Shown: one piece after another, positions 1 through 64,000 of the stretch
How positions within the stretch are numbered: the first letter of the stretch is position 1
Layout: every line of letters begins with the position of its first letter
Assembly: GCA_902579105.1 (NCBI GenBank)
Contig: CACHFM010000003.1
Location: 21,622-85,621, forward strand
DNA length: 64,000 bases
Reading direction: 5' to 3'
DNA from: an uncultured Pelagibacteraceae bacterium
GTDB taxonomy: Bacteria > Pseudomonadota > Alphaproteobacteria > Pelagibacterales > Pelagibacteraceae
The notes under the pieces: generated by a model
Database searches by the model: none
Seen by the model: only the letters and a program-made list of their open reading frames with translations
What the model was told of the DNA's origin: nothing
Position numbers and translations under genes: made by a program

Positions 1-268
1 CTGCTTTAGATAATATTTTTTCAAAAATTTTTTTGTCATCTTTATTTTTTAAATTTAATGCAATACTTTCTTTTCCTCTATTTAGTGACATGAAATAAGC
101 AGAGTAATCATTAATAAAAGGTCCAAATTTCCTAGAGTCATCACCTGTTTCAGGAGCTTCAATTTTTATAACTCTTGCGCCTAAATCTGAAAGTATCATG
201 GTACAATAGGGGCCTACCAGAACTCTAGTTAAATCAATAACTAATAAATTTTTTAAAGGTCCATCCAT
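1..268 (-). CDS. CaiB/BaiF family (class III) CoA-transferase, 5' part only (runs off window start)
   Basis: Not in ORF track; translated by hand from ATG at 268: MDGPLKNLLVIDLTRVLVGPYCTMILSDLGARVIKIEAPETGDDSRKFGP...FMSLNRGKESIALNLK. This is the typical CoA-transferase III N-terminus. Confidence 0.9.
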   Translation of the reverse strand, partial: MDGPLKNLLVIDLTRVLVGPYCTMILSDLGARVIKIEAPETGDDSRKFGPFINDYSAYFMSLNRGKESIALNLKNKDDKKIFEKILSKA

Positions 269-277
269 AATTTTGTT

Positions 278-315
278 AAAAAAAAAGGGCTTTGTATAAA
301 TGCAAAGCCCTTTTT
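278..315 (-). terminator. Intrinsic terminator hairpin (probably bidirectional) downstream of the betaine-family binding protein gene
   Basis: GGGCTTTG-tataaatg-CAAAGCCC stem flanked by an A run on the left and a T run on the right, about 20 bp past the stop of 334..1338. Confidence 0.85.
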
Positions 316-333
316 ATAAATTATATTAGAGAA

Positions 334-1338
334 TTAATTAGGTATCCAGCTTCTCCATTTATCAGGATTAGCATCTTTCCATTCTTTAACTACTTCTTTT
401 AAATCTCTATTTTTTTGCTTAACTTCAACTAACATTACAGCCTGGTCAGCATTATCGAATTTCATTTTAGTAAAAAATTCAGCTGCTTTTGCATGTTCTG
501 CTTTTGCAAAAGTTTCAGGGTTACCATAATTGAAAGTGTAGTCTTTAGCCCAACCAGTTGCTGGCCATGCAGCTGTACCACAATCTTTCCAATTATTTGC
601 TTCTGTAAACGAGTCGCAAGTTTTATGATCAGGAAGACCTACACCAACCATGTCGTATGCTCCAAAGAACCAATGTGGCTCCCATAGATATAACAAGAAA
701 GGCTCTTTTCTTTCATATGCTGCGACTGCTTCAGCAATTGCCGCTGCTTCTGTTCCTAGTTCGTCAGCTTGGAAATCTATTCCTAAAAGATCAAGTCTTT
801 TTTGATCATGACAGTTCCAACCTGCTACAGGACAAGCAATTAATCTTCCTCTTTTTCCAGATTCTATAGTAGCAAATTTATCTTTATGTTTGTTTAAATC
901 TTTCCAAGATTTTATTCCAAGACTTTCTGCTGCGTATCTAGGAATGAAATAATCTGAAAGACCAATTATTCCAGATGTTCCCAAAAGTTTTACACTTCCA
1001 TCACCTTCGTAATTGAACATTGTTTTACCATCATATATTAGTGGACCCTTCATCATTACAGTGTCAGCTTCCGCGTAACTAGGCCAACTTTCGCAAGCAA
1101 AGTCAATTTCACCTGCAGCGATTGCTTCCCATAAACCAGTTCCTGATGGAAATACTACTCTTTTTACTTTGTATCCTAGTTCTTCTTCTAGCATACTTAC
1201 AGCAACTTGACATGTGATCTCTCCACCAGTCCAGTCAGCAACAGCAGCCGTTAACCTTTTAGCATTCGCTGTTCCAAAACTTCCAAGTATTAAGATAAAA
1301 GACAATATCAATGCTGATAATGTTTTTGATAATTTCAT
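334..1338 (-). CDS. Glycine betaine/proline-betaine family ABC substrate-binding protein (ProX/OpuAC fold)
   Basis: Signal peptide (..GTANA/K); DWTG, ESWP and YLWEPHWF motifs typical of ProX-like aromatic-cage proteins; GGGG-type RBS upstream. Confidence 0.88.
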   Translation of the reverse strand: MKLSKTLSALILSFILILGSFGTANAKRLTAAVADWTGGEITCQVAVSMLEEELGYKVKRVVFPSGTGLWEAIAAGEIDFACESWPSYAEADTVMMKGPLIYDGKTMFNYEGDGSVKLLGTSGIIGLSDYFIPRYAAESLGIKSWKDLNKHKDKFATIESGKRGRLIACPVAGWNCHDQKRLDLLGIDFQADELGTEAAAIAEAVAAYERKEPFLLYLWEPHWFFGAYDMVGVGLPDHKTCDSFTEANNWKDCGTAAWPATGWAKDYTFNYGNPETFAKAEHAKAAEFFTKMKFDNADQAVMLVEVKQKNRDLKEVVKEWKDANPDKWRSWIPN

Positions 1339-1496
1339 AGATTTTCCCCTCTATTTTTAAATTTAAAATTATATTTTAGCTCAAAAAAGTGATTAAAGTA
1401 AACTTTATAAATTTACATAAAATTCAATAATTAATTGAAATTAAGTGCGGTTAAAAGTTCCAGTTATCATTAATTCAAGCAAATTATATGCTTATT

Positions 1497-2672
1497 TTAT
1501 GGTATTTTCGGTATTGTTCTATCTAAACCTTTAGCAATTTTTTTGTCATGATCAAAGAAAGGAAGATTTACGATATCACAAGAGTGTTTATCTCCATTAA
1601 AAAGTTCAAGAATTAGTTTTTTTCCTGGCCAATCGCCTGGTTTATAAAATCTAACATAACCAATTCCTAATTTTAAAGTTGGAGAAGGAACACCAGCAGT
1701 AATATGTCCTACAATCTTATCTCCATCTAAAATCTTACTTCCAGATACTGGAGTTTCAGTTTTGCAAGTAACTCCAAATAAACAAGGTCTCCTATCTTTA
1801 TTGTTTAAAGCGTCACGACCTATAAAATCACCTTTTTCCATATTAACAAAAAACTCCAAACCAGCTTCAAAAGGTGTAATTGTTGTATCGATATCTGTTA
1901 AATTTCCAAAAATTCCTCCTTCTATTCTCCTAATAGTCATTGCTCTAGAAGCAGAAAGTTCCATTCCGTGAGGTTGTCCACAATTCATTAAATGATCCCA
2001 TAATGCTAAATGGTCAGTTTTAAATCCGTCAGAGTAGATTTCAAAACCAAGTTCATTCGTAAAACCTGTTCTTGAAACATAAAGGTTTTGTCCGCCCAAA
2101 TCAAAAAAACCAGATCTAAAATATTTCATGTTTTCATCAATTTTTCCATTAGATGCAGTTTTCATTATATCAATTGATGCAGGACCTTGTATTTGTAAAA
2201 CTCTAGATTTTGGATCAGAAATTTTGACATTATAATTTGAAGTATGCGCTAATAACCAATCTTCAAAAGGTCCATCTGCTTGAACATACCAAAATTTATT
2301 TTCACTAAATTTGAATAGAACTCCATCCATAAAAATTCCACCTTGAGGCGTGCAGGCTAAAGAATAATAACCTCTACCTTCAATAACCGAAGAAACTTTT
2401 CTTGTTAAAACTTTATCAAGAAAAGGTATTGCGTCAGGTCCAGATATTTCGATAGGTTTTTCAGGCACATCAAAGATAAGTGCTTTCTGTCTTAGTAACC
2501 AATATTTTTTAATTGGATCTTCACCAATAGACATCGGAAAGTATCTTCCAGCATAAACACCACGAACCATTTCAGGACTATGAGTTCTTTCAATATAAGG
2601 AGACTCTTCAAATCTACGTGCACTTATTTTTATAGTTTTTTTAAGATCTGATAATTCTTGAAGATTTCCCAT
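1497..2672 (-). CDS. GcvT-family THF-dependent aminomethyltransferase/demethylase, DmdA-like architecture
   Basis: SARRFEESPY N-terminus, IEISGPDA, GRGYY, RTGFTNELGFEIY, RIEGG, C-terminal GcvT barrel. Confidence 0.88.
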   Translation of the reverse strand: MGNLQELSDLKKTIKISARRFEESPYIERTHSPEMVRGVYAGRYFPMSIGEDPIKKYWLLRQKALIFDVPEKPIEISGPDAIPFLDKVLTRKVSSVIEGRGYYSLACTPQGGIFMDGVLFKFSENKFWYVQADGPFEDWLLAHTSNYNVKISDPKSRVLQIQGPASIDIMKTASNGKIDENMKYFRSGFFDLGGQNLYVSRTGFTNELGFEIYSDGFKTDHLALWDHLMNCGQPHGMELSASRAMTIRRIEGGIFGNLTDIDTTITPFEAGLEFFVNMEKGDFIGRDALNNKDRRPCLFGVTCKTETPVSGSKILDGDKIVGHITAGVPSPTLKLGIGYVRFYKPGDWPGKKLILELFNGDKHSCDIVNLPFFDHDKKIAKGLDRTIPKIP

Positions 2673-2685
2673 TTAAGTTCCTTTT

Positions 2686-5016
2686 TTAATTTAAAGAATC
2701 ATCCAACCTAATAATAACCGGTGGTTCATGTGCTGTTACTTTAGGTGGTTTATCATTATATTTTTCCATCTCTACAAGACATGAATGTGCAATTGGTCCT
2801 TGACCAAGTTTTGATGTCCCTTTATCACGTGTTAATATATTAGGATTTCCATGTTTGCAAATACTTCCATGCTCCATAGGATTTTGAGGATCGTACCATG
2901 CTCCAGTACTAATTTGAGCTACTCCCTGCATAACTTTCTTTTCAATTTTTACACCAGCTAAACAAGCACCACGATCGTTAAATAATTTTACAATATCACC
3001 GTCTTTTAAACCTCGATTTTCAGCATCAATAGGGTTTATTTCTACAGGTTCTCTATCGTTAATTTTAAAAGATTTACTATACTTTCCGTGGTCCATTTGG
3101 CTATGTAATTTATTTTTGGGTTGGTTTGATATTAAATGAATATGGAATTTTTTATTTTTTTGACCTAGCCATTCGCAAGGTTCTAGCCAAACAGGGTGGC
3201 CTGGGCAGTCATCATATCCGAATTCTGCAACTGTTTTAGAGAAAATTTCAATTTTACCGCTAGGTGTATTTAACGCATTTTTAATTGGGTCTTCTCTAAA
3301 ATCTTTAAGCATAAGTGTTGGTTCAGATGGATCTGAAATTTTAAACCATCTATCTTCTCGAAATTTTTTATAACTCGGTATTTTTATATTAGCTGCTGCA
3401 GCACGTTCGGTAGTTTCTTTATATATCCATTTTTGCCATTCTTCTTGATTTCGTCCTTCTGTAAATTTTTTCTCTACTCCCATTTTTTTTGCAATTCCTG
3501 CGAAAATTTCAAAGTCGTTCTTAGCTTTTCCATAAGGTTCAACTAATTTATCCATTGATACAACATACGGATCACGTGGTGTCATCATAATATCATATCT
3601 TTCAAGGGGTGTTGTACAGGGTAATACAATATCAGATCTTTTAGCAAGAGTGTTCCAACACCATTCATTCGAAATAATTGTATCTGGTTTTTCCCATGCT
3701 TTTACTAGACGATTTATATCTTGATGATGATGAAATGGATTTCCACCTGCCCAATAAACTATTTTAGTATTTGGATATTCATAACTTTTTCCATCAAAAT
3801 CAAAACTTTGGCCTGGATATAATAACAGGTCACTAATTCTTGCTACAGGAATAAAGTTATCTATTTCATTTTTAGTTTGAGGAAAAGCTGCACCGGGTAA
3901 AACTGTAAATTGACCTCCAATATAATTTGTTGCACTATAACCAAAACCAAATCCTCCGCCAGGAAGACCTATTTGTCCTACCATTGACGCTAACATTATT
4001 GCCATCCAAAATGGTTGTTCGCCATGATCTTGTCGAGTTAAAGACCAACTTACAGATATCATAGTTGTTTTAGTAGAAATTTTTCGAGCAAGCTCTTTAA
4101 TTTTTGATGAAGGAATATTACATATTTCAGCTGCCCACTCTGCATTTTTTACAATACCATCATTAGTTCCTAACAGATAAGGTAAAAATTTTTCAAACCC
4201 TTCTGTATATTTTTCTAAAAACTTTTTATCACTTAATCCTTCAGAATGAAGTGTATAAGCTAATCCAAGCATTAGCGCTGTATCAGTATTTGGTCTTGCT
4301 TTTATCCATTCACCTTTTGCCCCATCTATAAGATCAGATTTTAAAGGACTTATATTAATGAATTCTATTCCAGATTTAGCTGCATCAAGAATATTTTCTT
4401 TTTGATAATGATGTCCAGTTCCACCTTGAGATATCTGACCATTTTTAATTGGTATTCCACCAAAACAAATAAATAATTCTGTATTTTTCTTTATTAAATC
4501 CCAACTTGTACATGTATCAAGATAGGCTCGATAACTTCCTAGTATGTGTGGAACCATTGCCTCGGCTGCTGCAAAACTATAAGTAAACTTTGATCGAGTA
4601 TATCCTCCTATACAATTTAAAAATCTATGAAGTTGACTTTGTGCATGATGAAATCTACCCGCACTTGCCCAACCATATGAGCCACCAAATATAGAAGCAT
4701 TACCATAAGTATTTTTTACTCTGTTCAATTCATCTGCTACAAGTTTCTCTGCTTTTTCCCAGCTAACCTCAACAAATTGATCACTACCACGAAGCTCATT
4801 GTGGCTTCCTGGTCCATTTTCCAACCAACTTTTTCTTATCATTGGTGCATCGATACGAGTTGGTCCATCCTGAACATCTAAAATACCAGGACCAATTGGT
4901 GATGGGTCTTTGTCAAATTCCCAACCTATAAGTTCTTCAACCTTTCCATTTTTTACTTTTGCTCTATATGTACCCCAATGACTGCTAGTTAATGGCAGAC
5001 CTTTATCTTTGGTCAT
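2686..5016 (-). CDS. bisC: Molybdopterin (bis-MGD) S-/N-oxide reductase, BisC/DMSO reductase family, cytoplasmic
   Basis: SSHWG, RGSDQFVEVSW, GGSYGWASAGRFHHAQSQL, YSFAAAE (Mo-ligand Ser), GGNPFHHHQD, HSQMD, GNPNILT; no Tat leader. Confidence 0.88.
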   Translation of the reverse strand: MTKDKGLPLTSSHWGTYRAKVKNGKVEELIGWEFDKDPSPIGPGILDVQDGPTRIDAPMIRKSWLENGPGSHNELRGSDQFVEVSWEKAEKLVADELNRVKNTYGNASIFGGSYGWASAGRFHHAQSQLHRFLNCIGGYTRSKFTYSFAAAEAMVPHILGSYRAYLDTCTSWDLIKKNTELFICFGGIPIKNGQISQGGTGHHYQKENILDAAKSGIEFINISPLKSDLIDGAKGEWIKARPNTDTALMLGLAYTLHSEGLSDKKFLEKYTEGFEKFLPYLLGTNDGIVKNAEWAAEICNIPSSKIKELARKISTKTTMISVSWSLTRQDHGEQPFWMAIMLASMVGQIGLPGGGFGFGYSATNYIGGQFTVLPGAAFPQTKNEIDNFIPVARISDLLLYPGQSFDFDGKSYEYPNTKIVYWAGGNPFHHHQDINRLVKAWEKPDTIISNEWCWNTLAKRSDIVLPCTTPLERYDIMMTPRDPYVVSMDKLVEPYGKAKNDFEIFAGIAKKMGVEKKFTEGRNQEEWQKWIYKETTERAAAANIKIPSYKKFREDRWFKISDPSEPTLMLKDFREDPIKNALNTPSGKIEIFSKTVAEFGYDDCPGHPVWLEPCEWLGQKNKKFHIHLISNQPKNKLHSQMDHGKYSKSFKINDREPVEINPIDAENRGLKDGDIVKLFNDRGACLAGVKIEKKVMQGVAQISTGAWYDPQNPMEHGSICKHGNPNILTRDKGTSKLGQGPIAHSCLVEMEKYNDKPPKVTAHEPPVIIRLDDSLN

Positions 5017-5017
5017 A

Positions 5018-7141
5018 TTAATTTTTTTCTAAACCTAGTGCTATTCTCTGTTTTTTTGTCCAAGCAAGACTAATTCTATCGATTATTATAGCTAGAAGAA
5101 CTATACCAATACCTGCCGCCAATCCTCTTCCCGTATCAGATCTTGCCAATCCATTAAAAACTTCAAGACCTAGACCTTTACCACCGATTAAAGGGGTAAC
5201 AATTTGCATTGCAAAAGCCATGATAACAGTTTGATTAAAACCTATTACTAAACTTGGAATAGCTAAAGGAAATTTAACTTTATTTAATGTTTGTAGCAAA
5301 GTTCCTCCAAAAGATCTTGATACTTCAGAATAACTTCCAGAAACTTGGGTTAAACCTAAAGAGGTTAATCTAATAATAGGTGGAATAGAATAGATAACAG
5401 TTGCCAATACAGCAGAAACAATACCACCGCCAAAAAACATTAAAACTGGAATTAGATAACAGAAATAAGGAAGTGTTTGCATTGCATCTAAAACAACGTT
5501 CTGAATATTTCTAAATCTTTCATTGTATGAAGCTATTATTCCTAAAGGAACTCCCAAGGCAAAACATAAAAAGACAGAAACTAAAACAGATGAAAGCGTA
5601 ATCATTGACTGAGACCAAATCCCGCACGCACCAATAAAAAGTAAAAGCAAAGCAGTGATAAATGCAAATCTTAAACCAACTGTAAAATAACCAATAGCAA
5701 CGAATATAGCCATCGTAAACCACCATGGTATATGAGTTAAAAATACATCAAGTGGATGTAATAAGTTTAAATAAACGAATGCTCTTAATCCCTTTGTAAA
5801 ACCTATAAATCCTGGGTGAACAGTTAAAGCTTTTACTGCATCAGCTATAGGCTGTCTTATTGATAATTTCCAATCTGATGGGAAGGTACCAATTTCGTAA
5901 ATGCTAGAATTTATAAATGATATTAGAAATAAAACTATTAAAGATGGTATTACGTAATATCTTTTTGATATGAATTCTCCAATCTCGATTGCATTATTTT
6001 TACTAAATAAAGATATTAATAATTCAGATACATAAGCAATTAAATTTGTAATTTTTATACAAACGAAATCGATAATAGAACTTCCAAAACTTAATGGTTT
6101 TTCGATTATTCTTGCAATTTGATATTTTTCCCAATTTTGAGGCAATAAATAAAATTTTTGAACATCAGAAGGAAGCGGATCAACTTGTTTACTAAAAGAC
6201 ATGCTAAATCTATCAAACATGATGGCCATAAATAAAATACATAAACCACCTTCCATTGCCCATCCAACGTCCAAGTTTCTAATCGCTAACCATACTTGAC
6301 CACCAATTCCTTCAGCACCTATAAAACAAGCCAAAACAACTAGTGCTAAAGCCATCATTATTACTTGGTTAATACCCATCATAATACTAGGAAGAGACAT
6401 TGGAAGTTTTATTTTAAATAAAAGTTGCAATCTGCTCGAACCAAATGAAGTCGCAGACTCAACTGTTTCCTTTGATACTTGTCTTATTCCAGTATTGGTT
6501 AATCTTATAATCGGAGGCATAGCATAAATCATAGTTGCTAATATTGCTGGCGCTCCTCCAATTCCAAAAAAGAATAATGCAGGAAATAAATAAACGAAGG
6601 CAGGCATTACCTGCATTGTATCTAAAACAGGTTTCATGAAATTATCAAATCTGTCACTTTGAGAACAAAGTATTCCTAATGTTGTACCAAACAAAACACA
6701 CAGTAAAACTGATAGCCCCATTAAAGCAACTGTTTGCAGTGACTCGTCCCACATACCGGTTGCTCCCCAAAAATAAACTACAAATAAAGAATATAAACCT
6801 AATTTTAAACCACCCGATATTAAACAAGGAAGAAAAAAAAGTGCTGCCACTAAAAGCCATGGAGCTTCAAGAAAAAAATCTTCAAGAAAATAGTACCCCT
6901 CTTTTATATAGCTTGCTATAATTTTTGTAATCCATCTGTAATTTTTTTTTAGATAATCTTCGCCCTCATTCACCCATGCCGTAAATTTAAATTCATCAGT
7001 TACAACTTTTGGGAATTTAGATGGACCTTCACTTTGAGTAGAAAGCACCAAAGCAACTATAAAAACTAATAAAATGACTCCATATGTTATTATGTTTTTT
7101 GATTGATTTGTTTTGCTTACAGTTTCTACAAGATTAGACAT
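5018..7141 (-). CDS. Betaine-family ABC permease with two fused ProW-like domains
   Basis: Two copies of the LDxMQxxPxFxYLxP and EAA-like (ESATSFG / EVSRSFG) segments; many TM helices. Confidence 0.92.
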   Translation of the reverse strand: MSNLVETVSKTNQSKNIITYGVILLVFIVALVLSTQSEGPSKFPKVVTDEFKFTAWVNEGEDYLKKNYRWITKIIASYIKEGYYFLEDFFLEAPWLLVAALFFLPCLISGGLKLGLYSLFVVYFWGATGMWDESLQTVALMGLSVLLCVLFGTTLGILCSQSDRFDNFMKPVLDTMQVMPAFVYLFPALFFFGIGGAPAILATMIYAMPPIIRLTNTGIRQVSKETVESATSFGSSRLQLLFKIKLPMSLPSIMMGINQVIMMALALVVLACFIGAEGIGGQVWLAIRNLDVGWAMEGGLCILFMAIMFDRFSMSFSKQVDPLPSDVQKFYLLPQNWEKYQIARIIEKPLSFGSSIIDFVCIKITNLIAYVSELLISLFSKNNAIEIGEFISKRYYVIPSLIVLFLISFINSSIYEIGTFPSDWKLSIRQPIADAVKALTVHPGFIGFTKGLRAFVYLNLLHPLDVFLTHIPWWFTMAIFVAIGYFTVGLRFAFITALLLLFIGACGIWSQSMITLSSVLVSVFLCFALGVPLGIIASYNERFRNIQNVVLDAMQTLPYFCYLIPVLMFFGGGIVSAVLATVIYSIPPIIRLTSLGLTQVSGSYSEVSRSFGGTLLQTLNKVKFPLAIPSLVIGFNQTVIMAFAMQIVTPLIGGKGLGLEVFNGLARSDTGRGLAAGIGIVLLAIIIDRISLAWTKKQRIALGLEKN

Positions 7142-7223
7142 TATAAATTAACAAATTAGAATAAAATATTTTACTTTTAAAGAAAAATATTGTCTATTTT
7201 AATTCTTAAACAATGAAAAATTA

Positions 7224-8270
7224 ATGAGTAACAATCAAAAAATAACCTGTTCAAATATATGGAAGCTTTTTGGCTCTGATGAAAAAAGAGTAATGAAAGA
7301 TTTAGACGAGAGTCTTTCTATTAAAGAGGTTCAAGAAAAAACAGGACATGTAGTTGCTGTAAAGAATGTTAGCTTTTCTATAGAAGAAGGCGAGACGTTT
7401 GTAGTTATGGGTTTATCAGGAAGTGGTAAATCTACATTAGTAAGGTGTATCTCAAGATTGATTGAACCAACTTCTGGAACTGTAAAAATGGATGATGAGG
7501 ATGTTACTAAAATGAGTAATAAACAATTATTAGATCTAAGAAGAAACAAAATGAGTATGGTCTTCCAACATTTTGGTTTATTTCCTCACAGAACTGTCAT
7601 TGAAAACATTGCTTATGGCTTAGAGGTTAGAGGAAATAAAAAAATAGAAAGAATTGAAAAATCTATGGAAGTTTTAAAAATGGTTGGACTAGATGGTTGG
7701 CAGAATAATTATCCAAGAGAATTATCGGGTGGTATGCAACAAAGAGTTGGTTTAGCAAGAGCGCTAGCTGTTGATCCTGAAATTTTAATATTTGACGAAC
7801 CATTTTCAGCTCTTGACCCTTTGATTAGAAGAGAAATGCAAGATGAACTTTTAAAAATTCAAGAGAAATTAAAAAAAACTATGGTTTTTATTACTCATGA
7901 TTTTCTAGAGGCAATTAAAATGGCTGATCATATTGCGATAATGAAAGATGGAGAAGTTTCTCAAGTTGGAACACCAGAAGAAATTGTAGCAAATCCTAAA
8001 GATCAATATGTAAAAGATTTTTGTGAAGACGTTCCAAAATATAAAGTTTTAAGTGCCGCAAAAGTAATGAGAAAAGAATGCTGTTCTGATACTAAAGAAT
8101 TTTATAAAACTAAAACAAATTGTATTTTAGACAATTCTAAAATTGAAACATTAATCGATAAACTTGTTGATAGCGACAAAGCTTTTCCAGTTGTATGTAG
8201 CGACACAGGAGAACTACTTGGAGAAATAGATCGAGCTATTGTTATGAATTCAATGAAGTCAGCTAGTTAA
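7224..8270 (+). CDS. Betaine-family ABC ATP-binding protein (ProV/OpuAA-like)
   Basis: Walker A GLSGSGKS, signature LSGGMQQRVG, FDEPFSALDP, FITHD; degenerate CBS tail. Confidence 0.95.
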   Translation: MSNNQKITCSNIWKLFGSDEKRVMKDLDESLSIKEVQEKTGHVVAVKNVSFSIEEGETFVVMGLSGSGKSTLVRCISRLIEPTSGTVKMDDEDVTKMSNKQLLDLRRNKMSMVFQHFGLFPHRTVIENIAYGLEVRGNKKIERIEKSMEVLKMVGLDGWQNNYPRELSGGMQQRVGLARALAVDPEILIFDEPFSALDPLIRREMQDELLKIQEKLKKTMVFITHDFLEAIKMADHIAIMKDGEVSQVGTPEEIVANPKDQYVKDFCEDVPKYKVLSAAKVMRKECCSDTKEFYKTKTNCILDNSKIETLIDKLVDSDKAFPVVCSDTGELLGEIDRAIVMNSMKSAS

Positions 8271-9195
8271 TTTCTCTACTTACATTTATTGATTTTTGTT
8301 TAACTGAGTCTCGCCAGATAATTATCATCCCTGCAAAAACAATTACTAATACTCCAGGAAAAAGTTGTGACCATGGCGCTTCTTTAAAAAATAACCAGCC
8401 AAGAATAAAAGATGATGGAATACCAAAGTATTCAAATGAAGCCATCTTACTTGCCGAAATTAATCGATATGAATAAATAAAAAGTATTGCAGCGGTTCCA
8501 CCAAGAATTCCTGTTAGTGTCATTAATAAAAAGTCTTGAACACTTTTAATTTCAACATGTCCTGATGTTACAAAGTATAAAAAAATTCCTCCTAAAACAT
8601 TAAAGATCAAAGTATATAATTGAATTTTAGCTGTCGAGTGGCCTTCTGGAATGTATTTAAGAATGATGACGGAAAATGACCATGCAATAGCAGTTAGAAT
8701 TGGAAATATAGAATAAAAATTAAAAATTTCACTTGTTGGTTTCATAATTAGAACAACTCCAAAGAAACCAATGAATATTGCAGACCACCTGTAAATTCCA
8801 ACTTTATCCTTTAAAAAAATTATAGACAAAATAACTATAAAAAAAGGAGAAGAAAAAGTTAATGTCATTGCTGTTGCAAATTCAAGATTTATAACCGAGA
8901 TGAATATAAAAATATTCATAGCTAAAAAACATAAGCCTCGAAAAAAACTTAAAAAAACAAATTTATTATTAAGATTTTTAAATACTGATAAATATTCTTT
9001 AGTAAACAATATCAGTACAAACAAAGGAATTATTCCTGCGACATTTCTGAAAACAGCGAGCTGAAAAACTGTATATTCATTTCCAAGAAATTTAATAACA
9101 ACCATATATAAATCAACGCAAAGAATAGCCATTAGCATTGTAGCTATTGCAAGATAAGTTTTTTTAATATCAACTATTTCTGATGAATTATTCAT
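8263..9195 (-). CDS. EamA/DMT family transporter
   Basis: About 10 TM helices, two EamA repeats, LKDKVGIYRW motif. Confidence 0.85.
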   Translation of the reverse strand: MNNSSEIVDIKKTYLAIATMLMAILCVDLYMVVIKFLGNEYTVFQLAVFRNVAGIIPLFVLILFTKEYLSVFKNLNNKFVFLSFFRGLCFLAMNIFIFISVINLEFATAMTLTFSSPFFIVILSIIFLKDKVGIYRWSAIFIGFFGVVLIMKPTSEIFNFYSIFPILTAIAWSFSVIILKYIPEGHSTAKIQLYTLIFNVLGGIFLYFVTSGHVEIKSVQDFLLMTLTGILGGTAAILFIYSYRLISASKMASFEYFGIPSSFILGWLFFKEAPWSQLFPGVLVIVFAGMIIIWRDSVKQKSINVSREIN

Positions 9196-9234
9196 TTATA
9201 ATTTTTCTAAAATTGTATAAACCTTATAAATAAA

Positions 9235-10425
9235 ATGCAAAATTTTAAACTAAATGAATCAGATATCTTATCCAATCAAGATTGGACGTTTCCGACTAAT
9301 ATTGCATACGGTCCAGGTAGATTGAAAGAAATAGGTGGTATCTGTAATAATTTAGATATTAAAAACCCTTTAATTGTTACAGATAAAGGCAGCACAAAAT
9401 TACCATTTATAATTAATTTACAAAATTATTTAAAAAGTTCTGATGTAAAATCCGATTTATTTTTTGATATATCTCCAAATCCAAGAGAAGATGAGGTTTC
9501 AAATGGTGTTAGTAAATTTAAAGATGGAAACCATGATGCTATAATTGCAATCGGTGGAGGCAGTGCCATGGATGGAGGAAAATTAATTTGCCTCACAGCA
9601 AACAATGACGTTCCATTAAGAGATTTTGAGTTTGAATTAACTCCGCCTAAAATTAGCAAGGATAACCCATTCCCAAAAATTATAACTATTCCAACAACTG
9701 CTGGAACTGGAGCTGAAACAGAAATTTCAGCTATGGTTACTTATTTAAAAGAAGGCATGAAATTTTGTATGTGGCATCCAGATGTTAGACCTTCTTTAGC
9801 ATTGTTAGACCCAGAACTTACAATTGGGCTGCCAGCAAATTTAACAGCCTGGACTGGAGCAGATGCTTTAATTCATGGTATAGAGGGTTATTGTGTTCCT
9901 GGGTTTAATCCTATGTGTGATGGTGCTGCATTAGAAGGATTATCATTAATTTCAAAATCTTTGGTCACAGCTGTTGAAGATCCTAGCAATATAGTTGCGA
10001 GAGGTGGAATGCATGTTGGATCTTGCTTAGCAGGAATTTCTTTTTTAAAAGGTTTGGGATTAGTCCATGCAATTGCTCATATGGTTGGGGCCGAATATAA
10101 TACCCATCACGGTTTAACTAATGCAATTATACTACCAGTTGTTTTAAAATATAATTTACCGGGTATGGAAGAAAAAGTTAAAAGAATGTCTGAAGCTATG
10201 CAATTCGAGGATCATTCTGTAGATGCATTTATTTCAAATATTGAAAAACTTCTTGATAGAATTAAAATTCCAAAGAGCCTAAGTGAGATTGGTATACCCG
10301 AAGATTGTGCAGATAGAATTGCTGAAAAATCAATGAAAGATCAAGCCTATGCACAAAATCCTAGAAAAGCAACTTTAGAAGAAATAAAGGAAATTACCCT
10401 AGCGTCAATTAAAAAAGCTAGATAA
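9235..10425 (+). CDS. Iron-containing alcohol dehydrogenase
   Basis: GGGSAMD, IPTTAGTGAE, DALIHGIE, GLVHAIAH, HHGLTNA metal ligands. Confidence 0.93.
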   Translation: MQNFKLNESDILSNQDWTFPTNIAYGPGRLKEIGGICNNLDIKNPLIVTDKGSTKLPFIINLQNYLKSSDVKSDLFFDISPNPREDEVSNGVSKFKDGNHDAIIAIGGGSAMDGGKLICLTANNDVPLRDFEFELTPPKISKDNPFPKIITIPTTAGTGAETEISAMVTYLKEGMKFCMWHPDVRPSLALLDPELTIGLPANLTAWTGADALIHGIEGYCVPGFNPMCDGAALEGLSLISKSLVTAVEDPSNIVARGGMHVGSCLAGISFLKGLGLVHAIAHMVGAEYNTHHGLTNAIILPVVLKYNLPGMEEKVKRMSEAMQFEDHSVDAFISNIEKLLDRIKIPKSLSEIGIPEDCADRIAEKSMKDQAYAQNPRKATLEEIKEITLASIKKAR

Positions 10426-10437
10426 GAGTTATTTTTA

Positions 10438-11856
10438 ATGTTTGAAAATAAATCAGTAAAAGAAATTATTTCTTTAATTCATAAAAAAGAAGTTTCTGTA
10501 AAAGAAGTTGTTAGTTTTTATTTAGAAAGAATAAAAAAATTTAATCCATCTTTGAATGCTATCGTATCGATTAAAGATGAAGAAGAAATAATAAAAGAAG
10601 CCAAAGATAAAGATGAAAACTTCGATAAAAGTAAACCTTTATTTGGTTTACCATTAGCATCAAAAGATTTATTAGATGTTGTTGGCTTTCCAACTACTTA
10701 TGGTTTTCCAGGATACAAAAATTATTTTCCAGAAAAAAATTCTTTAATTGTAGATCGTCAAGTTAATTCAGGGGCAATTATAATCGGTAAAACAAATACA
10801 GCAGAGCTTGGTGTTGGAGCACATACAGCAAATAGGCTTTTTGGAATTACACCAAATATATATGGTAATTCTAAATCATCAGGTGGATCTAGCGGTGGAG
10901 CAGCTGTTGCTGTTGCTGCTAATTTATTACCCTTTGCAGATGGAACAGATATGATGGGATCTTGTCGTACCCCAGCAGCTTTTGCTAATATTTATGGATT
11001 TAGACCCACACCGGGACTTATTCCTGATTATAGGCCAGATAATAAAAAAAAAAATATTCCAATTATTTCAACACCTGGTTGTTTAGCAAGAACGCCTGAT
11101 GATATGTCTATACTTGTAGACGAGATAGTTGGTAAACATAACTCAGATCCTATTTCTTTTAGCTTATCTAATTCTTTTAAAGAAACTAAAATTAATGATG
11201 AGGCTCTTTCAAATATAAAAATTGGATGGTTATCAGATATGAATGGTAATTATCTATATGAACCTGAAATTTTAGAAATATGTAATAAAAAACTAATAAG
11301 TCTTGAAAAAAATAAAATTAAAATTGAAAATTTAAAACCAAAAATTGATGTATTAAAATTATGGAATTGCTGGACAACTATAAGAGCAAAAAGTATTTAT
11401 GAAGATGTTGTTGATATGAATATTAAAGATATAAATGAAATGACTTCCCAAGCAATATGGGAATATAAAAAAGGTATTAAAATTAAAGAGGATCATATTC
11501 AGTCAGAATTAAATTCTAGAATTGAATTATCGAATGACTTGAATAAAGTTTTTGATAATTATGATTTCTTAGCTTTACCTTCTCAGCAAACTTTTCCTTT
11601 TGATAAAAATCTAAAATATCCAGAAAAAATTAATAATTTTGAAATGGATACTTATCATAGATGGATAGAAGTACATATTTTAGCAAGTCTTTTTTATTTA
11701 CCTTCAATATCTATTCCTGTTGGATTTAACAAAAACGGCTTTCCAATTGGAATTCAAATTATAGGAAAACAAAAAGAGGATTTAAAATTGTTTTCTTTTG
11801 CAAAAAAATATGAAGAAATATATGAATATTCTAAAAAAAAACCTTTATTAAATTAA
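10438..11856 (+). CDS. Amidase signature family enzyme
   Basis: LASKD (catalytic Lys), GGSSGGAA, GTDMMGSCR (Ser-cisSer-Lys triad). Confidence 0.92.
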   Translation: MFENKSVKEIISLIHKKEVSVKEVVSFYLERIKKFNPSLNAIVSIKDEEEIIKEAKDKDENFDKSKPLFGLPLASKDLLDVVGFPTTYGFPGYKNYFPEKNSLIVDRQVNSGAIIIGKTNTAELGVGAHTANRLFGITPNIYGNSKSSGGSSGGAAVAVAANLLPFADGTDMMGSCRTPAAFANIYGFRPTPGLIPDYRPDNKKKNIPIISTPGCLARTPDDMSILVDEIVGKHNSDPISFSLSNSFKETKINDEALSNIKIGWLSDMNGNYLYEPEILEICNKKLISLEKNKIKIENLKPKIDVLKLWNCWTTIRAKSIYEDVVDMNIKDINEMTSQAIWEYKKGIKIKEDHIQSELNSRIELSNDLNKVFDNYDFLALPSQQTFPFDKNLKYPEKINNFEMDTYHRWIEVHILASLFYLPSISIPVGFNKNGFPIGIQIIGKQKEDLKLFSFAKKYEEIYEYSKKKPLLN

Positions 11857-12749
11857 TGAATAGACACCCTCATCATTTTAAAATTGCTTTTGCCTTAGCA
11901 ATCTCAGCGGGAGCTTGGGGAATTTACTGGTTACCTCAAAGAATACTCGAAGAAGGAGGCCTTACAGGAGGTTGGGGAACAATTGCGCAAATGATAATTG
12001 GAGTATTAATTCTATCTCCAATTTCTATTTGGAGAAAATTTAAAGGCAGGTCATCAGGACTTGAATTACCTTTTACAGGATTATTAATTGGAGGAGGATT
12101 TATTTGCTATGCATTAAGCTTTCTTTTAACTGATGTTGTGCGTGCATTGATACTTTTTTATATGACACCAATTTGGACGACAATATTTGAAATTTTGTTT
12201 CTAAAAAAAAGACCAGGTCTAGAACGGTTATTAACTTTACTTTTAGCTCTCGGTGGTTTGTGGATAGTTTTTAGCAAACAAACTTTTTTTCCATTACCTG
12301 AAAATTCAGGTGACTGGTTAGCACTTGCTGGAGGAGCAATATTTGCAGGAGGAATGATACGTCTTGAAGTAATTAAAACTGATGGTGTATTCCCTTTAAT
12401 TTTTTCATTCTTTGTTTACGGAACTATATTTAATATTTTAGCAGGCTATATGTTATCAGAATACCTTGGCCCAATGCCAGCATTTGAAGCATTTATTTCG
12501 ATGTCTTCATTTTTATTTATAATTTCAGTTTTCTACTTTATCCCTACCGGGATAGTTATTCTTTGGTCTCCAAGCCAACTTGGAGCTGGTTTATGTTCAA
12601 TACTTTTTCTTTCGGAAATAATTGTTGGAGTTATAAGTTCAAGTATACTTACTGAAGAACCATTTGGTTGGCGAGAAGTTGTAGGGAGCTCTATGATTGT
12701 AATTGGTGGAATTTTAGCAGTTATTTTAGCTCCTAACAAAAAAAACTAA
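11856..12749 (+). CDS. EamA/DMT family transporter
   Basis: Hydrophobic 10-TM pattern; LFYMTPIWT and LFLSEIIVG motifs. Confidence 0.85.
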   Translation: MNRHPHHFKIAFALAISAGAWGIYWLPQRILEEGGLTGGWGTIAQMIIGVLILSPISIWRKFKGRSSGLELPFTGLLIGGGFICYALSFLLTDVVRALILFYMTPIWTTIFEILFLKKRPGLERLLTLLLALGGLWIVFSKQTFFPLPENSGDWLALAGGAIFAGGMIRLEVIKTDGVFPLIFSFFVYGTIFNILAGYMLSEYLGPMPAFEAFISMSSFLFIISVFYFIPTGIVILWSPSQLGAGLCSILFLSEIIVGVISSSILTEEPFGWREVVGSSMIVIGGILAVILAPNKKN

Positions 12750-12770
12750 TGATATTTATATAAAATTAAA

Positions 12771-13934
12771 TCAAAATTCATAATTCACTATTTCATCCAT
12801 CATATTAATCATTGCTTTTTTATAATTTTCGTCAGTTCCAGAAGGAGTGTCTATTACTGAAAAATATGATGCAGTAATTCCAGTTTTTAAATTTATTGCT
12901 AAAAACTGTCCACCTAATCCAGAGTGTCCAATCCAATCATTCAATTTCATTGTTGAATTTGAATAATATAAAAATTTATTTTTAGACAACTCCATATACT
13001 TTGTTCCTTTATTTTTTAAAGTTTGATTAAAGAATTCAGATGATCCAACTTTCCTATTACCAACCCCAAAACCTTTTCGAGAAAATAGAAGTCCATATCG
13101 TAAAAAATCTCTAGAAATTAAACATGCACCTCCCGAGATCCAAGGCATACCGAATCTATCTGTTCCCATGTATAAAGCATCTTCAAAACCAGCAGCTTCA
13201 ACAACATCAAGCACCCAGTCTTTTAATTTTTTTTTACTAACTTTTTCAATTAAAAGACCTAAGACATCAGTATTTGCTGATTTATAATGGGAAAATTCAG
13301 TTTTATTATTTAAATCTTTATTTTTATTAGACTTAATTTTATTTAAAAATTCTTCTTGTCCAATTTTTTCATTTAAATCTTTTGGTAATCTCCAACCACA
13401 TACAGGTTCATGCATATATGATGAAGTATAAGGATCAGTATAATCCTCACTATATGCATTTTCGATATTCATGTCTAAAACATCTTGGATTGTAGCTTTA
13501 GCATATCCGGTTCCAATATTTGGTAAATATTTTGATATTTTGTGATTAAGTTTTATAATTTTTTTTTTGACAAGTTCTCCAATAAATAAATTTACAAACA
13601 TTTTAGTAATCGACATTATTGTTTGTGGAGTTTTATTAGTAAAGTCACTTGCATATTTTTCATAGAGAATATCTTGATCTTTTCCAACTAATAAAGAACA
13701 AAAATATTTATGATTAATAATTTTTTTTACAGAAGGAATATTTTGAATTTTTTTATTATATTTTTTATTTAATTTTAAAACTAAATCTGATCTATATAAT
13801 AGACCATATCTGTTTATTTTATGTAAATTTCTATATCCTGCTCTACGAGTTTCGGGCAAATACCATTTTGGTTTATTATTTCTTACCACAACTAGACTTG
13901 AATTAGCTTCACTTTTAAGCTTGTATTTGTTCAT
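12771..13934 (-). CDS. Serine hydrolase, beta-lactamase class C / NylB-like (6-aminohexanoate-dimer hydrolase-like)
   Basis: SxxK (MSITK), YKSANTD, GHSGLGGQF motifs; no signal peptide. Confidence 0.8.
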   Translation of the reverse strand: MNKYKLKSEANSSLVVVRNNKPKWYLPETRRAGYRNLHKINRYGLLYRSDLVLKLNKKYNKKIQNIPSVKKIINHKYFCSLLVGKDQDILYEKYASDFTNKTPQTIMSITKMFVNLFIGELVKKKIIKLNHKISKYLPNIGTGYAKATIQDVLDMNIENAYSEDYTDPYTSSYMHEPVCGWRLPKDLNEKIGQEEFLNKIKSNKNKDLNNKTEFSHYKSANTDVLGLLIEKVSKKKLKDWVLDVVEAAGFEDALYMGTDRFGMPWISGGACLISRDFLRYGLLFSRKGFGVGNRKVGSSEFFNQTLKNKGTKYMELSKNKFLYYSNSTMKLNDWIGHSGLGGQFLAINLKTGITASYFSVIDTPSGTDENYKKAMINMMDEIVNYEF

Positions 13935-13951
13935 AAATTTTAATCATTATT

Positions 13952-14869
13952 TTATTTTTTTAATACAGATATTGCTTTTATTTCCTCAACTCCTAGTCCA
14001 CAGCATCCACCAATAATCTGAACTCCATTTTTTAACCAGGATTTAGCATATTCTAAATAATCATTAGGAGTAATGTTGTCCGCAAATTTCCAATGCGGTT
14101 TTTCATAGTATCCTGTGTTTGGATATGCGCCCAATATTCCATTAAAGTTTTTTTTTGCAATATCTATAGCTTTTCCTGTAACACCAATATCACTGTGTGC
14201 AATTAAAATAGGACCTTTATGTAGTTTGCTAAATCTATTTAAAGATTTTTCAAAATCTTCATAAACTTCAGGTGGAGAGTCTATAGTATCATTATAACCA
14301 AGCATTACATTGTTAGTTTCATTATCGATTACACACGATATTGAAAGCCAAATAGGAATATTTATTTTATATGAACATTCTATCATTGTTTGAACAATGT
14401 CAGCTTGTGATGACATTGCTTCTAAAATAATTAAATCGACTCCTTCTTCTGTTAAAATTTTTATTTGTTCTTTAAAACCTGGAATCATTGCTTTAGTTCC
14501 AAATTTATAAAAACTCCCAGAAGCCGATACGCTTCCAGCCAAAGCAATATCTTTTTTTGAGTTTTCAATTGCTTTCTTAGCTACCTCGACACTTTTTTGG
14601 TTGAATTCTTGAATTGAGTCTTCTAATCCATAATTTTTCATTGAAATAGGAGTACAAGCATAAGTGTTTGTAGTAATTACGTCAGCTCCAGCTTTAATAT
14701 AGTCCTCATGAACTTTTGTAACTAATTCTGGGAATTCAACAGAGCATGTGCCACACCATAAATTTTTGTCCATTTTAGCTCCATTTTTTTCAAGCTCTGA
14801 TCCCATCGCTCCATCTAAAATTACTAATTTACCATTATTTAATTTTTCTTTGATAAATTTGTAGGACAT
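13952..14869 (-). CDS. Homocysteine S-methyltransferase family protein (BHMT/MmuM fold)
   Basis: LDGAMGSEL, HEDYIKAGADVITTNTY, AYPNTG, IIGGCCG. Confidence 0.9.
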   Translation of the reverse strand: MSYKFIKEKLNNGKLVILDGAMGSELEKNGAKMDKNLWCGTCSVEFPELVTKVHEDYIKAGADVITTNTYACTPISMKNYGLEDSIQEFNQKSVEVAKKAIENSKKDIALAGSVSASGSFYKFGTKAMIPGFKEQIKILTEEGVDLIILEAMSSQADIVQTMIECSYKINIPIWLSISCVIDNETNNVMLGYNDTIDSPPEVYEDFEKSLNRFSKLHKGPILIAHSDIGVTGKAIDIAKKNFNGILGAYPNTGYYEKPHWKFADNITPNDYLEYAKSWLKNGVQIIGGCCGLGVEEIKAISVLKK

Positions 14870-15255
14870 TAAGTTTTATTATTCGTAAAAGCACAAATTT
14901 TATTTCCGTCCAAATCACGAATATAAGAATAATAAACTCCTGAATTTGGAGGTCTTTCACCACCTGATCCTTCGCTTTTTCCACCTGCTTTTAATCCAGT
15001 TTCATGAAATTTATCAACAATTTGTCTTGAAGTTGTAATAAACGAAACTTGAGTTCCATTACCATGGGTAGCTTTTTCTTTATTAAAAGGTTTTGTGACA
15101 TAAAATTCAATTTCTGCTGGATTTTCCATTGGAGCATAAGCTGCATATTCAGAATCTGTTTCTACTCTTTTTAAATTAAGAGATTTTAAAATTTCATCAT
15201 AAAAACCAATGGCTTTATCAAGATCATTAGTTCCAACCATTACATAACCAATCAT
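14869..15255 (-). CDS. VOC/glyoxalase family protein
   Basis: MIGYVMVGTNDL, GNGTQVSF, YYSYIRDLDGNKI. Confidence 0.88.
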   Translation of the reverse strand: MIGYVMVGTNDLDKAIGFYDEILKSLNLKRVETDSEYAAYAPMENPAEIEFYVTKPFNKEKATHGNGTQVSFITTSRQIVDKFHETGLKAGGKSEGSGGERPPNSGVYYSYIRDLDGNKICAFTNNKT

Positions 15256-15293
15256 ATTACTTCATCCAACTTTTATGTTTTATTTTATCATAT

Positions 15294-16235
15294 TTATATT
15301 TCATATCCTATTTCTTCTGTTTCATTATCAACTAACTCTTCTGGGAAGTCCTCTGCTCTAAAATTAATCTTATTAATATCTTCCATTCTTTTTACAATCA
15401 TAGATGACCAAGCTCTTTGACCGTATTTTTTTTGTCCATCTTTAAATATATCAACAATTAATGGAGATATTTCCAGTGGAGCATTTAGTTTTTTAGCTAG
15501 ATTATCAAAAAGTCCGGTATCTTTTAAAACTAAATCCATAGTAAAATTGATATTATAAGATCCATTTAAAATAACTTGACTTTCTGTTTCATGAACAAAT
15601 GAATTCCCAGATGAGGCCAATATTCCTTTGTATGTTTTTGTTAAATCTAAATTAGATTTTTTTGCCACTGTCCATGCTTCACCAAGGGCAACTAAATGGA
15701 CAGAAGCTAAATAATTAGTAATTAATTTTAATATTGAAGCTGTTCCTAATTCACCAGTATGCAATACTTTTCTACCCATAACAGTTAAAGCAGGTAAAAT
15801 TTTTTGAAAGGCATTTCTTTCTCCTCCAACAAAAATTGCAATATTTCCAGTTGCAGCTCTATGACAACCACCACTAACCGGTCCATCTAAAGGGATAGCA
15901 TTTTTTTCAATTACTTTTTTACCAAGTCTTTTAACTTCAGATTCATCTGTTGTACTCATTTCTAACCAAATTTTATTTTCTGATAGTCCTTCTAAAATTC
16001 CATTTTCTCCTTCCATTACTTCAGCACAAATTTTTGGAGACGGAAGACTTGTAATGATTAAATCAACTTTTTCGGTTAATTCTTTTGGAGTATTTGCAAC
16101 TTTAGCTCCTAAATCAATAAAAGGTTTTGTTAATTTTTTATCTAAATCTCTAACTGTTAAATCAAATTTATTTCTTAACAAACTTCCAGCAAGTTTCCCT
16201 CCAACATTTCCCAAACCAATAAAACCTATTTTCAT
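15294..16235 (-). CDS. NAD(P)-dependent oxidoreductase, 3-hydroxyisobutyrate/beta-hydroxyacid dehydrogenase family
   Basis: GFIGLGNVG Rossmann motif, DGPVSGG, catalytic Lys in LKLITNY. Confidence 0.9.
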   Translation of the reverse strand: MKIGFIGLGNVGGKLAGSLLRNKFDLTVRDLDKKLTKPFIDLGAKVANTPKELTEKVDLIITSLPSPKICAEVMEGENGILEGLSENKIWLEMSTTDESEVKRLGKKVIEKNAIPLDGPVSGGCHRAATGNIAIFVGGERNAFQKILPALTVMGRKVLHTGELGTASILKLITNYLASVHLVALGEAWTVAKKSNLDLTKTYKGILASSGNSFVHETESQVILNGSYNINFTMDLVLKDTGLFDNLAKKLNAPLEISPLIVDIFKDGQKKYGQRAWSSMIVKRMEDINKINFRAEDFPEELVDNETEEIGYEI

Positions 16236-17104
16236 TTCAAAACCTCATCTTTTTTTGTTTTTGTAAATACTATCATTATCACTCCAATAATTATAATCAC
16301 TCCACCAATAAATAATTCAGAGGTAGGTTTTTCGCCTAAAAGAAATATCGCTGCTAACAAACCTGTTGGAGGAATACCCATCGTGACTATTGGTAGTACT
16401 TTATATAAAGGGTTATTTTTTAAGACATAATAGAAACAACCATAAGTTATTGGTTGCATAATAAAACCAATATAGATTGCAATTATCCAATGATCAAAAC
16501 TGGCTTCAGTAATATATTTTACTGTATTTCCATCTAATACAGAAGATAAACAAATTAATATTGGACCAGAAAATAATGCTAACCAAGCTACAAGTGCTAG
16601 TGGATTTATTTCTTTACTAAGAGGTTTAACGATGACCTGTCCAAGTGCCCAAATAGCTGAACCTAAAATAGTAAGAGCGATACCAAAAAATTTTCCATCT
16701 AAATTAGGAGATCCAGTTAAAATATAAACTCCAACGAAGGCAATAAAGATTCCAACCAATGCTCTTATTGTAGGTTTTTCTTTAAGCATGAAGTAAGCAA
16801 AAATAACTCCAAAAGGAACTTCTGTTTGTACTAGCAATACAGCGGCCGATGCATCTATGTAGTCTAGTCCTGTATAGGTAATACTGTATTGCAAGGTATT
16901 TGCTACAAAAGAGGCAATAAATATTTTTTTTAAATATCCCTTAGGTATTGGAAACCACCAAATTAAAATAGATGCTGCAAAAGTAAATCTTATACCCATT
17001 AAAAGAATAGGAGGAAAAGATTCAAAAGCAGGTTTTGCAATTACAAAACCAAAACCTAAAAAAATTGGAACTAAGGAAGCTATCAGGGTATCTTTTATAT
17101 TCAT
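16232..17104 (-). CDS. EamA/DMT family transporter
   Basis: Two EamA repeats; PPILLMGIRF, LLGEKPT. Confidence 0.87.
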   Translation of the reverse strand: MNIKDTLIASLVPIFLGFGFVIAKPAFESFPPILLMGIRFTFAASILIWWFPIPKGYLKKIFIASFVANTLQYSITYTGLDYIDASAAVLLVQTEVPFGVIFAYFMLKEKPTIRALVGIFIAFVGVYILTGSPNLDGKFFGIALTILGSAIWALGQVIVKPLSKEINPLALVAWLALFSGPILICLSSVLDGNTVKYITEASFDHWIIAIYIGFIMQPITYGCFYYVLKNNPLYKVLPIVTMGIPPTGLLAAIFLLGEKPTSELFIGGVIIIIGVIMIVFTKTKKDEVLK

Positions 17105-17162
17105 GTGGTTGTTTTATATTAATGATTATTAAAGAACTTCTGATATATTGACCTTTTAAAAT

Positions 17163-17909
17163 ATGAATTCAACAAAAATAGAGCCCAAATATATTAGCAA
17201 GTCAAATCCTAGGGTAGGTCTTATAGCTTTAGCCAGTGACTTTATGATTGAAAAAGACTTTATAAATGTCATTAAAGATAAAGATATAGATTTTTTTGTT
17301 AATAGGATTGAATGTTATAATCCATTAACAACTGAAAATTTAATCAAGATGTCAGAAAAAGTAACTGAAGTTACTAATGATATTTTGCCAGATCAAGAAA
17401 TAGATTGTGTTGTTTATGGTTGTACTTCAGGAACCATTGCTGCAGGCTTTGATGCAATTGAAAAAAAAGTTAAGTTAGCGAAGCCAAAAGCAAAAGTTAC
17501 TACACCTAGCACAGCCGCTATTAAGGCTTTAAAAAAACTTAATATCAAAAATGTTTCAATATTTACACCCTACAGCAAAAAATTAAATGATGAGGTAGTT
17601 GATTATTTTAAAAAGGAAGGATTTAATATAACTTCTAATTCATATTTCGATATTAAATCTGATTATGATATTGGAAAAGTAGATCAGAATTATTTGTATG
17701 ATGTTTTATCAAAAATTGATCTAAAAGATGCAGATGCGCTTTTTGTATCTTGTACAGCATTACCTGTTTTATCTATTATTGATAAATTAGAAAAAAAATT
17801 GAACAAAGTTGTTTTATCTAGCAATCAAGCTTTAATATGGGATACACTAGAACGCATTGGAAGCAATCAATCTGTAGAAGGATTCGGAAGTTTATTTAAA
17901 TCACATTAA
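17163..17909 (+). CDS. eutA: Ectoine utilization protein EutA (Asp/Glu racemase / maleate isomerase family)
   Basis: YGCTSG and FVSCTAL two-Cys motifs; SSNQALIW; adjacent to doeA. Confidence 0.8.
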   Translation: MNSTKIEPKYISKSNPRVGLIALASDFMIEKDFINVIKDKDIDFFVNRIECYNPLTTENLIKMSEKVTEVTNDILPDQEIDCVVYGCTSGTIAAGFDAIEKKVKLAKPKAKVTTPSTAAIKALKKLNIKNVSIFTPYSKKLNDEVVDYFKKEGFNITSNSYFDIKSDYDIGKVDQNYLYDVLSKIDLKDADALFVSCTALPVLSIIDKLEKKLNKVVLSSNQALIWDTLERIGSNQSVEGFGSLFKSH

Positions 17910-17911
17910 TT

Positions 17912-19081
17912 ATGCTTTTTACAAAAGAAGAATACAAACAAAGATTAAAAAAAGTTCAAACTTTAATGCAAGAAAAAGGAATTGAGCTTTTAATCTCTCA
18001 CGACACAAATAATATGAATTACTTAACCGGTTATGATGCCTGGTCTTTTTACTACGCCCAATGTGCAGTAGTACATGTTAATGCAGAAGAACCCTTATGT
18101 TTTGTTAGAGCACAAGATGCTGGCGGAGCTTATATAAAAACTTATTTAAAAAATGAAAATGTAATTGTTTATGATGAAAATTATATTCATACATGGCCGA
18201 AACATCCTTATGATTATCTTGTCCAAATTATTAAAGAGAGAAAATGGGATAAATTATCTATTGGGCTTGAAATGGATGCACATTATTTTACTGCATTTTG
18301 TTATGAAAAAATAAAACAAGGCTTGCCTAATGCAAAAATTAAAGATTCTGAAAGATTGGTAAACTGGGCAAGATTAGTAAAATCTGACGCAGAAATTAAA
18401 TTTATGAAATCGGCAGCTGTAATTTCTCAAGAAGGAATGAAAACCGCAATTAATGTTATAAATCCTGGAGTAAGGCAATGTGATGCTGTAGGTGAGATTC
18501 AAAAAACTTTATTTTATGGAACACCAGAGTTTGGAGGAGAGTATTCAAGTATAGCAACTTTACTTCCTACGGGAAAAGGAACTTCGGCCTCACACTTAAC
18601 AGCTACACAAGATAAGTTTGTAACTGGTGAGGCAACAATTATTGAACTTTCAGGTGTTTATAAAAGATATCATGCTCCAATGGCTCGAACAGTTTTATTA
18701 GGCAAGCCTGATCAAAAAAAAATTGATACGATGAATAAAACTATTGAAGCGCTTCAAGCAGGAATTGATGCTACAAAACCTGGTAATACTGCTGACGATG
18801 TGGCTCAAGCATTTTGGAAGATATTAGATAAATATGGAATAGAGAAAAAATCTCGAACTGGTTACTCGATTGGAATAGGCTACCCTCCAGATTGGGGCGA
18901 GCATACTTTAAATATTTATAAAGGAGATATGACCATTCTCGAGAAAAATGTATGTTTTCATATGATTGCAGTTATGCAATTTGGAGACTGGGGTGTAGAA
19001 GCCTCAGAAGCTATAAGAGTAACCGATAATGGTTCAGAATTATTTTGTAATTTTCCAAAAGAACTACATATTAAAAGCTAA
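17912..19081 (+). CDS. doeA: Ectoine hydrolase DoeA/EutD (metal-free M24 fold)
   Basis: LTGYDAWSFY, YHAPMART, RTGYSIGIGYPPDWGEHT; canonical aminopeptidase-P metal ligands are replaced. Confidence 0.85.
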   Translation: MLFTKEEYKQRLKKVQTLMQEKGIELLISHDTNNMNYLTGYDAWSFYYAQCAVVHVNAEEPLCFVRAQDAGGAYIKTYLKNENVIVYDENYIHTWPKHPYDYLVQIIKERKWDKLSIGLEMDAHYFTAFCYEKIKQGLPNAKIKDSERLVNWARLVKSDAEIKFMKSAAVISQEGMKTAINVINPGVRQCDAVGEIQKTLFYGTPEFGGEYSSIATLLPTGKGTSASHLTATQDKFVTGEATIIELSGVYKRYHAPMARTVLLGKPDQKKIDTMNKTIEALQAGIDATKPGNTADDVAQAFWKILDKYGIEKKSRTGYSIGIGYPPDWGEHTLNIYKGDMTILEKNVCFHMIAVMQFGDWGVEASEAIRVTDNGSELFCNFPKELHIKS

Positions 19082-19126
19082 TTAACTATTGCAAAAATTT
19101 TAAACAAATGTTTTATAAAGTTTCTT

Positions 19127-20212
19127 ATGTCAAAAAATAATGAATTTGTTAAATTTGATAAAGTAGACAAAAGTTATGATGGAAAACTTTTAGTAGTTAA
19201 GGATCTAAATCTAGACATAGCAGAAGGGGAGTTCATAACTATGCTTGGACCTTCTGGTTCAGGAAAAACTACTTGCTTAATGATGTTAGCAGGTTTTGAA
19301 ACTCCAACTAATGGAGAAATTTATTTAGATGGAAATCCAATATCAAATATTCCTCCTCATAAAAGAGGTATTGGTATGGTCTTTCAAAATTATGCTTTAT
19401 TTCCTCATATGACTGTTTATGAGAACTTAGCATTTCCTTTGAAAGTAAGAAAAATGTTAAAAGACGAAATTGATAAAAAAGTTGATAAAGCTTTATCGAT
19501 GGTTTCTTTGACAGGGTTTGAAAATAGAATGCCAGGACAACTATCAGGAGGACAACAACAAAGAGTAGCTGTTGCAAGAGCATTAGTTTTTGATCCAGCA
19601 GTAGTTTTAATGGACGAACCTCTTGGAGCATTAGATAAAAATTTAAGAGAAAGTATGCAATATGAAATTAAACACATTCATGAAAGTATTGGTGTTACAG
19701 TAGTTTATGTAACTCATGATCAAAGTGAAGCTTTAACAATGTCAAACCGTATCGCAGTATTTAATGATGGAAAAGTTCAACAACTTTCCAGTCCTGACAA
19801 ATTATACGAAGAGCCAGTAAACTCTTTTGTTGCAGAATTTATTGGAGAAAATAATAGATTTGATGGTGAAGTATTAGATATATCCAATGGAGTTTGTAAA
19901 GTTAAAATAGGAGCAGGAGAAATATTAGCAAATCCAATTTCTGTTAAATCTAAGGGAGAAAAAACAACTGTTTCAATTAGACCTGAAAGAGCTTTGATAA
20001 ATCCAAAAGATAAAATGGATAATAGTCATAAAGGAAAAATTGAAGAAGTAATTTACCACGGAGACCATACTAGGGTTAGAATTAATTTACTAAATAATTC
20101 TGAATTTATTTTAAAAGTCCCTAATAGTTCTCAAAATTTAGATATAAAGCTTGGAAATGAAATCGACATAGGTTGGAACAGTGTAGATGCCAGAGCTTTA
20201 GACCCAAAATAA
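19127..20212 (+). CDS. potA: PotA-family ABC ATP-binding protein
   Basis: GPSGSGKT, LSGGQQQRVA, MDEPLGALD, TOBE tail. Confidence 0.9.
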   Translation: MSKNNEFVKFDKVDKSYDGKLLVVKDLNLDIAEGEFITMLGPSGSGKTTCLMMLAGFETPTNGEIYLDGNPISNIPPHKRGIGMVFQNYALFPHMTVYENLAFPLKVRKMLKDEIDKKVDKALSMVSLTGFENRMPGQLSGGQQQRVAVARALVFDPAVVLMDEPLGALDKNLRESMQYEIKHIHESIGVTVVYVTHDQSEALTMSNRIAVFNDGKVQQLSSPDKLYEEPVNSFVAEFIGENNRFDGEVLDISNGVCKVKIGAGEILANPISVKSKGEKTTVSIRPERALINPKDKMDNSHKGKIEEVIYHGDHTRVRINLLNNSEFILKVPNSSQNLDIKLGNEIDIGWNSVDARALDPK

Positions 20213-20245
20213 CTATTAATTATTATATTTCCTAAAAAACAGTAG

Positions 20246-20274
20246 TTGACTCTCATATCCTATGTTGCTGTAAT
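20246..20274 (+). promoter_or_regulatory. Sigma70-type promoter for the Pot-family binding protein gene
   Basis: TTGACT (20246-20251), 17 bp spacer, TGTAAT (20269-20274); GGAGG RBS before ATG at 20311. Confidence 0.7.
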
Positions 20275-20310
20275 CATTTTTTTATAAAAAAACGTTTAAA
20301 CGGAGGATAA

Positions 20311-21426
20311 ATGAATAAATTAAGTAAATTATTACTTACATTAACTTTTGCTCTTTCAATAACTTCATCAGCATTTGCAGTTACTGTTGCATCTTGGGGT
20401 GGAGCTTACACAGAGTCGCAGAAGTTAGGTTATGGTGATCCTACTGCTAAAAAACTTGGTATAGAAATTAACTGGGTTGATTATTCAGGAGGTTTATCAG
20501 AAATTAAAGCACAAAAAGAAGCAGGTGCTATCAACTGGGACATCATGGATGTATTCGCAATGGATACGATCACAGGATGTGACGAAGGTATATTTGTTGA
20601 ATTTGATTTTGACAAAGACTTTCCAGCAGCTCCAGACGGAACACCAGCTAGCGAAGATTTCTTTACTAGCATGCCTTCTAAATGTGCTGTAGGAAACATT
20701 TTGTATTCTTGGAATTACGCTTACAACAGTGAAAATGTTAGTGGTACTCCAAAGACTATAAAAGATTTCTTTAACACTAAAAAATTTCCTGGAAAAAGAG
20801 CTATTTACAAAAGTGCTTTAACTAATTTGGAAATTGCTTTAGCAGCTGACGGTGTAAAAATGGGTAAAGGTGGAGAATTAATCTACAGAAAACTTGAAGC
20901 CGATGGTGGAGTTGATAGAGCTATTGCTAAAATCAAAGCTCTTTGTTCAGATCCAAATGGCGGATGTGTATTCTGGTCTGCAGGTGCTCAACCACCAGAA
21001 TTGTTAATGAGTGGTGAAGTTGTAATGGCAACTGGATGGAATGGAAGATTCTTTAATGCTACAATTGGTGAAGGTGCTCCAATCGTTCAAGTTTGGGACG
21101 GACAAGGTCTTGACTATGAATATTTTGCACTTGTTAAAGGTGGTCCAGATGAAGCGAATGCTAAAAAAGCTCTTGCTATGATGACTAATACAGAAATGTT
21201 AGCAGGAAGTGCTAAATATATAGCATACGCACCTTGGAGAAAATCTTCAATTGCAGTTATGGAAGCTGGAGAACCTTGGTATAAAGATGGTAAGACTAAC
21301 ATGGTACCACATATGCCAACAGCACCAGCTAACTTAAAAAAATACTTCTTAGTTGACGCAGATTTTTGGGCTGATAACAGCACAGAGATTGGTGAAAAAT
21401 GGGAAGCTATGAAAGCAGGACTATAA
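20311..21426 (+). CDS. potD: PotD/PotF-family ABC substrate-binding protein, probably an osmolyte binder
   Basis: Signal peptide; SWGGAYTESQ, WNGRFF, AKYIAY; closely resembles, from memory, Pelagibacter SAR11_1336. Confidence 0.85.
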   Translation: MNKLSKLLLTLTFALSITSSAFAVTVASWGGAYTESQKLGYGDPTAKKLGIEINWVDYSGGLSEIKAQKEAGAINWDIMDVFAMDTITGCDEGIFVEFDFDKDFPAAPDGTPASEDFFTSMPSKCAVGNILYSWNYAYNSENVSGTPKTIKDFFNTKKFPGKRAIYKSALTNLEIALAADGVKMGKGGELIYRKLEADGGVDRAIAKIKALCSDPNGGCVFWSAGAQPPELLMSGEVVMATGWNGRFFNATIGEGAPIVQVWDGQGLDYEYFALVKGGPDEANAKKALAMMTNTEMLAGSAKYIAYAPWRKSSIAVMEAGEPWYKDGKTNMVPHMPTAPANLKKYFLVDADFWADNSTEIGEKWEAMKAGL

Positions 21427-21463
21427 TTTAAGTTTTAAAGACTAAAATTATATAATATATTTA

Positions 21464-21494
21464 GGGCGGTTATTTATTAACCGCCCTTTTTTTT
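21464..21494 (+). terminator. Intrinsic terminator/attenuator between binding protein and permease genes
   Basis: GGGCGGTTA-tttat-TAACCGCCC perfect stem followed by T8, ending directly at the permease ATG. Confidence 0.88.
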
Positions 21495-22748
21495 ATGAGC
21501 AGTGAAACACAAAAAATTTTAACAACAGACGGTATTCCTCTTGAGGAAAGTTTAAAAAAAGCAGAAAAGAAAAATAAAATAAAAGCCTTTTTACTTGTAG
21601 CTCCGTTGTTACTTTATTTATTAATTACTTATATTTTTCCAATAGGAGATATGTTTTTAAGAAGTATAGACGACAAGATGGTTACAACAATGCTTCCTAA
21701 AACATTTAAAGCAATGGAAAAATGGGATGGAAAGGAACTTCCAGAAGAAGAGGTTTTTGAAGCATTTTATTTAGATTATAGAATATTAGTAAAAGAAAAA
21801 AGTTTTGGAAAATTAGCAACTCAACTTAATTATGAAAAAAATGGTTTTAAAAGTATTTTAAAAAAATTAGCTAGAAAGCAAAAAAAATTCGAAGAAGGTA
21901 ATTACAAAGAACAAATTATGAAAGTCCATAAGAGATGGGCTAATGTTGAGTATTGGAGAGCGATTAAAAGGCGTGCACCTGAATATACTTACTCAAAGTA
22001 TTTAAAAGGTGTTGATATGTATGAAAATGAAGAAGGAAAAATAGTACAAGTAGAAGAATCTAGAAGAGTGCATAAAAAATTATGGTTAAGAACATTAGAA
22101 ATTGCATTTTTTGTAACTCTCCTTTGTTTTCTTATGGCTTATCCAATAGCTCATTTATTAGCAACATTACCAATGAAATATAGTAATTTGCTTATGATTT
22201 GTGTTCTTCTTCCATTTTGGACTTCATTATTAGTGAGAACAGCAAGTTGGATGATACTTTTACAACAACAAGGTATTGTCAATGATTTTTTTGTTTGGAT
22301 TGGATTGGTGGCTGACGATAATAGACCAGAAATGATGTACAACAAAACAGGTACCTATGTTGCAATGACTCAAATTCTTTTACCTTTTATGGTGCTTCCG
22401 CTTTATAGCGTTATGAAAACTATATCTCCAAGTTTAATGAGAGCAGGAAAATCTCTTGGTGGAACACCATTTGTTGCTTTTTGGAAAGTATATTTCCCGT
22501 TAACTATACCTGGAATTGGAGCAGGATGTTTGCTAGTTTTTATTCTTGCGATCGGTTATTACATAACTCCTGCATTGGTTGGAGGTGCTTCGGGAACACT
22601 TATAAGTAACCAAATAGCATTTCATATGAAGAGCACTTTAGATTGGAGTTTTGCATCAGCCATGGGTTTAATGCTTTTGGTTGGAGTATTAGCAATCTAT
22701 TGGGTTTATAATAAACTTGTTGGAATTGATAACATTAAATTAGGATAA
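21495..22748 (+). CDS. potB: PotB-family ABC permease with large periplasmic loop
   Basis: LLPFWTSLLVRT, LPFMVLPLY, YYITPALVGG. Confidence 0.9.
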   Translation: MSSETQKILTTDGIPLEESLKKAEKKNKIKAFLLVAPLLLYLLITYIFPIGDMFLRSIDDKMVTTMLPKTFKAMEKWDGKELPEEEVFEAFYLDYRILVKEKSFGKLATQLNYEKNGFKSILKKLARKQKKFEEGNYKEQIMKVHKRWANVEYWRAIKRRAPEYTYSKYLKGVDMYENEEGKIVQVEESRRVHKKLWLRTLEIAFFVTLLCFLMAYPIAHLLATLPMKYSNLLMICVLLPFWTSLLVRTASWMILLQQQGIVNDFFVWIGLVADDNRPEMMYNKTGTYVAMTQILLPFMVLPLYSVMKTISPSLMRAGKSLGGTPFVAFWKVYFPLTIPGIGAGCLLVFILAIGYYITPALVGGASGTLISNQIAFHMKSTLDWSFASAMGLMLLVGVLAIYWVYNKLVGIDNIKLG

Positions 22749-22750
22749 GT

Positions 22751-23605
22751 ATGGCTTTACCAAAATATACAGAAACACAATATAGAATTTGGCACTACTT
22801 TTATTTATTTATTTGTACTTGTGTATTTATTTTTTTGATAGCACCATTATTTGTAATTTTTCCTTTATCTTTTAATGCTGAAGAGTTTTTAGTTTTTTCA
22901 GATGGAATGAAGAGACTTGATCCTGATGCATTCTCCTTGAGATGGTACCATGATATGATTTATGGTACTAAAAATCCTTGGGGGCTTGCAGCAAAAAATA
23001 GTTTTATCATTGCAATTTTTGCAACTTTAGGATCTGTTTTACTTGGAACTGTTGCTGCATTAGGTTTAAGTAGTAGACATATGCCATATAAAGCTTTGAT
23101 TATGGCAATCTTAATTTCTCCAATGATTGTTCCTCTTATTATTTCTGGTGTTGCTATCTTTTTCTTTATAGCAAAAGTTGGGCTAGCAGGAACTCACCTT
23201 GGAATTATTTTATCACATATAATACTTGGTACGCCATTTGTAGTTATTACTGTAACTGCAACTCTTTCAGGTTTTGACCATAGTGTAACAAGAGCTGCAT
23301 CAAGTCTAGGTAGTGATCCAGTAAATACATTTATGAAAATAACATTACCTTTAATATTGCCAGGCGTTATATCAGGTGGTTTGTTTGCATTTGTTACATC
23401 TTTTGATGAAGTTGTGGTTGTTTTATTTTTAGCAGGGCTAGAAAACACAACTATACCAATACAAATGTGGACTGGATTAAGAGAACAATTGAGTCCAACT
23501 ATTTTAGCTGTAGCCACATGTTTAATTGTTCTTTCAGTATTGATACTTGTAACTGCAGAACTTCTAAGAAGAAGATCTGAAAGAATTAGAGGAATAGCTA
23601 GATAA
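22751..23605 (+). CDS. potC: PotC-family ABC permease
   Basis: FSLRWY, SPMIVP, FVTSFDEVVV. Confidence 0.9.
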   Translation: MALPKYTETQYRIWHYFYLFICTCVFIFLIAPLFVIFPLSFNAEEFLVFSDGMKRLDPDAFSLRWYHDMIYGTKNPWGLAAKNSFIIAIFATLGSVLLGTVAALGLSSRHMPYKALIMAILISPMIVPLIISGVAIFFFIAKVGLAGTHLGIILSHIILGTPFVVITVTATLSGFDHSVTRAASSLGSDPVNTFMKITLPLILPGVISGGLFAFVTSFDEVVVVLFLAGLENTTIPIQMWTGLREQLSPTILAVATCLIVLSVLILVTAELLRRRSERIRGIAR

Positions 23606-23612
23606 TTTTAAT

Positions 23613-24734
23613 TTAAAGAGACTCTATAATCGTTGCAATACCCATACCGTAGCCAATACACTGTGTTGCTAAAGCATATTTCTTATTTTCTCTTACTAAT
23701 AATTCAGCTGCTTTACCAGTAATCCTTGCGCCAGTTGCTCCAAGAGGGTGTCCCAAAGATATTGCTCCACCATCTAAATTTACTTTTTTTATATCCATTT
23801 CTAAATCCTTGATGCAAGCTAGAGATTGCGATGCAAATGCTTCGTTAATTTCTATAATATCAATATCTTTAATTGATAGGTTTGCTCGTTTTAGTGCTTT
23901 TTTTGATGCTCCAATAGGTCCTAAACCCATATAATCTGGATCACATCCTTCAACTGCAGTAGAAATAATTCTTCCCAAGATTTCTAATTTGTTATCTTTA
24001 GCATACTGTTCTTCACATACCAAAGTAGTAGCTGCTCCGTCAGTTAAAGGTGAAGACGTAGCTGCAGTAACAGTTCCATTTTTATCAAAAATAACTTTTA
24101 AGCTATCTAAAATTTCTTGATTAGAGTTAAATCGAATACCACCATCTTTAATGCAGTTATTTATCTTAGTAATTTCTTTTTGGAATTTTCCTTTAGATTG
24201 TGCCTCATATGCTTTGTTATGACTTGAAATTGCAAATTCTTGCTGAGCTCTTCTATCAATCGAATATTTTTTAGCAACATTTTCTGCTGTTGTGCCCATT
24301 GTAAAATATAGATGTGGATTTTCTATATTTGATTTAGGATATGGTAAAGGATTAAAGCCAGCTGTTACTCTACTCATACTTTCAACCCCTCCACAGATAA
24401 AAGCTTTTCCTGCACCCATTGAAATCTTTCCAGCAGCGATGTGTATTGCTTCCATTGATGATCCGCACCATCTATTAATTGTAGTTCCTGCAGTTTTAAT
24501 ATTCATATTACTCAAAAATGTAACAATTTTGCCTATATTAAAACCTTGTTCTCCTTCAGGAAAAGCACACCCAATAATAACGTCCTCTATATCATCTTTA
24601 TTAATTTTTGTTTTTGAAATTAGATTTTTAATTACTTCCGATAATAAGTCGTCAGGTTTAACATTAATTAATTCTCCTTTTTTAGCGATAGTAAATGGAG
24701 ATCTAGAGTAACCTGCAATAACTGTTTTAAACAT
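23613..24734 (-). CDS. fadA: Thiolase (acetyl-CoA C-acyltransferase)
   Basis: NRWCGSS (catalytic Cys), NEAFA, GHPLGATG, CIGYGMG. Confidence 0.93.
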   Translation of the reverse strand: MFKTVIAGYSRSPFTIAKKGELINVKPDDLLSEVIKNLISKTKINKDDIEDVIIGCAFPEGEQGFNIGKIVTFLSNMNIKTAGTTINRWCGSSMEAIHIAAGKISMGAGKAFICGGVESMSRVTAGFNPLPYPKSNIENPHLYFTMGTTAENVAKKYSIDRRAQQEFAISSHNKAYEAQSKGKFQKEITKINNCIKDGGIRFNSNQEILDSLKVIFDKNGTVTAATSSPLTDGAATTLVCEEQYAKDNKLEILGRIISTAVEGCDPDYMGLGPIGASKKALKRANLSIKDIDIIEINEAFASQSLACIKDLEMDIKKVNLDGGAISLGHPLGATGARITGKAAELLVRENKKYALATQCIGYGMGIATIIESL

Positions 24735-24833
24735 ATTTTTAGTTGGAATTAATATATATATTTATTTAATTATTGGTAGAGGGATTATAATAGCAATTGT
24801 CTTTAATTTATTTTGTTATAGTGTTCCCAACTT

Positions 24834-27056
24834 ATGGATATCAAAAAAGTTGTAGTAATTGGATCAGGCACAATGGGAAGCGGAATAGCAGCTCACTTAT
24901 GCAATGCAAATATTCCAGTTACTCTATTGGATTTAACAACAGAAATTTCTGAAAAGGCAAGGGATCGAATTTTTAAGTCAAAACCACCACTTTTATTAGA
25001 TAAATCAAAGGCTGAAAATATAAAAGTAGGCAATATTAATGATAATTTTGATGTTGTTAAAGATGCTGATTGGATAGTTGAAGCTGTTGTTGAAAGAATT
25101 GATATTAAGCATTCAATTTATGAAAAAATTTTTCAAAATAGAAAATCTGGAGCCATAGTTTCCTCTAATACATCTTCAATTCCAATAAAAATATTGTCAG
25201 AAAAATTAACATCAGATGAAAAAAAAGATTTCTGTATTACACATTTTTTTAATCCAGTTAGATATATGGGTTTATTAGAGATAGTTAAAAATGAAAATAA
25301 TGATTTAAATAAGATAAATTCTTTAAAAAAATTTTGTGAAATTGAATTAGGCAAAGGAGCAATAGTCTGTAACGATACCCCAGGATTTTTAGGAAATAGG
25401 ATAGGTGTTTTTGCAATGCAAGTCGCTATGACAGAAGCATTTAAAAGTAATCTTACTATTGAAGAGGCTGATGCAACTTTTGGAAGACCAATGGGCATAC
25501 CTAAAACAGGAGTATTTGGACTTTATGATTTGATTGGAATTGATTTAATGGCCGATGTTTTAAAAAGTTTTATAAAAGAATTATCAGAAAATGATCCTTT
25601 TCAGGAAGTTGCAAGAGAGATTCCTTTGGTAAAGAAATTAATTGAAAATGGTTATACGGGTAGAAAAGGTAAAGGAGGTTTTTATAGAGTTAATAAAACC
25701 GGAGCTACAAAAGTTATTGAAGCAATTAATCTTGAAACAGGAGAATATTCGCCTAGTAAAAAAATAAATCTTCAATCAGATAAAGTCGATCTTAAAATTT
25801 TAATTTCAAGAGATGATAAGTATGGACAATATGCTTGGTCTGTTATTTCCAAAATTATAAAATATGCATCTTCTTTAGTACCTTCTATTACAAAGGATTT
25901 TAATGATATTGATGAAGCTATGCGTTTAGGTTTTAACTGGGCCAAAGGTCCTTTTGAAATGTTAGAAGAAATTGGTGTTAAAAATTTCTTTAATAAAATT
26001 GATGATTTTAAAGGAAATATTTTTTTAGAAAATTTATCTAAAAGTCAAAATCAAGATTTTTATGGTTCAAGACAATTATATACAGAAATTGAAACTTTAG
26101 GAAAAGTTAAAAAGAAAGCTTTGAGCCTAGATGGCAATAACTCGGCACAAATATATAGATTTAAAGATTATAATATTGTTGAGTTTACCACAAAAGCTAA
26201 TGCTCTTGATTATGATTCCATGGATGCTTTAAAAAAAGCCACTGACAAACCTTTAATAATTATTAATGAAAGTATGCAATTTTCTGCTGGAGTTAATTTA
26301 AATTATACTATGGATTTTGCAGACAAGAATGATTTTAAATCTATAGAAAAATTTATTAAATATTTTCAAGAAACCTGTAAACATCTGAAATATTCAGACA
26401 ATCCAGTTATTTCTGCACCTTCAGGACTAACACTTGGTGGTGGCTTTGAAGTTATGGTGCAAAGCAACTTCGTAGCTTCACATACTAATATTGTGGTTGG
26501 TCTAGTTGAAACTATTGTAGGATTAATACCAGCGGGTGGTGGTTGTAAAGAAATGTTAGCAAGGTGGCTAGACACTGATCAAGCAAAAAAAGACCCAAAA
26601 TATGCATCTTTAAAAGTTTTTGATATTATTGGCTATGGAAGAACCGCAACATCACCAGTAGAAGCAGAACCAATGAAGTATTTAAAACCTGAAGATAAAA
26701 AAATAATGAATAGAAATAGTTTGTTGGAAGTATCAATAAAAATTTTGAATAATAATAAAGATTTTAAAGCTCCATTAGAGTCAAAATTTAATCTTCCAGG
26801 AAAAATAGTTCTAGATGATATGAATAAAATTTTAGAAAAGCTTTATAATGATAAGGTTATACTTGATCATGGGTTGCTTGTTGCTCAAGAGTTAGCTCAT
26901 GTTTTAAGTGGAGGCGACACTACATCTGATAAAACTTTGTCAGAAGATGATTTATTTAAATTAGAATTAGAAGCTTTTATGAAATTAATTGAGACAAAAA
27001 AAACTCAAGAAAGAATTAAGCATACATTAGCAACTGGGAAGCCATTAGTTAATTAA
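24834..27056 (+). CDS. 3-hydroxyacyl-CoA dehydrogenase/enoyl-CoA hydratase (dehydrogenase first, FadN-type architecture)
   Basis: GSGTMGSG, EAVVE, SNTSS, HFFNP, then crotonase GGGFE and VGLIPAGGG. Confidence 0.92.
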   Translation: MDIKKVVVIGSGTMGSGIAAHLCNANIPVTLLDLTTEISEKARDRIFKSKPPLLLDKSKAENIKVGNINDNFDVVKDADWIVEAVVERIDIKHSIYEKIFQNRKSGAIVSSNTSSIPIKILSEKLTSDEKKDFCITHFFNPVRYMGLLEIVKNENNDLNKINSLKKFCEIELGKGAIVCNDTPGFLGNRIGVFAMQVAMTEAFKSNLTIEEADATFGRPMGIPKTGVFGLYDLIGIDLMADVLKSFIKELSENDPFQEVAREIPLVKKLIENGYTGRKGKGGFYRVNKTGATKVIEAINLETGEYSPSKKINLQSDKVDLKILISRDDKYGQYAWSVISKIIKYASSLVPSITKDFNDIDEAMRLGFNWAKGPFEMLEEIGVKNFFNKIDDFKGNIFLENLSKSQNQDFYGSRQLYTEIETLGKVKKKALSLDGNNSAQIYRFKDYNIVEFTTKANALDYDSMDALKKATDKPLIIINESMQFSAGVNLNYTMDFADKNDFKSIEKFIKYFQETCKHLKYSDNPVISAPSGLTLGGGFEVMVQSNFVASHTNIVVGLVETIVGLIPAGGGCKEMLARWLDTDQAKKDPKYASLKVFDIIGYGRTATSPVEAEPMKYLKPEDKKIMNRNSLLEVSIKILNNNKDFKAPLESKFNLPGKIVLDDMNKILEKLYNDKVILDHGLLVAQELAHVLSGGDTTSDKTLSEDDLFKLELEAFMKLIETKKTQERIKHTLATGKPLVN

Positions 27057-27059
27057 AGT

Positions 27060-27704
27060 TTATTTATACATTCTAATTGAATTAATAAAATCAGGTCTAA
27101 GAACATATTCAGTTTTATGAGAATATTTAACTTTTTCTAAAATTTTAATTCCATAAATAACTTTTCCAATAGGAGTATATTCACCTTCAAACAAAGGCTC
27201 GTCATCAAGAATGATAAAGAATTGACTATCCTCAGTATCATATTTTAAAGATCTTGCTAAACCAACGCTTCCTTTAATAAAGTTAAATTCTGCATCTATT
27301 TCTGATTTAATTGTTCCAAGTCCTGATTTTCCAGTACCTATTTTTCCATAATCTAATTGATTTTTTTTGCCAAACTCAATATCTCCACCTTGTACTAGTT
27401 TGTCTTTAATTACTCTATGAAATGCTACATCATCGTATGCACTTAAATTTACTAATTTTTTAAACCTTATAACTGCATTAGGTGATATTTCAGGATACAG
27501 TTCAATAATAACATTTCCACAATCTGTATTTAATACAGCAATATTTTCTGGCTTATCAAATTTAATTTTCTGAGGATCAAAATTTTTTACGAATAAACAT
27601 TTATTTTTTAAAAAAATTGTAAAACTTAATGCAAAAGTTCCTAATAAAATAAGAAATACAAGTATTAATTTTTCAAATAATGTAGCTTTTATTTTTTTTA
27701 TCAT
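27060..27704 (-). CDS. Cyclophilin-type peptidyl-prolyl isomerase with N-terminal membrane anchor
   Basis: YDDVAFHRVIKDKLVQGGD, VGLARS, SQFFI, PIGKVIYG. Confidence 0.87.
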   Translation of the reverse strand: MIKKIKATLFEKLILVFLILLGTFALSFTIFLKNKCLFVKNFDPQKIKFDKPENIAVLNTDCGNVIIELYPEISPNAVIRFKKLVNLSAYDDVAFHRVIKDKLVQGGDIEFGKKNQLDYGKIGTGKSGLGTIKSEIDAEFNFIKGSVGLARSLKYDTEDSQFFIILDDEPLFEGEYTPIGKVIYGIKILEKVKYSHKTEYVLRPDFINSIRMYK

Positions 27705-27706
27705 TA

Positions 27707-28429
27707 TTAAAACAAAAAAGTATTATCTATTTCATTTAATTTATTTTTTATAAAATTTACCTTTTTGTTCAGGGTTTCATCATTTGTATTTTTATATTTA
27801 TTTATTATTAAATGAGAAAATACCTCAGCCATATCCTCTGAAGGAGTTGTTTTAGAATATTCTGTAAAAAAACCTTTTGTATTTTTATAAGTTTCTAGAC
27901 CTAATTTTTTAGTACATGTTGAACATTCTGCATAATTAAAATTTTTGTCGTTAAATTTTTTCCATTCATTTTCATCAAATAAATCTTTAAATCCATCATT
28001 AATGATGTGAAATAATTCATGATGGATTACTCTTTCAAAATATTTTTCATTAAATTTTAGATCAAGAATTAACGTTTTCATTAAATGATCTGGAATACCC
28101 GCAGTATTAATTCCTGAAATTGATAAATTTTCACACATAACGATGTATTTAAGGTTAATTTTTTTTAAAAATTTTTTTGAATATTTGTTCAAATTTTCAG
28201 CAATTATCTTATATTTTTTGTCATATATCTGCTTACTAGAATTCATACAAACAATATTTTTTTGTACTCCAAGCATAAAAGGTTTTTTAGCATAAAAATA
28301 TTTAAGATTATTTGGTGATTTTAATTCATAAACTTCCAAATTTGGTATCTTAATAAGATTATAAATATTATTTGAGTTTGCAGGTGATATTAAAATAAAA
28401 AATATCAAAATAAGCTTAAAAATCTTCAT
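27707..28429 (-). CDS. Secreted putative zinc metallopeptidase (zincin HExxH)
   Basis: Signal peptide; VIHHELFH and EYSKTTPSEDMAEVF. Confidence 0.7.
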   Translation of the reverse strand: MKIFKLILIFFILISPANSNNIYNLIKIPNLEVYELKSPNNLKYFYAKKPFMLGVQKNIVCMNSSKQIYDKKYKIIAENLNKYSKKFLKKINLKYIVMCENLSISGINTAGIPDHLMKTLILDLKFNEKYFERVIHHELFHIINDGFKDLFDENEWKKFNDKNFNYAECSTCTKKLGLETYKNTKGFFTEYSKTTPSEDMAEVFSHLIINKYKNTNDETLNKKVNFIKNKLNEIDNTFLF

Positions 28430-28485
28430 AATAATAATTTAGATGATATTCCATTTAAAAAGAATGTGATACATTTTGTTTATAA

Positions 28486-29445
28486 ATGAAAAAAGAACGC
28501 AACAAAAATCCTATTCAACCTGTTAGCGGAACTAAAGTACCAAGATTTGCAGGACCATCTACATTTGCTAGATTGCCCGAACTTAGAGATGTTAAAAGTT
28601 GTGATGTAGCAATAGTTGGTATCCCATTTGATGCTGGGACAAGTTACAGACCTGGTGCAAGATTTGGACCTCAAAGTATTAGACAAGCTTCTAGACATTT
28701 AAGAACTAATTACCACCCAAGTTATGATGTCGAGCCTTTTAAAGTTCAGCAAGTTGCTGATGCTGGTGATATTGCTTGTAATCCATTTAGTATAGATGAA
28801 GCAATAAAACAAATTGAAGTTGGAGCAACTGATTTATTAAATAAAGTTGGAGGAATAATAAGTTTAGGAGGAGATCATACGATTGCTGTACCATTGTTAA
28901 GAGCAATTAATAAAAAAAATAAAGGACCAGTTTCATTAGTTCATTTTGATGCTCATCTAGATACTTGGGATACTTATTTTGGAGCCCCTTACACACATGG
29001 CACTCCTTTCAGAAGGGCTAGAGAAGAAGGTTTATTTTTAGATGATGCATCTATGCATGTAGGAATAAGAGGACCATTATATAGCAGGGACGATATAAAA
29101 AATGATGAAAGTTTTGGATTTAAAATTATACATTGTGATGAGTTTCAAACAGAAGGTACAGACAAAATAGCAGAACGAATAAGAAAAAGAGTAGGAGACA
29201 ATCCGTTATACTTGTCAATTGATATTGATGTTTTAGATCCAGCTTTCGCTCCAGGAACTGGAACACCAGAAATAGCAGGTATGAGTACAAGAGAAATGGT
29301 AAATGTAATTAGAGGTTTGTCTGGATTAAATTTAATTTCAGCCGATGTAGTTGAAGTAGCGCCTGCATATGATCATGCTGAAGTTACTTCTCTTGCAGCC
29401 GCAACAATAGTTTACGAATTAACTAATTTATTTGCAAAATCATAA
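28486..29445 (+). CDS. speB: Agmatinase (ureohydrolase family)
   Basis: GARFGP, GGDHT, HFDAHLD, HGTPF, SIDIDVLDPAFAPGTGTP. Confidence 0.9.
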   Translation: MKKERNKNPIQPVSGTKVPRFAGPSTFARLPELRDVKSCDVAIVGIPFDAGTSYRPGARFGPQSIRQASRHLRTNYHPSYDVEPFKVQQVADAGDIACNPFSIDEAIKQIEVGATDLLNKVGGIISLGGDHTIAVPLLRAINKKNKGPVSLVHFDAHLDTWDTYFGAPYTHGTPFRRAREEGLFLDDASMHVGIRGPLYSRDDIKNDESFGFKIIHCDEFQTEGTDKIAERIRKRVGDNPLYLSIDIDVLDPAFAPGTGTPEIAGMSTREMVNVIRGLSGLNLISADVVEVAPAYDHAEVTSLAAATIVYELTNLFAKS

Positions 29446-29465
29446 AGAATAGATATTTTTCTAAA

Positions 29466-30899
29466 ATGTTACAAAAAAAAAATTTTTATATAAATGGAGC
29501 ATGGGTCAAACCTAAAAAAGAAAATAATATAGAAGTTATTAATCCTGCTACTGAAAAAAGTTGTGCAGTTATCTCTTTGGGAGGAAAAGAAGATATAAAT
29601 GATGCAGTTTTAGCTGCTAAAGAGGCTTTTAGAACTTGGGGCTTCTCAACCAAAGAAGATAGAATAGCTTTATTAGAAAATTTTTATGAATTATATAAAA
29701 AAAGATGGAACGATATAACTGATGCAATAATTCTAGAAATGGGTGCACCAAAGGATTTTGCATCAAAACTCCAAACTGGCACAGGAGCAAGTCATACAAA
29801 ATCTTTTATAAAATACTTAAAAGAATTTGAATTTGAAAAAACTTTAGGAGATCATGCAAAAAATCAAAGAATTTTATATGAGCCAAAAGGTGTATGTGCA
29901 TTAATTACCCCTTGGAATTGGCCAATGAATCAAGTTTGTTTAAAAGTTATTCCCGCATTATCTGCAGGTTGTACTATGATTTTAAAACCATCTGAATTAG
30001 CTCCACTTTCATCAATGATACTTGCTGAACTAATTGATGAAGCTAAATTTCCAAAAGGTGTATTTAATTTAGTTAATGGTGATGGTGCTGTTACTGGAGA
30101 TGCTCTTACAAGCCATCCAGATGTAAATATGATTTCATTTACAGGCTCTACAAGAGCTGGAGCATTAATTTCTCAAAATGCAGCAAAGGATTTTAAAAGA
30201 GTTAGTTTAGAGCTAGGCGGAAAAGGTGCAAATATTATATTCAAAGATGCAGATGCTGAAGCTATAGAGAGAGGAGCTTTAAGATGTTTTAGAAACTCAG
30301 GTCAATCTTGTAACGCGCCGACAAGAATGTTAGTTGAAAAACCTATATACGATGAAGCTATTGAAAGATTAAAAAAATATGCTACTAATTTTAAAGTTGA
30401 TGATCCCAATAAAGAAGGAGATCATATTGGCCCTGTAATTTCAGAAACACAATTTAATAAAATTCAAAATTTAATTCAAAAAGGTATTGAAGAAGGAGCA
30501 AAGTTAGTTGCTGGTGGTCCCGGAAAACCTGATGGTATTAAAGAAGGGTACTATGTAAAACCAACTGTATTTGCAGATGTAAATAACAATATGAAAATTG
30601 CTAGAACAGAAATATTTGGACCAGTTTTATCTGTAATTCCTTTTGAAACAGAAGAAGAAGCAATTCAAATTACAAATGATACTGATTATGGTTTAACAAA
30701 TTATATTCAAACTCAAGATAATAATAAAGTTCAAAGGGTAGCAAGAAAACTAAGATCGGGAATGGTTGATGTTAATGGAGCAGGTATTGCGGTAGATGCT
30801 CCTTTTGGTGGTTTCAAACATTCTGGAATAGGAAGAGAAGCAGGCAAAGAAGGATTAATTGAATTTTTAGAAGTAAAGTCTGTAGGGGGCTGGAATTAA
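29466..30899 (+). CDS. NAD-dependent aldehyde dehydrogenase
   Basis: ITPWNWP, LKPSE, FTGST, LELGGK, GQSCNAP, EIFGP, PFGGFK. Confidence 0.95.
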   Translation: MLQKKNFYINGAWVKPKKENNIEVINPATEKSCAVISLGGKEDINDAVLAAKEAFRTWGFSTKEDRIALLENFYELYKKRWNDITDAIILEMGAPKDFASKLQTGTGASHTKSFIKYLKEFEFEKTLGDHAKNQRILYEPKGVCALITPWNWPMNQVCLKVIPALSAGCTMILKPSELAPLSSMILAELIDEAKFPKGVFNLVNGDGAVTGDALTSHPDVNMISFTGSTRAGALISQNAAKDFKRVSLELGGKGANIIFKDADAEAIERGALRCFRNSGQSCNAPTRMLVEKPIYDEAIERLKKYATNFKVDDPNKEGDHIGPVISETQFNKIQNLIQKGIEEGAKLVAGGPGKPDGIKEGYYVKPTVFADVNNNMKIARTEIFGPVLSVIPFETEEEAIQITNDTDYGLTNYIQTQDNNKVQRVARKLRSGMVDVNGAGIAVDAPFGGFKHSGIGREAGKEGLIEFLEVKSVGGWN

Positions 30900-32083
30900 T
30901 TAATAGATTGGGTCTTAACACCTTCTAAAAATTGTAAACATTTTTTTAACTCATCTAATTGAATAAATTCGTCTATTTTATGAGCTTGATCAATAGATCC
31001 AGGTCCACAAACAACTGTACTAATTCCAATTTCTTGAAATAGGCCCGCTTCAGTTCCAAAAGAAACAACTTCTCTTGAATTATCTCCTGTTATACTTGAG
31101 ACAAATTCACAAGCTTCCGATTTTTCTAATCTATTAAAACCAATAATTTCACCAATTATTTCTTTTTTAATCGAGGAATTTGGATGAACTTTTTTCATTT
31201 CTGGAAGTAGAGTTTCATTTGTGTACTTATCAATTTCAGAATTTAAAAAAATTGCGTCTTCTTTAATCACTGGACGTGTTTCCCAATTAACGTGACATTT
31301 ATCTGCTATTACATTGTGAGCTATACCTCCAAATATACCTCCAACTTGAAGAGTTGAATAAGGTGGATCAAAAATTGAGTTTTTTGGTTCTCTTTCTTTT
31401 AATTTTTTTCTAAGTTCAACAAGCTTGTTCACATATCTTGCGGCATACTCAACTGCACTAACACCTTTTTGAGGTTGAGAACTATGTCCAGCTAAACCTT
31501 CGAAGTATGTTGTGTATTCATAGCAACCTTTGTGAGAGTCTATAATTTTCATATTTGTTGGTTCTCCTACTATACAAATACCATTTGTTATACCTCTATT
31601 TTTTAATTCTTTTATTAAAATTGGAGCTCCTATACATGCTGTTTCTTCATCGAACGTAAAAGAAAAATGAATATCCCTGTCTAGATTTGCACTAGAAAAG
31701 ATTGGCGCATATGCTAATACACAAGCAATAAAGCCTTTCATATCACAAGATCCTCTACCATAAAGTTTATCATTTTTGATTGTTGCTAAAAAAGGATCTG
31801 ACGACCATCCTTTTGAAACAGGAACAACATCTGTATGCCCAGAAAGAATTATAGGTTTTTTTCCATTTCCATTTTTTGATTTTAGAGTTGAAAACAGATT
31901 TACTCTTTTTTTTTCATTATCATACGTTCTAAAAGATTCAGCTCCTAATGAATTTAATATGTTGTCACAATAATCAATTAAAGGAGAATTATTTTCTCCA
32001 GATATTGTTTTGAAAGCAATTAAATCAGTTAATATTTTAATTGAGTTTTCATATATAGTTTGTAAATTATTTTCTGTACTCAT
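30896..32083 (-). CDS. argE: Acetylornithine deacetylase ArgE (M20A)
   Basis: LSGHTDVVP, GRGSCDMKG, FDEE, VGEPT, AHKIDE. Confidence 0.88.
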   Translation of the reverse strand: MSTENNLQTIYENSIKILTDLIAFKTISGENNSPLIDYCDNILNSLGAESFRTYDNEKKRVNLFSTLKSKNGNGKKPIILSGHTDVVPVSKGWSSDPFLATIKNDKLYGRGSCDMKGFIACVLAYAPIFSSANLDRDIHFSFTFDEETACIGAPILIKELKNRGITNGICIVGEPTNMKIIDSHKGCYEYTTYFEGLAGHSSQPQKGVSAVEYAARYVNKLVELRKKLKEREPKNSIFDPPYSTLQVGGIFGGIAHNVIADKCHVNWETRPVIKEDAIFLNSEIDKYTNETLLPEMKKVHPNSSIKKEIIGEIIGFNRLEKSEACEFVSSITGDNSREVVSFGTEAGLFQEIGISTVVCGPGSIDQAHKIDEFIQLDELKKCLQFLEGVKTQSIN

Positions 32084-32108
32084 TTATATTTAATTATATA
32101 TTAATTTC

Positions 32109-32450
32109 ATGAAAGAACAAATAACCTACGATATATTTGATAAAGTAGATATTCGAATTGGTACAGTAATATCAGTTAAAAAAAATGAAAAAGCTAGAAA
32201 ACCTTCTTTAGTTATAAAAGTAGATTTTGGAAAAGAAATAGGAATTAAAGAGTCATCCGCACAAATAACTCATTATTATAATGAAGATAACCTAAAAGGT
32301 AAGCAAGTTATCGGAGTTTGTAATTTTCCTGAAAAAAATATAGCGGGTGTTAAATCACAGTTTTTAGTATTAGGAGCATTAGAAGAAGATGGGAAGGTAG
32401 TTTTATTGCATCCATCTCAACTTACTAAAAATGGTTTAAAAATTGCATAA
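32109..32450 (+). CDS. csaA: tRNA-binding/export chaperone CsaA
   Basis: FDKVDIRIG, SSAQIT, VCNFPEKNIAG, FLVLG. Confidence 0.88.
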   Translation: MKEQITYDIFDKVDIRIGTVISVKKNEKARKPSLVIKVDFGKEIGIKESSAQITHYYNEDNLKGKQVIGVCNFPEKNIAGVKSQFLVLGALEEDGKVVLLHPSQLTKNGLKIA

Positions 32451-32456
32451 CTTCAA

Positions 32457-33089
32457 ATGTTGCTTTCAGATTTAATAGCTTTTGTACTATTTTGTTCAGC
32501 AGCAGCTTTTTCGCCAGGGCCTAATAATTTTATGGCATCATATTCTGCTTTTAATTTTGGAATGAAAAAAACATTACCAATAATATATGGAGTAACTTTT
32601 GGTTTTCCTTTATTAATAATTTGTATTAATTTTGGTTTATCAATTGTTTTCAAAAAGTATCCAGAAATTCAAAAAATCATTACAGTTGCAGGTACTATTT
32701 TTCTAATTTATATGGCATATAAAATTGCAACTACAAAAAATTCAGATAATAAAGAAGTAAAAAATCCAGCAACTTTTATTAATATAGTTTTATTTCAATT
32801 TATTAATCCTAAGGCTGTGATTTGTGCGGCATTTATAACATCTACATTTATAAGTCAGGAAAGTTTTGTTAAAGATTCAATAATTGTTATAACAATAGCA
32901 ATTATTATAAGTTTTTTTAGCATTGTATCTTGGAGCTTGATTGGTAAATACATGACAATAGGAGAAAGTGAAAAAAAATTATCAAGTTTACCAATATTTT
33001 TATCAGTTCCATTAAAATATATTGCAAAAAATTTTAATTTTTTAATGTCAGGAATGCTTATTTTGACCATAATAATTCTTTATTTATAA
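32457..33089 (+). CDS. LysE/RhtB family translocator
   Basis: FSPGPNN, GVTFGF, FQFINPKA. Confidence 0.88.
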   Translation: MLLSDLIAFVLFCSAAAFSPGPNNFMASYSAFNFGMKKTLPIIYGVTFGFPLLIICINFGLSIVFKKYPEIQKIITVAGTIFLIYMAYKIATTKNSDNKEVKNPATFINIVLFQFINPKAVICAAFITSTFISQESFVKDSIIVITIAIIISFFSIVSWSLIGKYMTIGESEKKLSSLPIFLSVPLKYIAKNFNFLMSGMLILTIIILYL

Positions 33090-33096
33090 AATAAAT

Positions 33097-35766
33097 ATGA
33101 AACCAGGATCAAAAAATAGTTTTAAATCACTAAGTAAAATTTCAATAAATAATGAAGAATATAAATATTATTCATTAAAAGAAGCTGAAAAAAATGGATT
33201 AGATGGAATATCAAAACTTCCAAAATCAATAAAAGTTTTGTTAGAAAATTTATTAAGATATGAAGATGATTTATCAGTTACTAAAAAACAAATAAATTCT
33301 ATAAAAGATTGGTTAAAGACAAAAAAATCAAGTACAGAAATTGCTTATCGACCAGCAAGAGTTTTGCTTCAAGATTATACTGGTATTCCAGCTGTAGCAG
33401 ATCTTGCTGCTATGCGGGATGCAGTAAAAGAAAAAAATAAAGATCCTAATACAATTAATCCTTTATCTGCTGTTGATCTTGTAATTGATCATTCCGTACA
33501 GGTTGATCAATCTGCTAAATCAGATTCATTTGAAAATAATGTTGATATTGAATTTAAAAGAAATGGTGAGAGATATTCTTTTTTAAAATGGGGTCAACAA
33601 GCATTCAATAATTTTAGAATAGTTCCTCCAGGAACAGGAATCTGTCATCAAGTTAATTTAGAGTATCTATCTAAAGTAGTTTGGCAGGAAGAATTTAATG
33701 GAGAAAAATATATTTTTCCTGACACATTAGTCGGCACAGATAGTCATACAACGATGGTAAATGGATTATCAGTATTAGGTTGGGGCGTTGGAGGTATCGA
33801 AGCTGAAGCTGGTATGTTAGGTCAACCAATATCAATGTTGATTCCTGAAGTAGTAGGTTTTGAAATTAAAAATAAAATGCCTGAAGGCACAACTGCGACT
33901 GATTTAGTACTGACAGTAGTTAAAATGTTAAGAGACAAAGGTGTAGTTGGTAAATTTGTTGAATTTTACGGTGAAGGTTTAAAAAATTTAACACTTGCAG
34001 ATAGGGCAACTATTGCAAATATGGCACCAGAATACGGTGCTACATGTGGTTTTTTTCCAATCGATAATGAAACTATAAAATATTTAAAATTTTCTGGTAG
34101 GGATCAACATACATTAGAAATTGTTGAAAAATATTCCAAAGAACAAGGTTTGTGGGCAAGTAATGAAATAGAATTTACTGATACCATATCTTTGGATATG
34201 TCCACTGTTGTTCCAACAATTTCAGGACCTAAAAGACCTCAAGACAAAGTTTTATTAACTGAAGCTTCAAATTCTTTCAAAAAAGTTTTTAATGAATCTA
34301 CAAATAAAAAAAAACAATCTGTTTCAAAAGTTTTAAATACTGATTATCAAATTAAAGATGGATCAATTTTAATTGCTGCAATAACCTCTTGTACGAATAC
34401 CTCAAATCCAAATGTTTTAATTGCAGCAGGATTGCTTGCAAAAAAAGCTGTAGAATTAGGATTAGAAGTTAAGCCTTGGGTGAAAACTTCATTGGCTCCA
34501 GGATCTCAAGTTGTAACAGATTACTTAGCAAAAGCAGGTTTAAATACCTATTTAGATAAACTTGGTTTTAATTTAGTAGGATATGGATGCACAACATGTA
34601 TAGGTAATTCAGGCCCTTTACCAAAAAATATTGTTAATGCTATCCAAAAAGAAAATATTTATGCTGTTTCAGTTTTATCGGGAAATAGAAATTTTGAAGG
34701 AAGGATTTCACCCCATATAAAAGCAAATTATTTAGCCTCTCCACCATTAGTAGTAGCTTATGCATTAGCAGGTCATATGGAATTTGATTTATATAAAGAT
34801 TCATTAGGTAAAAATAAAAATGGAAAAGATATTTATTTAAAAGATATTTGGCCATCAAATAAAGAGATAGAAGATACTTTAAAGAAATCTCTTAATGCTG
34901 AAATGTTTGTTAAAAGATATTCAAATATCTCTGATGGACCAAGTCAGTGGAAAGAAATTAAAACAAAAGAAAGTAGCATTTATGATTGGGACGAAACATC
35001 AACTTACGTAAAAAAACCTCCTTTCTTCGATTCGTTACCTGATCAGCCAGAAGGTTTTAAAAAAATTAAAGATGCAAGACCATTGCTTATATTGGGAGAT
35101 ATGATTACAACTGACCATATTTCTCCAGCGGGAAATATTCAAGAAGATAGTCCAACAGGAGAATATTTTATGGAACGACAAATTCTTCCAAAGGATTATA
35201 ATTCATATGGTTCAAGAAGAGGAAATCACGAAGTAATGATGAGAGGCACTTTTGCTAATATAAGAATAAGAAATGAAATGGCCCCAGGAACTGAGGGAGG
35301 ATTTACAAAACTATACCCAGAGGAAAAAGTAGTTCCAATTTATGATGCTGTTGTTGAATATAAAAAAAGAGGCACAGATTTGGTTGTAATTGGTGGTAAA
35401 GAATATGGCACAGGCTCATCAAGAGATTGGGCAGCTAAGGGTACAAAATTACTAGGTGTTAAAGTGGTAATAGCTGAAAGTTTTGAAAGAATACATAGAT
35501 CAAATTTAATAGGCATGGGCATTTTGCCTCTTCAGTTTGTAGACAATGTAAATAGAAAAAACTTAAATTTGATTGGATCAGAGTTAATAAGTGTTATCGA
35601 TATTGAAAAAGGAATAAATCCCTCTGACAAAGTTACACTAGAAATAAAATATTCTTCAGGAGACATAAAAAAAATTAAAACTTTATGCAGAATTGATACT
35701 AAAAATGAATTAGAATATTATAAAAATGGAGGCATACTTCAATATGTTTTAAGGAATATGATTTAG
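33097..35766 (+). CDS. acnA: Aconitate hydratase A
   Basis: LQDYTGIPA, DSHT, SCTNTSN, GYGCTTCIGNSG, TDHISPAG, GSSRDWAAKG. Confidence 0.98.
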   Translation: MKPGSKNSFKSLSKISINNEEYKYYSLKEAEKNGLDGISKLPKSIKVLLENLLRYEDDLSVTKKQINSIKDWLKTKKSSTEIAYRPARVLLQDYTGIPAVADLAAMRDAVKEKNKDPNTINPLSAVDLVIDHSVQVDQSAKSDSFENNVDIEFKRNGERYSFLKWGQQAFNNFRIVPPGTGICHQVNLEYLSKVVWQEEFNGEKYIFPDTLVGTDSHTTMVNGLSVLGWGVGGIEAEAGMLGQPISMLIPEVVGFEIKNKMPEGTTATDLVLTVVKMLRDKGVVGKFVEFYGEGLKNLTLADRATIANMAPEYGATCGFFPIDNETIKYLKFSGRDQHTLEIVEKYSKEQGLWASNEIEFTDTISLDMSTVVPTISGPKRPQDKVLLTEASNSFKKVFNESTNKKKQSVSKVLNTDYQIKDGSILIAAITSCTNTSNPNVLIAAGLLAKKAVELGLEVKPWVKTSLAPGSQVVTDYLAKAGLNTYLDKLGFNLVGYGCTTCIGNSGPLPKNIVNAIQKENIYAVSVLSGNRNFEGRISPHIKANYLASPPLVVAYALAGHMEFDLYKDSLGKNKNGKDIYLKDIWPSNKEIEDTLKKSLNAEMFVKRYSNISDGPSQWKEIKTKESSIYDWDETSTYVKKPPFFDSLPDQPEGFKKIKDARPLLILGDMITTDHISPAGNIQEDSPTGEYFMERQILPKDYNSYGSRRGNHEVMMRGTFANIRIRNEMAPGTEGGFTKLYPEEKVVPIYDAVVEYKKRGTDLVVIGGKEYGTGSSRDWAAKGTKLLGVKVVIAESFERIHRSNLIGMGILPLQFVDNVNRKNLNLIGSELISVIDIEKGINPSDKVTLEIKYSSGDIKKIKTLCRIDTKNELEYYKNGGILQYVLRNMI

Positions 35767-35768
35767 TT

Positions 35769-36413
35769 ATGGATGAAGATATTTCAATTATAAATAGCAA
35801 TACAAGGAATGAGAAGGTTAAAAACTTTTTTCAAAAAAATAAAAATCTACTAATTTCATTATCAATAGTTTTAATTGTAATTTTAATAATTGGTTATGGT
35901 TATGATAGATATAAAACTAATCAAAAAAATGAAATATCTAATCAATTTAATACTACAACATTAGAATATTCAGAGAATACAAAAGATAATACTGTAAATA
36001 GTTTATTAGAAATTATAAATAAGAAAGATCCAACATACTCTCCATTATCTTTATATTTTATAATTGATAATAGGCTTATTTCAGATCGAGATAAAATAAA
36101 TAGTCTATTTGATATTTTAATTAAAAAAACTTCGCTAGATCTAGAAATGAAGAATTTAGTTATATTAAAAAAGGCTCTATTTAATGCTGATTATATTCAA
36201 GAAAATGATCTTTTAAATATTTTAAATCCATTGATTAATTCTAAAAGTGTTTGGAAATCTCATGCTTTATATTTAATGGCAGAGTATTTTTATTCCAAAG
36301 ATCAAAAGCAAAAATCTAAAGAATTTTTCAATCAAATCATTAGCTTAGAAAATGCTAATCCAGATATAAAGTTACAGACAGAGAAAAGATTGAATAGAGA
36401 TTTGAGTGAATAA
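35769..36413 (+). CDS. YfgM-like membrane-anchored TPR protein
   Basis: Single N-terminal TM, helical repeats; directly upstream of bamB. Confidence 0.65.
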   Translation: MDEDISIINSNTRNEKVKNFFQKNKNLLISLSIVLIVILIIGYGYDRYKTNQKNEISNQFNTTTLEYSENTKDNTVNSLLEIINKKDPTYSPLSLYFIIDNRLISDRDKINSLFDILIKKTSLDLEMKNLVILKKALFNADYIQENDLLNILNPLINSKSVWKSHALYLMAEYFYSKDQKQKSKEFFNQIISLENANPDIKLQTEKRLNRDLSE

Positions 36414-37704
36414 AATAATCATTTTAGTTATAGCATTATTTTTTTTAAATAATTGTTCGTTTAATGAAAATTCACGTATTTGGAAAGAAAAAGAAAAAAA
36501 ATTAGAATCTCAAAAAAAATTAGAAAAAGTATTTGCTGAGACTAATCCAGTTTTAAGTGAATTTAATCCAGAACTTAAAATAGAGTTAATTAAAATTAAA
36601 CTAAATAATAAAGTAGTAGAAAATAAAAATAATTATGGATTTCAAAATTATGATGGATCATTAAATAAAGTCGCAAACTACAAATTTTCAAAACTAGAAA
36701 ATATTGATCAACTTAATTTTAAACCAATTTTTTTAAAAGATGGACTTATATTTTTTGATAAAAAAGGATCTATTATTAGATTTAATAATATGCAAAAAGT
36801 TTTATGGACAAATAATTATTATTCAAAAGTAGAAAAAAAATTAAAACCTAAATTATATTTTGCCTCAGATAATGAAAATTTATTTGTATTTGATGATATT
36901 GCCAAATTTTATTCTGTTAATATTAATTCTGGTAAATTAAATTGGATAAAAAATAATATATATCCATTTAATTCAGAAATTAAAAAATTAGGAAATAAAA
37001 TTTTTGTAGTTGATTATAAAAATATTTTAAGAAGCTATAATATTAATAATGGTTCAGAATATTGGAATTTAAAAACAGAAGACTCTTTTACAATATCAAA
37101 TTCTAAGTATTCACTAATCATAATTGATAATGCAATTATTTTTAGCAATTCTATTGGTGATATTACAGCAGTTGATGTCGAAACTGGATTAATAATTTGG
37201 CAACTTCCAACACAAAGCAGCAATATAGTTAATGAAAGTTATAATTTTAAGATTTCAAAGCTAGTTTCTGATGGTAATTCAATTTTTTTTTCTAATAATA
37301 AAAATGAATTTTATTCAATAGATGTTAAGACCGGAACAATTAATTGGATTAATGATATTAACTCAAATATTACTCCTATATTAAATAATAATTTAATTTT
37401 TACTGTTTCAAATGAAGGATATTTATTTGTAATTGATAAAAATAAAGGAAATATAATACGAGTAACAGATCTTTATAAAAATTATAAAATAAAACATAGA
37501 AAAAATATTAAGCCAATAGGATTTACTATTGGTAAGAAAAATTTATATTTAACAAATAGTGATGGAAATATGATCGTTGCAGATTTAAGTCTTAGCAATG
37601 TAAATAAGATTGAAAAAGTTTCTGGAAATTTAATTTCAGAACCATTTATATTTAATCAAAACTTATTTGTTATAAGAAACGGATCTATTATTAAATACAA
37701 TTGA
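36406..37704 (+). CDS. bamB: BamB-like PQQ-repeat beta-propeller lipoprotein
   Basis: GTG start; lipobox FLNNC; repeated A.D..TG...W propeller motifs. Confidence 0.75.
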   Translation: MNKIIILVIALFFLNNCSFNENSRIWKEKEKKLESQKKLEKVFAETNPVLSEFNPELKIELIKIKLNNKVVENKNNYGFQNYDGSLNKVANYKFSKLENIDQLNFKPIFLKDGLIFFDKKGSIIRFNNMQKVLWTNNYYSKVEKKLKPKLYFASDNENLFVFDDIAKFYSVNINSGKLNWIKNNIYPFNSEIKKLGNKIFVVDYKNILRSYNINNGSEYWNLKTEDSFTISNSKYSLIIIDNAIIFSNSIGDITAVDVETGLIIWQLPTQSSNIVNESYNFKISKLVSDGNSIFFSNNKNEFYSIDVKTGTINWINDINSNITPILNNNLIFTVSNEGYLFVIDKNKGNIIRVTDLYKNYKIKHRKNIKPIGFTIGKKNLYLTNSDGNMIVADLSLSNVNKIEKVSGNLISEPFIFNQNLFVIRNGSIIKYN

Positions 37705-38135
37705 GTATGATCTTAAGTTTTTTAGAGAAGATCGGAAGGAAAAAAGTTGTTTTGGATAGAGGTCCATCTCATCCAAAATACAATGAAGCTAAACCATGGA
37801 TGAATAGATATTATGTTCTTTTAAGAAATCGTCCTAAATGGTTTCCTTTCAATATTTTAATTCACGAAATGTTAGCAGATGATCATGGTGATGGAGTTCA
37901 CAATCATACATTTCCTTATATAACTATAATATTGAGAGGAGGATATTGGGAGACTTTAAGTACAGGAAAATATTGGAGACCTCCAGGATATATTGGTTTT
38001 AGATCAGCAAACAACTTGCACAGAGTCGATCTTAAACCAGGCACTAGACCTTTAACATTATTTATATCAGGACCTTTTGGATTAAGAAAAGGCCCAAGAT
38101 CTGAATATGGTATAGATTTTAAAACTAAAAAATGA
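37701..38135 (+). CDS. Cupin-like hypothetical protein (true start may be ATG 37707)
   Basis: DDHGDGVHNHTFPYITIILRGGYWE and LHRV cupin-type metal motifs. Confidence 0.6.
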   Translation: MSMILSFLEKIGRKKVVLDRGPSHPKYNEAKPWMNRYYVLLRNRPKWFPFNILIHEMLADDHGDGVHNHTFPYITIILRGGYWETLSTGKYWRPPGYIGFRSANNLHRVDLKPGTRPLTLFISGPFGLRKGPRSEYGIDFKTKK

Positions 38136-39184
38136 ATTTAAATAAATTATTCCTAGATTATTGTAAAAAAAATAATTTGGAAATTAATTCAAATCAACTA
38201 GATATTATAGAAGAACTTAGCAAATTTTATAATCTAAATTTCAATAAACCTTTTTTAAAAAAATTTTTTTTTAAAGAAAAATCAAAACCTGGTTTTTATT
38301 TGCAAGGGGATGTTGGAGTAGGTAAAACTATGATCTTAAATTTCTTTTTTGATAATTTTAAACATTCAAAACAAAGATTACACTTTAACGAATTTATGAT
38401 TAATTTTCATGATTTTGTTTTTAAAAATAAAGATGGAAAACAAGAAAATATTATTCATAAATTTGTTAATAAATTAAAAAAAAAAAATGAATTAATTTAT
38501 TTCGATGAATTTCAAGTAACAAATATTGTTGATGCGATGATATTAGGCAATCTTTTTAAAAAGATATTTGACGAAAATATAAAAGTTTTATTTTCTTCAA
38601 ATATAAAGATTATAGATCTTTATAAAGATGGACTGCAAAGAGAGCAGTTTTTCCCTTTTATAAAGATTATAAAAAACAAGTGTTATCAACAAAAATTGAG
38701 CATTAAAGAGGATTACAGGATGTCTCAATTCAATAATAATCAAAGAGCCTATTATCCTTTAAACGAAACAACTTATTTTAAAGTTAATAAATATTTTAGA
38801 CAAATAACTAAAAATAAATTGATGAAGAAGAAAGTTTTAATCGTTAAAGGAAGAAAATATAATATTAAAAACTATTATGAAGGTATCTCAAGATTTGATT
38901 TTAATGATTTGTGTGCAAAAAATATTGGAGCTGAAGATTATATAAAAATTGCAGAAGTTTGTGATTTTATAATTATAGAAAATATCCCTAATTTTAATAA
39001 TAATAATTCTAACCAACAAAATAGATTTATTACATTAATTGATATTTTATATGAAAAAAATAAACCATTATTAGTAACATCTAAATCTGAATTAAAATTG
39101 ATAAGCTCTTCTAAAAATTTAGAGGATGTATTTAAAAGAACTATAAGTCGATTATATGAATTAACTTCAGTAAAATATAATTAA
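38132..39184 (+). CDS. zapE: Cell division ATPase ZapE (AFG1 family)
   Basis: GDVGVGKT, RLHFNEFM, FDEFQV, RFITLID, RTISRL. Confidence 0.92.
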   Translation: MNLNKLFLDYCKKNNLEINSNQLDIIEELSKFYNLNFNKPFLKKFFFKEKSKPGFYLQGDVGVGKTMILNFFFDNFKHSKQRLHFNEFMINFHDFVFKNKDGKQENIIHKFVNKLKKKNELIYFDEFQVTNIVDAMILGNLFKKIFDENIKVLFSSNIKIIDLYKDGLQREQFFPFIKIIKNKCYQQKLSIKEDYRMSQFNNNQRAYYPLNETTYFKVNKYFRQITKNKLMKKKVLIVKGRKYNIKNYYEGISRFDFNDLCAKNIGAEDYIKIAEVCDFIIIENIPNFNNNNSNQQNRFITLIDILYEKNKPLLVTSKSELKLISSSKNLEDVFKRTISRLYELTSVKYN

Positions 39185-39186
39185 AG

Positions 39187-39606
39187 ATGAAACAAGAATT
39201 TTTTAATCTAGAAATTAAAACAAATGGTCAAAAACTATATGAGTTTACAGAACAAACAATTGAATGGATTAAGCAAAACAAATTTAATAATGGAATTTTA
39301 AATTTATCTATTCAACATACTAGTGCATCTTTAATTGTTCAGGAAAATGCAGATCCAGATGTTCAAACAGATTTAATTAATTATTTTGATAAATTAGCAC
39401 CTATGGATAATAAATTATACGTTCACACTACTGAGGGAAAAGATGATATGCCTGCTCATATCAAATCGGCATTAACTAATAATCAAATCTCTCTAAGTAT
39501 AAAAGACAGTGAATTACTGCTAGGAACTTGGCAGGGTTTATATTTATTTGAACATCGTTTGGAACCGCAAAATAGGATAATTATTTACCATTTCATTGGT
39601 GATTAA
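39187..39606 (+). CDS. yjbQ: YjbQ/UPF0047 family protein
   Basis: QHTSASL, ENADP, DDMPAHIK, LGTWQG. Confidence 0.92.
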   Translation: MKQEFFNLEIKTNGQKLYEFTEQTIEWIKQNKFNNGILNLSIQHTSASLIVQENADPDVQTDLINYFDKLAPMDNKLYVHTTEGKDDMPAHIKSALTNNQISLSIKDSELLLGTWQGLYLFEHRLEPQNRIIIYHFIGD

Positions 39607-39613
39607 AATTATA

Positions 39614-40078
39614 TTATCTATAGGGATCATACGCCCATTGTAAAATTGCTTGTCTTTGTCTTTTTCTACATCCTAGATCACCCTTTTCACAATTTTTTTC
39701 TATTGCTAGCACATGTCTTCTAAAATTTTTCCATCTTTTAATTTGAATTTCATCAATATGAGAAATCCTTCTTCCATTAGAAAATCTACAATACCATTGA
39801 AACCAACCCAAAGGATCTTCTTTAAAAATCCAACCTTTTTCAATCCAATGCTCTCTTGATAAACCCGAAACAACTTTAAACCTATTTAAATTAACATCAA
39901 AAGTTTTACTTATTTTTGCTTTTACAAACCATGATTTAGGATATTCCTTTACATTTGATCCAAAATAAGAACCACCAAATACCCCCAATTCTAACATTCT
40001 CTTAGGAGTTAATTCAGGTTTGAATATTTTATAAAAATCATGATTAACAATTCTTTTTTTTAAAATTTTTTTCATCAA
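39614..40078 (-). CDS. Conserved hypothetical protein
   Basis: 154 aa ORF in good context with conserved-looking LGVFGGSYF, DPLGWFQWYCRF, QIKRW and RQAILQWAYD motifs. Confidence 0.75.
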   Translation of the reverse strand: MMKKILKKRIVNHDFYKIFKPELTPKRMLELGVFGGSYFGSNVKEYPKSWFVKAKISKTFDVNLNRFKVVSGLSREHWIEKGWIFKEDPLGWFQWYCRFSNGRRISHIDEIQIKRWKNFRRHVLAIEKNCEKGDLGCRKRQRQAILQWAYDPYR

Positions 40079-40089
40079 ATTTAATTTAT

Positions 40090-41217
40090 TTATTGATTTG
40101 TAAGTTTTTGATACATTTCTTTATCTGTATCTCCCTCACATCCAAATACCAAAACATTTGAATTGTTATTTAATTTTAACTTTTCTTTTATATTTTGATC
40201 TTCACAACTACTGATTAGGCTTATCACTCCAGGAGCTGAATTTTCACCTGCTATTATTTTTTCATCACTAAAACTTGAATTTCCAAGTAATCTCATAGTT
40301 TTTGCAATATCATCATCTGGTAAACTCACACAATGTTTTACTGAATTTTTCAAGATTTCCCATGGGACTAAAGATACTTCACCACAAGACATTCCACCCA
40401 TTAAACTCTCTCTTTTAATATCAATTTTTTCTATTTTTCCTGATTTAATACTTTCCATAACACAAGCAGCACTGTCTGGTTCAACAACTATAGTTATAGG
40501 AACATTTTTTAAATATCTTGCTATACCCGCAACCATAGCTCCAGCCATCCCTCCAACTCCAGCTTGTAATATTATATGTGTAATTTTTTCATTTTTTAAT
40601 TGATCAACAATTTCTTTCATCATTACTGTATATCCTGCCATCGTATATTTTGGGACTAGCATATAATCCTTCCAAGCAACATCTTGAACAATTTGCCAAT
40701 TATTTTCTGTAGATTGTTTAATACATTCCATTAATGATTTTTCGTAATTACCTTTTACTTTAACCACATCCGCTCCAAGATCTCTCATTGCTTTACCTCG
40801 AGCATCACTTACAAATTCACTAATAAAAATTTTACATTTCAAACCCAATCTTCTTGCGCCCCATGCTACAGACCTTCCATGATTACCAGCTGTAGCTGTT
40901 GCAACTATAATATCTTTATTTCCTTTGGTGACTTTTTCAACAGCATAAGCGCCACCAAGAGCTTTAAAAGATTTTAAATCAAATCTTTTATTTTCATCTT
41001 TATAATAAATTTTATTAAGGTTTAATTCTTTAGATAATTTATTTAATTCAATTAATGGAGTAGGAGCATATCCCTTCCAATTCGAAATGCTTAAATAAGC
41101 TTCATCAATTTCTTTTTCAGACAGAGATAGTAAGATTTTTTTTTTATCAAAAGAAAAATTTTTATTATCTATAAATTCAGAATATTTCCATTGATGACCG
41201 TTTGACAATATTGTCAT
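40090..41217 (-). CDS. dpaL: Diaminopropionate ammonia-lyase (PLP fold II)
   Basis: KDENKRFDLKSFKALGG, ATAGNHG, VQDVAW, QAGVGG, GMSCGE. Confidence 0.87.
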   Translation of the reverse strand: MTILSNGHQWKYSEFIDNKNFSFDKKKILLSLSEKEIDEAYLSISNWKGYAPTPLIELNKLSKELNLNKIYYKDENKRFDLKSFKALGGAYAVEKVTKGNKDIIVATATAGNHGRSVAWGARRLGLKCKIFISEFVSDARGKAMRDLGADVVKVKGNYEKSLMECIKQSTENNWQIVQDVAWKDYMLVPKYTMAGYTVMMKEIVDQLKNEKITHIILQAGVGGMAGAMVAGIARYLKNVPITIVVEPDSAACVMESIKSGKIEKIDIKRESLMGGMSCGEVSLVPWEILKNSVKHCVSLPDDDIAKTMRLLGNSSFSDEKIIAGENSAPGVISLISSCEDQNIKEKLKLNNNSNVLVFGCEGDTDKEMYQKLTNQ

Positions 41218-41220
41218 GAT

Positions 41221-42546
41221 TTAACAATCTAAAGTATTATCTTTTTCCCATTTTGAAACAGGTTTTGTTTTGTTAAAATTTTCTTTAGACTCAAATTCTT
41301 TAATTTCAGCACCTCTGAGTTTAATATAACTTTCAATCACATTTTTTCCAAAAGCATTGTTCATTTCTTTATTATTTTTAAGTTGGTCTAAGGATTGATT
41401 TAATTCATTAGGTAATTTTGGGAGATTAGGATATTTTTCATGATCAGTATACATATTACAATCTAGTGGTTTTCCAGGATTAATTTTATTCTTCAAACCA
41501 TATAAGCCGGCAGCTAAAACACTTGCTTGTAATAAATATGGATTAGCAGAACCATCCATTAATCTTAATTCAAATCTTCCTGGATCAGGAATTCTAATCA
41601 TGTGAGTTCTGTTATTTCCAGTATAAGAAATACTGCTTGGTGACCATGTTGCACCAGATTTTGTTGGCGGTGCATTTATTCTTCTATAACTATTAATGGT
41701 TGGATTAAAAAAAGCAGATAAAGAAGAAGCATTTTTAATAACTCCTCCTAAAAAATTATAAGCGATTTTACTTAAACCAAGTTTGTCAGATTTATCTAAA
41801 AATATATTTTTCTTTCCTTGCCACACAGAAATATGAGCATGACATCCGTTACCGGTTAAATTTTCAAATGGTTTTGGCATAAATGTTGCTCTTAAACCAT
41901 GTTTTTCAGCAATAGTCTTAACCATATATTTAAAAAAAGTATGCCTATCAGCAGTTTTCAAACAATCTGAGTAATCCCAATTCATTTCAAATTGACCGTT
42001 AGCATCTTCGTGGTCGTTCTGATATGGACCCCATCCCATTTCAATCATGCAATCACATATTTCTTTAATTAGATCATATCTTCTCATTAATGCTGATTGA
42101 TCATAACAAGGTTTAGATTGGGTATCTCTTGGATCTGCTATTGAATTACCATCTTGTGAAATTAAAAAATACTCACATTCTACACCAGATTTCATAGTTA
42201 ATCTTTGCTCTTTAAGTTTTTGAATTTGTTTTTTCAACATAATCCTTGGAGACGCTTCAACTGGTTTACCATTCATCCACAAATCTGATGCCAACCAACC
42301 AACTTCCTTATTCCATGGTAGTTGAATTAAACTATCAGGATCAGGAATACCGAACATATCTGAGTCTGCAGGCGTCATATCAAGCCAAGCAGCAAAACCT
42401 GCAAAACCTGCTCCCGTTACTTGCATTTCTTTAATTGCGTGAATAGGTACTAATTTGGATCTTAAAACACCAAATAAATCAACAAAACTGATTAAAAAGT
42501 ATTTTATTTTTTTTTGCTTTGCAATTTTGAATAAATTTTTAGACAT
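41221..42546 (-). CDS. gmaS: Gamma-glutamylmethylamide synthetase (GlnT/GS-III-like)
   Basis: SFVDLFG..RSKLVP, GAGFAGFA, CYDQSALMR, DHEDANGQFEMNW, SGATWSP; methylamine cluster context. Confidence 0.88.
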   Translation of the reverse strand: MSKNLFKIAKQKKIKYFLISFVDLFGVLRSKLVPIHAIKEMQVTGAGFAGFAAWLDMTPADSDMFGIPDPDSLIQLPWNKEVGWLASDLWMNGKPVEASPRIMLKKQIQKLKEQRLTMKSGVECEYFLISQDGNSIADPRDTQSKPCYDQSALMRRYDLIKEICDCMIEMGWGPYQNDHEDANGQFEMNWDYSDCLKTADRHTFFKYMVKTIAEKHGLRATFMPKPFENLTGNGCHAHISVWQGKKNIFLDKSDKLGLSKIAYNFLGGVIKNASSLSAFFNPTINSYRRINAPPTKSGATWSPSSISYTGNNRTHMIRIPDPGRFELRLMDGSANPYLLQASVLAAGLYGLKNKINPGKPLDCNMYTDHEKYPNLPKLPNELNQSLDQLKNNKEMNNAFGKNVIESYIKLRGAEIKEFESKENFNKTKPVSKWEKDNTLDC

Positions 42547-42563
42547 AAATTAAGTTAACACAA

Positions 42564-42716
42564 TTATTTAAAAAATGAAAAAATAGTTTCTTTATAATAA
42601 ATTAAATTTACAACTATTATTACTATTACTGCTAGGATTGCTCCATATTTTGCTTTAGGAAAAGCTACTCCTCTCATTTTACTAGGTCTAAGTTCTTCTT
42701 TATTATCTTCTGGCAT
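42564..42716 (-). CDS. Small single-TM membrane protein (50 aa), below ORF-track cutoff
   Basis: Manual translation MPEDNKEELRPSKMRGVAFPKAKYGAILAVIVIIVVNLIYYKETIFSFFK*; fills the gap between the terminator and gmaS. Confidence 0.6.
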   Translation of the reverse strand: MPEDNKEELRPSKMRGVAFPKAKYGAILAVIVIIVVNLIYYKETIFSFFK

Positions 42717-42732
42717 TTATTGAGATTTATTT

Positions 42733-42761
42733 AAAAGGGCGCCACAATATATGTAGCGCCC
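42733..42761 (-). terminator. Intrinsic terminator after the amt and 74-aa genes
   Basis: GGGCGC-cacaatatatgta-GCGCCC stem; AAAA on + gives a T4 tail on the - strand. Confidence 0.7.
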
Positions 42762-42777
42762 AAATTTTACTTTTTAA

Positions 42778-43002
42778 TTACCAATCGGTAATATTGTTTT
42801 TATGATCATTAGCACCATGTTTCTTTCTTGCTAGTCTTGAAAGTTCTTCACTTTCACTTCTTGCAGTTATAACATGCCACCCAATCCAGATAACTATACC
42901 TAAAATAACCAATAAAGTTTCACTAGATCCGGCTCCGGGATAAACTGCACCGACAACTTCATCAGCACTTAAATGATCTATCCAATTTGTTACTGTAGCC
43001 AT
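42778..43002 (-). CDS. Small membrane protein co-transcribed with Amt
   Basis: 74 aa, one TM (LLVILGIVIWIGWHVI), AGGAG RBS, 11 bp after amt stop. Confidence 0.8.
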   Translation of the reverse strand: MATVTNWIDHLSADEVVGAVYPGAGSSETLLVILGIVIWIGWHVITARSESEELSRLARKKHGANDHKNNITDW

Positions 43003-43013
43003 ATTTTACTCCT

Positions 43014-44417
43014 TTATTTGGTTGCAGCTGAAACTGCTTTTTCATCTTCCTTGGCAGTTTCCATTATCTCATAGTCTAATCCAGCTATTTCTACATCACG
43101 AGGGATTCTTAACTTGCCCATTCCGTTTAGTATTTTAGCCAAGATATAGCCTGGTATTAGTCCAAGAACTACGAACATAATAAATGCTCCTATTAATTGT
43201 CCTAACGGATTGATTGATGCATAAGTTGATCCGTCCCACATAGCTCCAACACTGTATCCAGATGAAGGATAGCCATTTAAAACAAATCCACAAATGATTA
43301 GACCAACAACACCAGCATAACCATGTACTGCAACCGCACCAACTGCATCATCAATTTTGAACTTACGTTCAACCCAGTAATGTAGTTTGTATGCAATCAC
43401 AACACCGATCATACCAATAACCATTGCTTGAATTGGATGATATAAATCATTTCCAGCTGAAGCACAGATGATACCTGCTAGTCCACTTGAATAAGTCCAG
43501 AATGGATCACCTTTAGCAATTACATATCCTGCCAATAATCCACCTGATAATGACATCAGGAAGTTCATTGTTATTCCACTAAGCGTAGTGGGGGTTACAT
43601 AAATGTTAGTAGCAGTCCAATATTCTTTTCCTAATCCGTAGTCATCAGGATTACCTACATCGTAAATTGGTATGTTACATGCTGCATAGAATCCCCAGAA
43701 ACCAGTATAAATTAAAAATAATCCAATAGTTACTAGCCATGGGTTTCTTGGCCCTATATTTCTTGGTTCACCACTTGATGTGAATTTTCCAATTCTTGGT
43801 CCTAAAACTATTAGAACACCTAAGGCAAATCCACCAGCAATTGCGTGAATTACACCTGACGCATAAGCATCATGATATCCTAGAAGTTTTAACATCCATC
43901 CATCGAAGTGCCATCCCCAAGCAGCATCAATTGTCCAGAAAACAGATCCAATTGCAATTGCTAAAATTCCAAATGCAAAAGTTGTAATTCTTTCAATAAT
44001 TGCTCCTGATACTATAGAAGCAGCTGTCCATGAGAATAGTAAGAAAGCAGCCCAAAATACACCACTTATGTGATCACCTAAATTGATCGCCATAAATTCA
44101 GTATTTGGAGCGTACCACTTAGCACTAAAAGTACTTTCATCGGTAATCAATGCAGCACTTTCATTCATTATTGATGGGGCTAAACCCGGTCCTGTAGGGA
44201 ATGCCCAGTAAATCCACCAACCAAAGAAAAACCAAGTTACTGTTACCAACGGTATCAGCATTGTATTTTTCATAAGAGTATGTTGGTGATGTTTGTATCG
44301 AGATGCTCCAACCTCATACATACAGAATCCGACGTGAATTAAAAACATCAGTACTACTGTTACCCAGTAGTAAAATTCCGTAAATATGGTTGTAAGAGCT
44401 CCTAACTGATCAGTCAT
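43014..44417 (-). CDS. amt: Ammonium transporter (Amt) family, probably a methylamine permease
   Basis: About 11 TM; IVSGAIIER, twin His (GVIHAIAG, AVHGYAG), DDAVG, LGPRIGKF. Confidence 0.9.
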   Translation of the reverse strand: MTDQLGALTTIFTEFYYWVTVVLMFLIHVGFCMYEVGASRYKHHQHTLMKNTMLIPLVTVTWFFFGWWIYWAFPTGPGLAPSIMNESAALITDESTFSAKWYAPNTEFMAINLGDHISGVFWAAFLLFSWTAASIVSGAIIERITTFAFGILAIAIGSVFWTIDAAWGWHFDGWMLKLLGYHDAYASGVIHAIAGGFALGVLIVLGPRIGKFTSSGEPRNIGPRNPWLVTIGLFLIYTGFWGFYAACNIPIYDVGNPDDYGLGKEYWTATNIYVTPTTLSGITMNFLMSLSGGLLAGYVIAKGDPFWTYSSGLAGIICASAGNDLYHPIQAMVIGMIGVVIAYKLHYWVERKFKIDDAVGAVAVHGYAGVVGLIICGFVLNGYPSSGYSVGAMWDGSTYASINPLGQLIGAFIMFVVLGLIPGYILAKILNGMGKLRIPRDVEIAGLDYEIMETAKEDEKAVSAATK

Positions 44418-44542
44418 ATACCTCTCTCCATATTAGTTTCTAAAACCCTATTAAATTTTTAAGGATGTGACAAATAAAAGAGTGTTTAAAAACCTAGTAT
44501 GGACAATATATTTTAAAAAATAATCAACTCTTGATTGAAGCT

Positions 44543-44947
44543 TTAAAATTTTAAGTAAGCTTTTTTTAAATCAACAAGAGGATGTTTTGGTGACATTTGA
44601 AACTTAACCAATAGCTCTCTTGCAATCATATCTCTATCCTGTTGATTGTTTGGTAATTTAATTGTTTTGGGAATTGTAACCCATCCATTTGCATTTCTGC
44701 AAAATACAGCAGGTCTATCATCTTCGTATCCCATATGAACATCTTCTAACCAATTTAAATCATCCCATCCCATAGCTTCTATATATTTTTTAAGAAACGG
44801 AGTTATTTTACTATAGTCTGGTAAAAGATTAACATCATATCGGTAACCAATTGATTGACCGATCATTTTTTCTCTAGCTGTCTCTTTCTTTTTACCTAAT
44901 TGGCCTTTAATCTGTTTTACTTTCTTTTTATTTTTTTTCTTTGCCAT
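44543..44947 (-). CDS. Hypothetical protein in mgs operon
   Basis: 134 aa, AGGT RBS, 9 bp after mgsC; no family recognised. Confidence 0.75.
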   Translation of the reverse strand: MAKKKNKKKVKQIKGQLGKKKETAREKMIGQSIGYRYDVNLLPDYSKITPFLKKYIEAMGWDDLNWLEDVHMGYEDDRPAVFCRNANGWVTIPKTIKLPNNQQDRDMIARELLVKFQMSPKHPLVDLKKAYLKF

Positions 44948-44956
44948 AGGTTACCT

Positions 44957-46369
44957 TTAAATTTTATGATAGTTATCTACTCCGACTGTATAATTTGTTC
45001 CAGCTAATGGAACTTTTGCTAACGCTGAAGCTTCAGATGTTAATGCAGCTAAATCTTCAGGTTCTAATGAGTGGATATTTGTTTTTCCACAAGCTCTAGC
45101 TAAAAGTTGAGCCTCTAATGTCATAGAATGCAAATAATTGTAAACTCTTAGAGCTGCATCATCTGGATTTAATCTTGCTCTCAATTTAGGATCTTGAGTA
45201 GCAACTCCTACTGGACATCTTCCAGTATGACAGTGATAACATTCACCAGCTTTTACACCCATCTCTTTTTCAAAATTTGCTTCTGGAATATCTTTGTTAC
45301 AATTTAATGCTATCATTGATCCAGTTCCAATAGCTATTGCGTCAGCTCCAAGAGCTAGAGCTTTAGCCATATCAGCGCCATCTCTCACTCCACCAGCATA
45401 AATTAATGTTACTTTTCCAGTTTTACCTACATCATCGATTGCTCTTCTTGCTTCTCTAATTGCAGCAATTCCAGGAATACCAGTATTTGCAGCAGCAATG
45501 TGAGGTCCAGCACCAGTAGATCCTTCCATTCCATCTAAATAGATAGAGTCAGGGTCACATTTTGCGGCCATTCGAACATCATCATAAACTTTTGAAGCTC
45601 CAAGTTTTAATTGAATTGGAACTTTATTTTTAGTTAGTTGTCTTAATTCTTCTACTTTAAGAGCAAGATCGTCTGGGCCTAGCCAGTCAGGGTGTCTTGC
45701 AGGTGATCTTTGATCAATTCCAGATGGCAATGATCTCATTTCAGCAACTTGGTCAGTCACTTTTTGACCCATTAAGTGTCCACCCATTCCAACTTTTTGA
45801 CCTTGTCCAATAAAAACTTCAATTCCATCTGCAAGTTGGGCATGATGCGGATTAAAACCATATCTTGATTGAATACATTGATAGTACCATTTTTCTGAAT
45901 ATCTTCTTTCGTCAGGTATCATTCCACCTTCTCCAGAACAAGTAGCGCTTCCAGCCATAGTGGCTCCTCTAGCTAAAGCTGTTTTTGCTTCGTAAGATAA
46001 TGCTCCAAAACTCATACCAGTTATGTAGACAGGTATATCTAACTCGATTGGGTTTTCACATCTTGGGCCAATTACAGTTTTTGTTTCACATTTTTCTCTG
46101 TAACCCTCGATTACAAATCTAGTAAGTGTTCCCGGCAAAAAAACTAAATCATCAAACGTAGGAATTTTTTTCATTAGTGCCATACCACGCATTCTATATC
46201 TTCCTAATTGAGATTTAATATGAATGTCGTCTATTACTTCTGGTGTAAAAATAGCATTGTACCCTAATAAACTTTTATTTCTTTTGCCCTCTTCATGAGC
46301 ATGAACATCTGCTTTTCCTCCGACACCTTTTCCATTTTTTTTAACTTTTTTAATTTTTTTCTTAGGCAT
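44957..46369 (-). CDS. mgsC: N-methylglutamate synthase FMN subunit (GlxD/MgsC)
   Basis: GMSFGALS, SGEGG, GQGQKVGMGG, SPARHPD, DGMEGSTG, GGVRDGAD, CYHCHTGRCPVGVATQD. Confidence 0.88.
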   Translation of the reverse strand: MPKKKIKKVKKNGKGVGGKADVHAHEEGKRNKSLLGYNAIFTPEVIDDIHIKSQLGRYRMRGMALMKKIPTFDDLVFLPGTLTRFVIEGYREKCETKTVIGPRCENPIELDIPVYITGMSFGALSYEAKTALARGATMAGSATCSGEGGMIPDERRYSEKWYYQCIQSRYGFNPHHAQLADGIEVFIGQGQKVGMGGHLMGQKVTDQVAEMRSLPSGIDQRSPARHPDWLGPDDLALKVEELRQLTKNKVPIQLKLGASKVYDDVRMAAKCDPDSIYLDGMEGSTGAGPHIAAANTGIPGIAAIREARRAIDDVGKTGKVTLIYAGGVRDGADMAKALALGADAIAIGTGSMIALNCNKDIPEANFEKEMGVKAGECYHCHTGRCPVGVATQDPKLRARLNPDDAALRVYNYLHSMTLEAQLLARACGKTNIHSLEPEDLAALTSEASALAKVPLAGTNYTVGVDNYHKI

Positions 46370-47223
46370 TAAATTGCTCCCTTCTTCTCTGTAGGTTCTA
46401 AATTATCATAATTCCAAAGTTTTTTACCTGCTACAATTTTTTTCATTTTACTTACATCAAAATTTTCACCAATTTCTGCAACTTTTAATTTTCTTTTTAA
46501 CCAATCTTGATCACCTGGTGTTAATTCCGCATCAACAGCATCACTACCATATGAGCCAATTTCTCCACCTATGAAAATTGTCCCATCGTACATAGAGTCT
46601 CCTAAATTTATTCCAACATCACCAAGAATAATTATTCTTCCTCTTTGCATCATAAATCCTGTAAATGCACCAGCATCGCCTCCGACAATAATAGTTCCAC
46701 CTTTCATATCAATACCAGTTCTCGCACCAACACTACCTTTACAAATTAAATCACCACCTCTAATAGCAGCCCCAAAACATGAACCTGCATTTTTTTCAAT
46801 AACAACTTTGCCAGCCATTAAATTTTCTGCACATGACCAGCCAACTCGTCCATTAATTCTTACAATAGGACCATCACACGAACCCATGCCAAAATATCCT
46901 AAACTTCCTTCGAAAATTAAATTTAATTTATTTAAAATACCTACTCCCAAACTATGTTTTCCTTGGGGGTTTTTAATAACAATTGTTCCATAACCTTGAC
47001 TCATTAAATTATCTATTTCTTTATTTGCTTCTGGTGCAGTCATGTTTTTTACATCAAGCTCTGTTCTTTTATTAAAGTCAACATCGTAAGTTCCAAAATA
47101 ATAAAAGTTTTCAGCTTCATCAGGATTAAAAAACTTCTGTTGAGTTCTTCCAGTTAAAACTTCAGTATGCATCCCCATTGATTGGGATTTAGATTTTTTC
47201 TCACTTGTTTTTAGATTTGCCAT
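46369..47223 (-). CDS. mgsB: N-methylglutamate synthase GXGXG subunit (GlxC/MgsB)
   Basis: Beta-helix GXGXG repeats (GSLGYFG, NAGSCFG, GARTG, GAFTGFMMQRG); start overlaps the mgsA stop. Confidence 0.87.
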   Translation of the reverse strand: MANLKTSEKKSKSQSMGMHTEVLTGRTQQKFFNPDEAENFYYFGTYDVDFNKRTELDVKNMTAPEANKEIDNLMSQGYGTIVIKNPQGKHSLGVGILNKLNLIFEGSLGYFGMGSCDGPIVRINGRVGWSCAENLMAGKVVIEKNAGSCFGAAIRGGDLICKGSVGARTGIDMKGGTIIVGGDAGAFTGFMMQRGRIIILGDVGINLGDSMYDGTIFIGGEIGSYGSDAVDAELTPGDQDWLKRKLKVAEIGENFDVSKMKKIVAGKKLWNYDNLEPTEKKGAI

Positions 47224-48155
47224 ACTTTTACCTCACCATCAAATGGATCATATGTATCAATTTCTTGAGGAAGAATTGATCTGATTGCTATTTCTTCTGA
47301 ACCCATTGCAACTAAATCATCTGACTCATAAAGAACCAAAGGTTTTGCTGCCATAGTATCTTTCGCCATTCCTAAAGAGTCTTTAGTTGCAACAAAATAT
47401 GTAAAAACTCCATCAAGACCAGCTAAGGACTCTTTCATTCCTTCTTCAAGTGTTGCTCCTTCCCTCATTTTTTGAGCTATATAAACTGCGATTAATTCTG
47501 AATCACATTCAGACATAAATCTCATACCTTTGTTTTCTAAAGCTCTTCTATTATTCCAATAGTTTGTTAGTTGTCCGTTGTGAACTACTGATACGTCACT
47601 AAAAGGATATCCCCAAAAAGGATGAGCAGATTTAATGTCAACTCCAGACTCAGTTGCCATTCTTGCATGACCAATAGCGTGTGTACCTACTAGTTTATCT
47701 AAATCATATTTATCACAAACCATTTTGGCATTACCTAGATCTTTGATTACTTCTAATGATTTACCCATAGAAAGAATTTCAACACCTGGAATACTTTCAA
47801 TTTTTTGTGAAAATTCTAAGAGGTCTTTTGTATCATAATCAATTTCATATCTTAATGAGTAGGGCAGAGTTCTTTCTTCTTTGACAATTTTTGCTCCCAT
47901 TTCAGCAAGATGTTGATCAACTATTTTTTTTCTTTCATCATAAACAGAAATATCTTCCATAACTGACGAACTTCCTTCGCCAACATTTTCTCCAACTTTA
48001 AAACGCATGATAAAATTTTTACCATCAGTATCGCCATACAAAGCATAGCCAGTTGAGTCTTCACCTCTATGTTTTAATGCTTGAAGCATACCTTGAAGTT
48101 CACTTCCAACGTTTGAAGATTTACCTCTATGAATTAATCCTGCAATTCCGCACAT
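47211..48155 (-). CDS. mgsA: N-methylglutamate synthase amidotransferase subunit (GlxB/MgsA)
   Basis: Ntn-hydrolase MCGIAG, HRGEDSTG, GHARMATES, VHNGQLTN, CDSE. Confidence 0.88.
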   Translation of the reverse strand: MCGIAGLIHRGKSSNVGSELQGMLQALKHRGEDSTGYALYGDTDGKNFIMRFKVGENVGEGSSSVMEDISVYDERKKIVDQHLAEMGAKIVKEERTLPYSLRYEIDYDTKDLLEFSQKIESIPGVEILSMGKSLEVIKDLGNAKMVCDKYDLDKLVGTHAIGHARMATESGVDIKSAHPFWGYPFSDVSVVHNGQLTNYWNNRRALENKGMRFMSECDSELIAVYIAQKMREGATLEEGMKESLAGLDGVFTYFVATKDSLGMAKDTMAAKPLVLYESDDLVAMGSEEIAIRSILPQEIDTYDPFDGEVKVWQI

Positions 48156-48184
48156 ATTTTCCTCTCTAATATTTTTTTAGTGAC

Positions 48185-49654
48185 CTATGGTAGACAATCA
48201 AGATAAGTGTCCAGATCCCATTGAGTTGTTGCACCTAAAAATTTTTCCCATTCATCATTTTTATACCAATGAAATATTTTATACATTTCATCAGGCATTG
48301 CAGATTGAATAACTTTATCTTCTGATAGTCTATCCAAAGCTTCCCCTAGACTTAAAGGTAATTTTTTAACATTTTTTCCTGCTTTTTGAGCTTCATAGAT
48401 ATTTCTTGATTCTGGTTTTCCAGGGTCAAGGTTGTTAGTTAATCCATCATCAAATGCTTTTAATAATGAAGCACCCATTAAATAAGGATTGTGCATTGAG
48501 TCTACTGAACGGTATTCAAATCTACCTGGAGCAGAAACTCTCAAACCACAAGTTCTGTTTTGGTAACCCCAATCAGCATAAACAGGAGCCCAAAAACCTT
48601 GGTCCCATAATCTTCTGTAAGAATTTACAGTTGATGAACCAATAGCTGTAAGTGCTGGAAGATGTTTCATAACACCACCAATAGATTTTAATCCAATTTT
48701 TCCTGGCAATTGAACGTCTTTAGTATCGGGCATAAAAGTATTAGTTCCACCTTCAACATAGCTAAATACTTCATCCATCCCTGGCAGTGATTTGTGGCCT
48801 AGTTTGTTTACTTTATCTTTTCCACCTGTCCATAAAGACATATTAGTATGACAACCACTAGCAGATACTCCCATAAATGGTTTTGTCATAAAACAAGCAA
48901 TTAAATTAAACTCTCTTGCTACTTGAGCGCATATTTGTCTATAAGTTGATAATCTATCCGCATTTCTCAATACATCGTCAAACATCCAGTTTAATTCTAA
49001 TTGTCCAGGAGCATCCTCATGATCACCTTGAATCATGTCAAAACCCATTGCACGAGCGTATTCCATTACCTTCATAAACACTGGTCTTAAAGACTCAAAT
49101 TGATCAATATGATAACAGTATGGTTTTGAAAAACCTTTGCCAGTAGGTGTTCCATCTTCATTTCTTGTTAACCACATCATTTCTGGCTCAGTTCCAACTC
49201 TTAGCTGATAGCCATGTTTTTTCTTAAATTCTTTAGCTATAATTCTTAAATTACCTCTACAGTCAGATGTTAAGTGACCACCTGGGTTTACTCTTTCTTC
49301 TCTATTTCTAAAACAAGTTACAAAAACTCTAGCTACTTTTTTATCCCAAGGTAATTGACAGAAAGTTTCTGGATCAGGAATCCCGACGAGCTCTTTTGCT
49401 TCTGGTCCATATCCAATGTAATTATTATGACGATCTAAAAATAAGTTTGCAGTAGCTCCATAAACTAATTGAAAACCTTTTTCACAAGTTCTTTCCCAAT
49501 GGTCAGCAGGAATTCCTTTACCAACAACTCTTCCTGTTACTGAAATGAATTGAAAAAAAATATAATCAATTTTAAGTTCATTAATTTTTGCTCTAACTTG
49601 TTTTACCAGTTTAGCTCTTCCTGGCTGGTTAACATGTTTTTCTAGATCTGTCAT
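48185..49654 (-). CDS. Second glutamine-synthetase-family gamma-glutamyl:amine ligase
   Basis: GTEPEMMW, DHEDAPGQLELN, KPFMGVSASGCH, NSYRRL, NRT, EYRSVD; Glu flap replaced (QGFWAP). Confidence 0.88.
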   Translation of the reverse strand: MTDLEKHVNQPGRAKLVKQVRAKINELKIDYIFFQFISVTGRVVGKGIPADHWERTCEKGFQLVYGATANLFLDRHNNYIGYGPEAKELVGIPDPETFCQLPWDKKVARVFVTCFRNREERVNPGGHLTSDCRGNLRIIAKEFKKKHGYQLRVGTEPEMMWLTRNEDGTPTGKGFSKPYCYHIDQFESLRPVFMKVMEYARAMGFDMIQGDHEDAPGQLELNWMFDDVLRNADRLSTYRQICAQVAREFNLIACFMTKPFMGVSASGCHTNMSLWTGGKDKVNKLGHKSLPGMDEVFSYVEGGTNTFMPDTKDVQLPGKIGLKSIGGVMKHLPALTAIGSSTVNSYRRLWDQGFWAPVYADWGYQNRTCGLRVSAPGRFEYRSVDSMHNPYLMGASLLKAFDDGLTNNLDPGKPESRNIYEAQKAGKNVKKLPLSLGEALDRLSEDKVIQSAMPDEMYKIFHWYKNDEWEKFLGATTQWDLDTYLDCLP

Positions 49655-49725
49655 TTTCTACCTCTTTAAAATATTTTATTAATTAAAGCGTAACTGAAAA
49701 AATTATTAGTGTCTAGACTTCAAGA

Positions 49726-51051
49726 TCAACTCCAAGGGAAGGGACTGTTCGAAGTAGGGTGAAGTTCACCTTTCTCGTATCGGTTGAATCTAAAAGGTTT
49801 TAATAAATCGCTCTCAGTACCTAGAATTTCTTTTGCAACAAGTTCACCAACTCCGATCATCTTATAACCATGATTAGCATCTGCAATCATGTAAACATTT
49901 TCTAAAAATCTATCAAAAATTGGAAAAGAGTCTGGAGTCATACACCCAAGACCACCTGATGGACCTTTTCTATATAAATCACTTTTACCTTCAAATCTCT
50001 TTTGACAATGTGCTAAAGCTGAACACCACATATCATTGAAAGCTTCTGTAGTTTGATATTCAGGTGAATCTAAACCATATGGATCAACATTTACTTCATC
50101 AAAATGTTTATTAACAATATATGGTGAAGTTCCACCTTGAACTCCTAAACCTTCAATGTCTGGTTTATAATAAATTCCCCAAATTTTGTCAGTAATTAGT
50201 TTTTTAGTTTTATCTGAATATAACGGCGCTGTTGAATCAACATGAATTACTGGCGGTTGTTTACCATTATTCATTTTTAAAAAATCTGGTTCAACACCAA
50301 TTACACCTTCTTGAAGAAACCAATATTTCCACATATCAGTTTCGTGAATCTTACCATCTTTACCTTTAATTTTTGCAGTTTTAGGAAGTTCTAACATATT
50401 CCAAAAATCTCTAGCCCATGGACCTGCACCAACAACTACTTGTTCACATTCTATAGTGCCTTTGTTAGTTTCTACTCCTGTAACAGCTTTACTATTACTT
50501 CCTCGTTTAAATCCTGTGACTTTAATTCCTTTAAGTACGCTTACACCATTTGCAGTAGATTTATTTTCTAGAGCTTTAATTGAATCTTTATTAAATGCAT
50601 AACCACCTTTCTTCTCATGAAGCACAGATGTTATTCCTTGAGCTTGCCAATCATCAAACATTCCTTTCATGTAATTCATGCAATCTTTTTCACCTTCTAT
50701 AAATTCAGATTCATAACCTATTGCTTTCTGTTGCTCATAAATTGAAGCAACATCTTCATGCATAACTTCTGGCGATATTTGTAAATAACCCACTGGATTA
50801 TATTTAAAAGCTTTTGGATCGCTTTCCCAAACTGAAACTGAATGAGCCATTAATTCTCTCATTGCTGGTTGAAAATAATTATTTCTAACAACACCGCAGG
50901 CAATTCCGCTAGCTCCTGCAGCTGTATCTTTTTTTTCTAAAACGATAATGTCACCTGGGTTTTTATATGTTTCTGAAAGCTTCCAAGCGGTGCTTAATCC
51001 ATGAATTCCACCACCTATAATTACCACTTTAGCCTTTTTAGGTATCGCCAT
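49726..51051 (-). CDS. FAD-dependent amine oxidoreductase (SoxB/MgdA/monomeric sarcosine oxidase-like)
   Basis: GGGIHG, GASGIACG, GAGPWA, TPDSFP, HGYKM; start moved to ATG 51051 (MAIPKK) from the track's 51087. Confidence 0.85.
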   Translation of the reverse strand: MAIPKKAKVVIIGGGIHGLSTAWKLSETYKNPGDIIVLEKKDTAAGASGIACGVVRNNYFQPAMRELMAHSVSVWESDPKAFKYNPVGYLQISPEVMHEDVASIYEQQKAIGYESEFIEGEKDCMNYMKGMFDDWQAQGITSVLHEKKGGYAFNKDSIKALENKSTANGVSVLKGIKVTGFKRGSNSKAVTGVETNKGTIECEQVVVGAGPWARDFWNMLELPKTAKIKGKDGKIHETDMWKYWFLQEGVIGVEPDFLKMNNGKQPPVIHVDSTAPLYSDKTKKLITDKIWGIYYKPDIEGLGVQGGTSPYIVNKHFDEVNVDPYGLDSPEYQTTEAFNDMWCSALAHCQKRFEGKSDLYRKGPSGGLGCMTPDSFPIFDRFLENVYMIADANHGYKMIGVGELVAKEILGTESDLLKPFRFNRYEKGELHPTSNSPFPWS

Positions 51052-51097
51052 CAAAAAAAATTTTAATTTTTCTAGCAACAATAACAATAATAAAAAT

Positions 51098-51118
51098 TAT
51101 ATATATAATATATATATA
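51098..51118. promoter_or_regulatory. TA-palindrome, putative operator copy 1
   Basis: TATATATAT-AAT-ATATATATA upstream of the SoxB-like gene; same architecture at 53882. Confidence 0.4.
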
Positions 51119-51136
51119 GAGAATAATCTAAACTCT

Positions 51137-51487
51137 CTAATAACTAAGATTTTTTAAAGTATTTAAATAATCACTAAATTCATCAATAAAAGACTGACTT
51201 GGTCTAATATTCTTTATTCGCTGATCAGTTGAGGTTTTTTCTAGTATAAAAAAACCTTTTTCACAAGCTTCTGTAATTATTAGAGCTGATTTGGGTCTTG
51301 AAGTTTTAAATAATTTAGTTTTTAGCTCTTCAACTGATAATTTTTCACTATTATGAAAAGCTGACATTACTAATAACATCATGTGATAATGCGAGGGAGA
51401 TTTTCTAAAAAAATAATTACTCGAAGTATGAGAATGTCTCATTTGATCTTCCCAAAAATTTAATAATGTTTGCTTATTTTTTTTCAC
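51137..51487 (-). CDS. Small winged-helix (MarR-like) protein, putative regulator
   Basis: GTG start; KLSVEELKTKL..SRPKSALIITEACEKGFF..DQRIKNIRPS resembles a wHTH with the D-x-R wing. Confidence 0.6.
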   Translation of the reverse strand: MKKNKQTLLNFWEDQMRHSHTSSNYFFRKSPSHYHMMLLVMSAFHNSEKLSVEELKTKLFKTSRPKSALIITEACEKGFFILEKTSTDQRIKNIRPSQSFIDEFSDYLNTLKNLSY

Positions 51488-51491
51488 TTAT

Positions 51492-53828
51492 TTAAGTTCT
51501 AACTCTAGTTTTTTGTGGATCATAATGTGGAAATCCAACTACTTTTGCTGAGATTCTTTTTTGTTCTCCATCAATTTTTCCAACTTCAACTTCAGTACCT
51601 ATCTCAGAATGGCCAATATCAATTCTACACAAAGCTATATTTTTATTAAGTGTTGGAGAAATACATCCACTTGTTATAATTCCTACTTGAGCCCTTCCAA
51701 TATGTACGCAATCACCATGATTAGCTTTTTCTTTACTGATTAATTCAAGTCCAACTAATTTTTTTTGTGGGTTTTCTTTTCTTTTAATTAAACTTTCTTT
51801 TCCAATAAAGTCATCAGTTTTAGTTTTTAAAGGAACAGTAAAACCAACTCCTGCTTCAAAAGGATCAACCTGTCCATCAAATTCATTTCCAAAAAGAATT
51901 AATCCAGCTTCAATTCTTAACAAATCTAATGCGCCAAAGCCTGCTGGTATTAAACCTTCATCTTTACCTGCTTCTATAACTTTATCCCATACTTTAGGAG
52001 CATCAGATGGGTGGCACCAAATTTCATATCCTAACTCGCCTGTATATCCTGTTCTTGAAACTATTAAAGGTATTCCGTTTAATTCTTCAAGTCTACAAAT
52101 AGTAAACCTAAACCATTGCAATTCGGAAATAGAAGGTTGAGTTGGTGGAGTAAAAATAATTTTTTCTAATATTTTTCTACTATTTGGTCCTTGTAAAGAA
52201 ATATTATTAATTTGATCAGTAGAATCTTTAATTAAAACTTTATAATTTTTCTTTTTAGCCTGTTCTTTTAACCATTGACCTGCATATTCATCACCACAAA
52301 TCCATCTAAAACCATGGTCACTTAGTTTCAAAAGCGTTCCATCATCAAACATTGTTCCATTTTCATAACACATAGAAGAATAAACAACCTGACCAACTGA
52401 AAGTTTTTTTATGTTTCTAGTTAATGTATAATTCATTAATTCTTCAGCATCTGGACCAAGTATTTCAAATTTTCTTAAAGATGATAGGTCAATAACAACA
52501 GCTTTTTCACGACAAGCCATATGCTCGTTTATTATTCCATGATTTGTGTAATCATTAGGTAACCAAAAACCTCTAGCCTCAACAAAGTTTCTTGTTAGCT
52601 TAGATGTTTTTTCGTAAAAACCTGTATTTCTAGTTAATTTTGTTTCAGAGTCAGTTTTCATTCTAAAAGCAAAAGATTTTCTAAATTCTTTTTTTTTATC
52701 ATAAGTTCTAACAAAAATATCTGTAGGATTCCATGAATTACATGCATCTATATCACTTGGGCATGCTGTTGTTCCACAAGTCAAATCTTTAAGAGCCTTA
52801 AACATTACATAATCTCCAGGTCTAGCAAAAGATTCATCTGATAATACTGAATTAAGTCCTCCAGCTGAGGTATTAAAAAATAAATTTATAGCATGCCAAC
52901 CTTTTTTTTTCTGAACTCCAAACTTTTCCATAGATTCATTTAAATTGTCGGAACAATTTGGATGACCAAAATATCCTGAGTCTTCATAATATTTGGATGT
53001 ACATGCTAAATTAAATGTATCATGCCTTCCGACTGTGTCTCTAATTACTTCAACTAAAGGTTCATGGTCAGTATCGTAAAATTTAGAAAATAATCCTGGT
53101 CCTGGAAAAGTATTTCCCATAAAGGTTCTAGTTGTTTGCCAATCAAGACCTTTTTCAATTTTTTTGTCTAATTTAGCTGTATCAAATGCAACAAAATCTG
53201 AGCACTGCCTTCCAGTGGGAGAAATAACTTGAATGTAATCACCTTCTTTAACTTGAAAAGAAATTGCAGTTTGACGGTCTATATTTGTTTCACTTTTAGG
53301 TTCAAAGATTGGGTTAGGAATTATTGAGTGCTCTTTATCTCTAGTAATTTTTGCTCTTTTTATGAAAATAGTTAGATTAGTTGTTGGATTTTGTTCATGA
53401 ATCATCATTTCTTGACCAGGAGCAGAAAAGATACAATAACATTTGTCTTTAGCTTTTAGTTTTACTTTTTCATGAGGTTTTGAGTCTTTATCAAAAACAA
53501 TTGCAGACTTAGATGCATTGATATCTAAATTTCTTTTTTTTAATTGATACGAAGCTGCAAGCGAACTCTCAATTTTTTTTGAAAGTATTGTTTTTATTTC
53601 AGATGAACTTTTGTTTTCTTTTAGATTTAATATAGCTAGTTCAGATTTTCCATCTTTATTAAAGACTGTAATTTCGCAAATTTGATTTCCTTCATCATTT
53701 ACTATTTCTATTTCATCATCTGGAAGTATTTGAATACCTGTTAAACCTCCTCCATTAACAACATGTCTTTCAACTCCAAGTGGTAAAGCATTTAAACCTG
53801 GCTCTTTAATGTCTAAACTTGTAAGCAT
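51492..53828 (-). CDS. tdm: Trimethylamine N-oxide demethylase (DUF1989 + GcvT fusion)
   Basis: GRQCSDF, RHDTFNLAC, HPNCSDN, TACP in the DUF1989 part; DLSSLRKFE and SRTGYTGELGYE in the GcvT part; divergent from tmoX. Confidence 0.9.
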   Translation of the reverse strand: MLTSLDIKEPGLNALPLGVERHVVNGGGLTGIQILPDDEIEIVNDEGNQICEITVFNKDGKSELAILNLKENKSSSEIKTILSKKIESSLAASYQLKKRNLDINASKSAIVFDKDSKPHEKVKLKAKDKCYCIFSAPGQEMMIHEQNPTTNLTIFIKRAKITRDKEHSIIPNPIFEPKSETNIDRQTAISFQVKEGDYIQVISPTGRQCSDFVAFDTAKLDKKIEKGLDWQTTRTFMGNTFPGPGLFSKFYDTDHEPLVEVIRDTVGRHDTFNLACTSKYYEDSGYFGHPNCSDNLNESMEKFGVQKKKGWHAINLFFNTSAGGLNSVLSDESFARPGDYVMFKALKDLTCGTTACPSDIDACNSWNPTDIFVRTYDKKKEFRKSFAFRMKTDSETKLTRNTGFYEKTSKLTRNFVEARGFWLPNDYTNHGIINEHMACREKAVVIDLSSLRKFEILGPDAEELMNYTLTRNIKKLSVGQVVYSSMCYENGTMFDDGTLLKLSDHGFRWICGDEYAGQWLKEQAKKKNYKVLIKDSTDQINNISLQGPNSRKILEKIIFTPPTQPSISELQWFRFTICRLEELNGIPLIVSRTGYTGELGYEIWCHPSDAPKVWDKVIEAGKDEGLIPAGFGALDLLRIEAGLILFGNEFDGQVDPFEAGVGFTVPLKTKTDDFIGKESLIKRKENPQKKLVGLELISKEKANHGDCVHIGRAQVGIITSGCISPTLNKNIALCRIDIGHSEIGTEVEVGKIDGEQKRISAKVVGFPHYDPQKTRVRT

Positions 53829-53881
53829 ATATTACTCACATTAAATAAATTCATAACAATATTATAACAGCAGTTAATAAT

Positions 53882-53902
53882 TATATATATAAAATATATA
53901 TA
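53882..53902. promoter_or_regulatory. TA-palindrome, putative operator copy 2 (tdm/tmoX divergent region)
   Basis: TATATATAT-AAA-ATATATATA, ending 7 bp upstream of the tmoX -35. Confidence 0.4.
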
Positions 53903-53909
53903 ACTATTC

Positions 53910-53938
53910 TTGACTGTCGTAATTATTAAGAAGATACT
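53910..53938 (+). promoter_or_regulatory. Sigma70-type promoter for tmoX
   Basis: TTGACT (53910-15), 17 bp spacer, GATACT (53933-38); AGGGG RBS before 53971. Confidence 0.55.
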
Positions 53939-53970
53939 TAAAATACTTAATATTAAGGAAAGGGGAAAAA

Positions 53971-54924
53971 ATGAGAAAAATAATATCTCTTTTATCTGCT
54001 TTAGTTATTTCAGTTGTTTCATTTACTGGAGTAGCAAATTCTGCAGATAGTAAGAAACCTATTGTTATCCCAACACATAACTGGTCAAGTCAAATTGTAA
54101 TGGCTTATGTGATCGGCGGAATTATGGAAAGTATGGGTAACAATGTTAAATACGTAAACGCTGATTCACAGGCAGTTTACGAGTCAATTAGAATTGGGGA
54201 TGTAACTATATCTCACGAAGTATGGGAGTCTGCATTTGGTAAATCATTTACAACAGCTCTAGACAAAGGTGGTTTGCTTGATTGGGGTGACCATGAAGCA
54301 AGAACACTTGAAGATATGGGGTATCCAAACTGGGTAACAGAAAAAGGTTTATGCCCAGGTCTACCTGACTGGACTGCATTAAAAAACCCAGATTGTGCTA
54401 AAAACTTTACAACACCTGACTCTCCAGATGGAAAAGGAAGAATGTTGGAAGGTCCACAAACTTGGCATGGTGATTTAATTCCTCAAAGAGTTGATGCATT
54501 AGGCTTAGGAGATCTTTGGTGGGTTAAATTTGCTGGAAGTGCAGATGCGCTTTGGGCAGAATTAGCAGCAGCTAAAAAAGAAGGAAGAGGAACTATTATA
54601 TTTAACTGGACTCCAAACTTTACAGATGGTGCTGGTTTTACGTTTATAGACTTCCCTCCATACACAGCTGGTTGTAGACCTGAAGATGGTGGCGATGGAA
54701 AATGTGGTTCACCAGATGGTTACTTGAAAAAAGCAGTAAATGAGGATTTTCCAAAAACTCATCCAAAAGCTGCAGCTATGTTCAAGAAATTGTCATTCTC
54801 TACAAGTCAAATTGGTGCAATGGCAGCTTTAGTTGACGTTGACAAAATGACTCATGAAGATGCAGCAAAAAAATGGTTAGCTGACAATAAGAATGTGTGG
54901 GAAGAATTTACACACTCTCATTAA
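53971..54924 (+). CDS. tmoX: TMAO ABC transporter substrate-binding protein
   Basis: HNWSSQ, HEVWESAF, EGPQTWHG, FNWTPNF; resembles SAR11 TmoX from memory; divergent from tdm. Confidence 0.9.
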   Translation: MRKIISLLSALVISVVSFTGVANSADSKKPIVIPTHNWSSQIVMAYVIGGIMESMGNNVKYVNADSQAVYESIRIGDVTISHEVWESAFGKSFTTALDKGGLLDWGDHEARTLEDMGYPNWVTEKGLCPGLPDWTALKNPDCAKNFTTPDSPDGKGRMLEGPQTWHGDLIPQRVDALGLGDLWWVKFAGSADALWAELAAAKKEGRGTIIFNWTPNFTDGAGFTFIDFPPYTAGCRPEDGGDGKCGSPDGYLKKAVNEDFPKTHPKAAAMFKKLSFSTSQIGAMAALVDVDKMTHEDAAKKWLADNKNVWEEFTHSH

Positions 54925-54946
54925 GGTTATAAAAAAATAAATTTAG

Positions 54947-54983
54947 AAATCTCCCCCAACAATGTTGGGGGGGATTTTTTTTT
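54947..54983 (+). terminator. Intrinsic terminator after tmoX
   Basis: AAATCTCCCCCAAC-aat-GTTGGGGGGGATTT stem followed by a T run. Confidence 0.9.
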
Positions 54984-55017
54984 AGAATTTAAGGTTAATG
55001 ATTAAAAAAATAGATAA

Positions 55018-55479
55018 ATGATAAAATATTTTTTTTATATATCTCTAAGTTTATTATTTTTTAATTTATTATTAGCAAAAGATATAAACATACAAGAAAA
55101 TATTAATCTCAGTTTTACATGTGATTTAGATAAAAAAATAATTAAAAATTCTAAATACAATTATCAAACTTTTTTAGCTAAAGATTTAAATGAAAAGGGT
55201 TTGGATAAATTCAAAATTGAATCTTTAAAACCAGATACACTTTCTATTAATGGATTATCATTATTTGTTTCAAAATCTGAAAAATTAAGTGTTAAGGTGG
55301 TTAATAAGGATATAGTTTTATTTAGAGCAATTGATCAAGAAAAGAATTACTCAGAGTCAGGTATATTAACAATAAAATCAGGCGAATTAGTTCACGAAAT
55401 TACAAGAAATATAAAAAGTGAAAATTCAGAAAAAGATATTTCTATTTATTCATGCAGAAAAAATAAGGAAAATGTCTGA
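55018..55479 (+). CDS. Secreted hypothetical protein
   Basis: Signal peptide (..NLLLA/K); two Cys near the termini. Confidence 0.7.
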   Translation: MIKYFFYISLSLLFFNLLLAKDINIQENINLSFTCDLDKKIIKNSKYNYQTFLAKDLNEKGLDKFKIESLKPDTLSINGLSLFVSKSEKLSVKVVNKDIVLFRAIDQEKNYSESGILTIKSGELVHEITRNIKSENSEKDISIYSCRKNKENV

Positions 55480-55513
55480 TTTTTTTTTAATTAATCTTGT
55501 GTAAAATATTAAT

Positions 55514-55891
55514 ATGAAAAATTTTATTATTAGCTTAATTTTTGGTTTTCTAATTATATCTGAAGCTTTAGCTCGTAGCACAGGGTGTAAGGAAGGAAAT
55601 TGTGAAAATGGTTATGGCAAGTGGGTTTATACAGATAAAACAACTTATGAAGGATATTGGGTCGGCACAAAAAAACATGGTCAAGGTACAGAAACTTGGC
55701 CTAATGGCTATATTTATAAAGGTGAATTTAAGAACAGTGAATGGAGTGGACAAGGAACTTTAACTTTTCCAAACGGCGCAACATACGAAGGTGAATGGGC
55801 TAATGGATTTATGAATGGAGAAGGAACTTTTACCTGGTCTGATGGAAAAGTAAAAACGGGCACTTGGATAAATGGAAAATTACAAGAATAA
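55514..55891 (+). CDS. Secreted MORN-repeat protein
   Basis: Signal peptide, CKEGNCENGYG, then YEGYW..GQG / YKGEF..GQG / YEGEW..GEG repeats. Confidence 0.9.
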   Translation: MKNFIISLIFGFLIISEALARSTGCKEGNCENGYGKWVYTDKTTYEGYWVGTKKHGQGTETWPNGYIYKGEFKNSEWSGQGTLTFPNGATYEGEWANGFMNGEGTFTWSDGKVKTGTWINGKLQE

Positions 55892-55899
55892 TTAAAACA

Positions 55900-56451
55900 A
55901 TGTTAAAAGATAATTATTTAAATAAATTAAAAGAATTACCAGAAACAATAAAACAATTCGTTGGTCTTGTTGCTTTAACAATTATTGTAATTTTATCTTT
56001 TGGTATTTTAAATATCTTTTGGGGTGGAGGAGATGAATTAATAAAAAAAATGAAATTAGAAGAGGAAAGAATTGCACAAGAAAAAAAACTTAATGCACTT
56101 ATATCTCAGCTTCCATCAGGAGTTTTAGTTACCTTTGATGGAACAGATAACTTTAGATTGACTGATGAACTTTATGAAGCAGTTTGTAATGCTACAGAAC
56201 TTATACCTCAACGTGCTATTATGGCTGCTCATTTTTTAAATTATGAAGCTTATGAGTTATATACAATTAATGGCAATAAAATTGATGAAACGTATGTTAA
56301 ATGGGATAAAGAGAAAAATAAATGTTTTGCCGGCTATACTGTAAGTGGAGATAATGTTGGGGTAAATAAAACTGCAAATGTAAGTGGAGAGGTTTTAAGT
56401 TTTTTAAGCACCGGTATTGATACCAGAGTATATTTTATAAAAAATTTTTAA
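55900..56451 (+). CDS. Membrane-anchored hypothetical protein
   Basis: Likely start ATG 55900 (MLKDNYL); one TM, a coiled segment, then a domain with two Cys. Confidence 0.7.
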   Translation: MLKDNYLNKLKELPETIKQFVGLVALTIIVILSFGILNIFWGGGDELIKKMKLEEERIAQEKKLNALISQLPSGVLVTFDGTDNFRLTDELYEAVCNATELIPQRAIMAAHFLNYEAYELYTINGNKIDETYVKWDKEKNKCFAGYTVSGDNVGVNKTANVSGEVLSFLSTGIDTRVYFIKNF

Positions 56452-56516
56452 TGGAGAAAAATAATAATTATATAGATTTTATTTTAATTAAATTTCATAT
56501 AACTTATTAAAATATT

Positions 56517-57548
56517 ATGAGCGATGCAGTAATTAAGTGTGAGTCTGTTTACAAAATTTTTGGTACAAATGCTAAAAAGATGCTTCAAGAAGCAAATGGG
56601 AATGTAGACGCAAAAAAATTTCAAGATAATGGATGTATAGTTGGTGTGAACAATGCGTCTTTTGAAGTTTCAAAAGGAGAGATGTTAGTTGTAATGGGTT
56701 TATCAGGATCAGGTAAGTCAACATTACTAAGATGTATTTCTAGATTAACGGACGCAACAGATGGAAAAATTTTTATAGAAGGTCAAGATTTACTTTCATT
56801 AAACAATAAAGAGTTAATTGAACTTAGAAGAAATAAAATGGGAATGGTTTTTCAGAGTTTTGCTCTTCTTCCTCATAAAACGGTTGTAGAAAATATTGCT
56901 TTTCCTCTTCAAATTAAAGGTATCAAGACTGAAGAAAGTATTAGTAAAGCAATGGACATGGTTAAACTTGTTGGACTTGATGGAAGAGAAAATTATTTTC
57001 CACGAGAACTTTCTGGAGGACAACAACAAAGAGTAGGTATTGCTCGATCATTAGCTGTTGAACCAGATATTTGGTTTTTAGATGAACCTTTTTCTGCACT
57101 AGATCCATTAATTAGAAAAGAAATGCAAGATGAATTTTTAAGACTACAAGAAAAATTACAAAAAACAATTATGTTTATTACTCATGATTTTGATGAAGCA
57201 CTAAAGCTTGCGGATCGTATAGCAATTATGAAAGATGGTATAATTGAACAGCTAGATACACCTGCAAATATTGTTTTAAATCCAGCAACCGAATATGTAA
57301 GAAAATTTACCGAAGAAGTGCCAAGAGAAAAAGTTTTATTAATTGAAGATGTGATGGATCCATCTACTTCTAATGATTTGAGTGATTTAAAAGTTTTAAA
57401 AGATGAAATTATTGAAAATGTTGCAGAAAAAATTTTAACTCAAGAAAAATCAGTAACAGTCATTGATAATAACAATAAAATTGTAGGCTCTATAAATCCG
57501 ACAAAAATAATTAATACAGTTTTTGGAGGAAGAAAAAATAATAATTAA
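56517..57548 (+). CDS. Betaine-family ABC ATP-binding protein of the TMAO (TmoXWV-type) transporter
   Basis: GLSGSGKS, LSGGQQQRVG, LDEPFSALDP; neighbours tmoX. Confidence 0.92.
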   Translation: MSDAVIKCESVYKIFGTNAKKMLQEANGNVDAKKFQDNGCIVGVNNASFEVSKGEMLVVMGLSGSGKSTLLRCISRLTDATDGKIFIEGQDLLSLNNKELIELRRNKMGMVFQSFALLPHKTVVENIAFPLQIKGIKTEESISKAMDMVKLVGLDGRENYFPRELSGGQQQRVGIARSLAVEPDIWFLDEPFSALDPLIRKEMQDEFLRLQEKLQKTIMFITHDFDEALKLADRIAIMKDGIIEQLDTPANIVLNPATEYVRKFTEEVPREKVLLIEDVMDPSTSNDLSDLKVLKDEIIENVAEKILTQEKSVTVIDNNNKIVGSINPTKIINTVFGGRKNNN

Positions 57549-57551
57549 ATT

Positions 57552-59705
57552 ATGGAATATATCAAAAAATATCCAAAGTTATTTCAATGGTTATTTTTAT
57601 TAATTGTATTTTTTGCCTTATGTTTTGCAATTGATGTACCTGAAACATATAAATTTATTAGAGGCCAAGCAGAATTTGTTAAAGACCCAAATCAAAGCTC
57701 CTATATTTTTTTAGGTAAAGAAGTAAGATATTATGCTTTTGACGTCTTTTGGAGGCTGCCTCCATTATTAGGATGGTTACCTATTTGGATAAATGATTCA
57801 TTGTTTTTCTTAATGAATGAATGGATGCCAATAGAATTTTGGAATGAAGATACTCAAGAATTTAAAACTCGACCATTAGTTTTACAAATAAGTAGAAATT
57901 TAACAGCGTTTATGACGTTTTTAATAGAGTTAATTAGAGAGATTTTATTAGGTGGACTTGAAACTATAGTTGCATTTACTAGTTGGGATTGGATAGATAA
58001 AAATCCTTGGGCAGAACTTCCAGGTTTACCATGGACCATCGTTGCAGCAGGCGCAACAATACTTTCTTATAAGTTAAGTGGCAAGGGTTTAGCATTATTT
58101 GCTGGTTTAACTATGATTTACATTTCAATATTTGGTCAATGGAAACCTTCAATGCAAACTCTTTCATTTATATTGGTTGCAGCACCATTATCATTTATTT
58201 TTGGTTTAGGTTTAGGTATAGCAGCATATAAAAGTAAGCGTATTGAGAAAGCTCTATATCCAATACTTTTGGTAATGCAAACAATGCCACAATATGCCGT
58301 ATTAGTTCCTGCACTTGTTCTTTTTGGAGTTGGAGATCATGCTGCAGTAATTATAACTATGGTAGTTGCTGTTCCACCAATGATATTGTTAACTATATTA
58401 GGTTTGAGAGCAATACCTCCTGAAGTTATTGAGTCGGGTAGAATGAGTGGGTGTAATAATTGGCAATTAATGCTTAAAGTATTAATTCCTACTGCAAGAA
58501 GAGATATCTTGATTGGTGTAAACCAGGTCATAATGGTGTGTTTTTCAATGGCTGTTATTTCTGCATTTATAGGAGCAAAAGGTTTAGGATTTAATTTATT
58601 ATTAGCATTAAACCAACTAAATATCGGTTTAGCTTTAGAGGCTGGATTATGTATTAGTTTAATCGCAATTCTTTTAGACAAAATGTCTTTAGCTTGGGCA
58701 AACAAACAAACAGATTATTTTGGTAACCTTACATTCTTTCAAAGAAATAAAAATATTTTATTTTTTGTTGCAACAGTAGTTATTGGAATTGTACTTGCTT
58801 ATGCTGGAACCTTTTTATTTAAAGGTACTTTTAATTATTTTTTTGAAGTTCCACACAACAAAGGAATATCCACAGCAGATTTTTGGAACAAAGGAGTTGA
58901 TTGGATCTTTGACACTTTTTTTGTTTATATAAAGGCATTTAATACATGGTTAATTCAAGATGTGCTTCAGCCAATGAGAGCTTTATATTTAAGAATGCCT
59001 GCTGTAGCTACAATAGTTTTGGTTGTTGGAGCCGGATATTTAATAGGAGGAATTCGTTCAGCATTAGTTGTTTGTGGATTAACATTATTTATAGCTTTAA
59101 GTCCATGGTGGGATAGAGCATTGGTGACAGCATACATGGCAACTTTTGGAGTTATTGTATCTTGTATAATTGGATTTACAGTTGGAACTTTATGCTTTCA
59201 AAACAAACACTCTGCAAGTTTTATGTTGGGTGTTTGTGATATATTTCAAACCTTTCCTTCATTTGTATACTTAATTCCAGTAATGATGCTTTTTGGTATA
59301 ACCGATACATCGGTCTTAATTGCTGTTATAGTTTACGCTACAATACCAGCAACAAGATATACTATTGAAGGTCTTAGAAGTGTTCCAATTGGATTACATG
59401 ATGCTGCAACAATGTCAGGTGTTAATAAATTTCAAAGATTGACTAAGATAGAATTTCCTCTTGCTTTTCCGCACATGATGCTTGGATTAAATCAAACAAT
59501 CGTATTTGCATTATTTATGGTAATAATTGGAGCATTTATTGGAACAGAAGATTTAGGACAATATATTCTTAAAGCATTATCTGATAAAAAAGGTGCAGGT
59601 ATAGGATTTACCCTTGGGATTTGTGTTGCTTTCATAGGTTTAATATTTGACAATTTAATTAGAACCTGGGTAGATAAAAGAAAAAAACATCTTGGCATAA
59701 ATTAA
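57552..59705 (+). CDS. Double-domain ABC permease of the TMAO (TmoXWV-type) transporter
   Basis: Two ProW-like repeats (MQTMPQYAVL / FQTFPSFVYL). Confidence 0.9.
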   Translation: MEYIKKYPKLFQWLFLLIVFFALCFAIDVPETYKFIRGQAEFVKDPNQSSYIFLGKEVRYYAFDVFWRLPPLLGWLPIWINDSLFFLMNEWMPIEFWNEDTQEFKTRPLVLQISRNLTAFMTFLIELIREILLGGLETIVAFTSWDWIDKNPWAELPGLPWTIVAAGATILSYKLSGKGLALFAGLTMIYISIFGQWKPSMQTLSFILVAAPLSFIFGLGLGIAAYKSKRIEKALYPILLVMQTMPQYAVLVPALVLFGVGDHAAVIITMVVAVPPMILLTILGLRAIPPEVIESGRMSGCNNWQLMLKVLIPTARRDILIGVNQVIMVCFSMAVISAFIGAKGLGFNLLLALNQLNIGLALEAGLCISLIAILLDKMSLAWANKQTDYFGNLTFFQRNKNILFFVATVVIGIVLAYAGTFLFKGTFNYFFEVPHNKGISTADFWNKGVDWIFDTFFVYIKAFNTWLIQDVLQPMRALYLRMPAVATIVLVVGAGYLIGGIRSALVVCGLTLFIALSPWWDRALVTAYMATFGVIVSCIIGFTVGTLCFQNKHSASFMLGVCDIFQTFPSFVYLIPVMMLFGITDTSVLIAVIVYATIPATRYTIEGLRSVPIGLHDAATMSGVNKFQRLTKIEFPLAFPHMMLGLNQTIVFALFMVIIGAFIGTEDLGQYILKALSDKKGAGIGFTLGICVAFIGLIFDNLIRTWVDKRKKHLGIN

Positions 59706-59709
59706 AATT

Positions 59710-61188
59710 GTGAAAAAATTTCTTGTTGCTATTGATCAAGGCACTACATCTACAAGAGTAATTTTATTTGATGTAAATGGAAATAAAAAATTTATATCGC
59801 AGTTTGAAATTAAACAATATTTTCCAAAAAATGGTTGGGTAGAGCATAATCCTAATGAAATTTGGGAAACTACACTTAGATCTTTAAAAAAAGTTATAAA
59901 AAAAGCTAAGGAGCTAAAAGGTAAAATATTAAGCATCGGAATTACTAATCAGAGAGAAACAACTGTCCTTTGGAATAAAAAAAATGGTAGACCTATATAT
60001 AATGCTATTGTTTGGCAAGATAGACGTACACAAAAATATTGTCAAAATTTAAAGAAAAGTAATTATGAGAATAATATTAGAAAAAAGACTGGTTTATTTA
60101 TTGACCCTTATTTTTCAGCAACAAAAATTAAATGGATATTAGATAATGTAAAAAAATCCAAAAAGCTATTAAAAACAAATAATTTATTATTTGGAACTAT
60201 TGATAGTTTTTTAATTTGGAAACTCACTAAAGGAAAAAAACATTTAACTGAGGCGACTAATGCATCCAGAACAATGCTTTTTAATATAAATACGAATAAA
60301 TGGGATAAAAATATATTAAAAAAATTAAAAATACCTAGCAAAATTCTTCCAGAAGTAAAAAATTCAGCCGATGATTTTGGAATTACTGACAAAAAACTTA
60401 CAGGGCAAGTAATTCCTATATCTGCTGTACTTGGAGATCAACAGGCAGCAGCAGTCGGTCAAGCATGTTTTCAAAAAGGTACAACGAAAAGTACATATGG
60501 AACTGGTGCATTCGTTATAATGAATACTGGATCAAAGAAAGTTTTTTCAAAAAATAAATTATTAACTACAATTTGTTACCGTTTACATGAAAAAAATACT
60601 TATGCTTTAGAGGGCTCAATTTTTATTGCTGGAGCAGGAGTGCAATGGCTTAGAGATAAAATAAAATTAATTGATAATGCTTATGAAACAGAAAAAATTA
60701 TAAAATCAAAAAAAAATAATGACGGTGTATATATAGTTCCAGCATTTAGTGGTATAGGAGCTCCTTATTGGAAACCAGATGCAAGAGGGGTTATTACTGG
60801 TTTAACAAGAAATAGTGATTGGAAATCTTTAGTAAGAGCTATTGTCGAGTCTGTTGCATATCAAAGTTATGATTTATTTCATGCTATGAAAAAAGATGGA
60901 CTAAAACCTAAATTGATTAAAACTGATGGAGGAATGGTAGCAAATAATTGGTTTGCACAATTTTTATCAGATATAATAAATTTAAATGTCATTAGACCAA
61001 AAGTATTAGAAACAACAGCTTTAGGAGCTGCTTTTTTAGCTGGATATCAAATTGGAGAGTTTAAATCATTAAATGAAATTCAAATTAAATGGAAAAAAGA
61101 TAGAGTTTTTTCTCCAAAACTTAACAAATCGGTGAGAAATAATTTATTGCAAGGATGGAAACAAGCAATTAGAAAAACTTTAGCATAA
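59710..61188 (+). CDS. glpK: Glycerol kinase
   Basis: GTG start; AIDQGTTSTR, NQRETT, WQDRRT, PYFSATK, GDQQAA, KSTYGTG, EGSIF. Confidence 0.95.
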   Translation: MKKFLVAIDQGTTSTRVILFDVNGNKKFISQFEIKQYFPKNGWVEHNPNEIWETTLRSLKKVIKKAKELKGKILSIGITNQRETTVLWNKKNGRPIYNAIVWQDRRTQKYCQNLKKSNYENNIRKKTGLFIDPYFSATKIKWILDNVKKSKKLLKTNNLLFGTIDSFLIWKLTKGKKHLTEATNASRTMLFNINTNKWDKNILKKLKIPSKILPEVKNSADDFGITDKKLTGQVIPISAVLGDQQAAAVGQACFQKGTTKSTYGTGAFVIMNTGSKKVFSKNKLLTTICYRLHEKNTYALEGSIFIAGAGVQWLRDKIKLIDNAYETEKIIKSKKNNDGVYIVPAFSGIGAPYWKPDARGVITGLTRNSDWKSLVRAIVESVAYQSYDLFHAMKKDGLKPKLIKTDGGMVANNWFAQFLSDIINLNVIRPKVLETTALGAAFLAGYQIGEFKSLNEIQIKWKKDRVFSPKLNKSVRNNLLQGWKQAIRKTLA

Positions 61189-61195
61189 CTTAGCT

Positions 61196-62155
61196 ATGAA
61201 AAAAATATTAATTATTGGATCAGGAGCAATGGGAGCAGCTTTTACTTTCCCTTTGTTAGATAATAATCATAAAGTAACTTTATGTGAACCTTATAATTTT
61301 AAATTAATAAAAAAACTTAATCTTAAAAATAAATTTCACCCAGCTCTGAAAATAAATCTATCAAGTAAATTAAAAACTGAAATATTTTCACCTGAAATAT
61401 TAACTAATAGTTGGGATTTAATTGTTATAGCTGTTAGTTCATTAGGAATAGATCTGATTAGCAAAAAATTTAAAAATTTTAAAAAGAAAACACCTATTTT
61501 GGTTTTAACTAAAGGGCTTAAATTAGATAAGACAAAAAATATTATTACTATGTCTGAACAAATCAAAAAAAATAATAAAAAACTAAATGTTTCTGTTCTA
61601 AAAGGACCTTGTTTGGCAAAGGAGTTAGCTAGAAAAATTAAAAGTTATACTGTAATTGCAAATAAAAATATTCTAATTGCAAAAAAAATAGGCAAATTAG
61701 TCTCTACCACTTATTATAAAACTGAATACTCTTCAGATGTGAAAGGCGTAGAGTTTTCATCAGCAATTAAAAATATTTATTCAATGATTATTGGATCAGC
61801 TAAGGGTAATAATACTTCTTCAGCATTATTTAGAAAATCAATTGAAGAAATGGAATATATAATAAAGTTTTTTAAAGGAAAAAAAGAAACTGTTTATGGC
61901 TTGGCTGGTTTAGCTGATTTATATGTAAGTGCTGTTGGAGGAAGAAATAGTAAAATGGGTGAATATTTAGGTAAAGGTTTAACTTTTAGAAATGCAAAAA
62001 AAAGATTTATGAAAGATGACACTGTAGAGGGAGCTGATCTTGCTTATGAAATAGCTCCATACATATTTAAAAAAATCAATAACCAAAAAATACCATTAAT
62101 GATTGCGTTATTAAATTCAATTGTTAAAAATAAAAAACTTAAAATTAATTATTAA
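61196..62155 (+). CDS. gpsA: NAD(P)H-dependent glycerol-3-phosphate dehydrogenase family
   Basis: GSGAMG, TKG, GPCLA, AIKNIY, GLADL, RNSKMG, VEG. Confidence 0.82.
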   Translation: MKKILIIGSGAMGAAFTFPLLDNNHKVTLCEPYNFKLIKKLNLKNKFHPALKINLSSKLKTEIFSPEILTNSWDLIVIAVSSLGIDLISKKFKNFKKKTPILVLTKGLKLDKTKNIITMSEQIKKNNKKLNVSVLKGPCLAKELARKIKSYTVIANKNILIAKKIGKLVSTTYYKTEYSSDVKGVEFSSAIKNIYSMIIGSAKGNNTSSALFRKSIEEMEYIIKFFKGKKETVYGLAGLADLYVSAVGGRNSKMGEYLGKGLTFRNAKKRFMKDDTVEGADLAYEIAPYIFKKINNQKIPLMIALLNSIVKNKKLKINY

Positions 62156-62158
62156 ATT

Positions 62159-63490
62159 CTATTTATTTAAAAAAGTCTCCATAGAGTCATCCATTGCATT
62201 TTCCCATGGTGTATGATGTATTGGTGCAATAGATCCAGTAACTGGTGAAGAAAATGATTTGTTTCTATATGTTAAAATATCTTCAACTTTATGATGTTCC
62301 CATTCTTTAAAATGTTTTCTAATTAACTCAAAATCAATTTTTGGATAATCTGACATTGCATGTAATTCTTTAGTATATTCAGTTTGAAAATCTATCATTT
62401 GATCAGGGTTTTCTAATTTTTCTTCCATTGAAACCCATTTGTTTATGTCTTTATCAATATCATCATCATTAGGAATCTCAATTTTTTTCATAATAATATC
62501 TCTTGCAAACCAAGCCTGACAGTCAAACATATTAAAAGTATGGAATTGATCCTGCATTCCTAGATATAAAAGCTTATGATTTTTTTGCCAAACAACACCT
62601 TTGTATAGTTTTGGTGGGTATAATCTATTCCCAGTTTTCAATTTAAGTTCTTCATCTAAAAAAGGGAAATAATGAAGGTAGCCTGAACATAAAATTATGA
62701 CATCTGCCTCTTGTTCTGTGCCATCTTTAAAAATTGCTTTTTTTCCTTCTAATCTGTCTAAATGATAAACTTCTTTCATTCCTTTTGGCCACTTAAATCC
62801 CATTGGATTATGTCTGTAGCCTATGGTTACGCTTTTTGCTCCATATTTTTTACATTGTAATGCTACGTCTTCTGCTGAATAACTACTACCTAAAACTATA
62901 ACATTTTTTTCTCTAAATTCTTCAGCATCCCTAAAATCATGTGAATGCATTATTCTACCTGGGAATGATTTCATACCATCATATTCTGGAATGTAAGGCA
63001 CAGAAAAATGTCCAGTCGAAACTACTACATAATCAAAAACATCCCTTACGATTTTATCATTCGCTTTATCTTGATATGAAACTTCAAATTTATCATTTTT
63101 ATAAATTGTATTGATAACTCTAGTATTGAATTTTATTTTATCTTTTAAATTTCCTTTTTTAGCTCTTCCAATTATATAATCATAAAGAACTGCTCTTGGA
63201 GGGAAAGATGGAATAGGATGACCAAAGTGCTCATCAAAAGAGTAATCAGCAAATTCTAAACATTCTTTAGGACCATTTGACCAAAGATACCTATACATAC
63301 TGTTTGGAACCGGGTCTCCATACTGATCAGAGCCAGTTCTCCAACTATAATTCCACAATCCACCCCAGTCATCTTGTTTTTCAAAACAAACTATCTCAGG
63401 AATTTTATTACCTTTTTTTTCAGCTTGCTCAAATGACCTTAACATTGAAAGTCCACATGGTCCCGCACCTATTATAGCTACTTTTGTCAT
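62159..63490 (-). CDS. tmm: Trimethylamine monooxygenase (flavin-containing monooxygenase)
   Basis: GAGPCG, GGLWNY, SMYRYLWSNGPKECLE, FMO fingerprint FPGRIMHSHDFR, GSSYSAED. Confidence 0.93.
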   Translation of the reverse strand: MTKVAIIGAGPCGLSMLRSFEQAEKKGNKIPEIVCFEKQDDWGGLWNYSWRTGSDQYGDPVPNSMYRYLWSNGPKECLEFADYSFDEHFGHPIPSFPPRAVLYDYIIGRAKKGNLKDKIKFNTRVINTIYKNDKFEVSYQDKANDKIVRDVFDYVVVSTGHFSVPYIPEYDGMKSFPGRIMHSHDFRDAEEFREKNVIVLGSSYSAEDVALQCKKYGAKSVTIGYRHNPMGFKWPKGMKEVYHLDRLEGKKAIFKDGTEQEADVIILCSGYLHYFPFLDEELKLKTGNRLYPPKLYKGVVWQKNHKLLYLGMQDQFHTFNMFDCQAWFARDIIMKKIEIPNDDDIDKDINKWVSMEEKLENPDQMIDFQTEYTKELHAMSDYPKIDFELIRKHFKEWEHHKVEDILTYRNKSFSSPVTGSIAPIHHTPWENAMDDSMETFLNK

Positions 63491-63563
63491 TAAATTTTAT
63501 TCATTGTAATAAATTTATAAAAGTATTTTACTAACAAAATGCTTAGAATTACAATAATATTTT

Positions 63564-64000
63564 ATGATGAAAATTAATTGGAATTATCCAACTTCTGTAT
63601 GGGTAGGAGAAAATAGAGTTAAAGATTTATCCGAAGCTTGTAAAAATTTAAGTATTTCAAAACCTCTTTTTGTAACTGATAAAGATCTTATAAATCTAGA
63701 AATGGTTAAAAATATTATTTCAGATCTTAGACAAAACTATAACAATATGTCAATTTTTTCTAATTTTTCTGGCAATCCAATTGGAGAAAATGTTGAAGAA
63801 GGAGTTGAAGTTTTCAATAAAAAAAAATGCGATGGTGTTATAGCTTTTGGTGGAGGAAGTGGATTAGATGTAGGAAAAGCGATTGCATTTATGTCAGGAC
63901 AAACAAGACCTATTTGGGATTTTGAAGATATAGGTGACTATTGGAAAAGAGCAGACGAGAGTAATATTGTGCCAATAATTGCAGTACCTACAACGGCAGG
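63564..64000 (+). CDS. Iron-containing alcohol dehydrogenase, 5' part (runs off window end)
   Basis: Not in ORF track; manual translation MMKINWNYPTSVWVGENR...GGGSGLDVGK...PIIAVPTTA. Confidence 0.88.
   Translation, partial: MMKINWNYPTSVWVGENRVKDLSEACKNLSISKPLFVTDKDLINLEMVKNIISDLRQNYNNMSIFSNFSGNPIGENVEEGVEVFNKKKCDGVIAFGGGSGLDVGKAIAFMSGQTRPIWDFEDIGDYWKRADESNIVPIIAVPTTA

Follow-up and report, generated by a model that had tools for sequence, protein, structure and literature searches.

What does a molybdenum oxide reductase do inside the operon of an importer that resembles the one for trimethylamine N-oxide (TMAO)? The question is raised by positions 1 to 8,270 of the window, the stretch of 64,000 nucleotides from an uncultured Pelagibacteraceae bacterium that was analysed as a whole (Table 1). 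A preliminary description of this DNA had placed all of the named genes correctly, and had proposed that they import, reduce, demethylate and CoA-activate an oxidised methyl-onium osmolyte. Here we consider how much of that proposal holds once the individual proteins, their transcripts and their relatives in other genomes are taken into account.

Table 1. Features of the locus and of the base locus that adjoins it
Feature	Position	Strand	Evidence or remark
Class III CoA-transferase, N-terminal 89 codons	268..1 (1..268)	minus	Truncated by window edge; Pfam CoA_transf_3, 105 bits
Intrinsic terminator of binding-protein transcript	278..315	minus	13-bp stem and U-run
Periplasmic OpuAC-type substrate-binding protein	334..1338	minus	Pfam OpuAC, 141 bits
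Sigma-70-like promoter of binding-protein gene	1373..1402	minus	TTTACT, spacer, TAAAAT; promoter scan
GcvT/DmdA-fold protein, predicted THF-dependent C1 transferase (cassette gene 2)	1497..2672	minus	Pfam GCV_T and GCV_T_C
Mo-bisMGD S-/N-oxide reductase, DorA/BisC type (cassette gene 1)	2686..5016	minus	Pfam Molybdopterin_N, Molybdopterin, Molydop_binding
Fused double ProW/TmoW-type permease	5018..7141	minus	Two BPD_transp_1 domains
Divergent promoter region, permease operon vs ATPase gene	7142..7223		Promoter scan, consensus match only
ProV/TmoV-type ABC ATPase	7224..8270	plus	TIGR01186 proV subfamily, 364.5 bits (cut-off 326.6)
EamA/DMT-family membrane transporter (base locus)	8263..9195	minus	Pfam EamA
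Fe-alcohol dehydrogenase	9235..10425	plus	Operon of base locus
Amidase	10438..11856	plus	Operon of base locus
Second EamA	11856..12749	plus	Operon of base locus

The importer and its surroundings

Comparisons with protein families show that the genes at 334..8270 encode an ABC importer of the OpuAC/TmoXWV family that is paralogous to the TMAO importer TmoXWV. The ProV-type ATPase, ProW-type permease and OpuAC-type binding protein of a ProU/OpuA-type importer are all present; the permease matches the ProW/ChoW models with two domains, and its total score is inflated because the domain is duplicated. The two best sites of the promoter scan lie between the permease and ATPase genes, and both point outwards. 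TmoXWV and Tdm form the TMAO importer and TMAO demethylase of SAR11 and Roseobacter (Lidbury 2014; PMC8918994), and canonical TmoXWV, Tdm and Tmm genes lie in the same window, 45 kb away (true Tdm at 51492..53828; fused TmoW of 717 aa). Compared with this true TMAO system, identity is 23% for the binding protein, 29% for the permease and 49% for the ATPase.

The binding protein carries a Sec-type leader that ends in ANA before K. Its best PDB match is TmoX (4XZ6, 63 bits), and all four tryptophans of the TmoX aromatic box (Trp55, Trp102, Trp177 and Trp222; residue list in PMC8918994) align with Trp. Glu131 of TmoX (Glu114 in SAR11 TmoX) contacts the N-oxide oxygen and is essential to binding, with the E114A variant of TmoX1062 not binding at all (PMC8918994). 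This residue, which is kept in the window's true TmoX and in the binding proteins of related clusters outside SAR11, aligns here with Ser128, adjoined by Asp129. We read the protein as a divergent paralogue of TmoX that possesses an aromatic cage, and as a candidate receptor. A characterised orthologue was sought and was not found; the match to DmpX (7YLE), the one characterised in SAR11, reaches only 27 bits, so that the protein is a different one.

The binding-protein gene is transcribed alone, at a very high level, and is among the highly transcribed SAR11 genes. Word depth in four metatranscriptomes is 300-18,000 for this gene and 0-50 for the permease and enzyme genes. RNA depth rises 100-1000 fold at the gene's own strong promoter, which is conserved likewise upstream of the gene in SAR11 loci without the two enzymes. 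Past the strong terminator (-18.3 kcal/mol, z = -4.88; none of 200 shuffles folds equally well), the depth of RNA contigs drops from thousands to 0-33. Canonical tmoX/tmoVW display the same pattern, with tmoX far above the rest. The tightly packed run of genes described previously is found in part: the reductase ATG comes 1 nt past the permease stop and 13 nt separate the reductase from the GcvT-like gene, but a 158-nt spacer with the conserved promoter, and then the terminator, interrupt the run further on.

Beyond that terminator lies the CoA-transferase gene, which had been counted as part of the unit. It is a separate transcription unit, a patchily linked neighbour rather than an operon member, since RNA depth falls before it and it is mostly not syntenic: it adjoins the binding-protein gene in some SAR11 loci only and is 0-6 kb off in others. 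In an Arenicellales locus (L041), a 67%-identical homologue is convergent to the GcvT-like gene. The genes on the other side belong to a conserved base locus. In SAR11, the first EamA gene is syntenic whether or not a locus has the two enzymes, and so are the Fe-alcohol dehydrogenase (Fe-ADH), amidase and second EamA genes (9235..12749). Fe-ADH, which the preliminary description had overlooked, is the enzyme most consistently linked in SAR11. It also recurs in clusters outside SAR11: Rhodobacterales, Halieaceae and Porticoccaceae have orthologues of 60-65% identity that immediately follow either the GcvT-like gene or that of the reductase.

A two-gene cassette and its distribution

Together, the reductase and GcvT-like genes make up a 3.5-kb accessory cassette. 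It separates the binding-protein gene from that of the permease, to which it is translationally abutted. The reductase scores 951 bits against bisC_fam (TIGR00509), below the curated cut-off of 1017.55, as do two relatives (941 and 914 bits). Its closest solved relative is the DMSO reductase of R. sphaeroides (700 bits), and in an ungapped alignment with 1EU1 the Mo ligand Ser147 as well as Tyr114 and Trp116 are conserved. The three domains, the serine ligand and the Tyr-Trp pair at the oxo site are those of the type III DMSO reductase family. The protein begins at residue 8 of mature DorA, and a search of its N-terminus (MTKDKGLPLTSSHWG) for a twin-arginine leader found no RR motif. It is thus best described as a predicted cytoplasmic, leaderless DorA/BisC-type enzyme whose S/N-oxide active site is intact. 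With the catalytic residues of DorA kept and no export signal, deoxygenation in the cytoplasm, as first proposed, is plausible. SAR11 can make the bis-MGD cofactor, with mobA, moeA and a formate dehydrogenase present (PMC3160333).

Both Pfam domains of the second cassette protein score above the gathering thresholds (GCV_T 146.3 bits, GCV_T_C 36.3 bits), and it falls below every NCBIfam cut-off, with 154.9 bits vs 410 for the DmdA equivalog PRK12486 and 184 vs 1100 for its best match, the C-terminal domain of TMAO demethylase. Solved structures of DmdA, GcvT and Tdm score 117, 116 and 104 bits, respectively. Identity to the Tdm C-domain of the same window is 31%; only this region of Tdm matches, and DUF1989, the N-terminal metal domain of Tdm, was sought in the protein and is absent. 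The DMSP-contacting Trp of DmdA (W171 of the PeerJ alignment, W197 of 3TFH; PMC7487153) aligns with Phe204, which is Trp in some subfamily members, and the Asp of the GcvT catalytic region is conserved as D116. About a dozen full-length representatives of 50%-identity clusters are related at >=35% identity (that is, at least 35%), and genomes hold 588 relatives. The protein belongs to a new, uncharacterised GcvT/DmdA-fold subfamily: the earlier label "DmdA-like" is apt for the family but not for DmdA itself, to which the protein is no nearer than to GcvT or the Tdm C-domain. Its sequence is compatible with 5-methyl-THF as the product, as for DmdA, or with the 5,10-methylene-THF that DmmD and the C-domain of Tdm make by capturing formaldehyde.

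On SAR11 metagenome contigs, ~37% of loci have the cassette and ~63% lack it. The pair lies between the permease and binding-protein genes in 19 loci (and 7 partial ones), while these two genes are adjacent in 33 (and 11 partial ones). Each of 25 SAR11-type species genomes has the reductase gene immediately upstream of its GcvT-like partner, as do at least 13 genomes from other orders. This arrangement is not due to chance, and in SAR11 the two genes have been gained or lost jointly. The binding proteins are of equal identity in loci with and without the cassette. Being common to both, the binding protein is not dedicated to an oxide, contrary to what had been supposed.

Outside SAR11, the carriers are Rhodobacterales (including Planktomarina and Marivita), SAR116, Arenicellales, Halieaceae and Porticoccaceae, in the order SBP-ATPase-permease-(reductase)-GcvT-FeADH and within a different TmoXWV-like operon. 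Their transporter proteins are only 25-53% identical to those of SAR11, compared with 55-71% for the reductase, the GcvT-like protein and Fe-ADH, which points to a second, non-orthologous TmoX-like system. The co-conservation that the original proposal called for is therefore present: the reductase-GcvT pair is kept across Alpha- and Gammaproteobacteria, usually inside an onium-type ABC importer operon. All combinations of presence and absence of the reductase, GcvT-like and Fe-ADH genes are nevertheless found outside SAR11. In 22 of 31 evaluable non-SAR11 loci, no reductase accompanies the GcvT-like gene, and one locus (L175) has reductase and Fe-ADH without a GcvT-like gene. In two further loci (L046 and L067), the GcvT-like gene has a reductase of a different clade (46-48% identity) next to it or close by. 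GMC oxidoreductase and Fe-ADH genes are often found as neighbours. BetI-, BetA- and BADH-like neighbours fit a choline analogue, and we know of no natural oxide of such a compound. A methanethiol-oxidase-like (selenium-binding-protein) gene with a ferredoxin and a CoA-binding protein recurs downstream in related clusters, which is a hint of organosulfur.

Proposed function and competing explanations

The reading that we favour, with less than even confidence, is that of an importer with an accessory cassette that widens the usable forms of methylated onium-type solutes. The importer would take up at least one such solute, most likely a sulfonium or a choline- or carnitine-like compound, and the base locus (Fe-ADH, amidase, EamA) would already handle it. 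The cassette would then broaden the range of chemical forms that can be used, with the reductase stripping oxygen from an S-oxide or N-oxide form, probably at the expense of NAD(P)H by analogy with cytoplasmic biotin-sulfoxide reductases. The GcvT-like enzyme would pass a methyl group from a methylated (sulfonium) form to tetrahydrofolate in the manner of DmdA. The two enzymes may work in parallel, leading oxidised and over-methylated forms to the same thioether or amine, or they would act in series on a sulfoxonium substrate. Since each gene is found in places without its partner, the parallel version is the better fit. In its general form, the idea of import, deoxygenation and demethylation is plausible, and no description of this gene set was found in the literature searched, as the preliminary description had also held. 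Transcripts of the enzymes are very low in the four metatranscriptomes, which counts against this explanation, as do the stand-alone reductase orthologues described below, a GcvT-like sequence that would suit either THF product, and the neighbours outside SAR11 that fit a choline analogue.

A bolder extension, which we regard as possible but doubtful, is that the cassette, the TmoX-like importer and Fe-ADH (with the methanethiol-oxidase-like block outside SAR11) constitute an undescribed, widespread route that harvests sulfur and C1 units from oxidised and methylated organosulfur osmolytes. Sulfonium demethylases would then have a second family in the GcvT-like protein, and the orphan binding protein, highly expressed as it is, would be the receptor for these osmolytes; candidate substrates include sulfoxonium and sulfonium compounds such as DMSOP, DMSHB, gonyol, dimethylsulfonioacetate or S-methylmethionine, and their sulfoxides. 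If true, the route would serve abundant marine bacteria (SAR11, Planktomarina/RCA, SAR116 and SAR92 relatives).

Reductase orthologues of 75-77% identity stand alone beside housekeeping genes (gyrB/dnaK/dnaJ or hisB-type), so the enzyme may serve repair or salvage in general and have nothing in particular to do with the imported solute. It would act on free methionine sulfoxide, biotin sulfoxide, DMSO or TMAO and be merely co-transcribed, with the GcvT-like enzyme alone working on an imported betaine or sulfonium. The source annotations of these orthologues (biotin/methionine sulfoxide reductase) and the occurrence of each cassette gene without the other agree with this. We nonetheless consider it rather unlikely, as the reductase gene recurs between permease and GcvT-like genes, 1-68 nt from its neighbours, in several orders and in two transporter operons that are not orthologous, the pair is jointly gained or lost in SAR11, and a second reductase clade is also associated with the GcvT-like gene.

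The GcvT-like protein could instead trap formaldehyde or an iminium released by a partner as 5,10-methylene-THF, with no demethylation of its own; candidates for that partner are a GMC oxidase, Fe-ADH working on methanol, and the Mo enzyme working on an N-oxide. An established precedent exists in DmmD, a GcvT-like protein that stands alone (PMC5520151). The NCBIfam match to the TMAO demethylase C-domain and the conserved D116 point the same way, as do the frequent GMC oxidoreductase neighbours and the nearby Fe-ADH, whose best PDB match is an NAD-dependent methanol dehydrogenase. The cluster, however, contains neither a demethylating oxygenase nor a DUF1989 domain, and the scores to DmdA, GcvT and Tdm are almost equal. 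To our knowledge, enzymes of the type III DMSO reductase family are only oxygen-atom-transfer reductases. Taken together, this explanation is unlikely.

Stand-alone reductases and the reductase locus without a GcvT-like gene also argue against the dedicated import-reduce-demethylate sequence that had been proposed, and hence against its DMSOP form, in which the Mo enzyme would reduce imported DMSOP, or another sulfoxonium, to DMSP, and the GcvT-like enzyme would demethylate this product to MMPA. The gene order, the constant co-inheritance in SAR11, the retained Tyr114, which favours S-oxides, and the methanethiol-oxidase-like gene would suit it, and for DMSOP only a lyase route is known, demethylase action being an open question (PMC10686828). 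No specific pointer to DMSOP was found, and in seawater it averages ~0.14 nM, 0.1-1% of DMSP (PMC10686828). Such a scarce substrate contrasts with a highly transcribed binding protein common to loci without the cassette; the GcvT-like protein is not DmdA, and the conserved Fe-ADH, ALDH and BetI-/BetA-like neighbours have no role in DMSP demethylation. We judge this sequence to be quite improbable.

Scavenging of DMSO sulfur would do without the transporter: DMSO would diffuse in and be reduced to DMS, from which the GcvT-like enzyme would form methanethiol for methionine or for methanethiol-oxidase-like oxidation. The nearest solved reductase with its Tyr114 and Trp116, the methanethiol-oxidase-like genes in several clusters and the Pelagibacterales DMSOR homologues already counted in metagenome surveys (PMC8520302) are in keeping with this. 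Neither the repeated placement inside importer operons nor the clusters with a GcvT-like gene and no reductase would be explained. SAR11 requires reduced sulfur, but methyl transfer from a thioether to THF is methionine synthase in reverse and thermodynamically unfavourable, and this route is very unlikely. Last, a second TMAO system that reduces TMAO to TMA is suggested by the TmoXWV paralogy and by the relation of the reductase to TorA and TorZ, yet it is hardly credible given that the window already has canonical TmoXWV, Tdm and Tmm, and given the absence from the SAR11 binding protein of the Glu whose replacement abolishes binding in TmoX1062 (PMC8918994), and a product that would work against Tmm.

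Comparison with known systems

TmoXWV-Tdm is one of the known systems that most resemble the locus. Both combine a ProV-type ATPase with a fused double permease of ~700 aa and an OpuAC-type binding protein whose cage is built from four Trp residues, and in both the transcripts of the binding-protein gene far exceed the others. A GcvT-fold THF module tied to an N-oxide or onium substrate, as is proposed for the cassette locus, is likewise part of TmoXWV-Tdm. Unlike that system, the cassette locus has no oxygen-binding Glu in the SAR11 binding protein and no DUF1989 domain, and it has a Mo reductase instead. The DMSP-specific DmpXWV and the ProU/OpuA importers also use an OpuAC-family protein with an aromatic cage for the sulfonium or ammonium head (PMC10030565).

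DmdA (PDB 3TFH), a stand-alone enzyme that uses an onium compound as methyl donor and THF as acceptor, has the same fold and length as the GcvT-like protein and is its best solved-structure match; in contrast to the DmdA context, dmdB, dmdC and dmdD are absent from the window locus. DmmD of the dimethylamine monooxygenase DmmDABC is, like the second cassette protein, a stand-alone GcvT-fold subunit beside a redox enzyme for a methylated compound (PMC5520151). Its partner is the DmmABC oxygenase, whereas that of the window protein is a Mo reductase. SAR11 lacks dmmABC, as far as we know. BisC, the biotin-sulfoxide reductase (BSOR) of Rhodobacter, DorA and TorZ are three-domain Mo-bisMGD enzymes, as is the window reductase, which shares with BisC and BSOR the lack of a Tat leader and a predicted cytoplasmic location. 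Its position inside an importer operon, beside a GcvT-fold gene, is not described for BisC, DorA or TorZ and sets this reductase apart from them.

Locus layout and transcription

Every gene named in the preliminary description was confirmed in the window, whose GC content is about 30%, by ORF listing together with Pfam and NCBIfam scans. The proteins encoded are of Candidatus Pelagibacter (SAR11) type.

Genes of the importer locus and of the methylamine/TMAO island, with other features mentioned in the text (scores in bits against the curated model cut-off)
Feature	Coordinates	Strand	Evidence
Class III CoA-transferase, first 89 codons only	268..1	-	ORF; Pfam/NCBIfam
OpuAC-type binding protein	334..1338	-	ORF; Pfam/NCBIfam
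GcvT-family protein	1497..2672	-	ORF; Pfam/NCBIfam
Mo S/N-oxide reductase	2686..5016	-	ORF; Pfam/NCBIfam
Fused double ProW-type permease	5018..7141	-	ORF; Pfam/NCBIfam
ProV-type ATPase	7224..8270	+	ORF; Pfam/NCBIfam
MmuM-like homocysteine S-methyltransferase	13952..14869		
PotA-type ABC importer	19127..23605		
ALDH	29466..30899		
GmaS	41221..42546		Type III glutamine synthetase model, 623 against 470
MgsABC	44957..48155		Pfam domains
Tdm	51492..53828		1108 against 1100
TmoX	53971..54924		282 bits to 4XZ6
TmoV	56517..57548		Pfam ABC_tran
TmoW, fused	57552..59705		Two permease domains
Tmm	62159..63490		738 against 675

The minus-strand run from the permease to the CoA-transferase is more than one transcription unit. 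The permease stop codon is separated from the reductase ATG by 1 nt, and the reductase from the GcvT-like gene by 13 nt. The binding-protein gene is preceded by a 158-nt spacer in which the promoter scan found a TTTACT/TAAAAT promoter, and which contains no known riboswitch, since neither an Rfam nor a tRNA scan of the window gave a match. Between this gene and the CoA-transferase, folding revealed a strong terminator (13-bp stem, U-run, z = -4.9) that the promoter/terminator scan passed over, probably owing to its 8-nt loop and A/U-extended stem. The arrangement is borne out by four marine metatranscriptomes. Word depth in their contigs was 300-18,000 over the binding-protein gene against 0-40 in both flanks, and the genes for permease, ATPase, reductase and GcvT-like protein had depths of 0-65; word depth is a crude measure of transcription, but the contrast is nevertheless 100-1000 fold, placing the binding-protein transcript 100-1000 times above those of its own permease and the enzymes. 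The same contrast separates the canonical tmoX (depth 2e4-3.5e5) from tmoVW in the same runs.

Elsewhere in the window, positions 12771..19081 hold genes of an osmolyte or C1 flavor, including a beta-lactamase-fold protein, a glyoxalase-fold protein, an HIBADH-like dehydrogenase, a third EamA, the MmuM-like enzyme and EutA/DoeA-like ectoine-utilization homologues, with the PotA-type importer next. GC falls to 22-24% at 36000..40000, a stretch encoding a BamB-like PQQ-repeat protein, an AFG1-like ATPase, a UPF0047 protein and two ORFs that have no Pfam match.

Reductase, GcvT-like protein and binding protein

The reductase aligns with Rhodobacter DMSO reductase at 700 bits, ungapped around the active site, and Tyr114, Trp116 and Ser147, the last of which ligates Mo, are conserved. 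It begins at residue 8 of the mature Rhodobacter enzyme and lacks a twin-arginine leader; we therefore assign it as a cytoplasmic DorA/BisC-type S/N-oxide reductase, with a score slightly under the curated bisC_fam cut-off (951 against 1017.55 bits). Metagenome surveys tally such genes merely as DMSO reductases (PMC8520302). Moco biosynthesis genes are absent from the window, and for the supply of the cofactor in SAR11 we rely on published work (PMC3160333).

The GcvT-like protein had been called a DmdA-like demethylase. Its NCBIfam score (155 against 410) rules out that it is DmdA, and it lies equally far from DmdA (117 bits), from GcvT at 116 and from the C-domain of Tdm at 104. Among the 1.84 billion cluster representatives of the library searched, roughly a dozen full-length ones are at least 35% identical to it, which marks a subfamily that is small and distinct. 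The SAR92 "DmdA_like" enzymes were rejected as members of the same family, their cluster being a different one, dmdA-acuH-dmdB-dmdC (PMC10746254). Mapping the functional residues of DmdA onto the protein did not tell methyl from methylene transfer, and the literature searched yielded nothing useful on a THF-dependent betaine demethylase. An identical protein in the collection (P0011) has only 357 aa, which implies an annotation with the start codon placed 34 codons further downstream; the 391-aa reading is favored by homologues from other orders, whose alignments begin at residue 1-3.

The binding protein carries a Sec leader. Among solved structures it is closest to TmoX (63 bits): the four tryptophans of the cage align, and the Glu that binds the TMAO oxygen in TmoX is replaced (residue role: PMC8918994). 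It was rejected as TmoX by comparison with the true TmoX of the window, and as DmpX7211 because it reaches 27 bits to DmpX where about 35% identity would be expected (PMC10030565). The HTCC1062 ProX (SAR11_0797) is ligand-less (PMC11485210); orthology to it was not established, no cultured-strain name occurring among the 214 clusters of the family. This family appears confined to SAR11-like sequences, and the 90%-identity cluster of the binding protein has 1238 members.

Distribution of the reductase-GcvT pair

A metagenome scan queried with the binding protein recovered 80 SAR11-type loci. In 33 of these and on 11 partial contigs, the binding-protein gene comes immediately after the permease gene; in 19 and in 7 partial ones, the reductase-GcvT pair lies between the two. 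The promoter of the binding-protein gene and the EamA / Fe-ADH-amidase-EamA flank are kept in both arrangements, and binding proteins of equal identity (e.g., 95%) are found with and without the pair, contradicting the earlier view of a dedicated binding protein. In SAR11, the pair is an accessory cassette. Downstream, the flank varies, being formed by the CoA-transferase in some loci and by a TauE-Dus-TRAP block or a gamma-butyrobetaine-hydroxylase/BKACE/HpcH/GMC block in others. As a neighbor, the CoA-transferase is thus inconstant, and with a terminator also in between, its proposed part in CoA activation finds no support; in L041, an Arenicellales genome, a 67%-identical copy adjoins the GcvT-like gene.

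In one subclade of SAR11-like alphaproteobacterial SAGs (loci L017-L031, L043), an SDR and BKACE, the beta-keto-acid cleavage enzyme known from carnitine breakdown, separate the GcvT-like gene from that of the binding protein, followed by a malonyl-CoA-synthase-like ligase. In loci L004-L007, the binding-protein gene is followed by what looks like a carnitine/gamma-butyrobetaine-type catabolic block: a gamma-butyrobetaine-hydroxylase-like TauD, SDR, cupredoxin, BKACE, HpcH/HpaI lyase, 4HBT thioesterase, second TauD and GMC oxidoreductase.

Scanning GTDB species genomes with an alignment of six GcvT-subfamily sequences gave 588 relatives, and 79 loci were kept. The reductase lies directly upstream of the GcvT-like gene in all 25 evaluable loci of SAR11 type and in 9 of 31 evaluable loci from other lineages with GcvT identity of at least 61%, with four further cases on short contigs or in the lower-identity group (L032, L057, L069, L070). 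Carriers outside SAR11 include Roseovarius, Marivita cryptomonadis, Paracoccaceae, Arenicellales, Halieaceae and Porticoccaceae. Their common order is SBP-ATPase-permease-(reductase)-GcvT-FeADH-ALDH-HpcH/CitE-like. The transporter proteins are no nearer to those of SAR11 than to TmoXWV (25-53% identity), whereas orthology to SAR11 holds for the reductase, the GcvT-like protein and the Fe-ADH (55-71%); the same enzymes are therefore combined with two different TmoX-like importers. Non-SAR11 binding proteins are nearer to TmoX (154 bits) and keep its TMAO-oxygen Glu.

Frequent neighbors outside SAR11 are EamA, a BetI-like TetR, a BetA-like GMC oxidoreductase and a BADH-like ALDH, the last three being paralogues under the equivalog cut-offs, with a GST or a second GcvT paralogue added in some cases. 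A 3-hydroxypropionate module (dddB/dddC-like) was dismissed, as the ALDH is BADH-like rather than MmsA-like. Also frequent is a block of SBP56 (selenium-binding/methanethiol-oxidase-like), ferredoxin and CoA-binding protein. In Rhodobacterales and SAR116 (L020, L040, L078, L080, L173-L176) it follows the cluster as HpcH/CitE-like lyase-SBP56-2Fe-2S ferredoxin-CoA_binding_2; the SBP56 scores 160 bits as MtoX against a cut-off of 650, and in L174 and L176 the block is broken by IS elements or decayed. The window itself contains no BetA-, BetI-, CitE- or SBP56-like gene, and of this set only a 50%-identical ALDH.

The reverse test took ten reductase homologues (74-81% identity to the Roseovarius enzyme) at 11 places. 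The GcvT-like gene lies directly downstream at six, and probably at a seventh cut by the contig end (L169). At one (Planktomarina temperata), the contig stops at the reductase, inside the importer operon; another (L175) reads importer-reductase-FeADH without the GcvT-like gene. At the remaining two, reductase orthologues of 75-77% identity stand alone amid housekeeping genes (hisB-like in L170; gyrB, NUDIX, radC and dnaJ/dnaK in L171). The association is thus strong but modular, and all four combinations of presence and absence of the two genes exist.

Proposed function and comparison with known systems

SAR11 and Roseobacter-group bacteria govern much of the turnover of methylated S and N osmolytes, compounds that feed climate-active gases. 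The locus combines an onium-type importer, a predicted cytoplasmic reductase with intact S/N-oxide chemistry and a predicted THF-binding GcvT-fold enzyme; the pair has the signals of co-transcription and behaves as a cassette. We propose that it would let the cell use extra chemical forms of the imported methylated solute(s), an oxide form being dealt with by deoxygenation and a sulfonium or onium form by methyl transfer to THF. The logic of import, deoxygenation and demethylation in the preliminary description, which had been tied to co-conservation of the genes elsewhere, survives that test; DMSOP as the specific substrate does not, finding no specific support and some evidence against it. 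For the two enzymes to act strictly in sequence, the substrate would have to be a sulfoxonium such as DMSOP. A parallel route, or "funnel to the thioether," agrees better with the modular presence and absence of the genes and also accommodates close reductase orthologues that work alone. Methyl transfer to THF is favorable from sulfonium donors, as in DmdA, and unfavorable from thioethers, making a DMSO-DMS-methanethiol route unlikely on chemical grounds. The kept Fe-ADH and ALDH, the SDR and BKACE genes of one SAR11 subclade, and the MR/MLE and GMC genes of Planktomarina-type loci suggest an alcohol- or hydroxy-acid-bearing solute, and a hint of sulfur comes from the methanethiol-oxidase-like block.

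Here an orphan binding protein with strong transcription is tied to two enzymes of predicted deoxygenation and folate methyl transfer, the chemistry needed to use the oxidized pool (DMSO, DMSOP, sulfoxides, N-oxides), for which we know of no described cytoplasmic route of this kind. Since only about one SAR11 locus in three carries the cassette, its natural presence or absence is a clean marker of niche partitioning, and the existence of cultured carriers (Marivita cryptomonadis CL-SK44, Roseovarius sp. E0-M6, and for the reductase within its importer operon an assembly of Planktomarina temperata) opens the question to direct testing. If the reductase does no more than BisC-type repair, what would remain is a new GcvT-family demethylase for a betaine or a sulfonium, useful still but ordinary.

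Each part of the locus comes from a known family (the ProU/TmoXWV importers, the type III DMSO reductases, the GcvT/DmdA fold); importer, reductase and GcvT-like gene in combination were not found in the literature searched. The same window carries a complete canonical SAR11 methylamine/TMAO island (41221..63490), which besides the genes tabulated includes an AmtB-like transporter, a second GS-like gene, a DAO-type oxidoreductase and two small ORFs, one of which has MORN repeats. The GcvT-like protein shares 31% identity with the C-domain of the Tdm encoded there. The importer described here is only a distant paralogue of the TmoXWV of this island, with identities of 23% (SBP), 29% (permease) and 49% (ATPase), and TMAO is therefore unlikely to be its main substrate.

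Follow-up and report, generated by a model that had tools for sequence, protein, structure and literature searches.

An uncharacterised operon beside the TMAO demethylase gene of a SAR11 bacterium and its probable role in methylated amine metabolism

Gene organization of the locus

The locus was analysed in a 64,000-nucleotide stretch (the window) of an uncultured Pelagibacteraceae (SAR11) bacterium (assembly GCA_902579105.1, contig CACHFM010000003.1, positions 21,622 to 85,621 of the forward strand). On the minus strand, tdm is followed by a 116-aa ORF, a DAO-family flavoprotein, a second glutamine-synthetase (GS)-like protein (GS2), three mgs-type genes, a 134-aa protein, an Amt transporter, a 74-aa ORF and a terminator (Table 1). 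The canonical gmaS lies beyond the terminator. The first-pass annotation had noted tmm, tdm, gmaS and mgsABC in the absence of dmmDABC, a SoxB-like flavoprotein and a second GS-family protein between tdm and mgsA, Trp in place of the flap Glu in both GS-family proteins, and an insertion in the second one. We found each of these points to be correct. Pfam annotation of all substantial ORFs of the window and a tblastn search with an MgdABCD set revealed no DmmDABC-type gene (no DUF3445 protein) and no mgdABCD/soxBDAG within the 64 kb.

Table 1. Features of the locus. Positions are those of the window; the names Mgs2A, Mgs2B, Mgs2C, s134, s116 and s74 are ours.
Feature	Position	Strand	Assignment
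ygeX-like gene	40090-41217		In one transcription unit with gmaS
gmaS	41221-42546	-	Canonical gamma-glutamylmethylamide synthetase; transcription unit separate from the operon
Terminator	42737-42761	-	Strong intrinsic terminator (10-bp stem, 7 GC pairs, T-run) that closes the unit
s74	42778-43002	-	Unannotated 74-aa single-TM ORF immediately after amt; conserved partner of this Amt
amt	43014-44417	-	Amt-family transporter (ortholog of SAR11_1310); ammonium or methylammonium uptake, inferred from family
s134	44543-44947	-	Conserved protein of unknown function that always follows Mgs2C; candidate extra subunit
Mgs2C	44957-46369	-	FMN glutamate-synthase-domain subunit
Mgs2B	46369-47223	-	GXGXG subunit
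Mgs2A	47211-48155	-	Class-II (Ntn) glutamine-amidotransferase subunit
GS2	48185-49654	-	GS-family protein of 489 aa, putative gamma-glutamyl-amine ligase of a distinct subfamily (ortholog of SAR11_1305)
Flavoprotein	49726-51051	-	Stand-alone DAO-family (SoxB/MgdA-like) FAD flavoprotein (ortholog of SAR11_1304); probable oxidative N-demethylase. The ORF extends to 51087; the ATG at 51051 is the likely true start, since homologs are 442 aa
s116	51137-51487	-	116-aa ORF, 4 nt after tdm, of unknown function
tdm	51492-53828	-	TMAO demethylase (DUF1989 + GcvT domains); produces DMA + formaldehyde
tmoX	53971-54924	+	TMAO-binding protein
tmoW	56517-57548		Follows tmoX
tmoV	57552-59705		Follows tmoW
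tmm	62159-63490	-	

The assignments were based on profile searches with Pfam and NCBIfam models, on comparison with PDB sequences and on synteny. Tdm scored 1108 bits against NF053776 (cut-off 1100) and matched Pfam DUF1989, GCV_T and GCV_T_C. GmaS scored 623 bits against TIGR03105 (cut-off 469.6) and 562 bits against RhGmaS (7cql). GS2, in contrast, remained below every curated cut-off (TIGR03105, 296 of 469.6; GlnA, 235 of 429; PuuA, 208 of 650) and is 31% identical to the GmaS of the window. For the flavoprotein, Pfam DAO matched the N-terminal half only, the score against TIGR01373 (soxB) was 79.5 bits versus a cut-off of 529, and the best PDB sequence hit was SoxB (2gag_B) at 58 bits. Relative to MgdA, it carries an insertion of roughly 60 residues and a conserved HPxSNSPFPWS tail. 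Mgs2A matched Pfam GATase_6/7 and starts with MCGIAG, and thus the nucleophile Cys is intact; Mgs2B matched GXGXG and is further supported by synteny; and Mgs2C matched Glu_synthase with 298 bits. The Amt was assigned from its translation and from Pfam Ammonium_transp hits on orthologs. For s134 no relative was found in Pfam, NCBIfam or the PDB, and for s116 none in Pfam or NCBIfam; the latter resembles a small winged-helix regulator by eye only. Structure prediction was not informative: the two models obtained had pLDDT values of 47 and 54, the latter being the AF2 model of s134. The tmo genes were recognized from their translations and from synteny with SAR11 and non-SAR11 loci carrying OpuAC/ABC_tran/BPD_transp_1; the identity of the transporter follows PMC8918994.

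Conservation of the operon

The arrangement is not due to chance. The flavoprotein gene lies directly upstream of that for GS2 in 72 of 72 SAR11 species-representative loci that reach that far, and s134 is present in 72 of 72. Tdm lies upstream of the operon in 60 of 62 SAR11 loci; s116 is conserved in 60 of 62 at 67–85% identity and was absent from the non-SAR11 loci. Of 80 flavoprotein loci returned from diverse metagenomes, 42, all of them non-SAR11, contain the same block of flavoprotein, GS2, MgsABC and s13x (s13x denoting the s134-type protein), usually with a divergent GntR regulator; this is about two thirds of the loci that extend far enough downstream. The block was also found in long contigs of SAR324, Arenicellales and Alphaproteobacteria, and the unit is conserved from SAR11 to soil and sediment bacteria. 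GS2 is 76–81% identical across phyla, and Mgs2C is 78–90% identical from SAR11 to soil metagenomes. Mgs2A is 54–61% identical to its non-SAR11 orthologs, and s134, also present in 26 non-SAR11 loci, is 65–81% identical. The s74 ORF is 33–42% identical to the 74–75-aa ORF that follows amt in four other loci (L001, L087, L089 and L090; L numbers designate individual loci of the comparison), and the region is 82% identical at the DNA level to L024. GS2, Mgs2, s134 and amt are abundant in four ocean metatranscriptomes, with amt showing the highest transcript-contig depth of the cluster.

The association of the components is not absolute. In four non-SAR11 lineages (L001, L085, L088 and L090) GS2-MgsABC-s13x has no flavoprotein within 10 kb, and about 22 flavoprotein loci have no GS2 beside them. 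The flavoproteins of the latter are nested within the same clade, so that the substrate of the flavoprotein may be a free small molecule. In strain HTCC1062, the flavoprotein (SAR11_1304) is strongly induced by nitrogen limitation and is the second most induced protein, while GS2 (SAR11_1305) is slightly reduced; the flavoprotein is regulated oppositely to GS2, Mgs2 and Amt (PMC3870248).

The genomic context links the operon to methylated amines. Genes for tdm, tmm or tmoXWV lie beside it in SAR11 and in L001, L002, L004, L085, L088, L090 and L095, which are from different lineages. On the other hand, when viewed from the flavoprotein, most operons in soils, sediments and freshwater stand alone, with no tdm within 8 kb but often with an Amt transporter. 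This fits monomethylamine (MMA) at least as well as dimethylamine (DMA). The neighbours vary and include a formamidase with an amide ABC transporter (L039), MOSC with a reductase (L088) and PhyH with GcvT (L119). Together with the wide occurrence in soils and sediments without tdm or tmm, and the fact that GS2 belongs to a broader, uncharacterised clade of ligases with a WDxGxW/F-AP flap, this leaves the possibility that the operon handles another small amine, for example ethylamine, ethanolamine or hydroxylamine/N-methylhydroxylamine. Its position beside tdm in SAR11 would then reflect general clustering of nitrogen-scavenging genes. We consider this unlikely, given the at least seven loci with tmm, tdm or tmoXWV, the conserved GmaS-type pocket (see below) and the extreme sequence conservation from soil to ocean (MgsC 82–90%), which points to one universal small substrate.

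Interpretation of the pathway

What the sequences show directly is the gene order, its conservation, the motifs and the paralogy of the Mgs proteins; the ligase, synthase, demethylase and transport activities, as well as the substrate, are inferred from homology, conserved residues or context. A literature search returned no biochemical or genetic data for any protein of the unit. With moderate confidence we propose that the unit encodes a non-canonical version of the gamma-glutamyl/N-methylglutamate (NMG) route for small methylated amines. In this view, the Amt/s74 pair would bring in (methyl)ammonium, or the amine would be made inside the cell by Tdm. GS2 would use ATP to ligate the amine to the gamma-carboxyl of glutamate. 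Mgs2A would hydrolyse the gamma-glutamyl amide and channel the amine to the FMN subunit Mgs2C, with Mgs2B and probably s134 as structural partners, yielding an N-methylated glutamate. Finally, the SoxB-like flavoprotein would remove a methyl group oxidatively as formaldehyde. In most SAR11 strains, as in this window, the unit supplies the only Mgs synthase, and the canonical GmaS would then also have to feed it.

The amine taken by GS2 is most readily thought of as MMA, although at less than even likelihood; DMA is a somewhat less likely alternative, and another amine is unlikely. A self-contained pathway for MMA only, in which Amt/s74 imports methylammonium, GS2 acts as a GmaS analog, Mgs2ABC with s134 is the NMG synthase and the flavoprotein is a single-subunit NMG oxidase or dehydrogenase, explains the stand-alone operons and the Amt linkage across phyla more simply than DMA does. 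Such operons contain one enzyme for each of the three NMG-pathway steps, and in several marine clusters the ligase and synthase of the operon are the only gamma-glutamyl ligase and synthase seen beside tmm or tdm. JGI names some orthologs of the flavoprotein 'methylglutamate dehydrogenase subunit A'. However, this reading, in which the DMA step of SAR11 lies elsewhere or does not exist, makes GS2 redundant with the GmaS-type ligases that sit beside it in 65 of 66 loci of the streamlined SAR11 genomes and in L086, L128 and L132. It also makes the flavoprotein redundant with MgdABCD, which is complete in one cluster with it in L086, while Mgd-like genes lie next to it in about 12 further loci; this argues that the flavoprotein is not merely the NMG dehydrogenase. 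It leaves unexplained how HTCC1062 grows on TMAO as nitrogen source (PMC8918994), given that SAR11 is documented to lack dmmDABC (PMC5520151). We regard the MMA-only pathway as a plausible alternative, at less than even likelihood.

The operon very probably processes small methylated amines and is a reasonable, but unproven, candidate for the DMA step that SAR11 is known to lack. The first-pass annotation had inferred that GS2 gamma-glutamylates DMA and that the flavoprotein demethylates the product to gamma-glutamylmethylamide for MgsABC. This interpretation is only partly supported by our analysis. The flavoprotein and GS2 are a real, widely conserved and co-oriented gene pair, the coexistence of GS2 with a bona fide GmaS in nearly all SAR11 makes redundancy of the two unlikely, and a single Mgs synthase would suffice for both ligases, matching the majority SAR11 genotype. 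However, the mgsABC next to GS2 is not the canonical NMG synthase but the co-conserved paralog of GS2 itself. The simplest flow is therefore from GS2 to MgsA directly, without a flavoprotein step in between, as the four lineages without a nearby flavoprotein also suggest. In strains that keep both Mgs sets (HTCC1062, PMC3870248; L024), each ligase sits beside its own synthase, and the annotated scheme does not explain why GS2 always travels with its own Mgs paralog plus s13x, nor does it sit well with the different regulation of the flavoprotein and GS2. Moreover, DAO/SoxB-type flavoenzymes oxidise amines whose nitrogen lone pair is available, and no member is known to act on the N-methyl of an amide. 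The demethylation of gamma-glutamyl-dimethylamide is thus chemically disfavoured, and we consider the scheme as written very unlikely. If the amine is DMA, we favour a route from DMA to gamma-glutamyl-dimethylamide (GS2), N,N-dimethylglutamate (Mgs2ABC), NMG (flavoprotein) and glutamate (SoxBDAG/Mgd elsewhere in the genome), although formation of N,N-dimethylglutamate by an Mgs-type synthase has no known precedent.

Alternatively, the flavoprotein alone could be the missing enzyme, that is, a DMA oxidase or dehydrogenase giving MMA plus formaldehyde, with GS2 and Mgs2ABC simply processing the MMA. This would be ordinary chemistry for a secondary-amine-oxidising DAO-family enzyme, and SAR11_1304, which in SAR11 is the first gene after tdm and s116, was already raised as a possible amine demethylase by Smith 2013 and Lidbury 2017 (PMC3870248; PMC5520151); the involvement of GS2 is new. 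Yet this would not explain the need for two ligases, most operons are not near tdm or any other DMA source, and no DAO-family enzyme is known to act on a substrate as small and carboxylate-free as DMA. We consider this possibility unlikely.

Relation to the characterised ligase and NMG synthase

The sequence of GS2 is that of a GmaS-like amine ligase rather than a glutamine synthetase. The flap reads SGATWSP in GmaS and DQGFWAP in GS2, and in a HMMER alignment to an archaeal GS, GYEAPV aligns with GFWAPV. The pocket and catalytic residues of RhGmaS (Tyr147, Gln175, Asp177, Glu179, Glu186, Asn188 and Lys30'; PMC7948447) are all conserved in GS2, and the motifs IQGDHEDAPGQLELNW and NSYRRLWDQGFWAP are nearly invariant in all loci. 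The insertion after GCHTNMSLW is 24 residues relative to the GmaS of the window, and is conserved in all GS2 orthologs examined. GS2 appears to keep an Asp at the GS Asp50' position, where GmaS has Ala, which does not suggest a roomier amine pocket; the alignment is uncertain here. In favour of the plausibility of DMA, RhGmaS itself turns over DMA at 61% of its kcat for MMA, with only the Km being poor at 16 mM (PMC7948447).

Mgs2ABC is 30–52% identical to the second, canonical mgsABC set, with values of 30–36% for MgsA and 49–52% for MgsC. The canonical set is kept next to gmaS in only 11 of 65 SAR11 loci and is absent from this window. In HTCC1062 it corresponds to SAR11_1313-1315, which Sun 2011 (PMC3160333) found to be the best match to the characterised NMG synthase of M. 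universalis.

Organization of the locus

The stretch has a G+C content of about 30%, and its closest relatives are single-cell genomes of Pelagibacteraceae, with the second GS-family protein (GS2) up to 99% identical, so it comes from a SAR11 bacterium. The features of the window and of the loci compared with it are listed in the table below. Pfam annotation of the window and a tblastn search with a complete MgdABCD set showed neither dmmDABC nor mgdABCD/soxBDAG anywhere in the 64 kb. No DUF3445 (DmmA) protein appeared among the Pfam hits of the window's ORFs or among any annotated neighbours in the related loci; the genome-wide absence of dmmDABC in SAR11 rests on the literature (PMC5520151). 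The first-pass annotation had described Trp at the flap position of both ligases, an insertion in GS2 after GCHTNMSLW and the lack of a dimethylamine (DMA) monooxygenase in the window. These observations held in every detail, and the insertion measures 24 residues.

Coordinates of the features discussed, in the window and in related loci (L numbers)
Sequence	Feature	Coordinates	Strand	Remarks
Window	tdm	51492-53828	-	NF053776, 1108 bits
Window	s116	51137-51487	-	116-aa ORF
Window	flavoprotein	49726-51051	-	DAO family; ORF extends to 51087
Window	GS2	48185-49654	-	second GS-family gene
Window	mgsA	47211-48155	-
Window	mgsB	46369-47223	-
Window	mgsC	44957-46369	-
Window	s134	44543-44947	-	134-aa ORF, no family
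Window	amt	43014-44417	-
Window	s74	42778-43002	-	unannotated 74-aa single-TM ORF directly after amt
Window	DNA region around s74	42641-43016		82% identical to L024
Window	terminator	42737-42761	-	strong intrinsic terminator
Window	amt-gmaS gap	42547-43013		no remnant of the canonical mgsABC
Window	gmaS	41221-42546	-
Window	ygeX-like gene	40090-41217	-	diaminopropionate-ammonia-lyase-like
Window	tmoXWV	53971-59705	+
Window	tmm	62159-63490
Window	possible methylated-compound cluster	334-8270		second OpuAC-type binding protein, GcvT-like aminomethyltransferase (391 aa), molybdopterin oxidoreductase (776 aa), double-length ABC permease, ABC ATPase
Window	gene pair	17163-19081		Amdase family (Asp/Glu-racemase-like) with creatinase/M24-peptidase family
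L002	the same gene pair	1153-3081		5 kb upstream of the GS2 operon
L088	gene pair after s129	15381-17306		MOSC-domain protein and FNR-type FAD/NAD/2Fe-2S reductase
L039	region after the operon	15683-21327		urea/short-chain-amide-type ABC transporter (Peripla_BP_6, BPD_transp_2) and formamidase/acetamidase
L001	similar binding protein after tmm	19725 to the end of the locus
L002	cluster K7 protein	15859-16425
L004	cluster K7 protein	14257-14808
L001	cluster K7 protein	823-1371
L090	cluster K7 protein	7151-7690
L128	two extra GmaS-like ligases flanking amt	2365-6919
L132	two extra GmaS-like ligases flanking amt	2357-6861

Two further groups of genes in the window drew our attention. The five genes at 334-8270 may represent another cluster for uptake and demethylation of a methylated compound, and the Amdase/creatinase pair recurs in L002, an unrelated organism with a 3-Mb genome. 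The ORF between tdm and the flavoprotein, s116, has no family; by eye it resembles a small winged-helix regulator, which would be notable in a genome with very few regulators. A relaxed Pfam search with s116, s134 and s74 and a profile search of s134 against PDB gave no meaningful hits. An Rfam scan of 39-56 kb found nothing credible (one sub-threshold Ysr251 hit at 26 bits, against a gathering score of 100). A promoter scan found fewer sites than the shuffled controls and is uninformative in this AT-rich DNA, so that only the terminator was used. Structure prediction, for which only homologs at or above 77% identity entered the alignments, gave unusable models for the flavoprotein (pLDDT 47) and for s134 (pLDDT 54).

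In HTCC1062 the corresponding genes are SAR11_1303 (tdm), SAR11_1304 ('monomeric sarcosine oxidase'), SAR11_1305 (glnT), SAR11_1306-1308, SAR11_1310 (amt), SAR11_1313-1315 (glxBCD) and SAR11_1316 (glnT, the gmaS) (PMC3160333, PMC3870248). Methylated amines are a significant marine nitrogen pool and precursors of aerosols. Lidbury et al. 2017 showed that dmmDABC is absent from all SAR11 and argued that this creates a metabolic bottleneck that lets DMA escape to the atmosphere (PMC5520151). A dmm mutant of Ruegeria pomeroyi cannot use DMA (PMC5520151). Gao et al. 2022 then showed that HTCC1062 grows on TMAO as nitrogen source and had to postulate an unknown 'isoenzyme'. Smith 2013 found SAR11_1304 to be the second most induced protein under N limitation and speculated that it is an amine demethylase; SAR11_1305, 1308 and 1316 fell slightly, and the Amt SAR11_1310 was seen only in N-replete cells (PMC3870248). 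Our literature searches found no paper that mentions gamma-glutamyl-dimethylamide or N,N-dimethylglutamate in this context, and none that assigns a role to SAR11_1305. The gap is thus a recognised open question and the flavoprotein has been suspected before, whereas the ligase part of the idea is new.

GS2 is a distinct predicted amine ligase

The window's gmaS is a clear ortholog of the crystallised gamma-glutamylmethylamide synthetase RhGmaS of Rhodovulum sp. 12E13 (PDB 7CQL), with 562 bits to this protein and 623.2 bits to the GmaS equivalog model TIGR03105 ('type III glutamate-ammonia ligase'; cut-off 469.6 bits). GS2 reaches only 162 bits to RhGmaS, 188 bits to an archaeal GS and 296.2 bits, in two stretches, to TIGR03105; it is 31% identical to gmaS. 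It also fell below the cut-offs for type I glutamine synthetase (TIGR00653, 235.5 bits against 429) and for PuuA (NF045547, 208.5 bits against 650), and no PuuC aldehyde dehydrogenase or PuuD hydrolase partners were found in the window or in the related loci.

Yet every residue that Wang et al. (PMC7948447) assign to the monomethylamine (MMA) pocket and to catalysis in RhGmaS is conserved in GS2: Tyr147, Gln175, Asp177, Glu179, Glu186, Asn188 and Lys30'. The flap Glu (PGYEAP in glutamine synthetase) is replaced by Trp. GS2 has PYCY, IQGDHEDAPGQLELNW and GFWAP; the motifs IQGDHED[AS]PGQ[LI]ELN and NSYRRLWD[TQK]G[FY]WAP are nearly invariant in the loci examined. At the GS Asp50' position, which is Ala in RhGmaS, the HMMER alignment to archaeal GS places the invariant GS2 Asp74 (NLF[LVI]DR) on the Asp of the GS YFDGSS motif, although the loop is about 10 residues longer and the Asp is not conserved in the wider clade. 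In a library clustered at 50% identity the family collapses to essentially one cluster. Related full-length clusters at 38-52% identity share the WDxGxW/F-AP flap but mostly lack the insertion. GS2 is thus, as inferred from its sequence, a gamma-glutamyl-amine ligase of its own subfamily. We considered that GS2 might be a true glutamine synthetase forming a GS/GOGAT pair with MgsABC, but rejected this because it lacks the flap Glu and has GmaS-type catalytic residues, and because the redox-neutral Mgs reaction with glutamine would be futile.

GS2 is linked to its own synthase

GS2 homologs are 76-81% identical in SAR324, Arenicellales, Alphaproteobacteria and organisms with 3-5 Mb genomes. In all ten long non-SAR11 contigs inspected, GS2 is followed by GATase, GXGXG and Glu_synthase genes, and in the nine contigs long enough to show it a family-less ORF of about 125-134 aa (s13x) comes next. 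Identity to the window is 54-63% for MgsA and MgsB, 78-80% for MgsC and 73-77% for s134.

A search of genome contigs with GS2 was evaluated for 80 of more than 538 hits, all of them Pelagibacteraceae; it served the analysis of SAR11 synteny but not of phylogenetic breadth. In these 80 SAR11 species-representative loci the flavoprotein lies directly upstream of GS2 in 72 of 72, s134 follows mgsC in 72 of 72, and tdm lies upstream in 60 of 62. The s116 ORF is conserved only within SAR11 (60 of 62 loci); non-SAR11 operons carry a GntR-family regulator instead.

The mgsABC genes of the window have the organisation of an N-methylglutamate (NMG) synthase: three adjacent genes for a class-II GATase with an N-terminal Cys (Pfam GATase_6/7; it begins MCGIAG), a GXGXG protein and an FMN glutamate-synthase-domain protein. 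They are nevertheless paralogs (30-52% identity) of a second mgsABC set, which lies between amt and gmaS in only 11 of 65 SAR11 loci (L007, L014, L018, L019, L023, L024, L027-L029, L034 and L066). That second set corresponds to SAR11_1313-1315, which Sun 2011 found to be the best match to the characterised M. universalis NMG synthase (PMC3160333). The window and the majority of SAR11 loci have lost it cleanly while keeping gmaS, so that the model strain HTCC1062 is atypical in this respect. It follows that the mgsABC described in the first-pass annotation is the GS2-linked paralog (Mgs2ABC). In most SAR11 it is the only Mgs synthase, so the product of GmaS must be processed by it too.

The s134 protein always follows Mgs2C (orthologs in L001-L004 and L085-L090) and is 65-81% identical from SAR11 to soil metagenomes, with no Pfam, NCBIfam or PDB relative. 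Its N-terminus is variable (Lys-rich in SAR11), whereas its core is invariant: IGQxIGYRYDVNLxPD...DLNWLEDVHMGYE...RDMIARELL. It is a candidate extra subunit of the synthase. The s74 ORF is homologous (33-42%) to the 74-75-aa ORF that follows amt next to the GS2 operon in unrelated bacteria (L001, L087, L089 and L090). Amt plus s74 therefore belongs to the conserved unit, and s74 is probably a conserved small partner of this Amt paralog. A conserved protein of about 180-190 aa without a Pfam match (cluster K7) recurs beside the GS2 operon in non-SAR11 bacteria, including L001, L002, L004, L090 and about 16 metagenome loci, and is absent from the SAR11 loci. Neighbour clusters K9, K11, K17, K19 and K20 were discarded as antisense ORF artefacts of GC-rich contigs; the coordinates show this for K9 and K11, and for the others it rests on the absence of a Pfam hit and a position antisense within the operon.

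Genomic context of the flavoprotein

A metagenome scan seeded with non-SAR11 flavoprotein sequences returned 80 loci from soils, sediments, freshwater and sea. The dominant architecture, found in 42 loci, is a divergent GntR followed by flavoprotein-GS2-MgsA-MgsB-MgsC-s13x, often with an amt plus a small ORF nearby. Here tdm is adjacent only in L095 and in the SAR11-like L168. About 22 loci with enough sequence have the flavoprotein without GS2. One tight clade of these (L093, L094, L096, L100, L101, L104, L107 and L111; 72-74% identical to the GS2-linked flavoproteins) lies beside GMC oxidoreductases, a class I/II aminotransferase, a second DAO protein, a JmjC protein and an ArsR/SBF/glyoxalase group, and another lies beside MgdA/MgdC-like genes. 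In a neighbour-joining tree they are nested within the GS2-linked sequences rather than forming a deep paralog.

Mgd-like genes also flank complete operons. L086 reads flavoprotein-GS2-MgsABC-s130-B3_4-MgdA-MgdB-MgdC-MgdD, followed by a GmaS-type ligase. The possibility that the flavoprotein merely replaces MgdABCD was rejected, since the two co-occur in the same clusters. The flavoprotein of the window scores 79.5 bits against the SoxB-family model TIGR01373 (cut-off 529 bits), and no soxA, soxD or soxG is in the window. In L086 the flavoprotein and the full MgdABCD are separate genes, 19% identical over the N-terminal 225 residues. In the alignment to MgdA, an Asn lies at the position of the His in the ARHDAV motif, which is the covalent-flavin site.

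In L128 and L132 two extra GmaS-like ligases (Trp flap, DHEDG[NI]GQFE motif, 36-38% identical to gmaS) flank an amt gene immediately upstream of GntR and flavoprotein-GS2-MgsABC, which makes three amine ligases for one synthase. In L088 the MOSC-domain protein and the reductase come directly after s129 of the operon, with tdm-tmoVWX upstream; this pair resembles mARC/YcbX-type N-hydroxy/N-oxide reductases, which hints at N-oxygenated amine intermediates in that organism. In L039, a divergent SAR11, the amide-type transporter and the formamidase/acetamidase take the place of amt-gmaS after the operon.

Transcription in ocean metatranscriptomes

In four ocean metatranscriptomes, contigs at or above 90% identity to the 40000-54000 region cover amt, mgsC, GS2 and s134 at word depths of hundreds to tens of thousands. 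The flavoprotein reaches about 60-1200, and gmaS and tdm are far lower, which is in part a conservation artefact. These depths are only semi-quantitative, since nucleotide conservation differs between the genes (tdm 77%, gmaS 82%, GS2 83%, mgsC 87%); only the flavoprotein, GS2, amt and gmaS are roughly comparable, and the apparent 100-fold deficit of tdm is not interpreted. The unit is clearly transcribed in situ, and GS2 appears more abundant than gmaS at similar nucleotide conservation.

Possible substrates and order of the reactions

The gene order, its conservation, the family scores and the conserved residues are direct results of the sequence comparisons, whereas all functional assignments, including ATP-dependent ligation of an amine to glutamate by GS2, the synthase reaction of Mgs2ABC, demethylation by the flavoprotein and the role of s134, are inferences. 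The general function is well supported by homology and context and we consider it likely: an ATP-dependent ligase, then an amidotransferase/FMN synthase, then a SoxB-like demethylase, acting on a small methylated amine. A scheme that also fixes the order of the steps is held with less confidence, though still as more likely than not. The identity of the amine is not settled by the data. MMA is the leading candidate but falls short of a firm preference, DMA by any mechanism is possible and ranks somewhat lower, and another amine is unlikely.

In favour of MMA, the stand-alone operon contains one enzyme for each NMG-pathway step, an Amt-family transporter is linked to it, and the GmaS pocket is conserved in GS2. 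In favour of DMA, GS2 coexists with a genuine GmaS in 65 of 66 SAR11 loci and with GmaS-type ligases in L086, L128 and L132, a redundancy that would be hard to explain in streamlined genomes. The flavoprotein coexists with a full MgdABCD, which fits one extra demethylation for one extra methyl group. Marine lineages place the operon beside tdm, tmm and tmoXWV, with no Dmm in view. RhGmaS already turns over DMA at 61% of its kcat for MMA, limited only by Km, and SAR11 needs some DMA route to grow on TMAO.

The first-pass annotation had proposed that DMA is gamma-glutamylated by GS2 and that the flavoprotein then demethylates the gamma-glutamyl amide. This interpretation is partly supported: the pathway idea is plausible in outline, but its specific chemistry is unlikely, and we rank this order lowest among the DMA readings and regard it as very doubtful. 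DAO/SoxB-type enzymes oxidise amines and are not known to act on amides; GS2 is always coupled to an amidotransferase with an intact nucleophile; and four lineages have GS2-Mgs2ABC-s13x with no flavoprotein within 10 kb. We favour an alternative in which gamma-glutamyl-dimethylamide, made by GS2 from the DMA released by Tdm, would be converted to N,N-dimethylglutamate by Mgs2ABC, then to NMG by the flavoprotein and to glutamate by Mgd/SoxBDAG, with no free MMA intermediate. This requires an unprecedented secondary-amine reaction in the Mgs synthase. In a third option the flavoprotein would oxidise DMA directly, which is chemically simplest but does not explain the second ligase.

If either of the last two readings were true, which is possible but less likely than not, the operon would be the long-sought DmmABC-independent route for DMA in SAR11, SAR324, Arenicellales and many other bacteria, and the proposed 'DMA bottleneck' of the marine methylated-amine cycle would not exist in the most abundant ocean bacteria. 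The analysis gives this question a concrete target: a defined, highly conserved and abundantly transcribed unit directly behind tdm in SAR11, located exactly where a documented pathway gap exists, with a previously uncharacterised ligase, synthase paralog, small subunit and flavoprotein. Even if the substrate proves to be only MMA, a second, widespread form of the NMG pathway exists, most SAR11 have lost the canonical NMG synthase and must rely on this paralog, and gmaS-based marker surveys miss GS2.

Comparison with known systems

The unit is best filed as a variant of the NMG-type pathway. The canonical pathway, GmaS-MgsABC-MgdABCD of Methyloversatilis universalis, Methylocella silvestris and Ruegeria pomeroyi, uses the same three kinds of step and the same protein superfamilies, namely a GS-like ATP-dependent ligase, a three-subunit synthase (class-II GATase, GXGXG, FMN glutamate-synthase domain) and a SoxB-like flavoprotein, and is likewise associated with tmm, tdm and amt. 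In the unit described here the ligase is a distant relative of GmaS, the synthase subunits are paralogs of the canonical ones, and a conserved extra protein of about 130 aa follows the synthase. The predicted oxidase is a single polypeptide without the alpha, gamma and delta subunits or a THF-binding domain, and the gene order is flavoprotein first. RhGmaS shares with GS2 the catalytic Asp177 and Glu186, the amine-pocket residues and the Trp flap, but Asn176 is Gly in GS2, the flap is of GS length, five residues shorter than in GmaS, and the longer loop corresponding to Asp50' seems to keep an Asp where RhGmaS has Ala48'. The Km of RhGmaS is 27 µM for MMA and 16 mM for DMA (PMC7948447).

DmmDABC, the haem/PAS HODM-type DMA monooxygenase with a DUF3445 haem subunit (DmmA, PF11927) and reductase and THF-binding partners (PMC5520151), would have the same physiological role if the DMA reading is right, moving nitrogen and carbon from DMA towards the MMA/NMG level downstream of Tdm. 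There is no homology at all: Dmm is an NADPH- and O2-dependent haem monooxygenase acting on free DMA, whereas the unit here would spend ATP to tether the amine to glutamate and would use flavin chemistry. PuuA-PuuB of E. coli (gamma-glutamylputrescine synthetase plus FAD-dependent gamma-glutamylputrescine oxidase) is a precedent for a GS-like gamma-glutamyl ligase paired with a DAO-family oxidase that acts on the gamma-glutamylated product. However, PuuB oxidises the distal free amine of the conjugate, not an amide nitrogen substituent, and in the present unit an Mgs synthase is found instead of PuuC and PuuD. Finally, dimethylglycine oxidase/dehydrogenase followed by sarcosine oxidase/dehydrogenase is a precedent for two successive flavin-dependent N-demethylations of an N,N-dimethyl amino acid by two related enzymes, the logic that we propose for the flavoprotein followed by Mgd/SoxBDAG if N,N-dimethylglutamate is formed. 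The substrate backbone would be glutamate rather than glycine, the flavoprotein lacks the fused THF-binding GcvT domain of DMGO/DMGDH, and its PDB sequence hits to DMGDH are only 27-28 bits.

Follow-up and report, generated by a model that had tools for sequence, protein, structure and literature searches.

A stand-alone flavoprotein of the D-amino-acid-oxidase family encoded beside a second GmaS-Mgs-like module in SAR11 bacteria: a candidate N-methyl-amino-acid oxidase

Introduction

SAR11 constitutes the most abundant bacterial group of the surface ocean, and methylated amines are significant nitrogen sources as well as aerosol precursors. A described counterpart of the locus studied here is found in HTCC1062, where the genes are annotated as SAR11_1302 (transporter), SAR11_1303 (aminomethyltransferase, Tdm), SAR11_1304 ("monomeric sarcosine oxidase"), SAR11_1305 (glnT), SAR11_1308 (gltB2), SAR11_1310 (amt), SAR11_1313-1315 (glxBCD), SAR11_1316 (glnT) and SAR11_1317 (ygeX) (PMC3160333, PMC3870248). 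The presence of a stand-alone SAR11_1304 together with two sox operons was already noted by Sun 2011 (PMC3160333), and in that study the characterised N-methylglutamate synthase best matched SAR11_1313-1315, not the neighbours of SAR11_1304. The SAR11_1304 protein was later detected only in N-limited HTCC1062 cells, in a work where amine demethylation or deamination was speculated for it, I-TASSER suggested a deaminase, and the missing DMA step in SAR11 was remarked (Smith 2013, PMC3870248). Further, SAR11 was shown to be devoid of dmmDABC (Lidbury 2017, PMC5520151). The literature leaves SAR11 without a DMA-degrading enzyme and presents SAR11_1304 as strongly regulated by nitrogen; the idea of a monomeric or amine-demethylating enzyme is not new, since SAR11_1304 was so described in Sun 2011 (PMC3160333) and Smith 2013 (PMC3870248). 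No experimental characterisation of SAR11_1304 or of its counterpart studied here was found in our literature search.

In this work, we analysed a stretch of 64,000 nucleotides (the window; G+C ~30%) from a SAR11 genome of the Pelagibacter type (1.22 Mb, 39 contigs, 92.7% complete). An earlier note, made from the sequence of this DNA, had described a 441-aa product as a SoxB-like flavoprotein lacking its SoxD/A/G (MgdBCD) partners, and had proposed a monomeric N-methylglutamate (NMG) or secondary-amine oxidase that releases formaldehyde or borrows the GcvT domain of Tdm. By means of profile searches, structure modelling and comparative genomics of SAR11 loci and of 401 evenly sampled Alphaproteobacteria, we found that this protein, here named DAOx, belongs to an enzyme family of its own, and that the genes beside it form a second module, paralogous to the known methylamine genes.

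Results

A conserved single-subunit flavoprotein with a two-domain fold

The DAOx gene (49726..51051, minus strand) starts with ATG and encodes the 441-aa product as described, its start codon being backed by an alignment of 22 homologues (alignment A1). Homologues number at least 8000 and are marine, with the closest loci belonging to Pelagibacteraceae (85-95% protein identity); in the Atlas of proteins, the DAOx clusters carried only the generic name "FAD-binding oxidoreductase". The Pfam DAO model (PF01266) scored 119.2 bits over residues 8-221 only, compared to a gathering threshold of 27.9, and this score, a GxGxxG FAD site and a two-domain fold place DAOx in the DAO family. The fold was observed in an AlphaFold (AF2) model built from alignment A1 (pLDDT 90.9, pTM 0.91), which DAO-family structures matched along its full length in Foldseek searches. 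The beta subunit of SoxB type, that of Pyrococcus PDH1, DMGO/DMGDH and MSOX were retrieved with about equal similarity (TM 0.7-0.8, 16-21% identity), which sets DAOx apart as a subfamily of its own within the sarcosine-oxidase-like fold. All these top structural relatives (SoxB, L-proline dehydrogenase beta, DMGO, MSOX) act on N-substituted amino acids.

The "internal insertion" pointed out in the earlier note, the motif KTAKIKGKDGKIHETD (50335..50382, minus strand), is indeed present at residues 224-239, and forms a beta-hairpin, predicted with confidence, from strands 225-229 and 235-239; however, it is not specific to this protein, being conserved family-wide in alignment A1 as part of an enlarged substrate domain. 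PDB sequence searches aligned only residues 4-210 and ~366-430 of DAOx with SoxB beta, and the central segment (211-365) is ~58 aa longer than the corresponding segment of SoxB (229-325). Furthermore, Arg56 (VVRNNY) and Lys397 (NHGYK) are near-invariant in alignment A1, and both motifs align with IIRSNY and GGFK of SoxB at ~20% identity, the active-site residues having been mapped by motif alignment only. In MSOX and SoxB the matching Arg/Lys pair binds the substrate carboxylate, and the substrate of DAOx may accordingly be an N-substituted amino acid and not a bare amine.

Separation from SoxB/MgdA and the sox operons of the genome

The likeness to SoxB holds for the FAD-binding parts of DAOx and not for the rest, as the NCBIfam soxB model (TIGR01373) scored 79.4 bits, far below its cut-off of 529.45, and covered residues 7-209 only. 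In addition, His173 of SoxB (2GAG_B), the covalent FMN carrier at the alpha/beta interface, aligns with Asn154 of DAOx, a position occupied by Asn throughout the DAOx family. Among the ORFs neighbouring DAOx, Pfam and NCBIfam searches showed no soxD, soxA or soxG, and DAOx was likewise without sox operon partners in 80 SAR11 loci and more than 25 other genomes. The absence of partners noticed earlier is true for this locus, but not for the genome, in which a search for soxDAG revealed two complete soxB-D-A-G operons (C7:11347-16414 and C3:91130-96209), the latter located ~18.5 kb from DAOx, just beyond the window. The alpha subunit of the C3 operon is 69.5% identical to the SoxA-type gene adjoining canonical mgsABC in G030, a related 1.4-Mb genome (locus L151), and this operon is therefore the best candidate for the N-methylglutamate dehydrogenase. 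Several DMGDH/SARDH-type genes were also found in the SAR11 genome.

These operons, one of them nearby, together with the fact that SoxB beta was the top Foldseek match, would be compatible with DAOx being a true SoxB/MgdA-type beta subunit served by SoxD/A/G encoded elsewhere. We consider this highly improbable, since each operon already has its own SoxB (706 and 671 bits with the soxB model), and DAOx departs from that family in its score, its substituted FMN-His and its larger substrate domain. On the grounds of score and missing His, we also rejected the related view of DAOx as a SoxB/MgdA orthologue that has lost SoxDAG. In conclusion, DAOx is a genuine flavoprotein of one subunit, highly conserved and constituting its own enzyme family, and not a stray SoxB subunit.

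Locus organization and a second, paralogous module

The genes of the region are arranged on the minus strand, from upstream to downstream, as Tdm, a 116-aa ORF, DAOx, a 489-aa GS-like gene, three split glutamate-synthase-like genes, a 134-aa ORF, an Amt channel, a 441-aa type III GS and a diaminopropionate-ammonia-lyase-like gene. This order matches that of HTCC1062, and by synteny we infer that DAOx is the orthologue of SAR11_1304. Tdm, the TMAO demethylase (51492..53828), scored 1108 bits with NF053776 (cut-off 1100); the 116-aa ORF between tdm and the DAOx gene (51137..51487) had no Pfam or NCBIfam match, and recurs at this place in almost every SAR11 locus inspected.

Upstream of the DAOx gene lies a 21-bp TA palindrome (51098..51118), with a one-mismatch copy between tdm and tmoX (53882-53902); allowing up to 2 mismatches, these are the only two such sites in the window, and a similar TA palindrome precedes the DAOx gene in 45 of 78 SAR11 loci. 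A promoter/terminator consensus scan of positions 49500-51600 performed no better than on shuffled sequence, and thus gave no sequence signal for a separate transcription unit of DAOx.

The neighbours of DAOx had been taken previously for gmaS and mgsABC, which was half right: they are paralogues of those genes. The 489-aa gene, here GS* (48185..49654), encodes a GmaS-like protein that scored 162 bits against RhGmaS 7CQL and 173 bits against 9QUR, whereas the type III GS gene at 41221..42546 scored 562 and 345 bits, respectively, against these structurally characterised GmaS and 623 bits with TIGR03105, thus being the canonical GmaS (gamma-glutamylmethylamide synthetase, 441 aa). GS* has Trp in place of the flap Glu of GS and retains Y147, Q175, D177, E179, E186 and N188 of GmaS; from these residues, read from sequence against the GmaS residue list of PMC7948447, GS* looks like an amine ligase, and not a glutamine synthetase. 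It is followed by Mgs*A (47211..48155; Pfam GATase_6/7), a class II amidotransferase subunit syntenic in loci L133-L152, by the GXGXG subunit Mgs*B (46369..47223; identified by Pfam GXGXG and synteny), and by Mgs*C (44957..46369), an FMN glutamate-synthase-like subunit (Pfam Glu_synthase, 298 bits) that is 53% identical to the canonical MgsC of G030. The conserved 134-aa protein o134 (44543..44947), with no Pfam or NCBIfam match, always comes after Mgs*C, and the Amt-type channel (43014..44417) is often linked to this GS*-Mgs*ABC-o134 module, with orthologues (62-69% identity) beside it in at least 8 loci. An Fe-S-type Cys motif had been considered as setting Mgs*C apart, with DAOx as a source of electrons; this was discarded, as that motif is shared by the canonical MgsC of G030.

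Therefore, the "gmaS-mgsABC" beside DAOx is a second, distinct paralogous module, which to date had not been recognized as such, while the canonical GmaS is encoded at 41221-42546. Across families, Mgs*C is 78-87% identical, GS* 68-77% and o134 69-80%. Canonical mgsABC was not found in the window's genome (92.7% complete), where Amt is followed directly by gmaS. Among 80 SAR11 loci, Amt precedes gmaS in 45 and canonical mgsA in 17. No SAR11 locus of sufficient length was without the GS*-Mgs*ABC-o134 module; canonical mgsABC, by contrast, is frequently absent.

Distribution of DAOx and its genomic contexts

DAOx orthologues (48-93% identity) were found in 39 of the 401 Alphaproteobacteria, and a second, more distant clade shows 34-42% identity. 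Of 38 carriers inspected for canonical GmaS, 26 possess it. A phylum-wide sample contained a single carrier outside Alphaproteobacteria, a scan of genome contigs returned SAR11 loci only, and no protein match came from the plasmid collection at E <= 1e-40. The order DAOx-GS*-Mgs*A-B-C-o134, on one strand and often accompanied by a divergent GntR/FCD regulator and Amt, was observed in 17 of 20 fetched loci of different families; with further loci, DAOx lies directly upstream of the module in ~28 of the sampled genomes. Adjacency to tdm, on the other hand, was restricted to SAR11 and one other lineage, and the notion that DAOx borrows the GcvT domain of Tdm found no support.

Each partner also occurs without the other: six genomes have the module alone, as GntR followed by GS*-Mgs*ABC-o134, and at least 6 good genomes have DAOx without it. 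In the latter, DAOx adjoins Rieske GbcA-like oxygenases, a BHMT-like methyltransferase together with an OYE-type flavoprotein, an SHMT-like gene, or a gamma-glutamyltranspeptidase. In a maximum-likelihood tree (quick search, SH-aLRT support only), these stand-alone copies were interspersed among the in-cluster copies, whereas the distant clade split off with full support; the members of that distant clade adjoin fatty-acid-desaturase-like and BHMT-like genes, which offered no functional clue. As the stand-alone copies share the clade of the others, their neighbours point to an N-methyl-amino-acid substrate.

Since Rieske GbcA-like, BHMT-like and SHMT-like genes are typical of betaine catabolism, these copies also bear on an alternative in which DAOx is a monomeric sarcosine/dimethylglycine oxidase that yields glycine and C1 units from glycine-betaine breakdown, independently of its neighbours. 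The MSOX-like fold and the HTCC1062 annotation of SAR11_1304 (PMC3160333, PMC3870248) agree with it; however, the MSOX-type NCBIfam model soxA_mon (TIGR01377) scored 41.4 bits for a cut-off of 479.65, identity to MSOX is 16-19%, the synteny with GS*-Mgs*ABC is tight and widely conserved, and SAR11 is already equipped with two SoxBDAG operons as well as several DMGDH/SARDH-type genes, all of which make this alternative unlikely.

Even less probable, in our view, is that DAOx deaminates amino acids or amines as an oxidase/dehydrogenase of glycine oxidase- or DadA-like type, and so releases ammonia under N limitation, the released amine or ammonia being handled by GS* or Amt. The N-limitation-specific induction and the I-TASSER suggestion (Smith 2013, PMC3870248) speak for such an activity, as do weaker matches of DAOx to glycine oxidase and L-amino-acid deaminase, but both structure and profile comparisons ranked demethylating or secondary-amine enzymes first, GS* is devoid of the ammonium-site features of a true GS, and the genomic contexts of DAOx all concern methylated-nitrogen compounds.

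Association with Tdm and complementarity with the Dmm marker

DAOx is strongly enriched in Tdm-bearing genomes, being present in 19 of 33, as compared to 20 of the 368 other genomes. When the 33 Tdm-bearing Alphaproteobacteria were inspected for the GS* module and for PF11927, a marker of DmmC/HODM alpha that is broader than Dmm, 23 had the module only, 6 had PF11927 only, 1 had both, and 3 had neither, one of these three being only 75% complete (Fisher p = 5e-4, for genomes that are related, not independent, and groups that were assembled during the analysis). At the family level, the corresponding counts were 15, 4, 1 and 1. The module and the Dmm marker are thus almost mutually exclusive among Tdm-bearing genomes, a new observation that we regard as a lead and not as proof. 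For DAOx itself, the trend against PF11927 was weaker (p = 0.11). The genome to which the window belongs yielded no PF11927.

This pattern brings up the possibility, rather doubtful in our estimation, that DAOx together with GS*-Mgs*ABC-o134 constitutes the missing DMA route of SAR11 and of other bacteria with Tdm and without Dmm, with DAOx supplying the DMA-demethylating step in the absence of dmmDABC. In a direct form, DAOx would convert DMA to MMA and formaldehyde, and MMA would then proceed to GS*; in an indirect form, DMA would first undergo gamma-glutamylation and transfer, DAOx would act as an N,N-dimethylglutamate demethylase, and the resulting NMG would proceed to MgdABCD. Besides the complementarity and the lack of PF11927 in the window's genome, this scheme is favoured by the SAR11 gene order tdm-DAOx-GS*-Mgs*ABC, colinear with TMAO > DMA > MMA > GMA > NMG, by the weak acceptance of DMA by RhGmaS, and by the DMA gap acknowledged in the literature, and it would account for both the co-occurrence with Mgd and the existence of a second ligase/synthase set. 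Conversely, the complementarity concerns the module and not DAOx, 6 Tdm-bearing genomes have the module without DAOx, 20 of the 39 DAOx carriers are without Tdm, and the genomes compared are not independent. Moreover, the conserved Arg/Lys pair suggests a carboxylate substrate and speaks against free DMA, the amine-pocket residues of GS* are identical to those of MMA-specific GmaS, and the literature holds no evidence for DMA oxidation by SAR11. If true, the scheme would remove the proposed marine "DMA bottleneck".

Discussion

With the integration of these findings, we favour for DAOx the role of a stand-alone enzyme, oxidase or dehydrogenase, by which N-methyl amino acids are demethylated, N-methylglutamate being the most likely one; to this reading we assign a probability of about 50%. 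DAOx would be a single-subunit, single-flavin (FAD) enzyme of a distinct subfamily of the D-amino-acid-oxidase/sarcosine-oxidase fold, and would oxidise the bond between the nitrogen and the methyl carbon of an N-methylated alpha-amino acid, so that formaldehyde and the free amino acid are formed and the electrons pass to O2 or some other acceptor. The GS*-Mgs*ABC-o134 module, which lies beside DAOx in SAR11 and in most carriers, should convert a small amine to an N-alkyl-glutamate, and N-methylglutamate would consequently be the most likely substrate; sarcosine-type side activities or a broader specificity are possible. The sarcosine-oxidase-like fold, combined with synteny with a gene set of the NMG-forming type, makes a monomeric oxidase of NMG or N-methyl amino acids the leading reading, which supports the proposal of the earlier note in part. 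DAOx appears to be separately regulated, probably for nitrogen scavenging, a role that fits the detection of SAR11_1304 protein only under N limitation (PMC3870248).

Several observations weigh against this reading. SoxA-family heterotetramer genes (SoxA/MgdC type) were present in 36 of 38 DAOx carriers, often within 5-15 kb; with these in place an NMG oxidase would be redundant, and DAOx does not generally replace Mgd. The occurrence of DAOx and of the module without each other (in at least 6 and in 6 genomes, respectively) also counts against it, as does the fact that the GS* and Mgs*C proteins were not co-induced with SAR11_1304 in HTCC1062 (Smith 2013, PMC3870248). Finally, the carboxylate argument is a qualified one, depending on a motif alignment at ~20% identity and on residue roles carried over from MSOX and SoxB. 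Our results provide concrete genes and substrates with which to address how marine bacteria gain nitrogen and C1 units from methylamines.

DAOx can be compared with several known systems. SoxB/MgdA (TIGR01373) shares with it the two-domain DAO fold, the N-terminal FAD site and a C-terminal GxK motif (TM 0.71-0.80); nevertheless, DAOx is 19-20% identical, does not have the FMN-His, possesses a central domain ~58 aa longer and is not adjoined by soxD/A/G. MSOX (PDB 1EL5, 2GB0) resembles DAOx in its single-subunit architecture, its fold (TM ~0.7-0.8) and the preserved Arg and Lys motifs, while DAOx is ~50 aa longer and 16-19% identical. Cys370 of DAOx (GCMTPD) lies, by motif alignment, at the position of the covalent-FAD Cys of MSOX, Cys315, the 8-alpha-S-cysteinyl FAD attachment site; this position is Ala in several DAOx orthologues. 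The best profile match, PDH1 beta (L-proline dehydrogenase, PDB 1Y56_B; 98.5 bits), oxidises the secondary amine of an amino acid, but works in an alpha4beta4 complex and aligns with DAOx only in the FAD-binding portions. DMGO/DMGDH (PDB 1PJ5, 4PAB) has an N-terminal flavin domain of the same fold, and DMGO demethylates a tertiary N-methyl amino acid; in contrast to DAOx, DMGO bears a C-terminal GcvT-like tetrahydrofolate domain.

The Puu pathway offers an analogous logic, in which the gene for a DAO-family oxidase, PuuB (gamma-glutamylputrescine oxidase), stands next to that for a GS-like gamma-glutamyl ligase, yet only the dinucleotide-binding motif of PuuB aligns with DAOx. BLASTP against E. 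coli PuuB gave 35.8 bits across 51 residues only, and GS* is 25% identical to PuuA. Flavin amine oxidases act poorly on the N-methyl groups of amides, and for this reason, together with the lack of real similarity to PuuB, a Puu-like oxidation of a gamma-glutamylated amine was set aside. Lastly, DmmDABC/HODM, a haem-PAS oxygenase with its reductase, is an enzyme of unrelated type, but may represent a functional alternative, as its marker and the GS* module hardly ever occur together among Tdm-bearing genomes.

Two GmaS-type ligases and two mgsABC sets

The window encodes two GmaS-type ligases, a 441-aa protein (41221-42546) and the 489-aa GS* (48185-49654), and only the former strongly matches the solved GmaS structures. 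By its sequence, GS* is a distinct paralogue of GmaS, though its position usually earns it the gmaS label, and it displays 68-77% identity across alphaproteobacterial families. A second GS* paralogue (~60% identity) was observed in one genome, adjoining another GS-like gene (L172, G084:C104:1234-4212), and this genome also carries the regular module.

Canonical mgsABC, known as glxBCD in HTCC1062, was not found in the genome to which the window belongs, where gmaS and Amt are separated only by 42546-43014. Among the SAR11 loci L023-L102, the channel gene Amt is followed by gmaS in 45 and by canonical mgsA in 17, and the presence of canonical mgsABC varies among species; unlike this set, the paralogous Mgs* set is retained in every one of these loci that is long enough to show it.

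Small ORFs and palindromic sites

Two small ORFs accompany the locus, and family searches gave no match for either. The 134-aa ORF o134 (44543-44947), located downstream of Mgs*C, is syntenic and shares 69-80% identity in all module copies examined, including those lacking the flavoprotein; in non-SAR11 genomes, another protein without family assignment, of ~200 aa, is often encoded next after it. The 116-aa ORF (51137-51487) is kept between tdm, the TMAO demethylase gene, and the flavoprotein gene in nearly all SAR11 loci examined. In addition, the flavoprotein gene is preceded by a TA palindrome of 21 bp (51098-51118), and a copy with one mismatch is placed between tdm and tmoX (53882-53902). 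The window has no further site within 2 mismatches, and related TA palindromes are displayed by many SAR11 loci.

Relatives of the flavoprotein

A 666-aa metagenome protein (P0001), represented by a single member on a single contig, shares 94% identity with the flavoprotein and comprises DAO and Gln-synt_C domains; it may correspond either to a read-through or to a true flavoprotein-GS* fusion. A more distant clade with 34-40% identity was identified at loci L153-L159 (genomes G270, G063, G039, G155, G300, G382 and G079), where its members adjoin fatty-acid-desaturase-like membrane proteins and, in some of these genomes, BHMT-like methyltransferases as well.

Comparison with the dimethylamine monooxygenase marker

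The distribution of the GS*-Mgs*ABC-o134 module was compared to that of PF11927 (DmmC/HODM-alpha), the marker of dimethylamine monooxygenase, among the Tdm-bearing members of the alphaproteobacterial class sample (genomes G000-G391). The module alone was present in 23 genomes and PF11927 alone in 6, with both in one and neither in 3; module and marker are thus almost mutually exclusive among the Tdm-bearing Alphaproteobacteria sampled.
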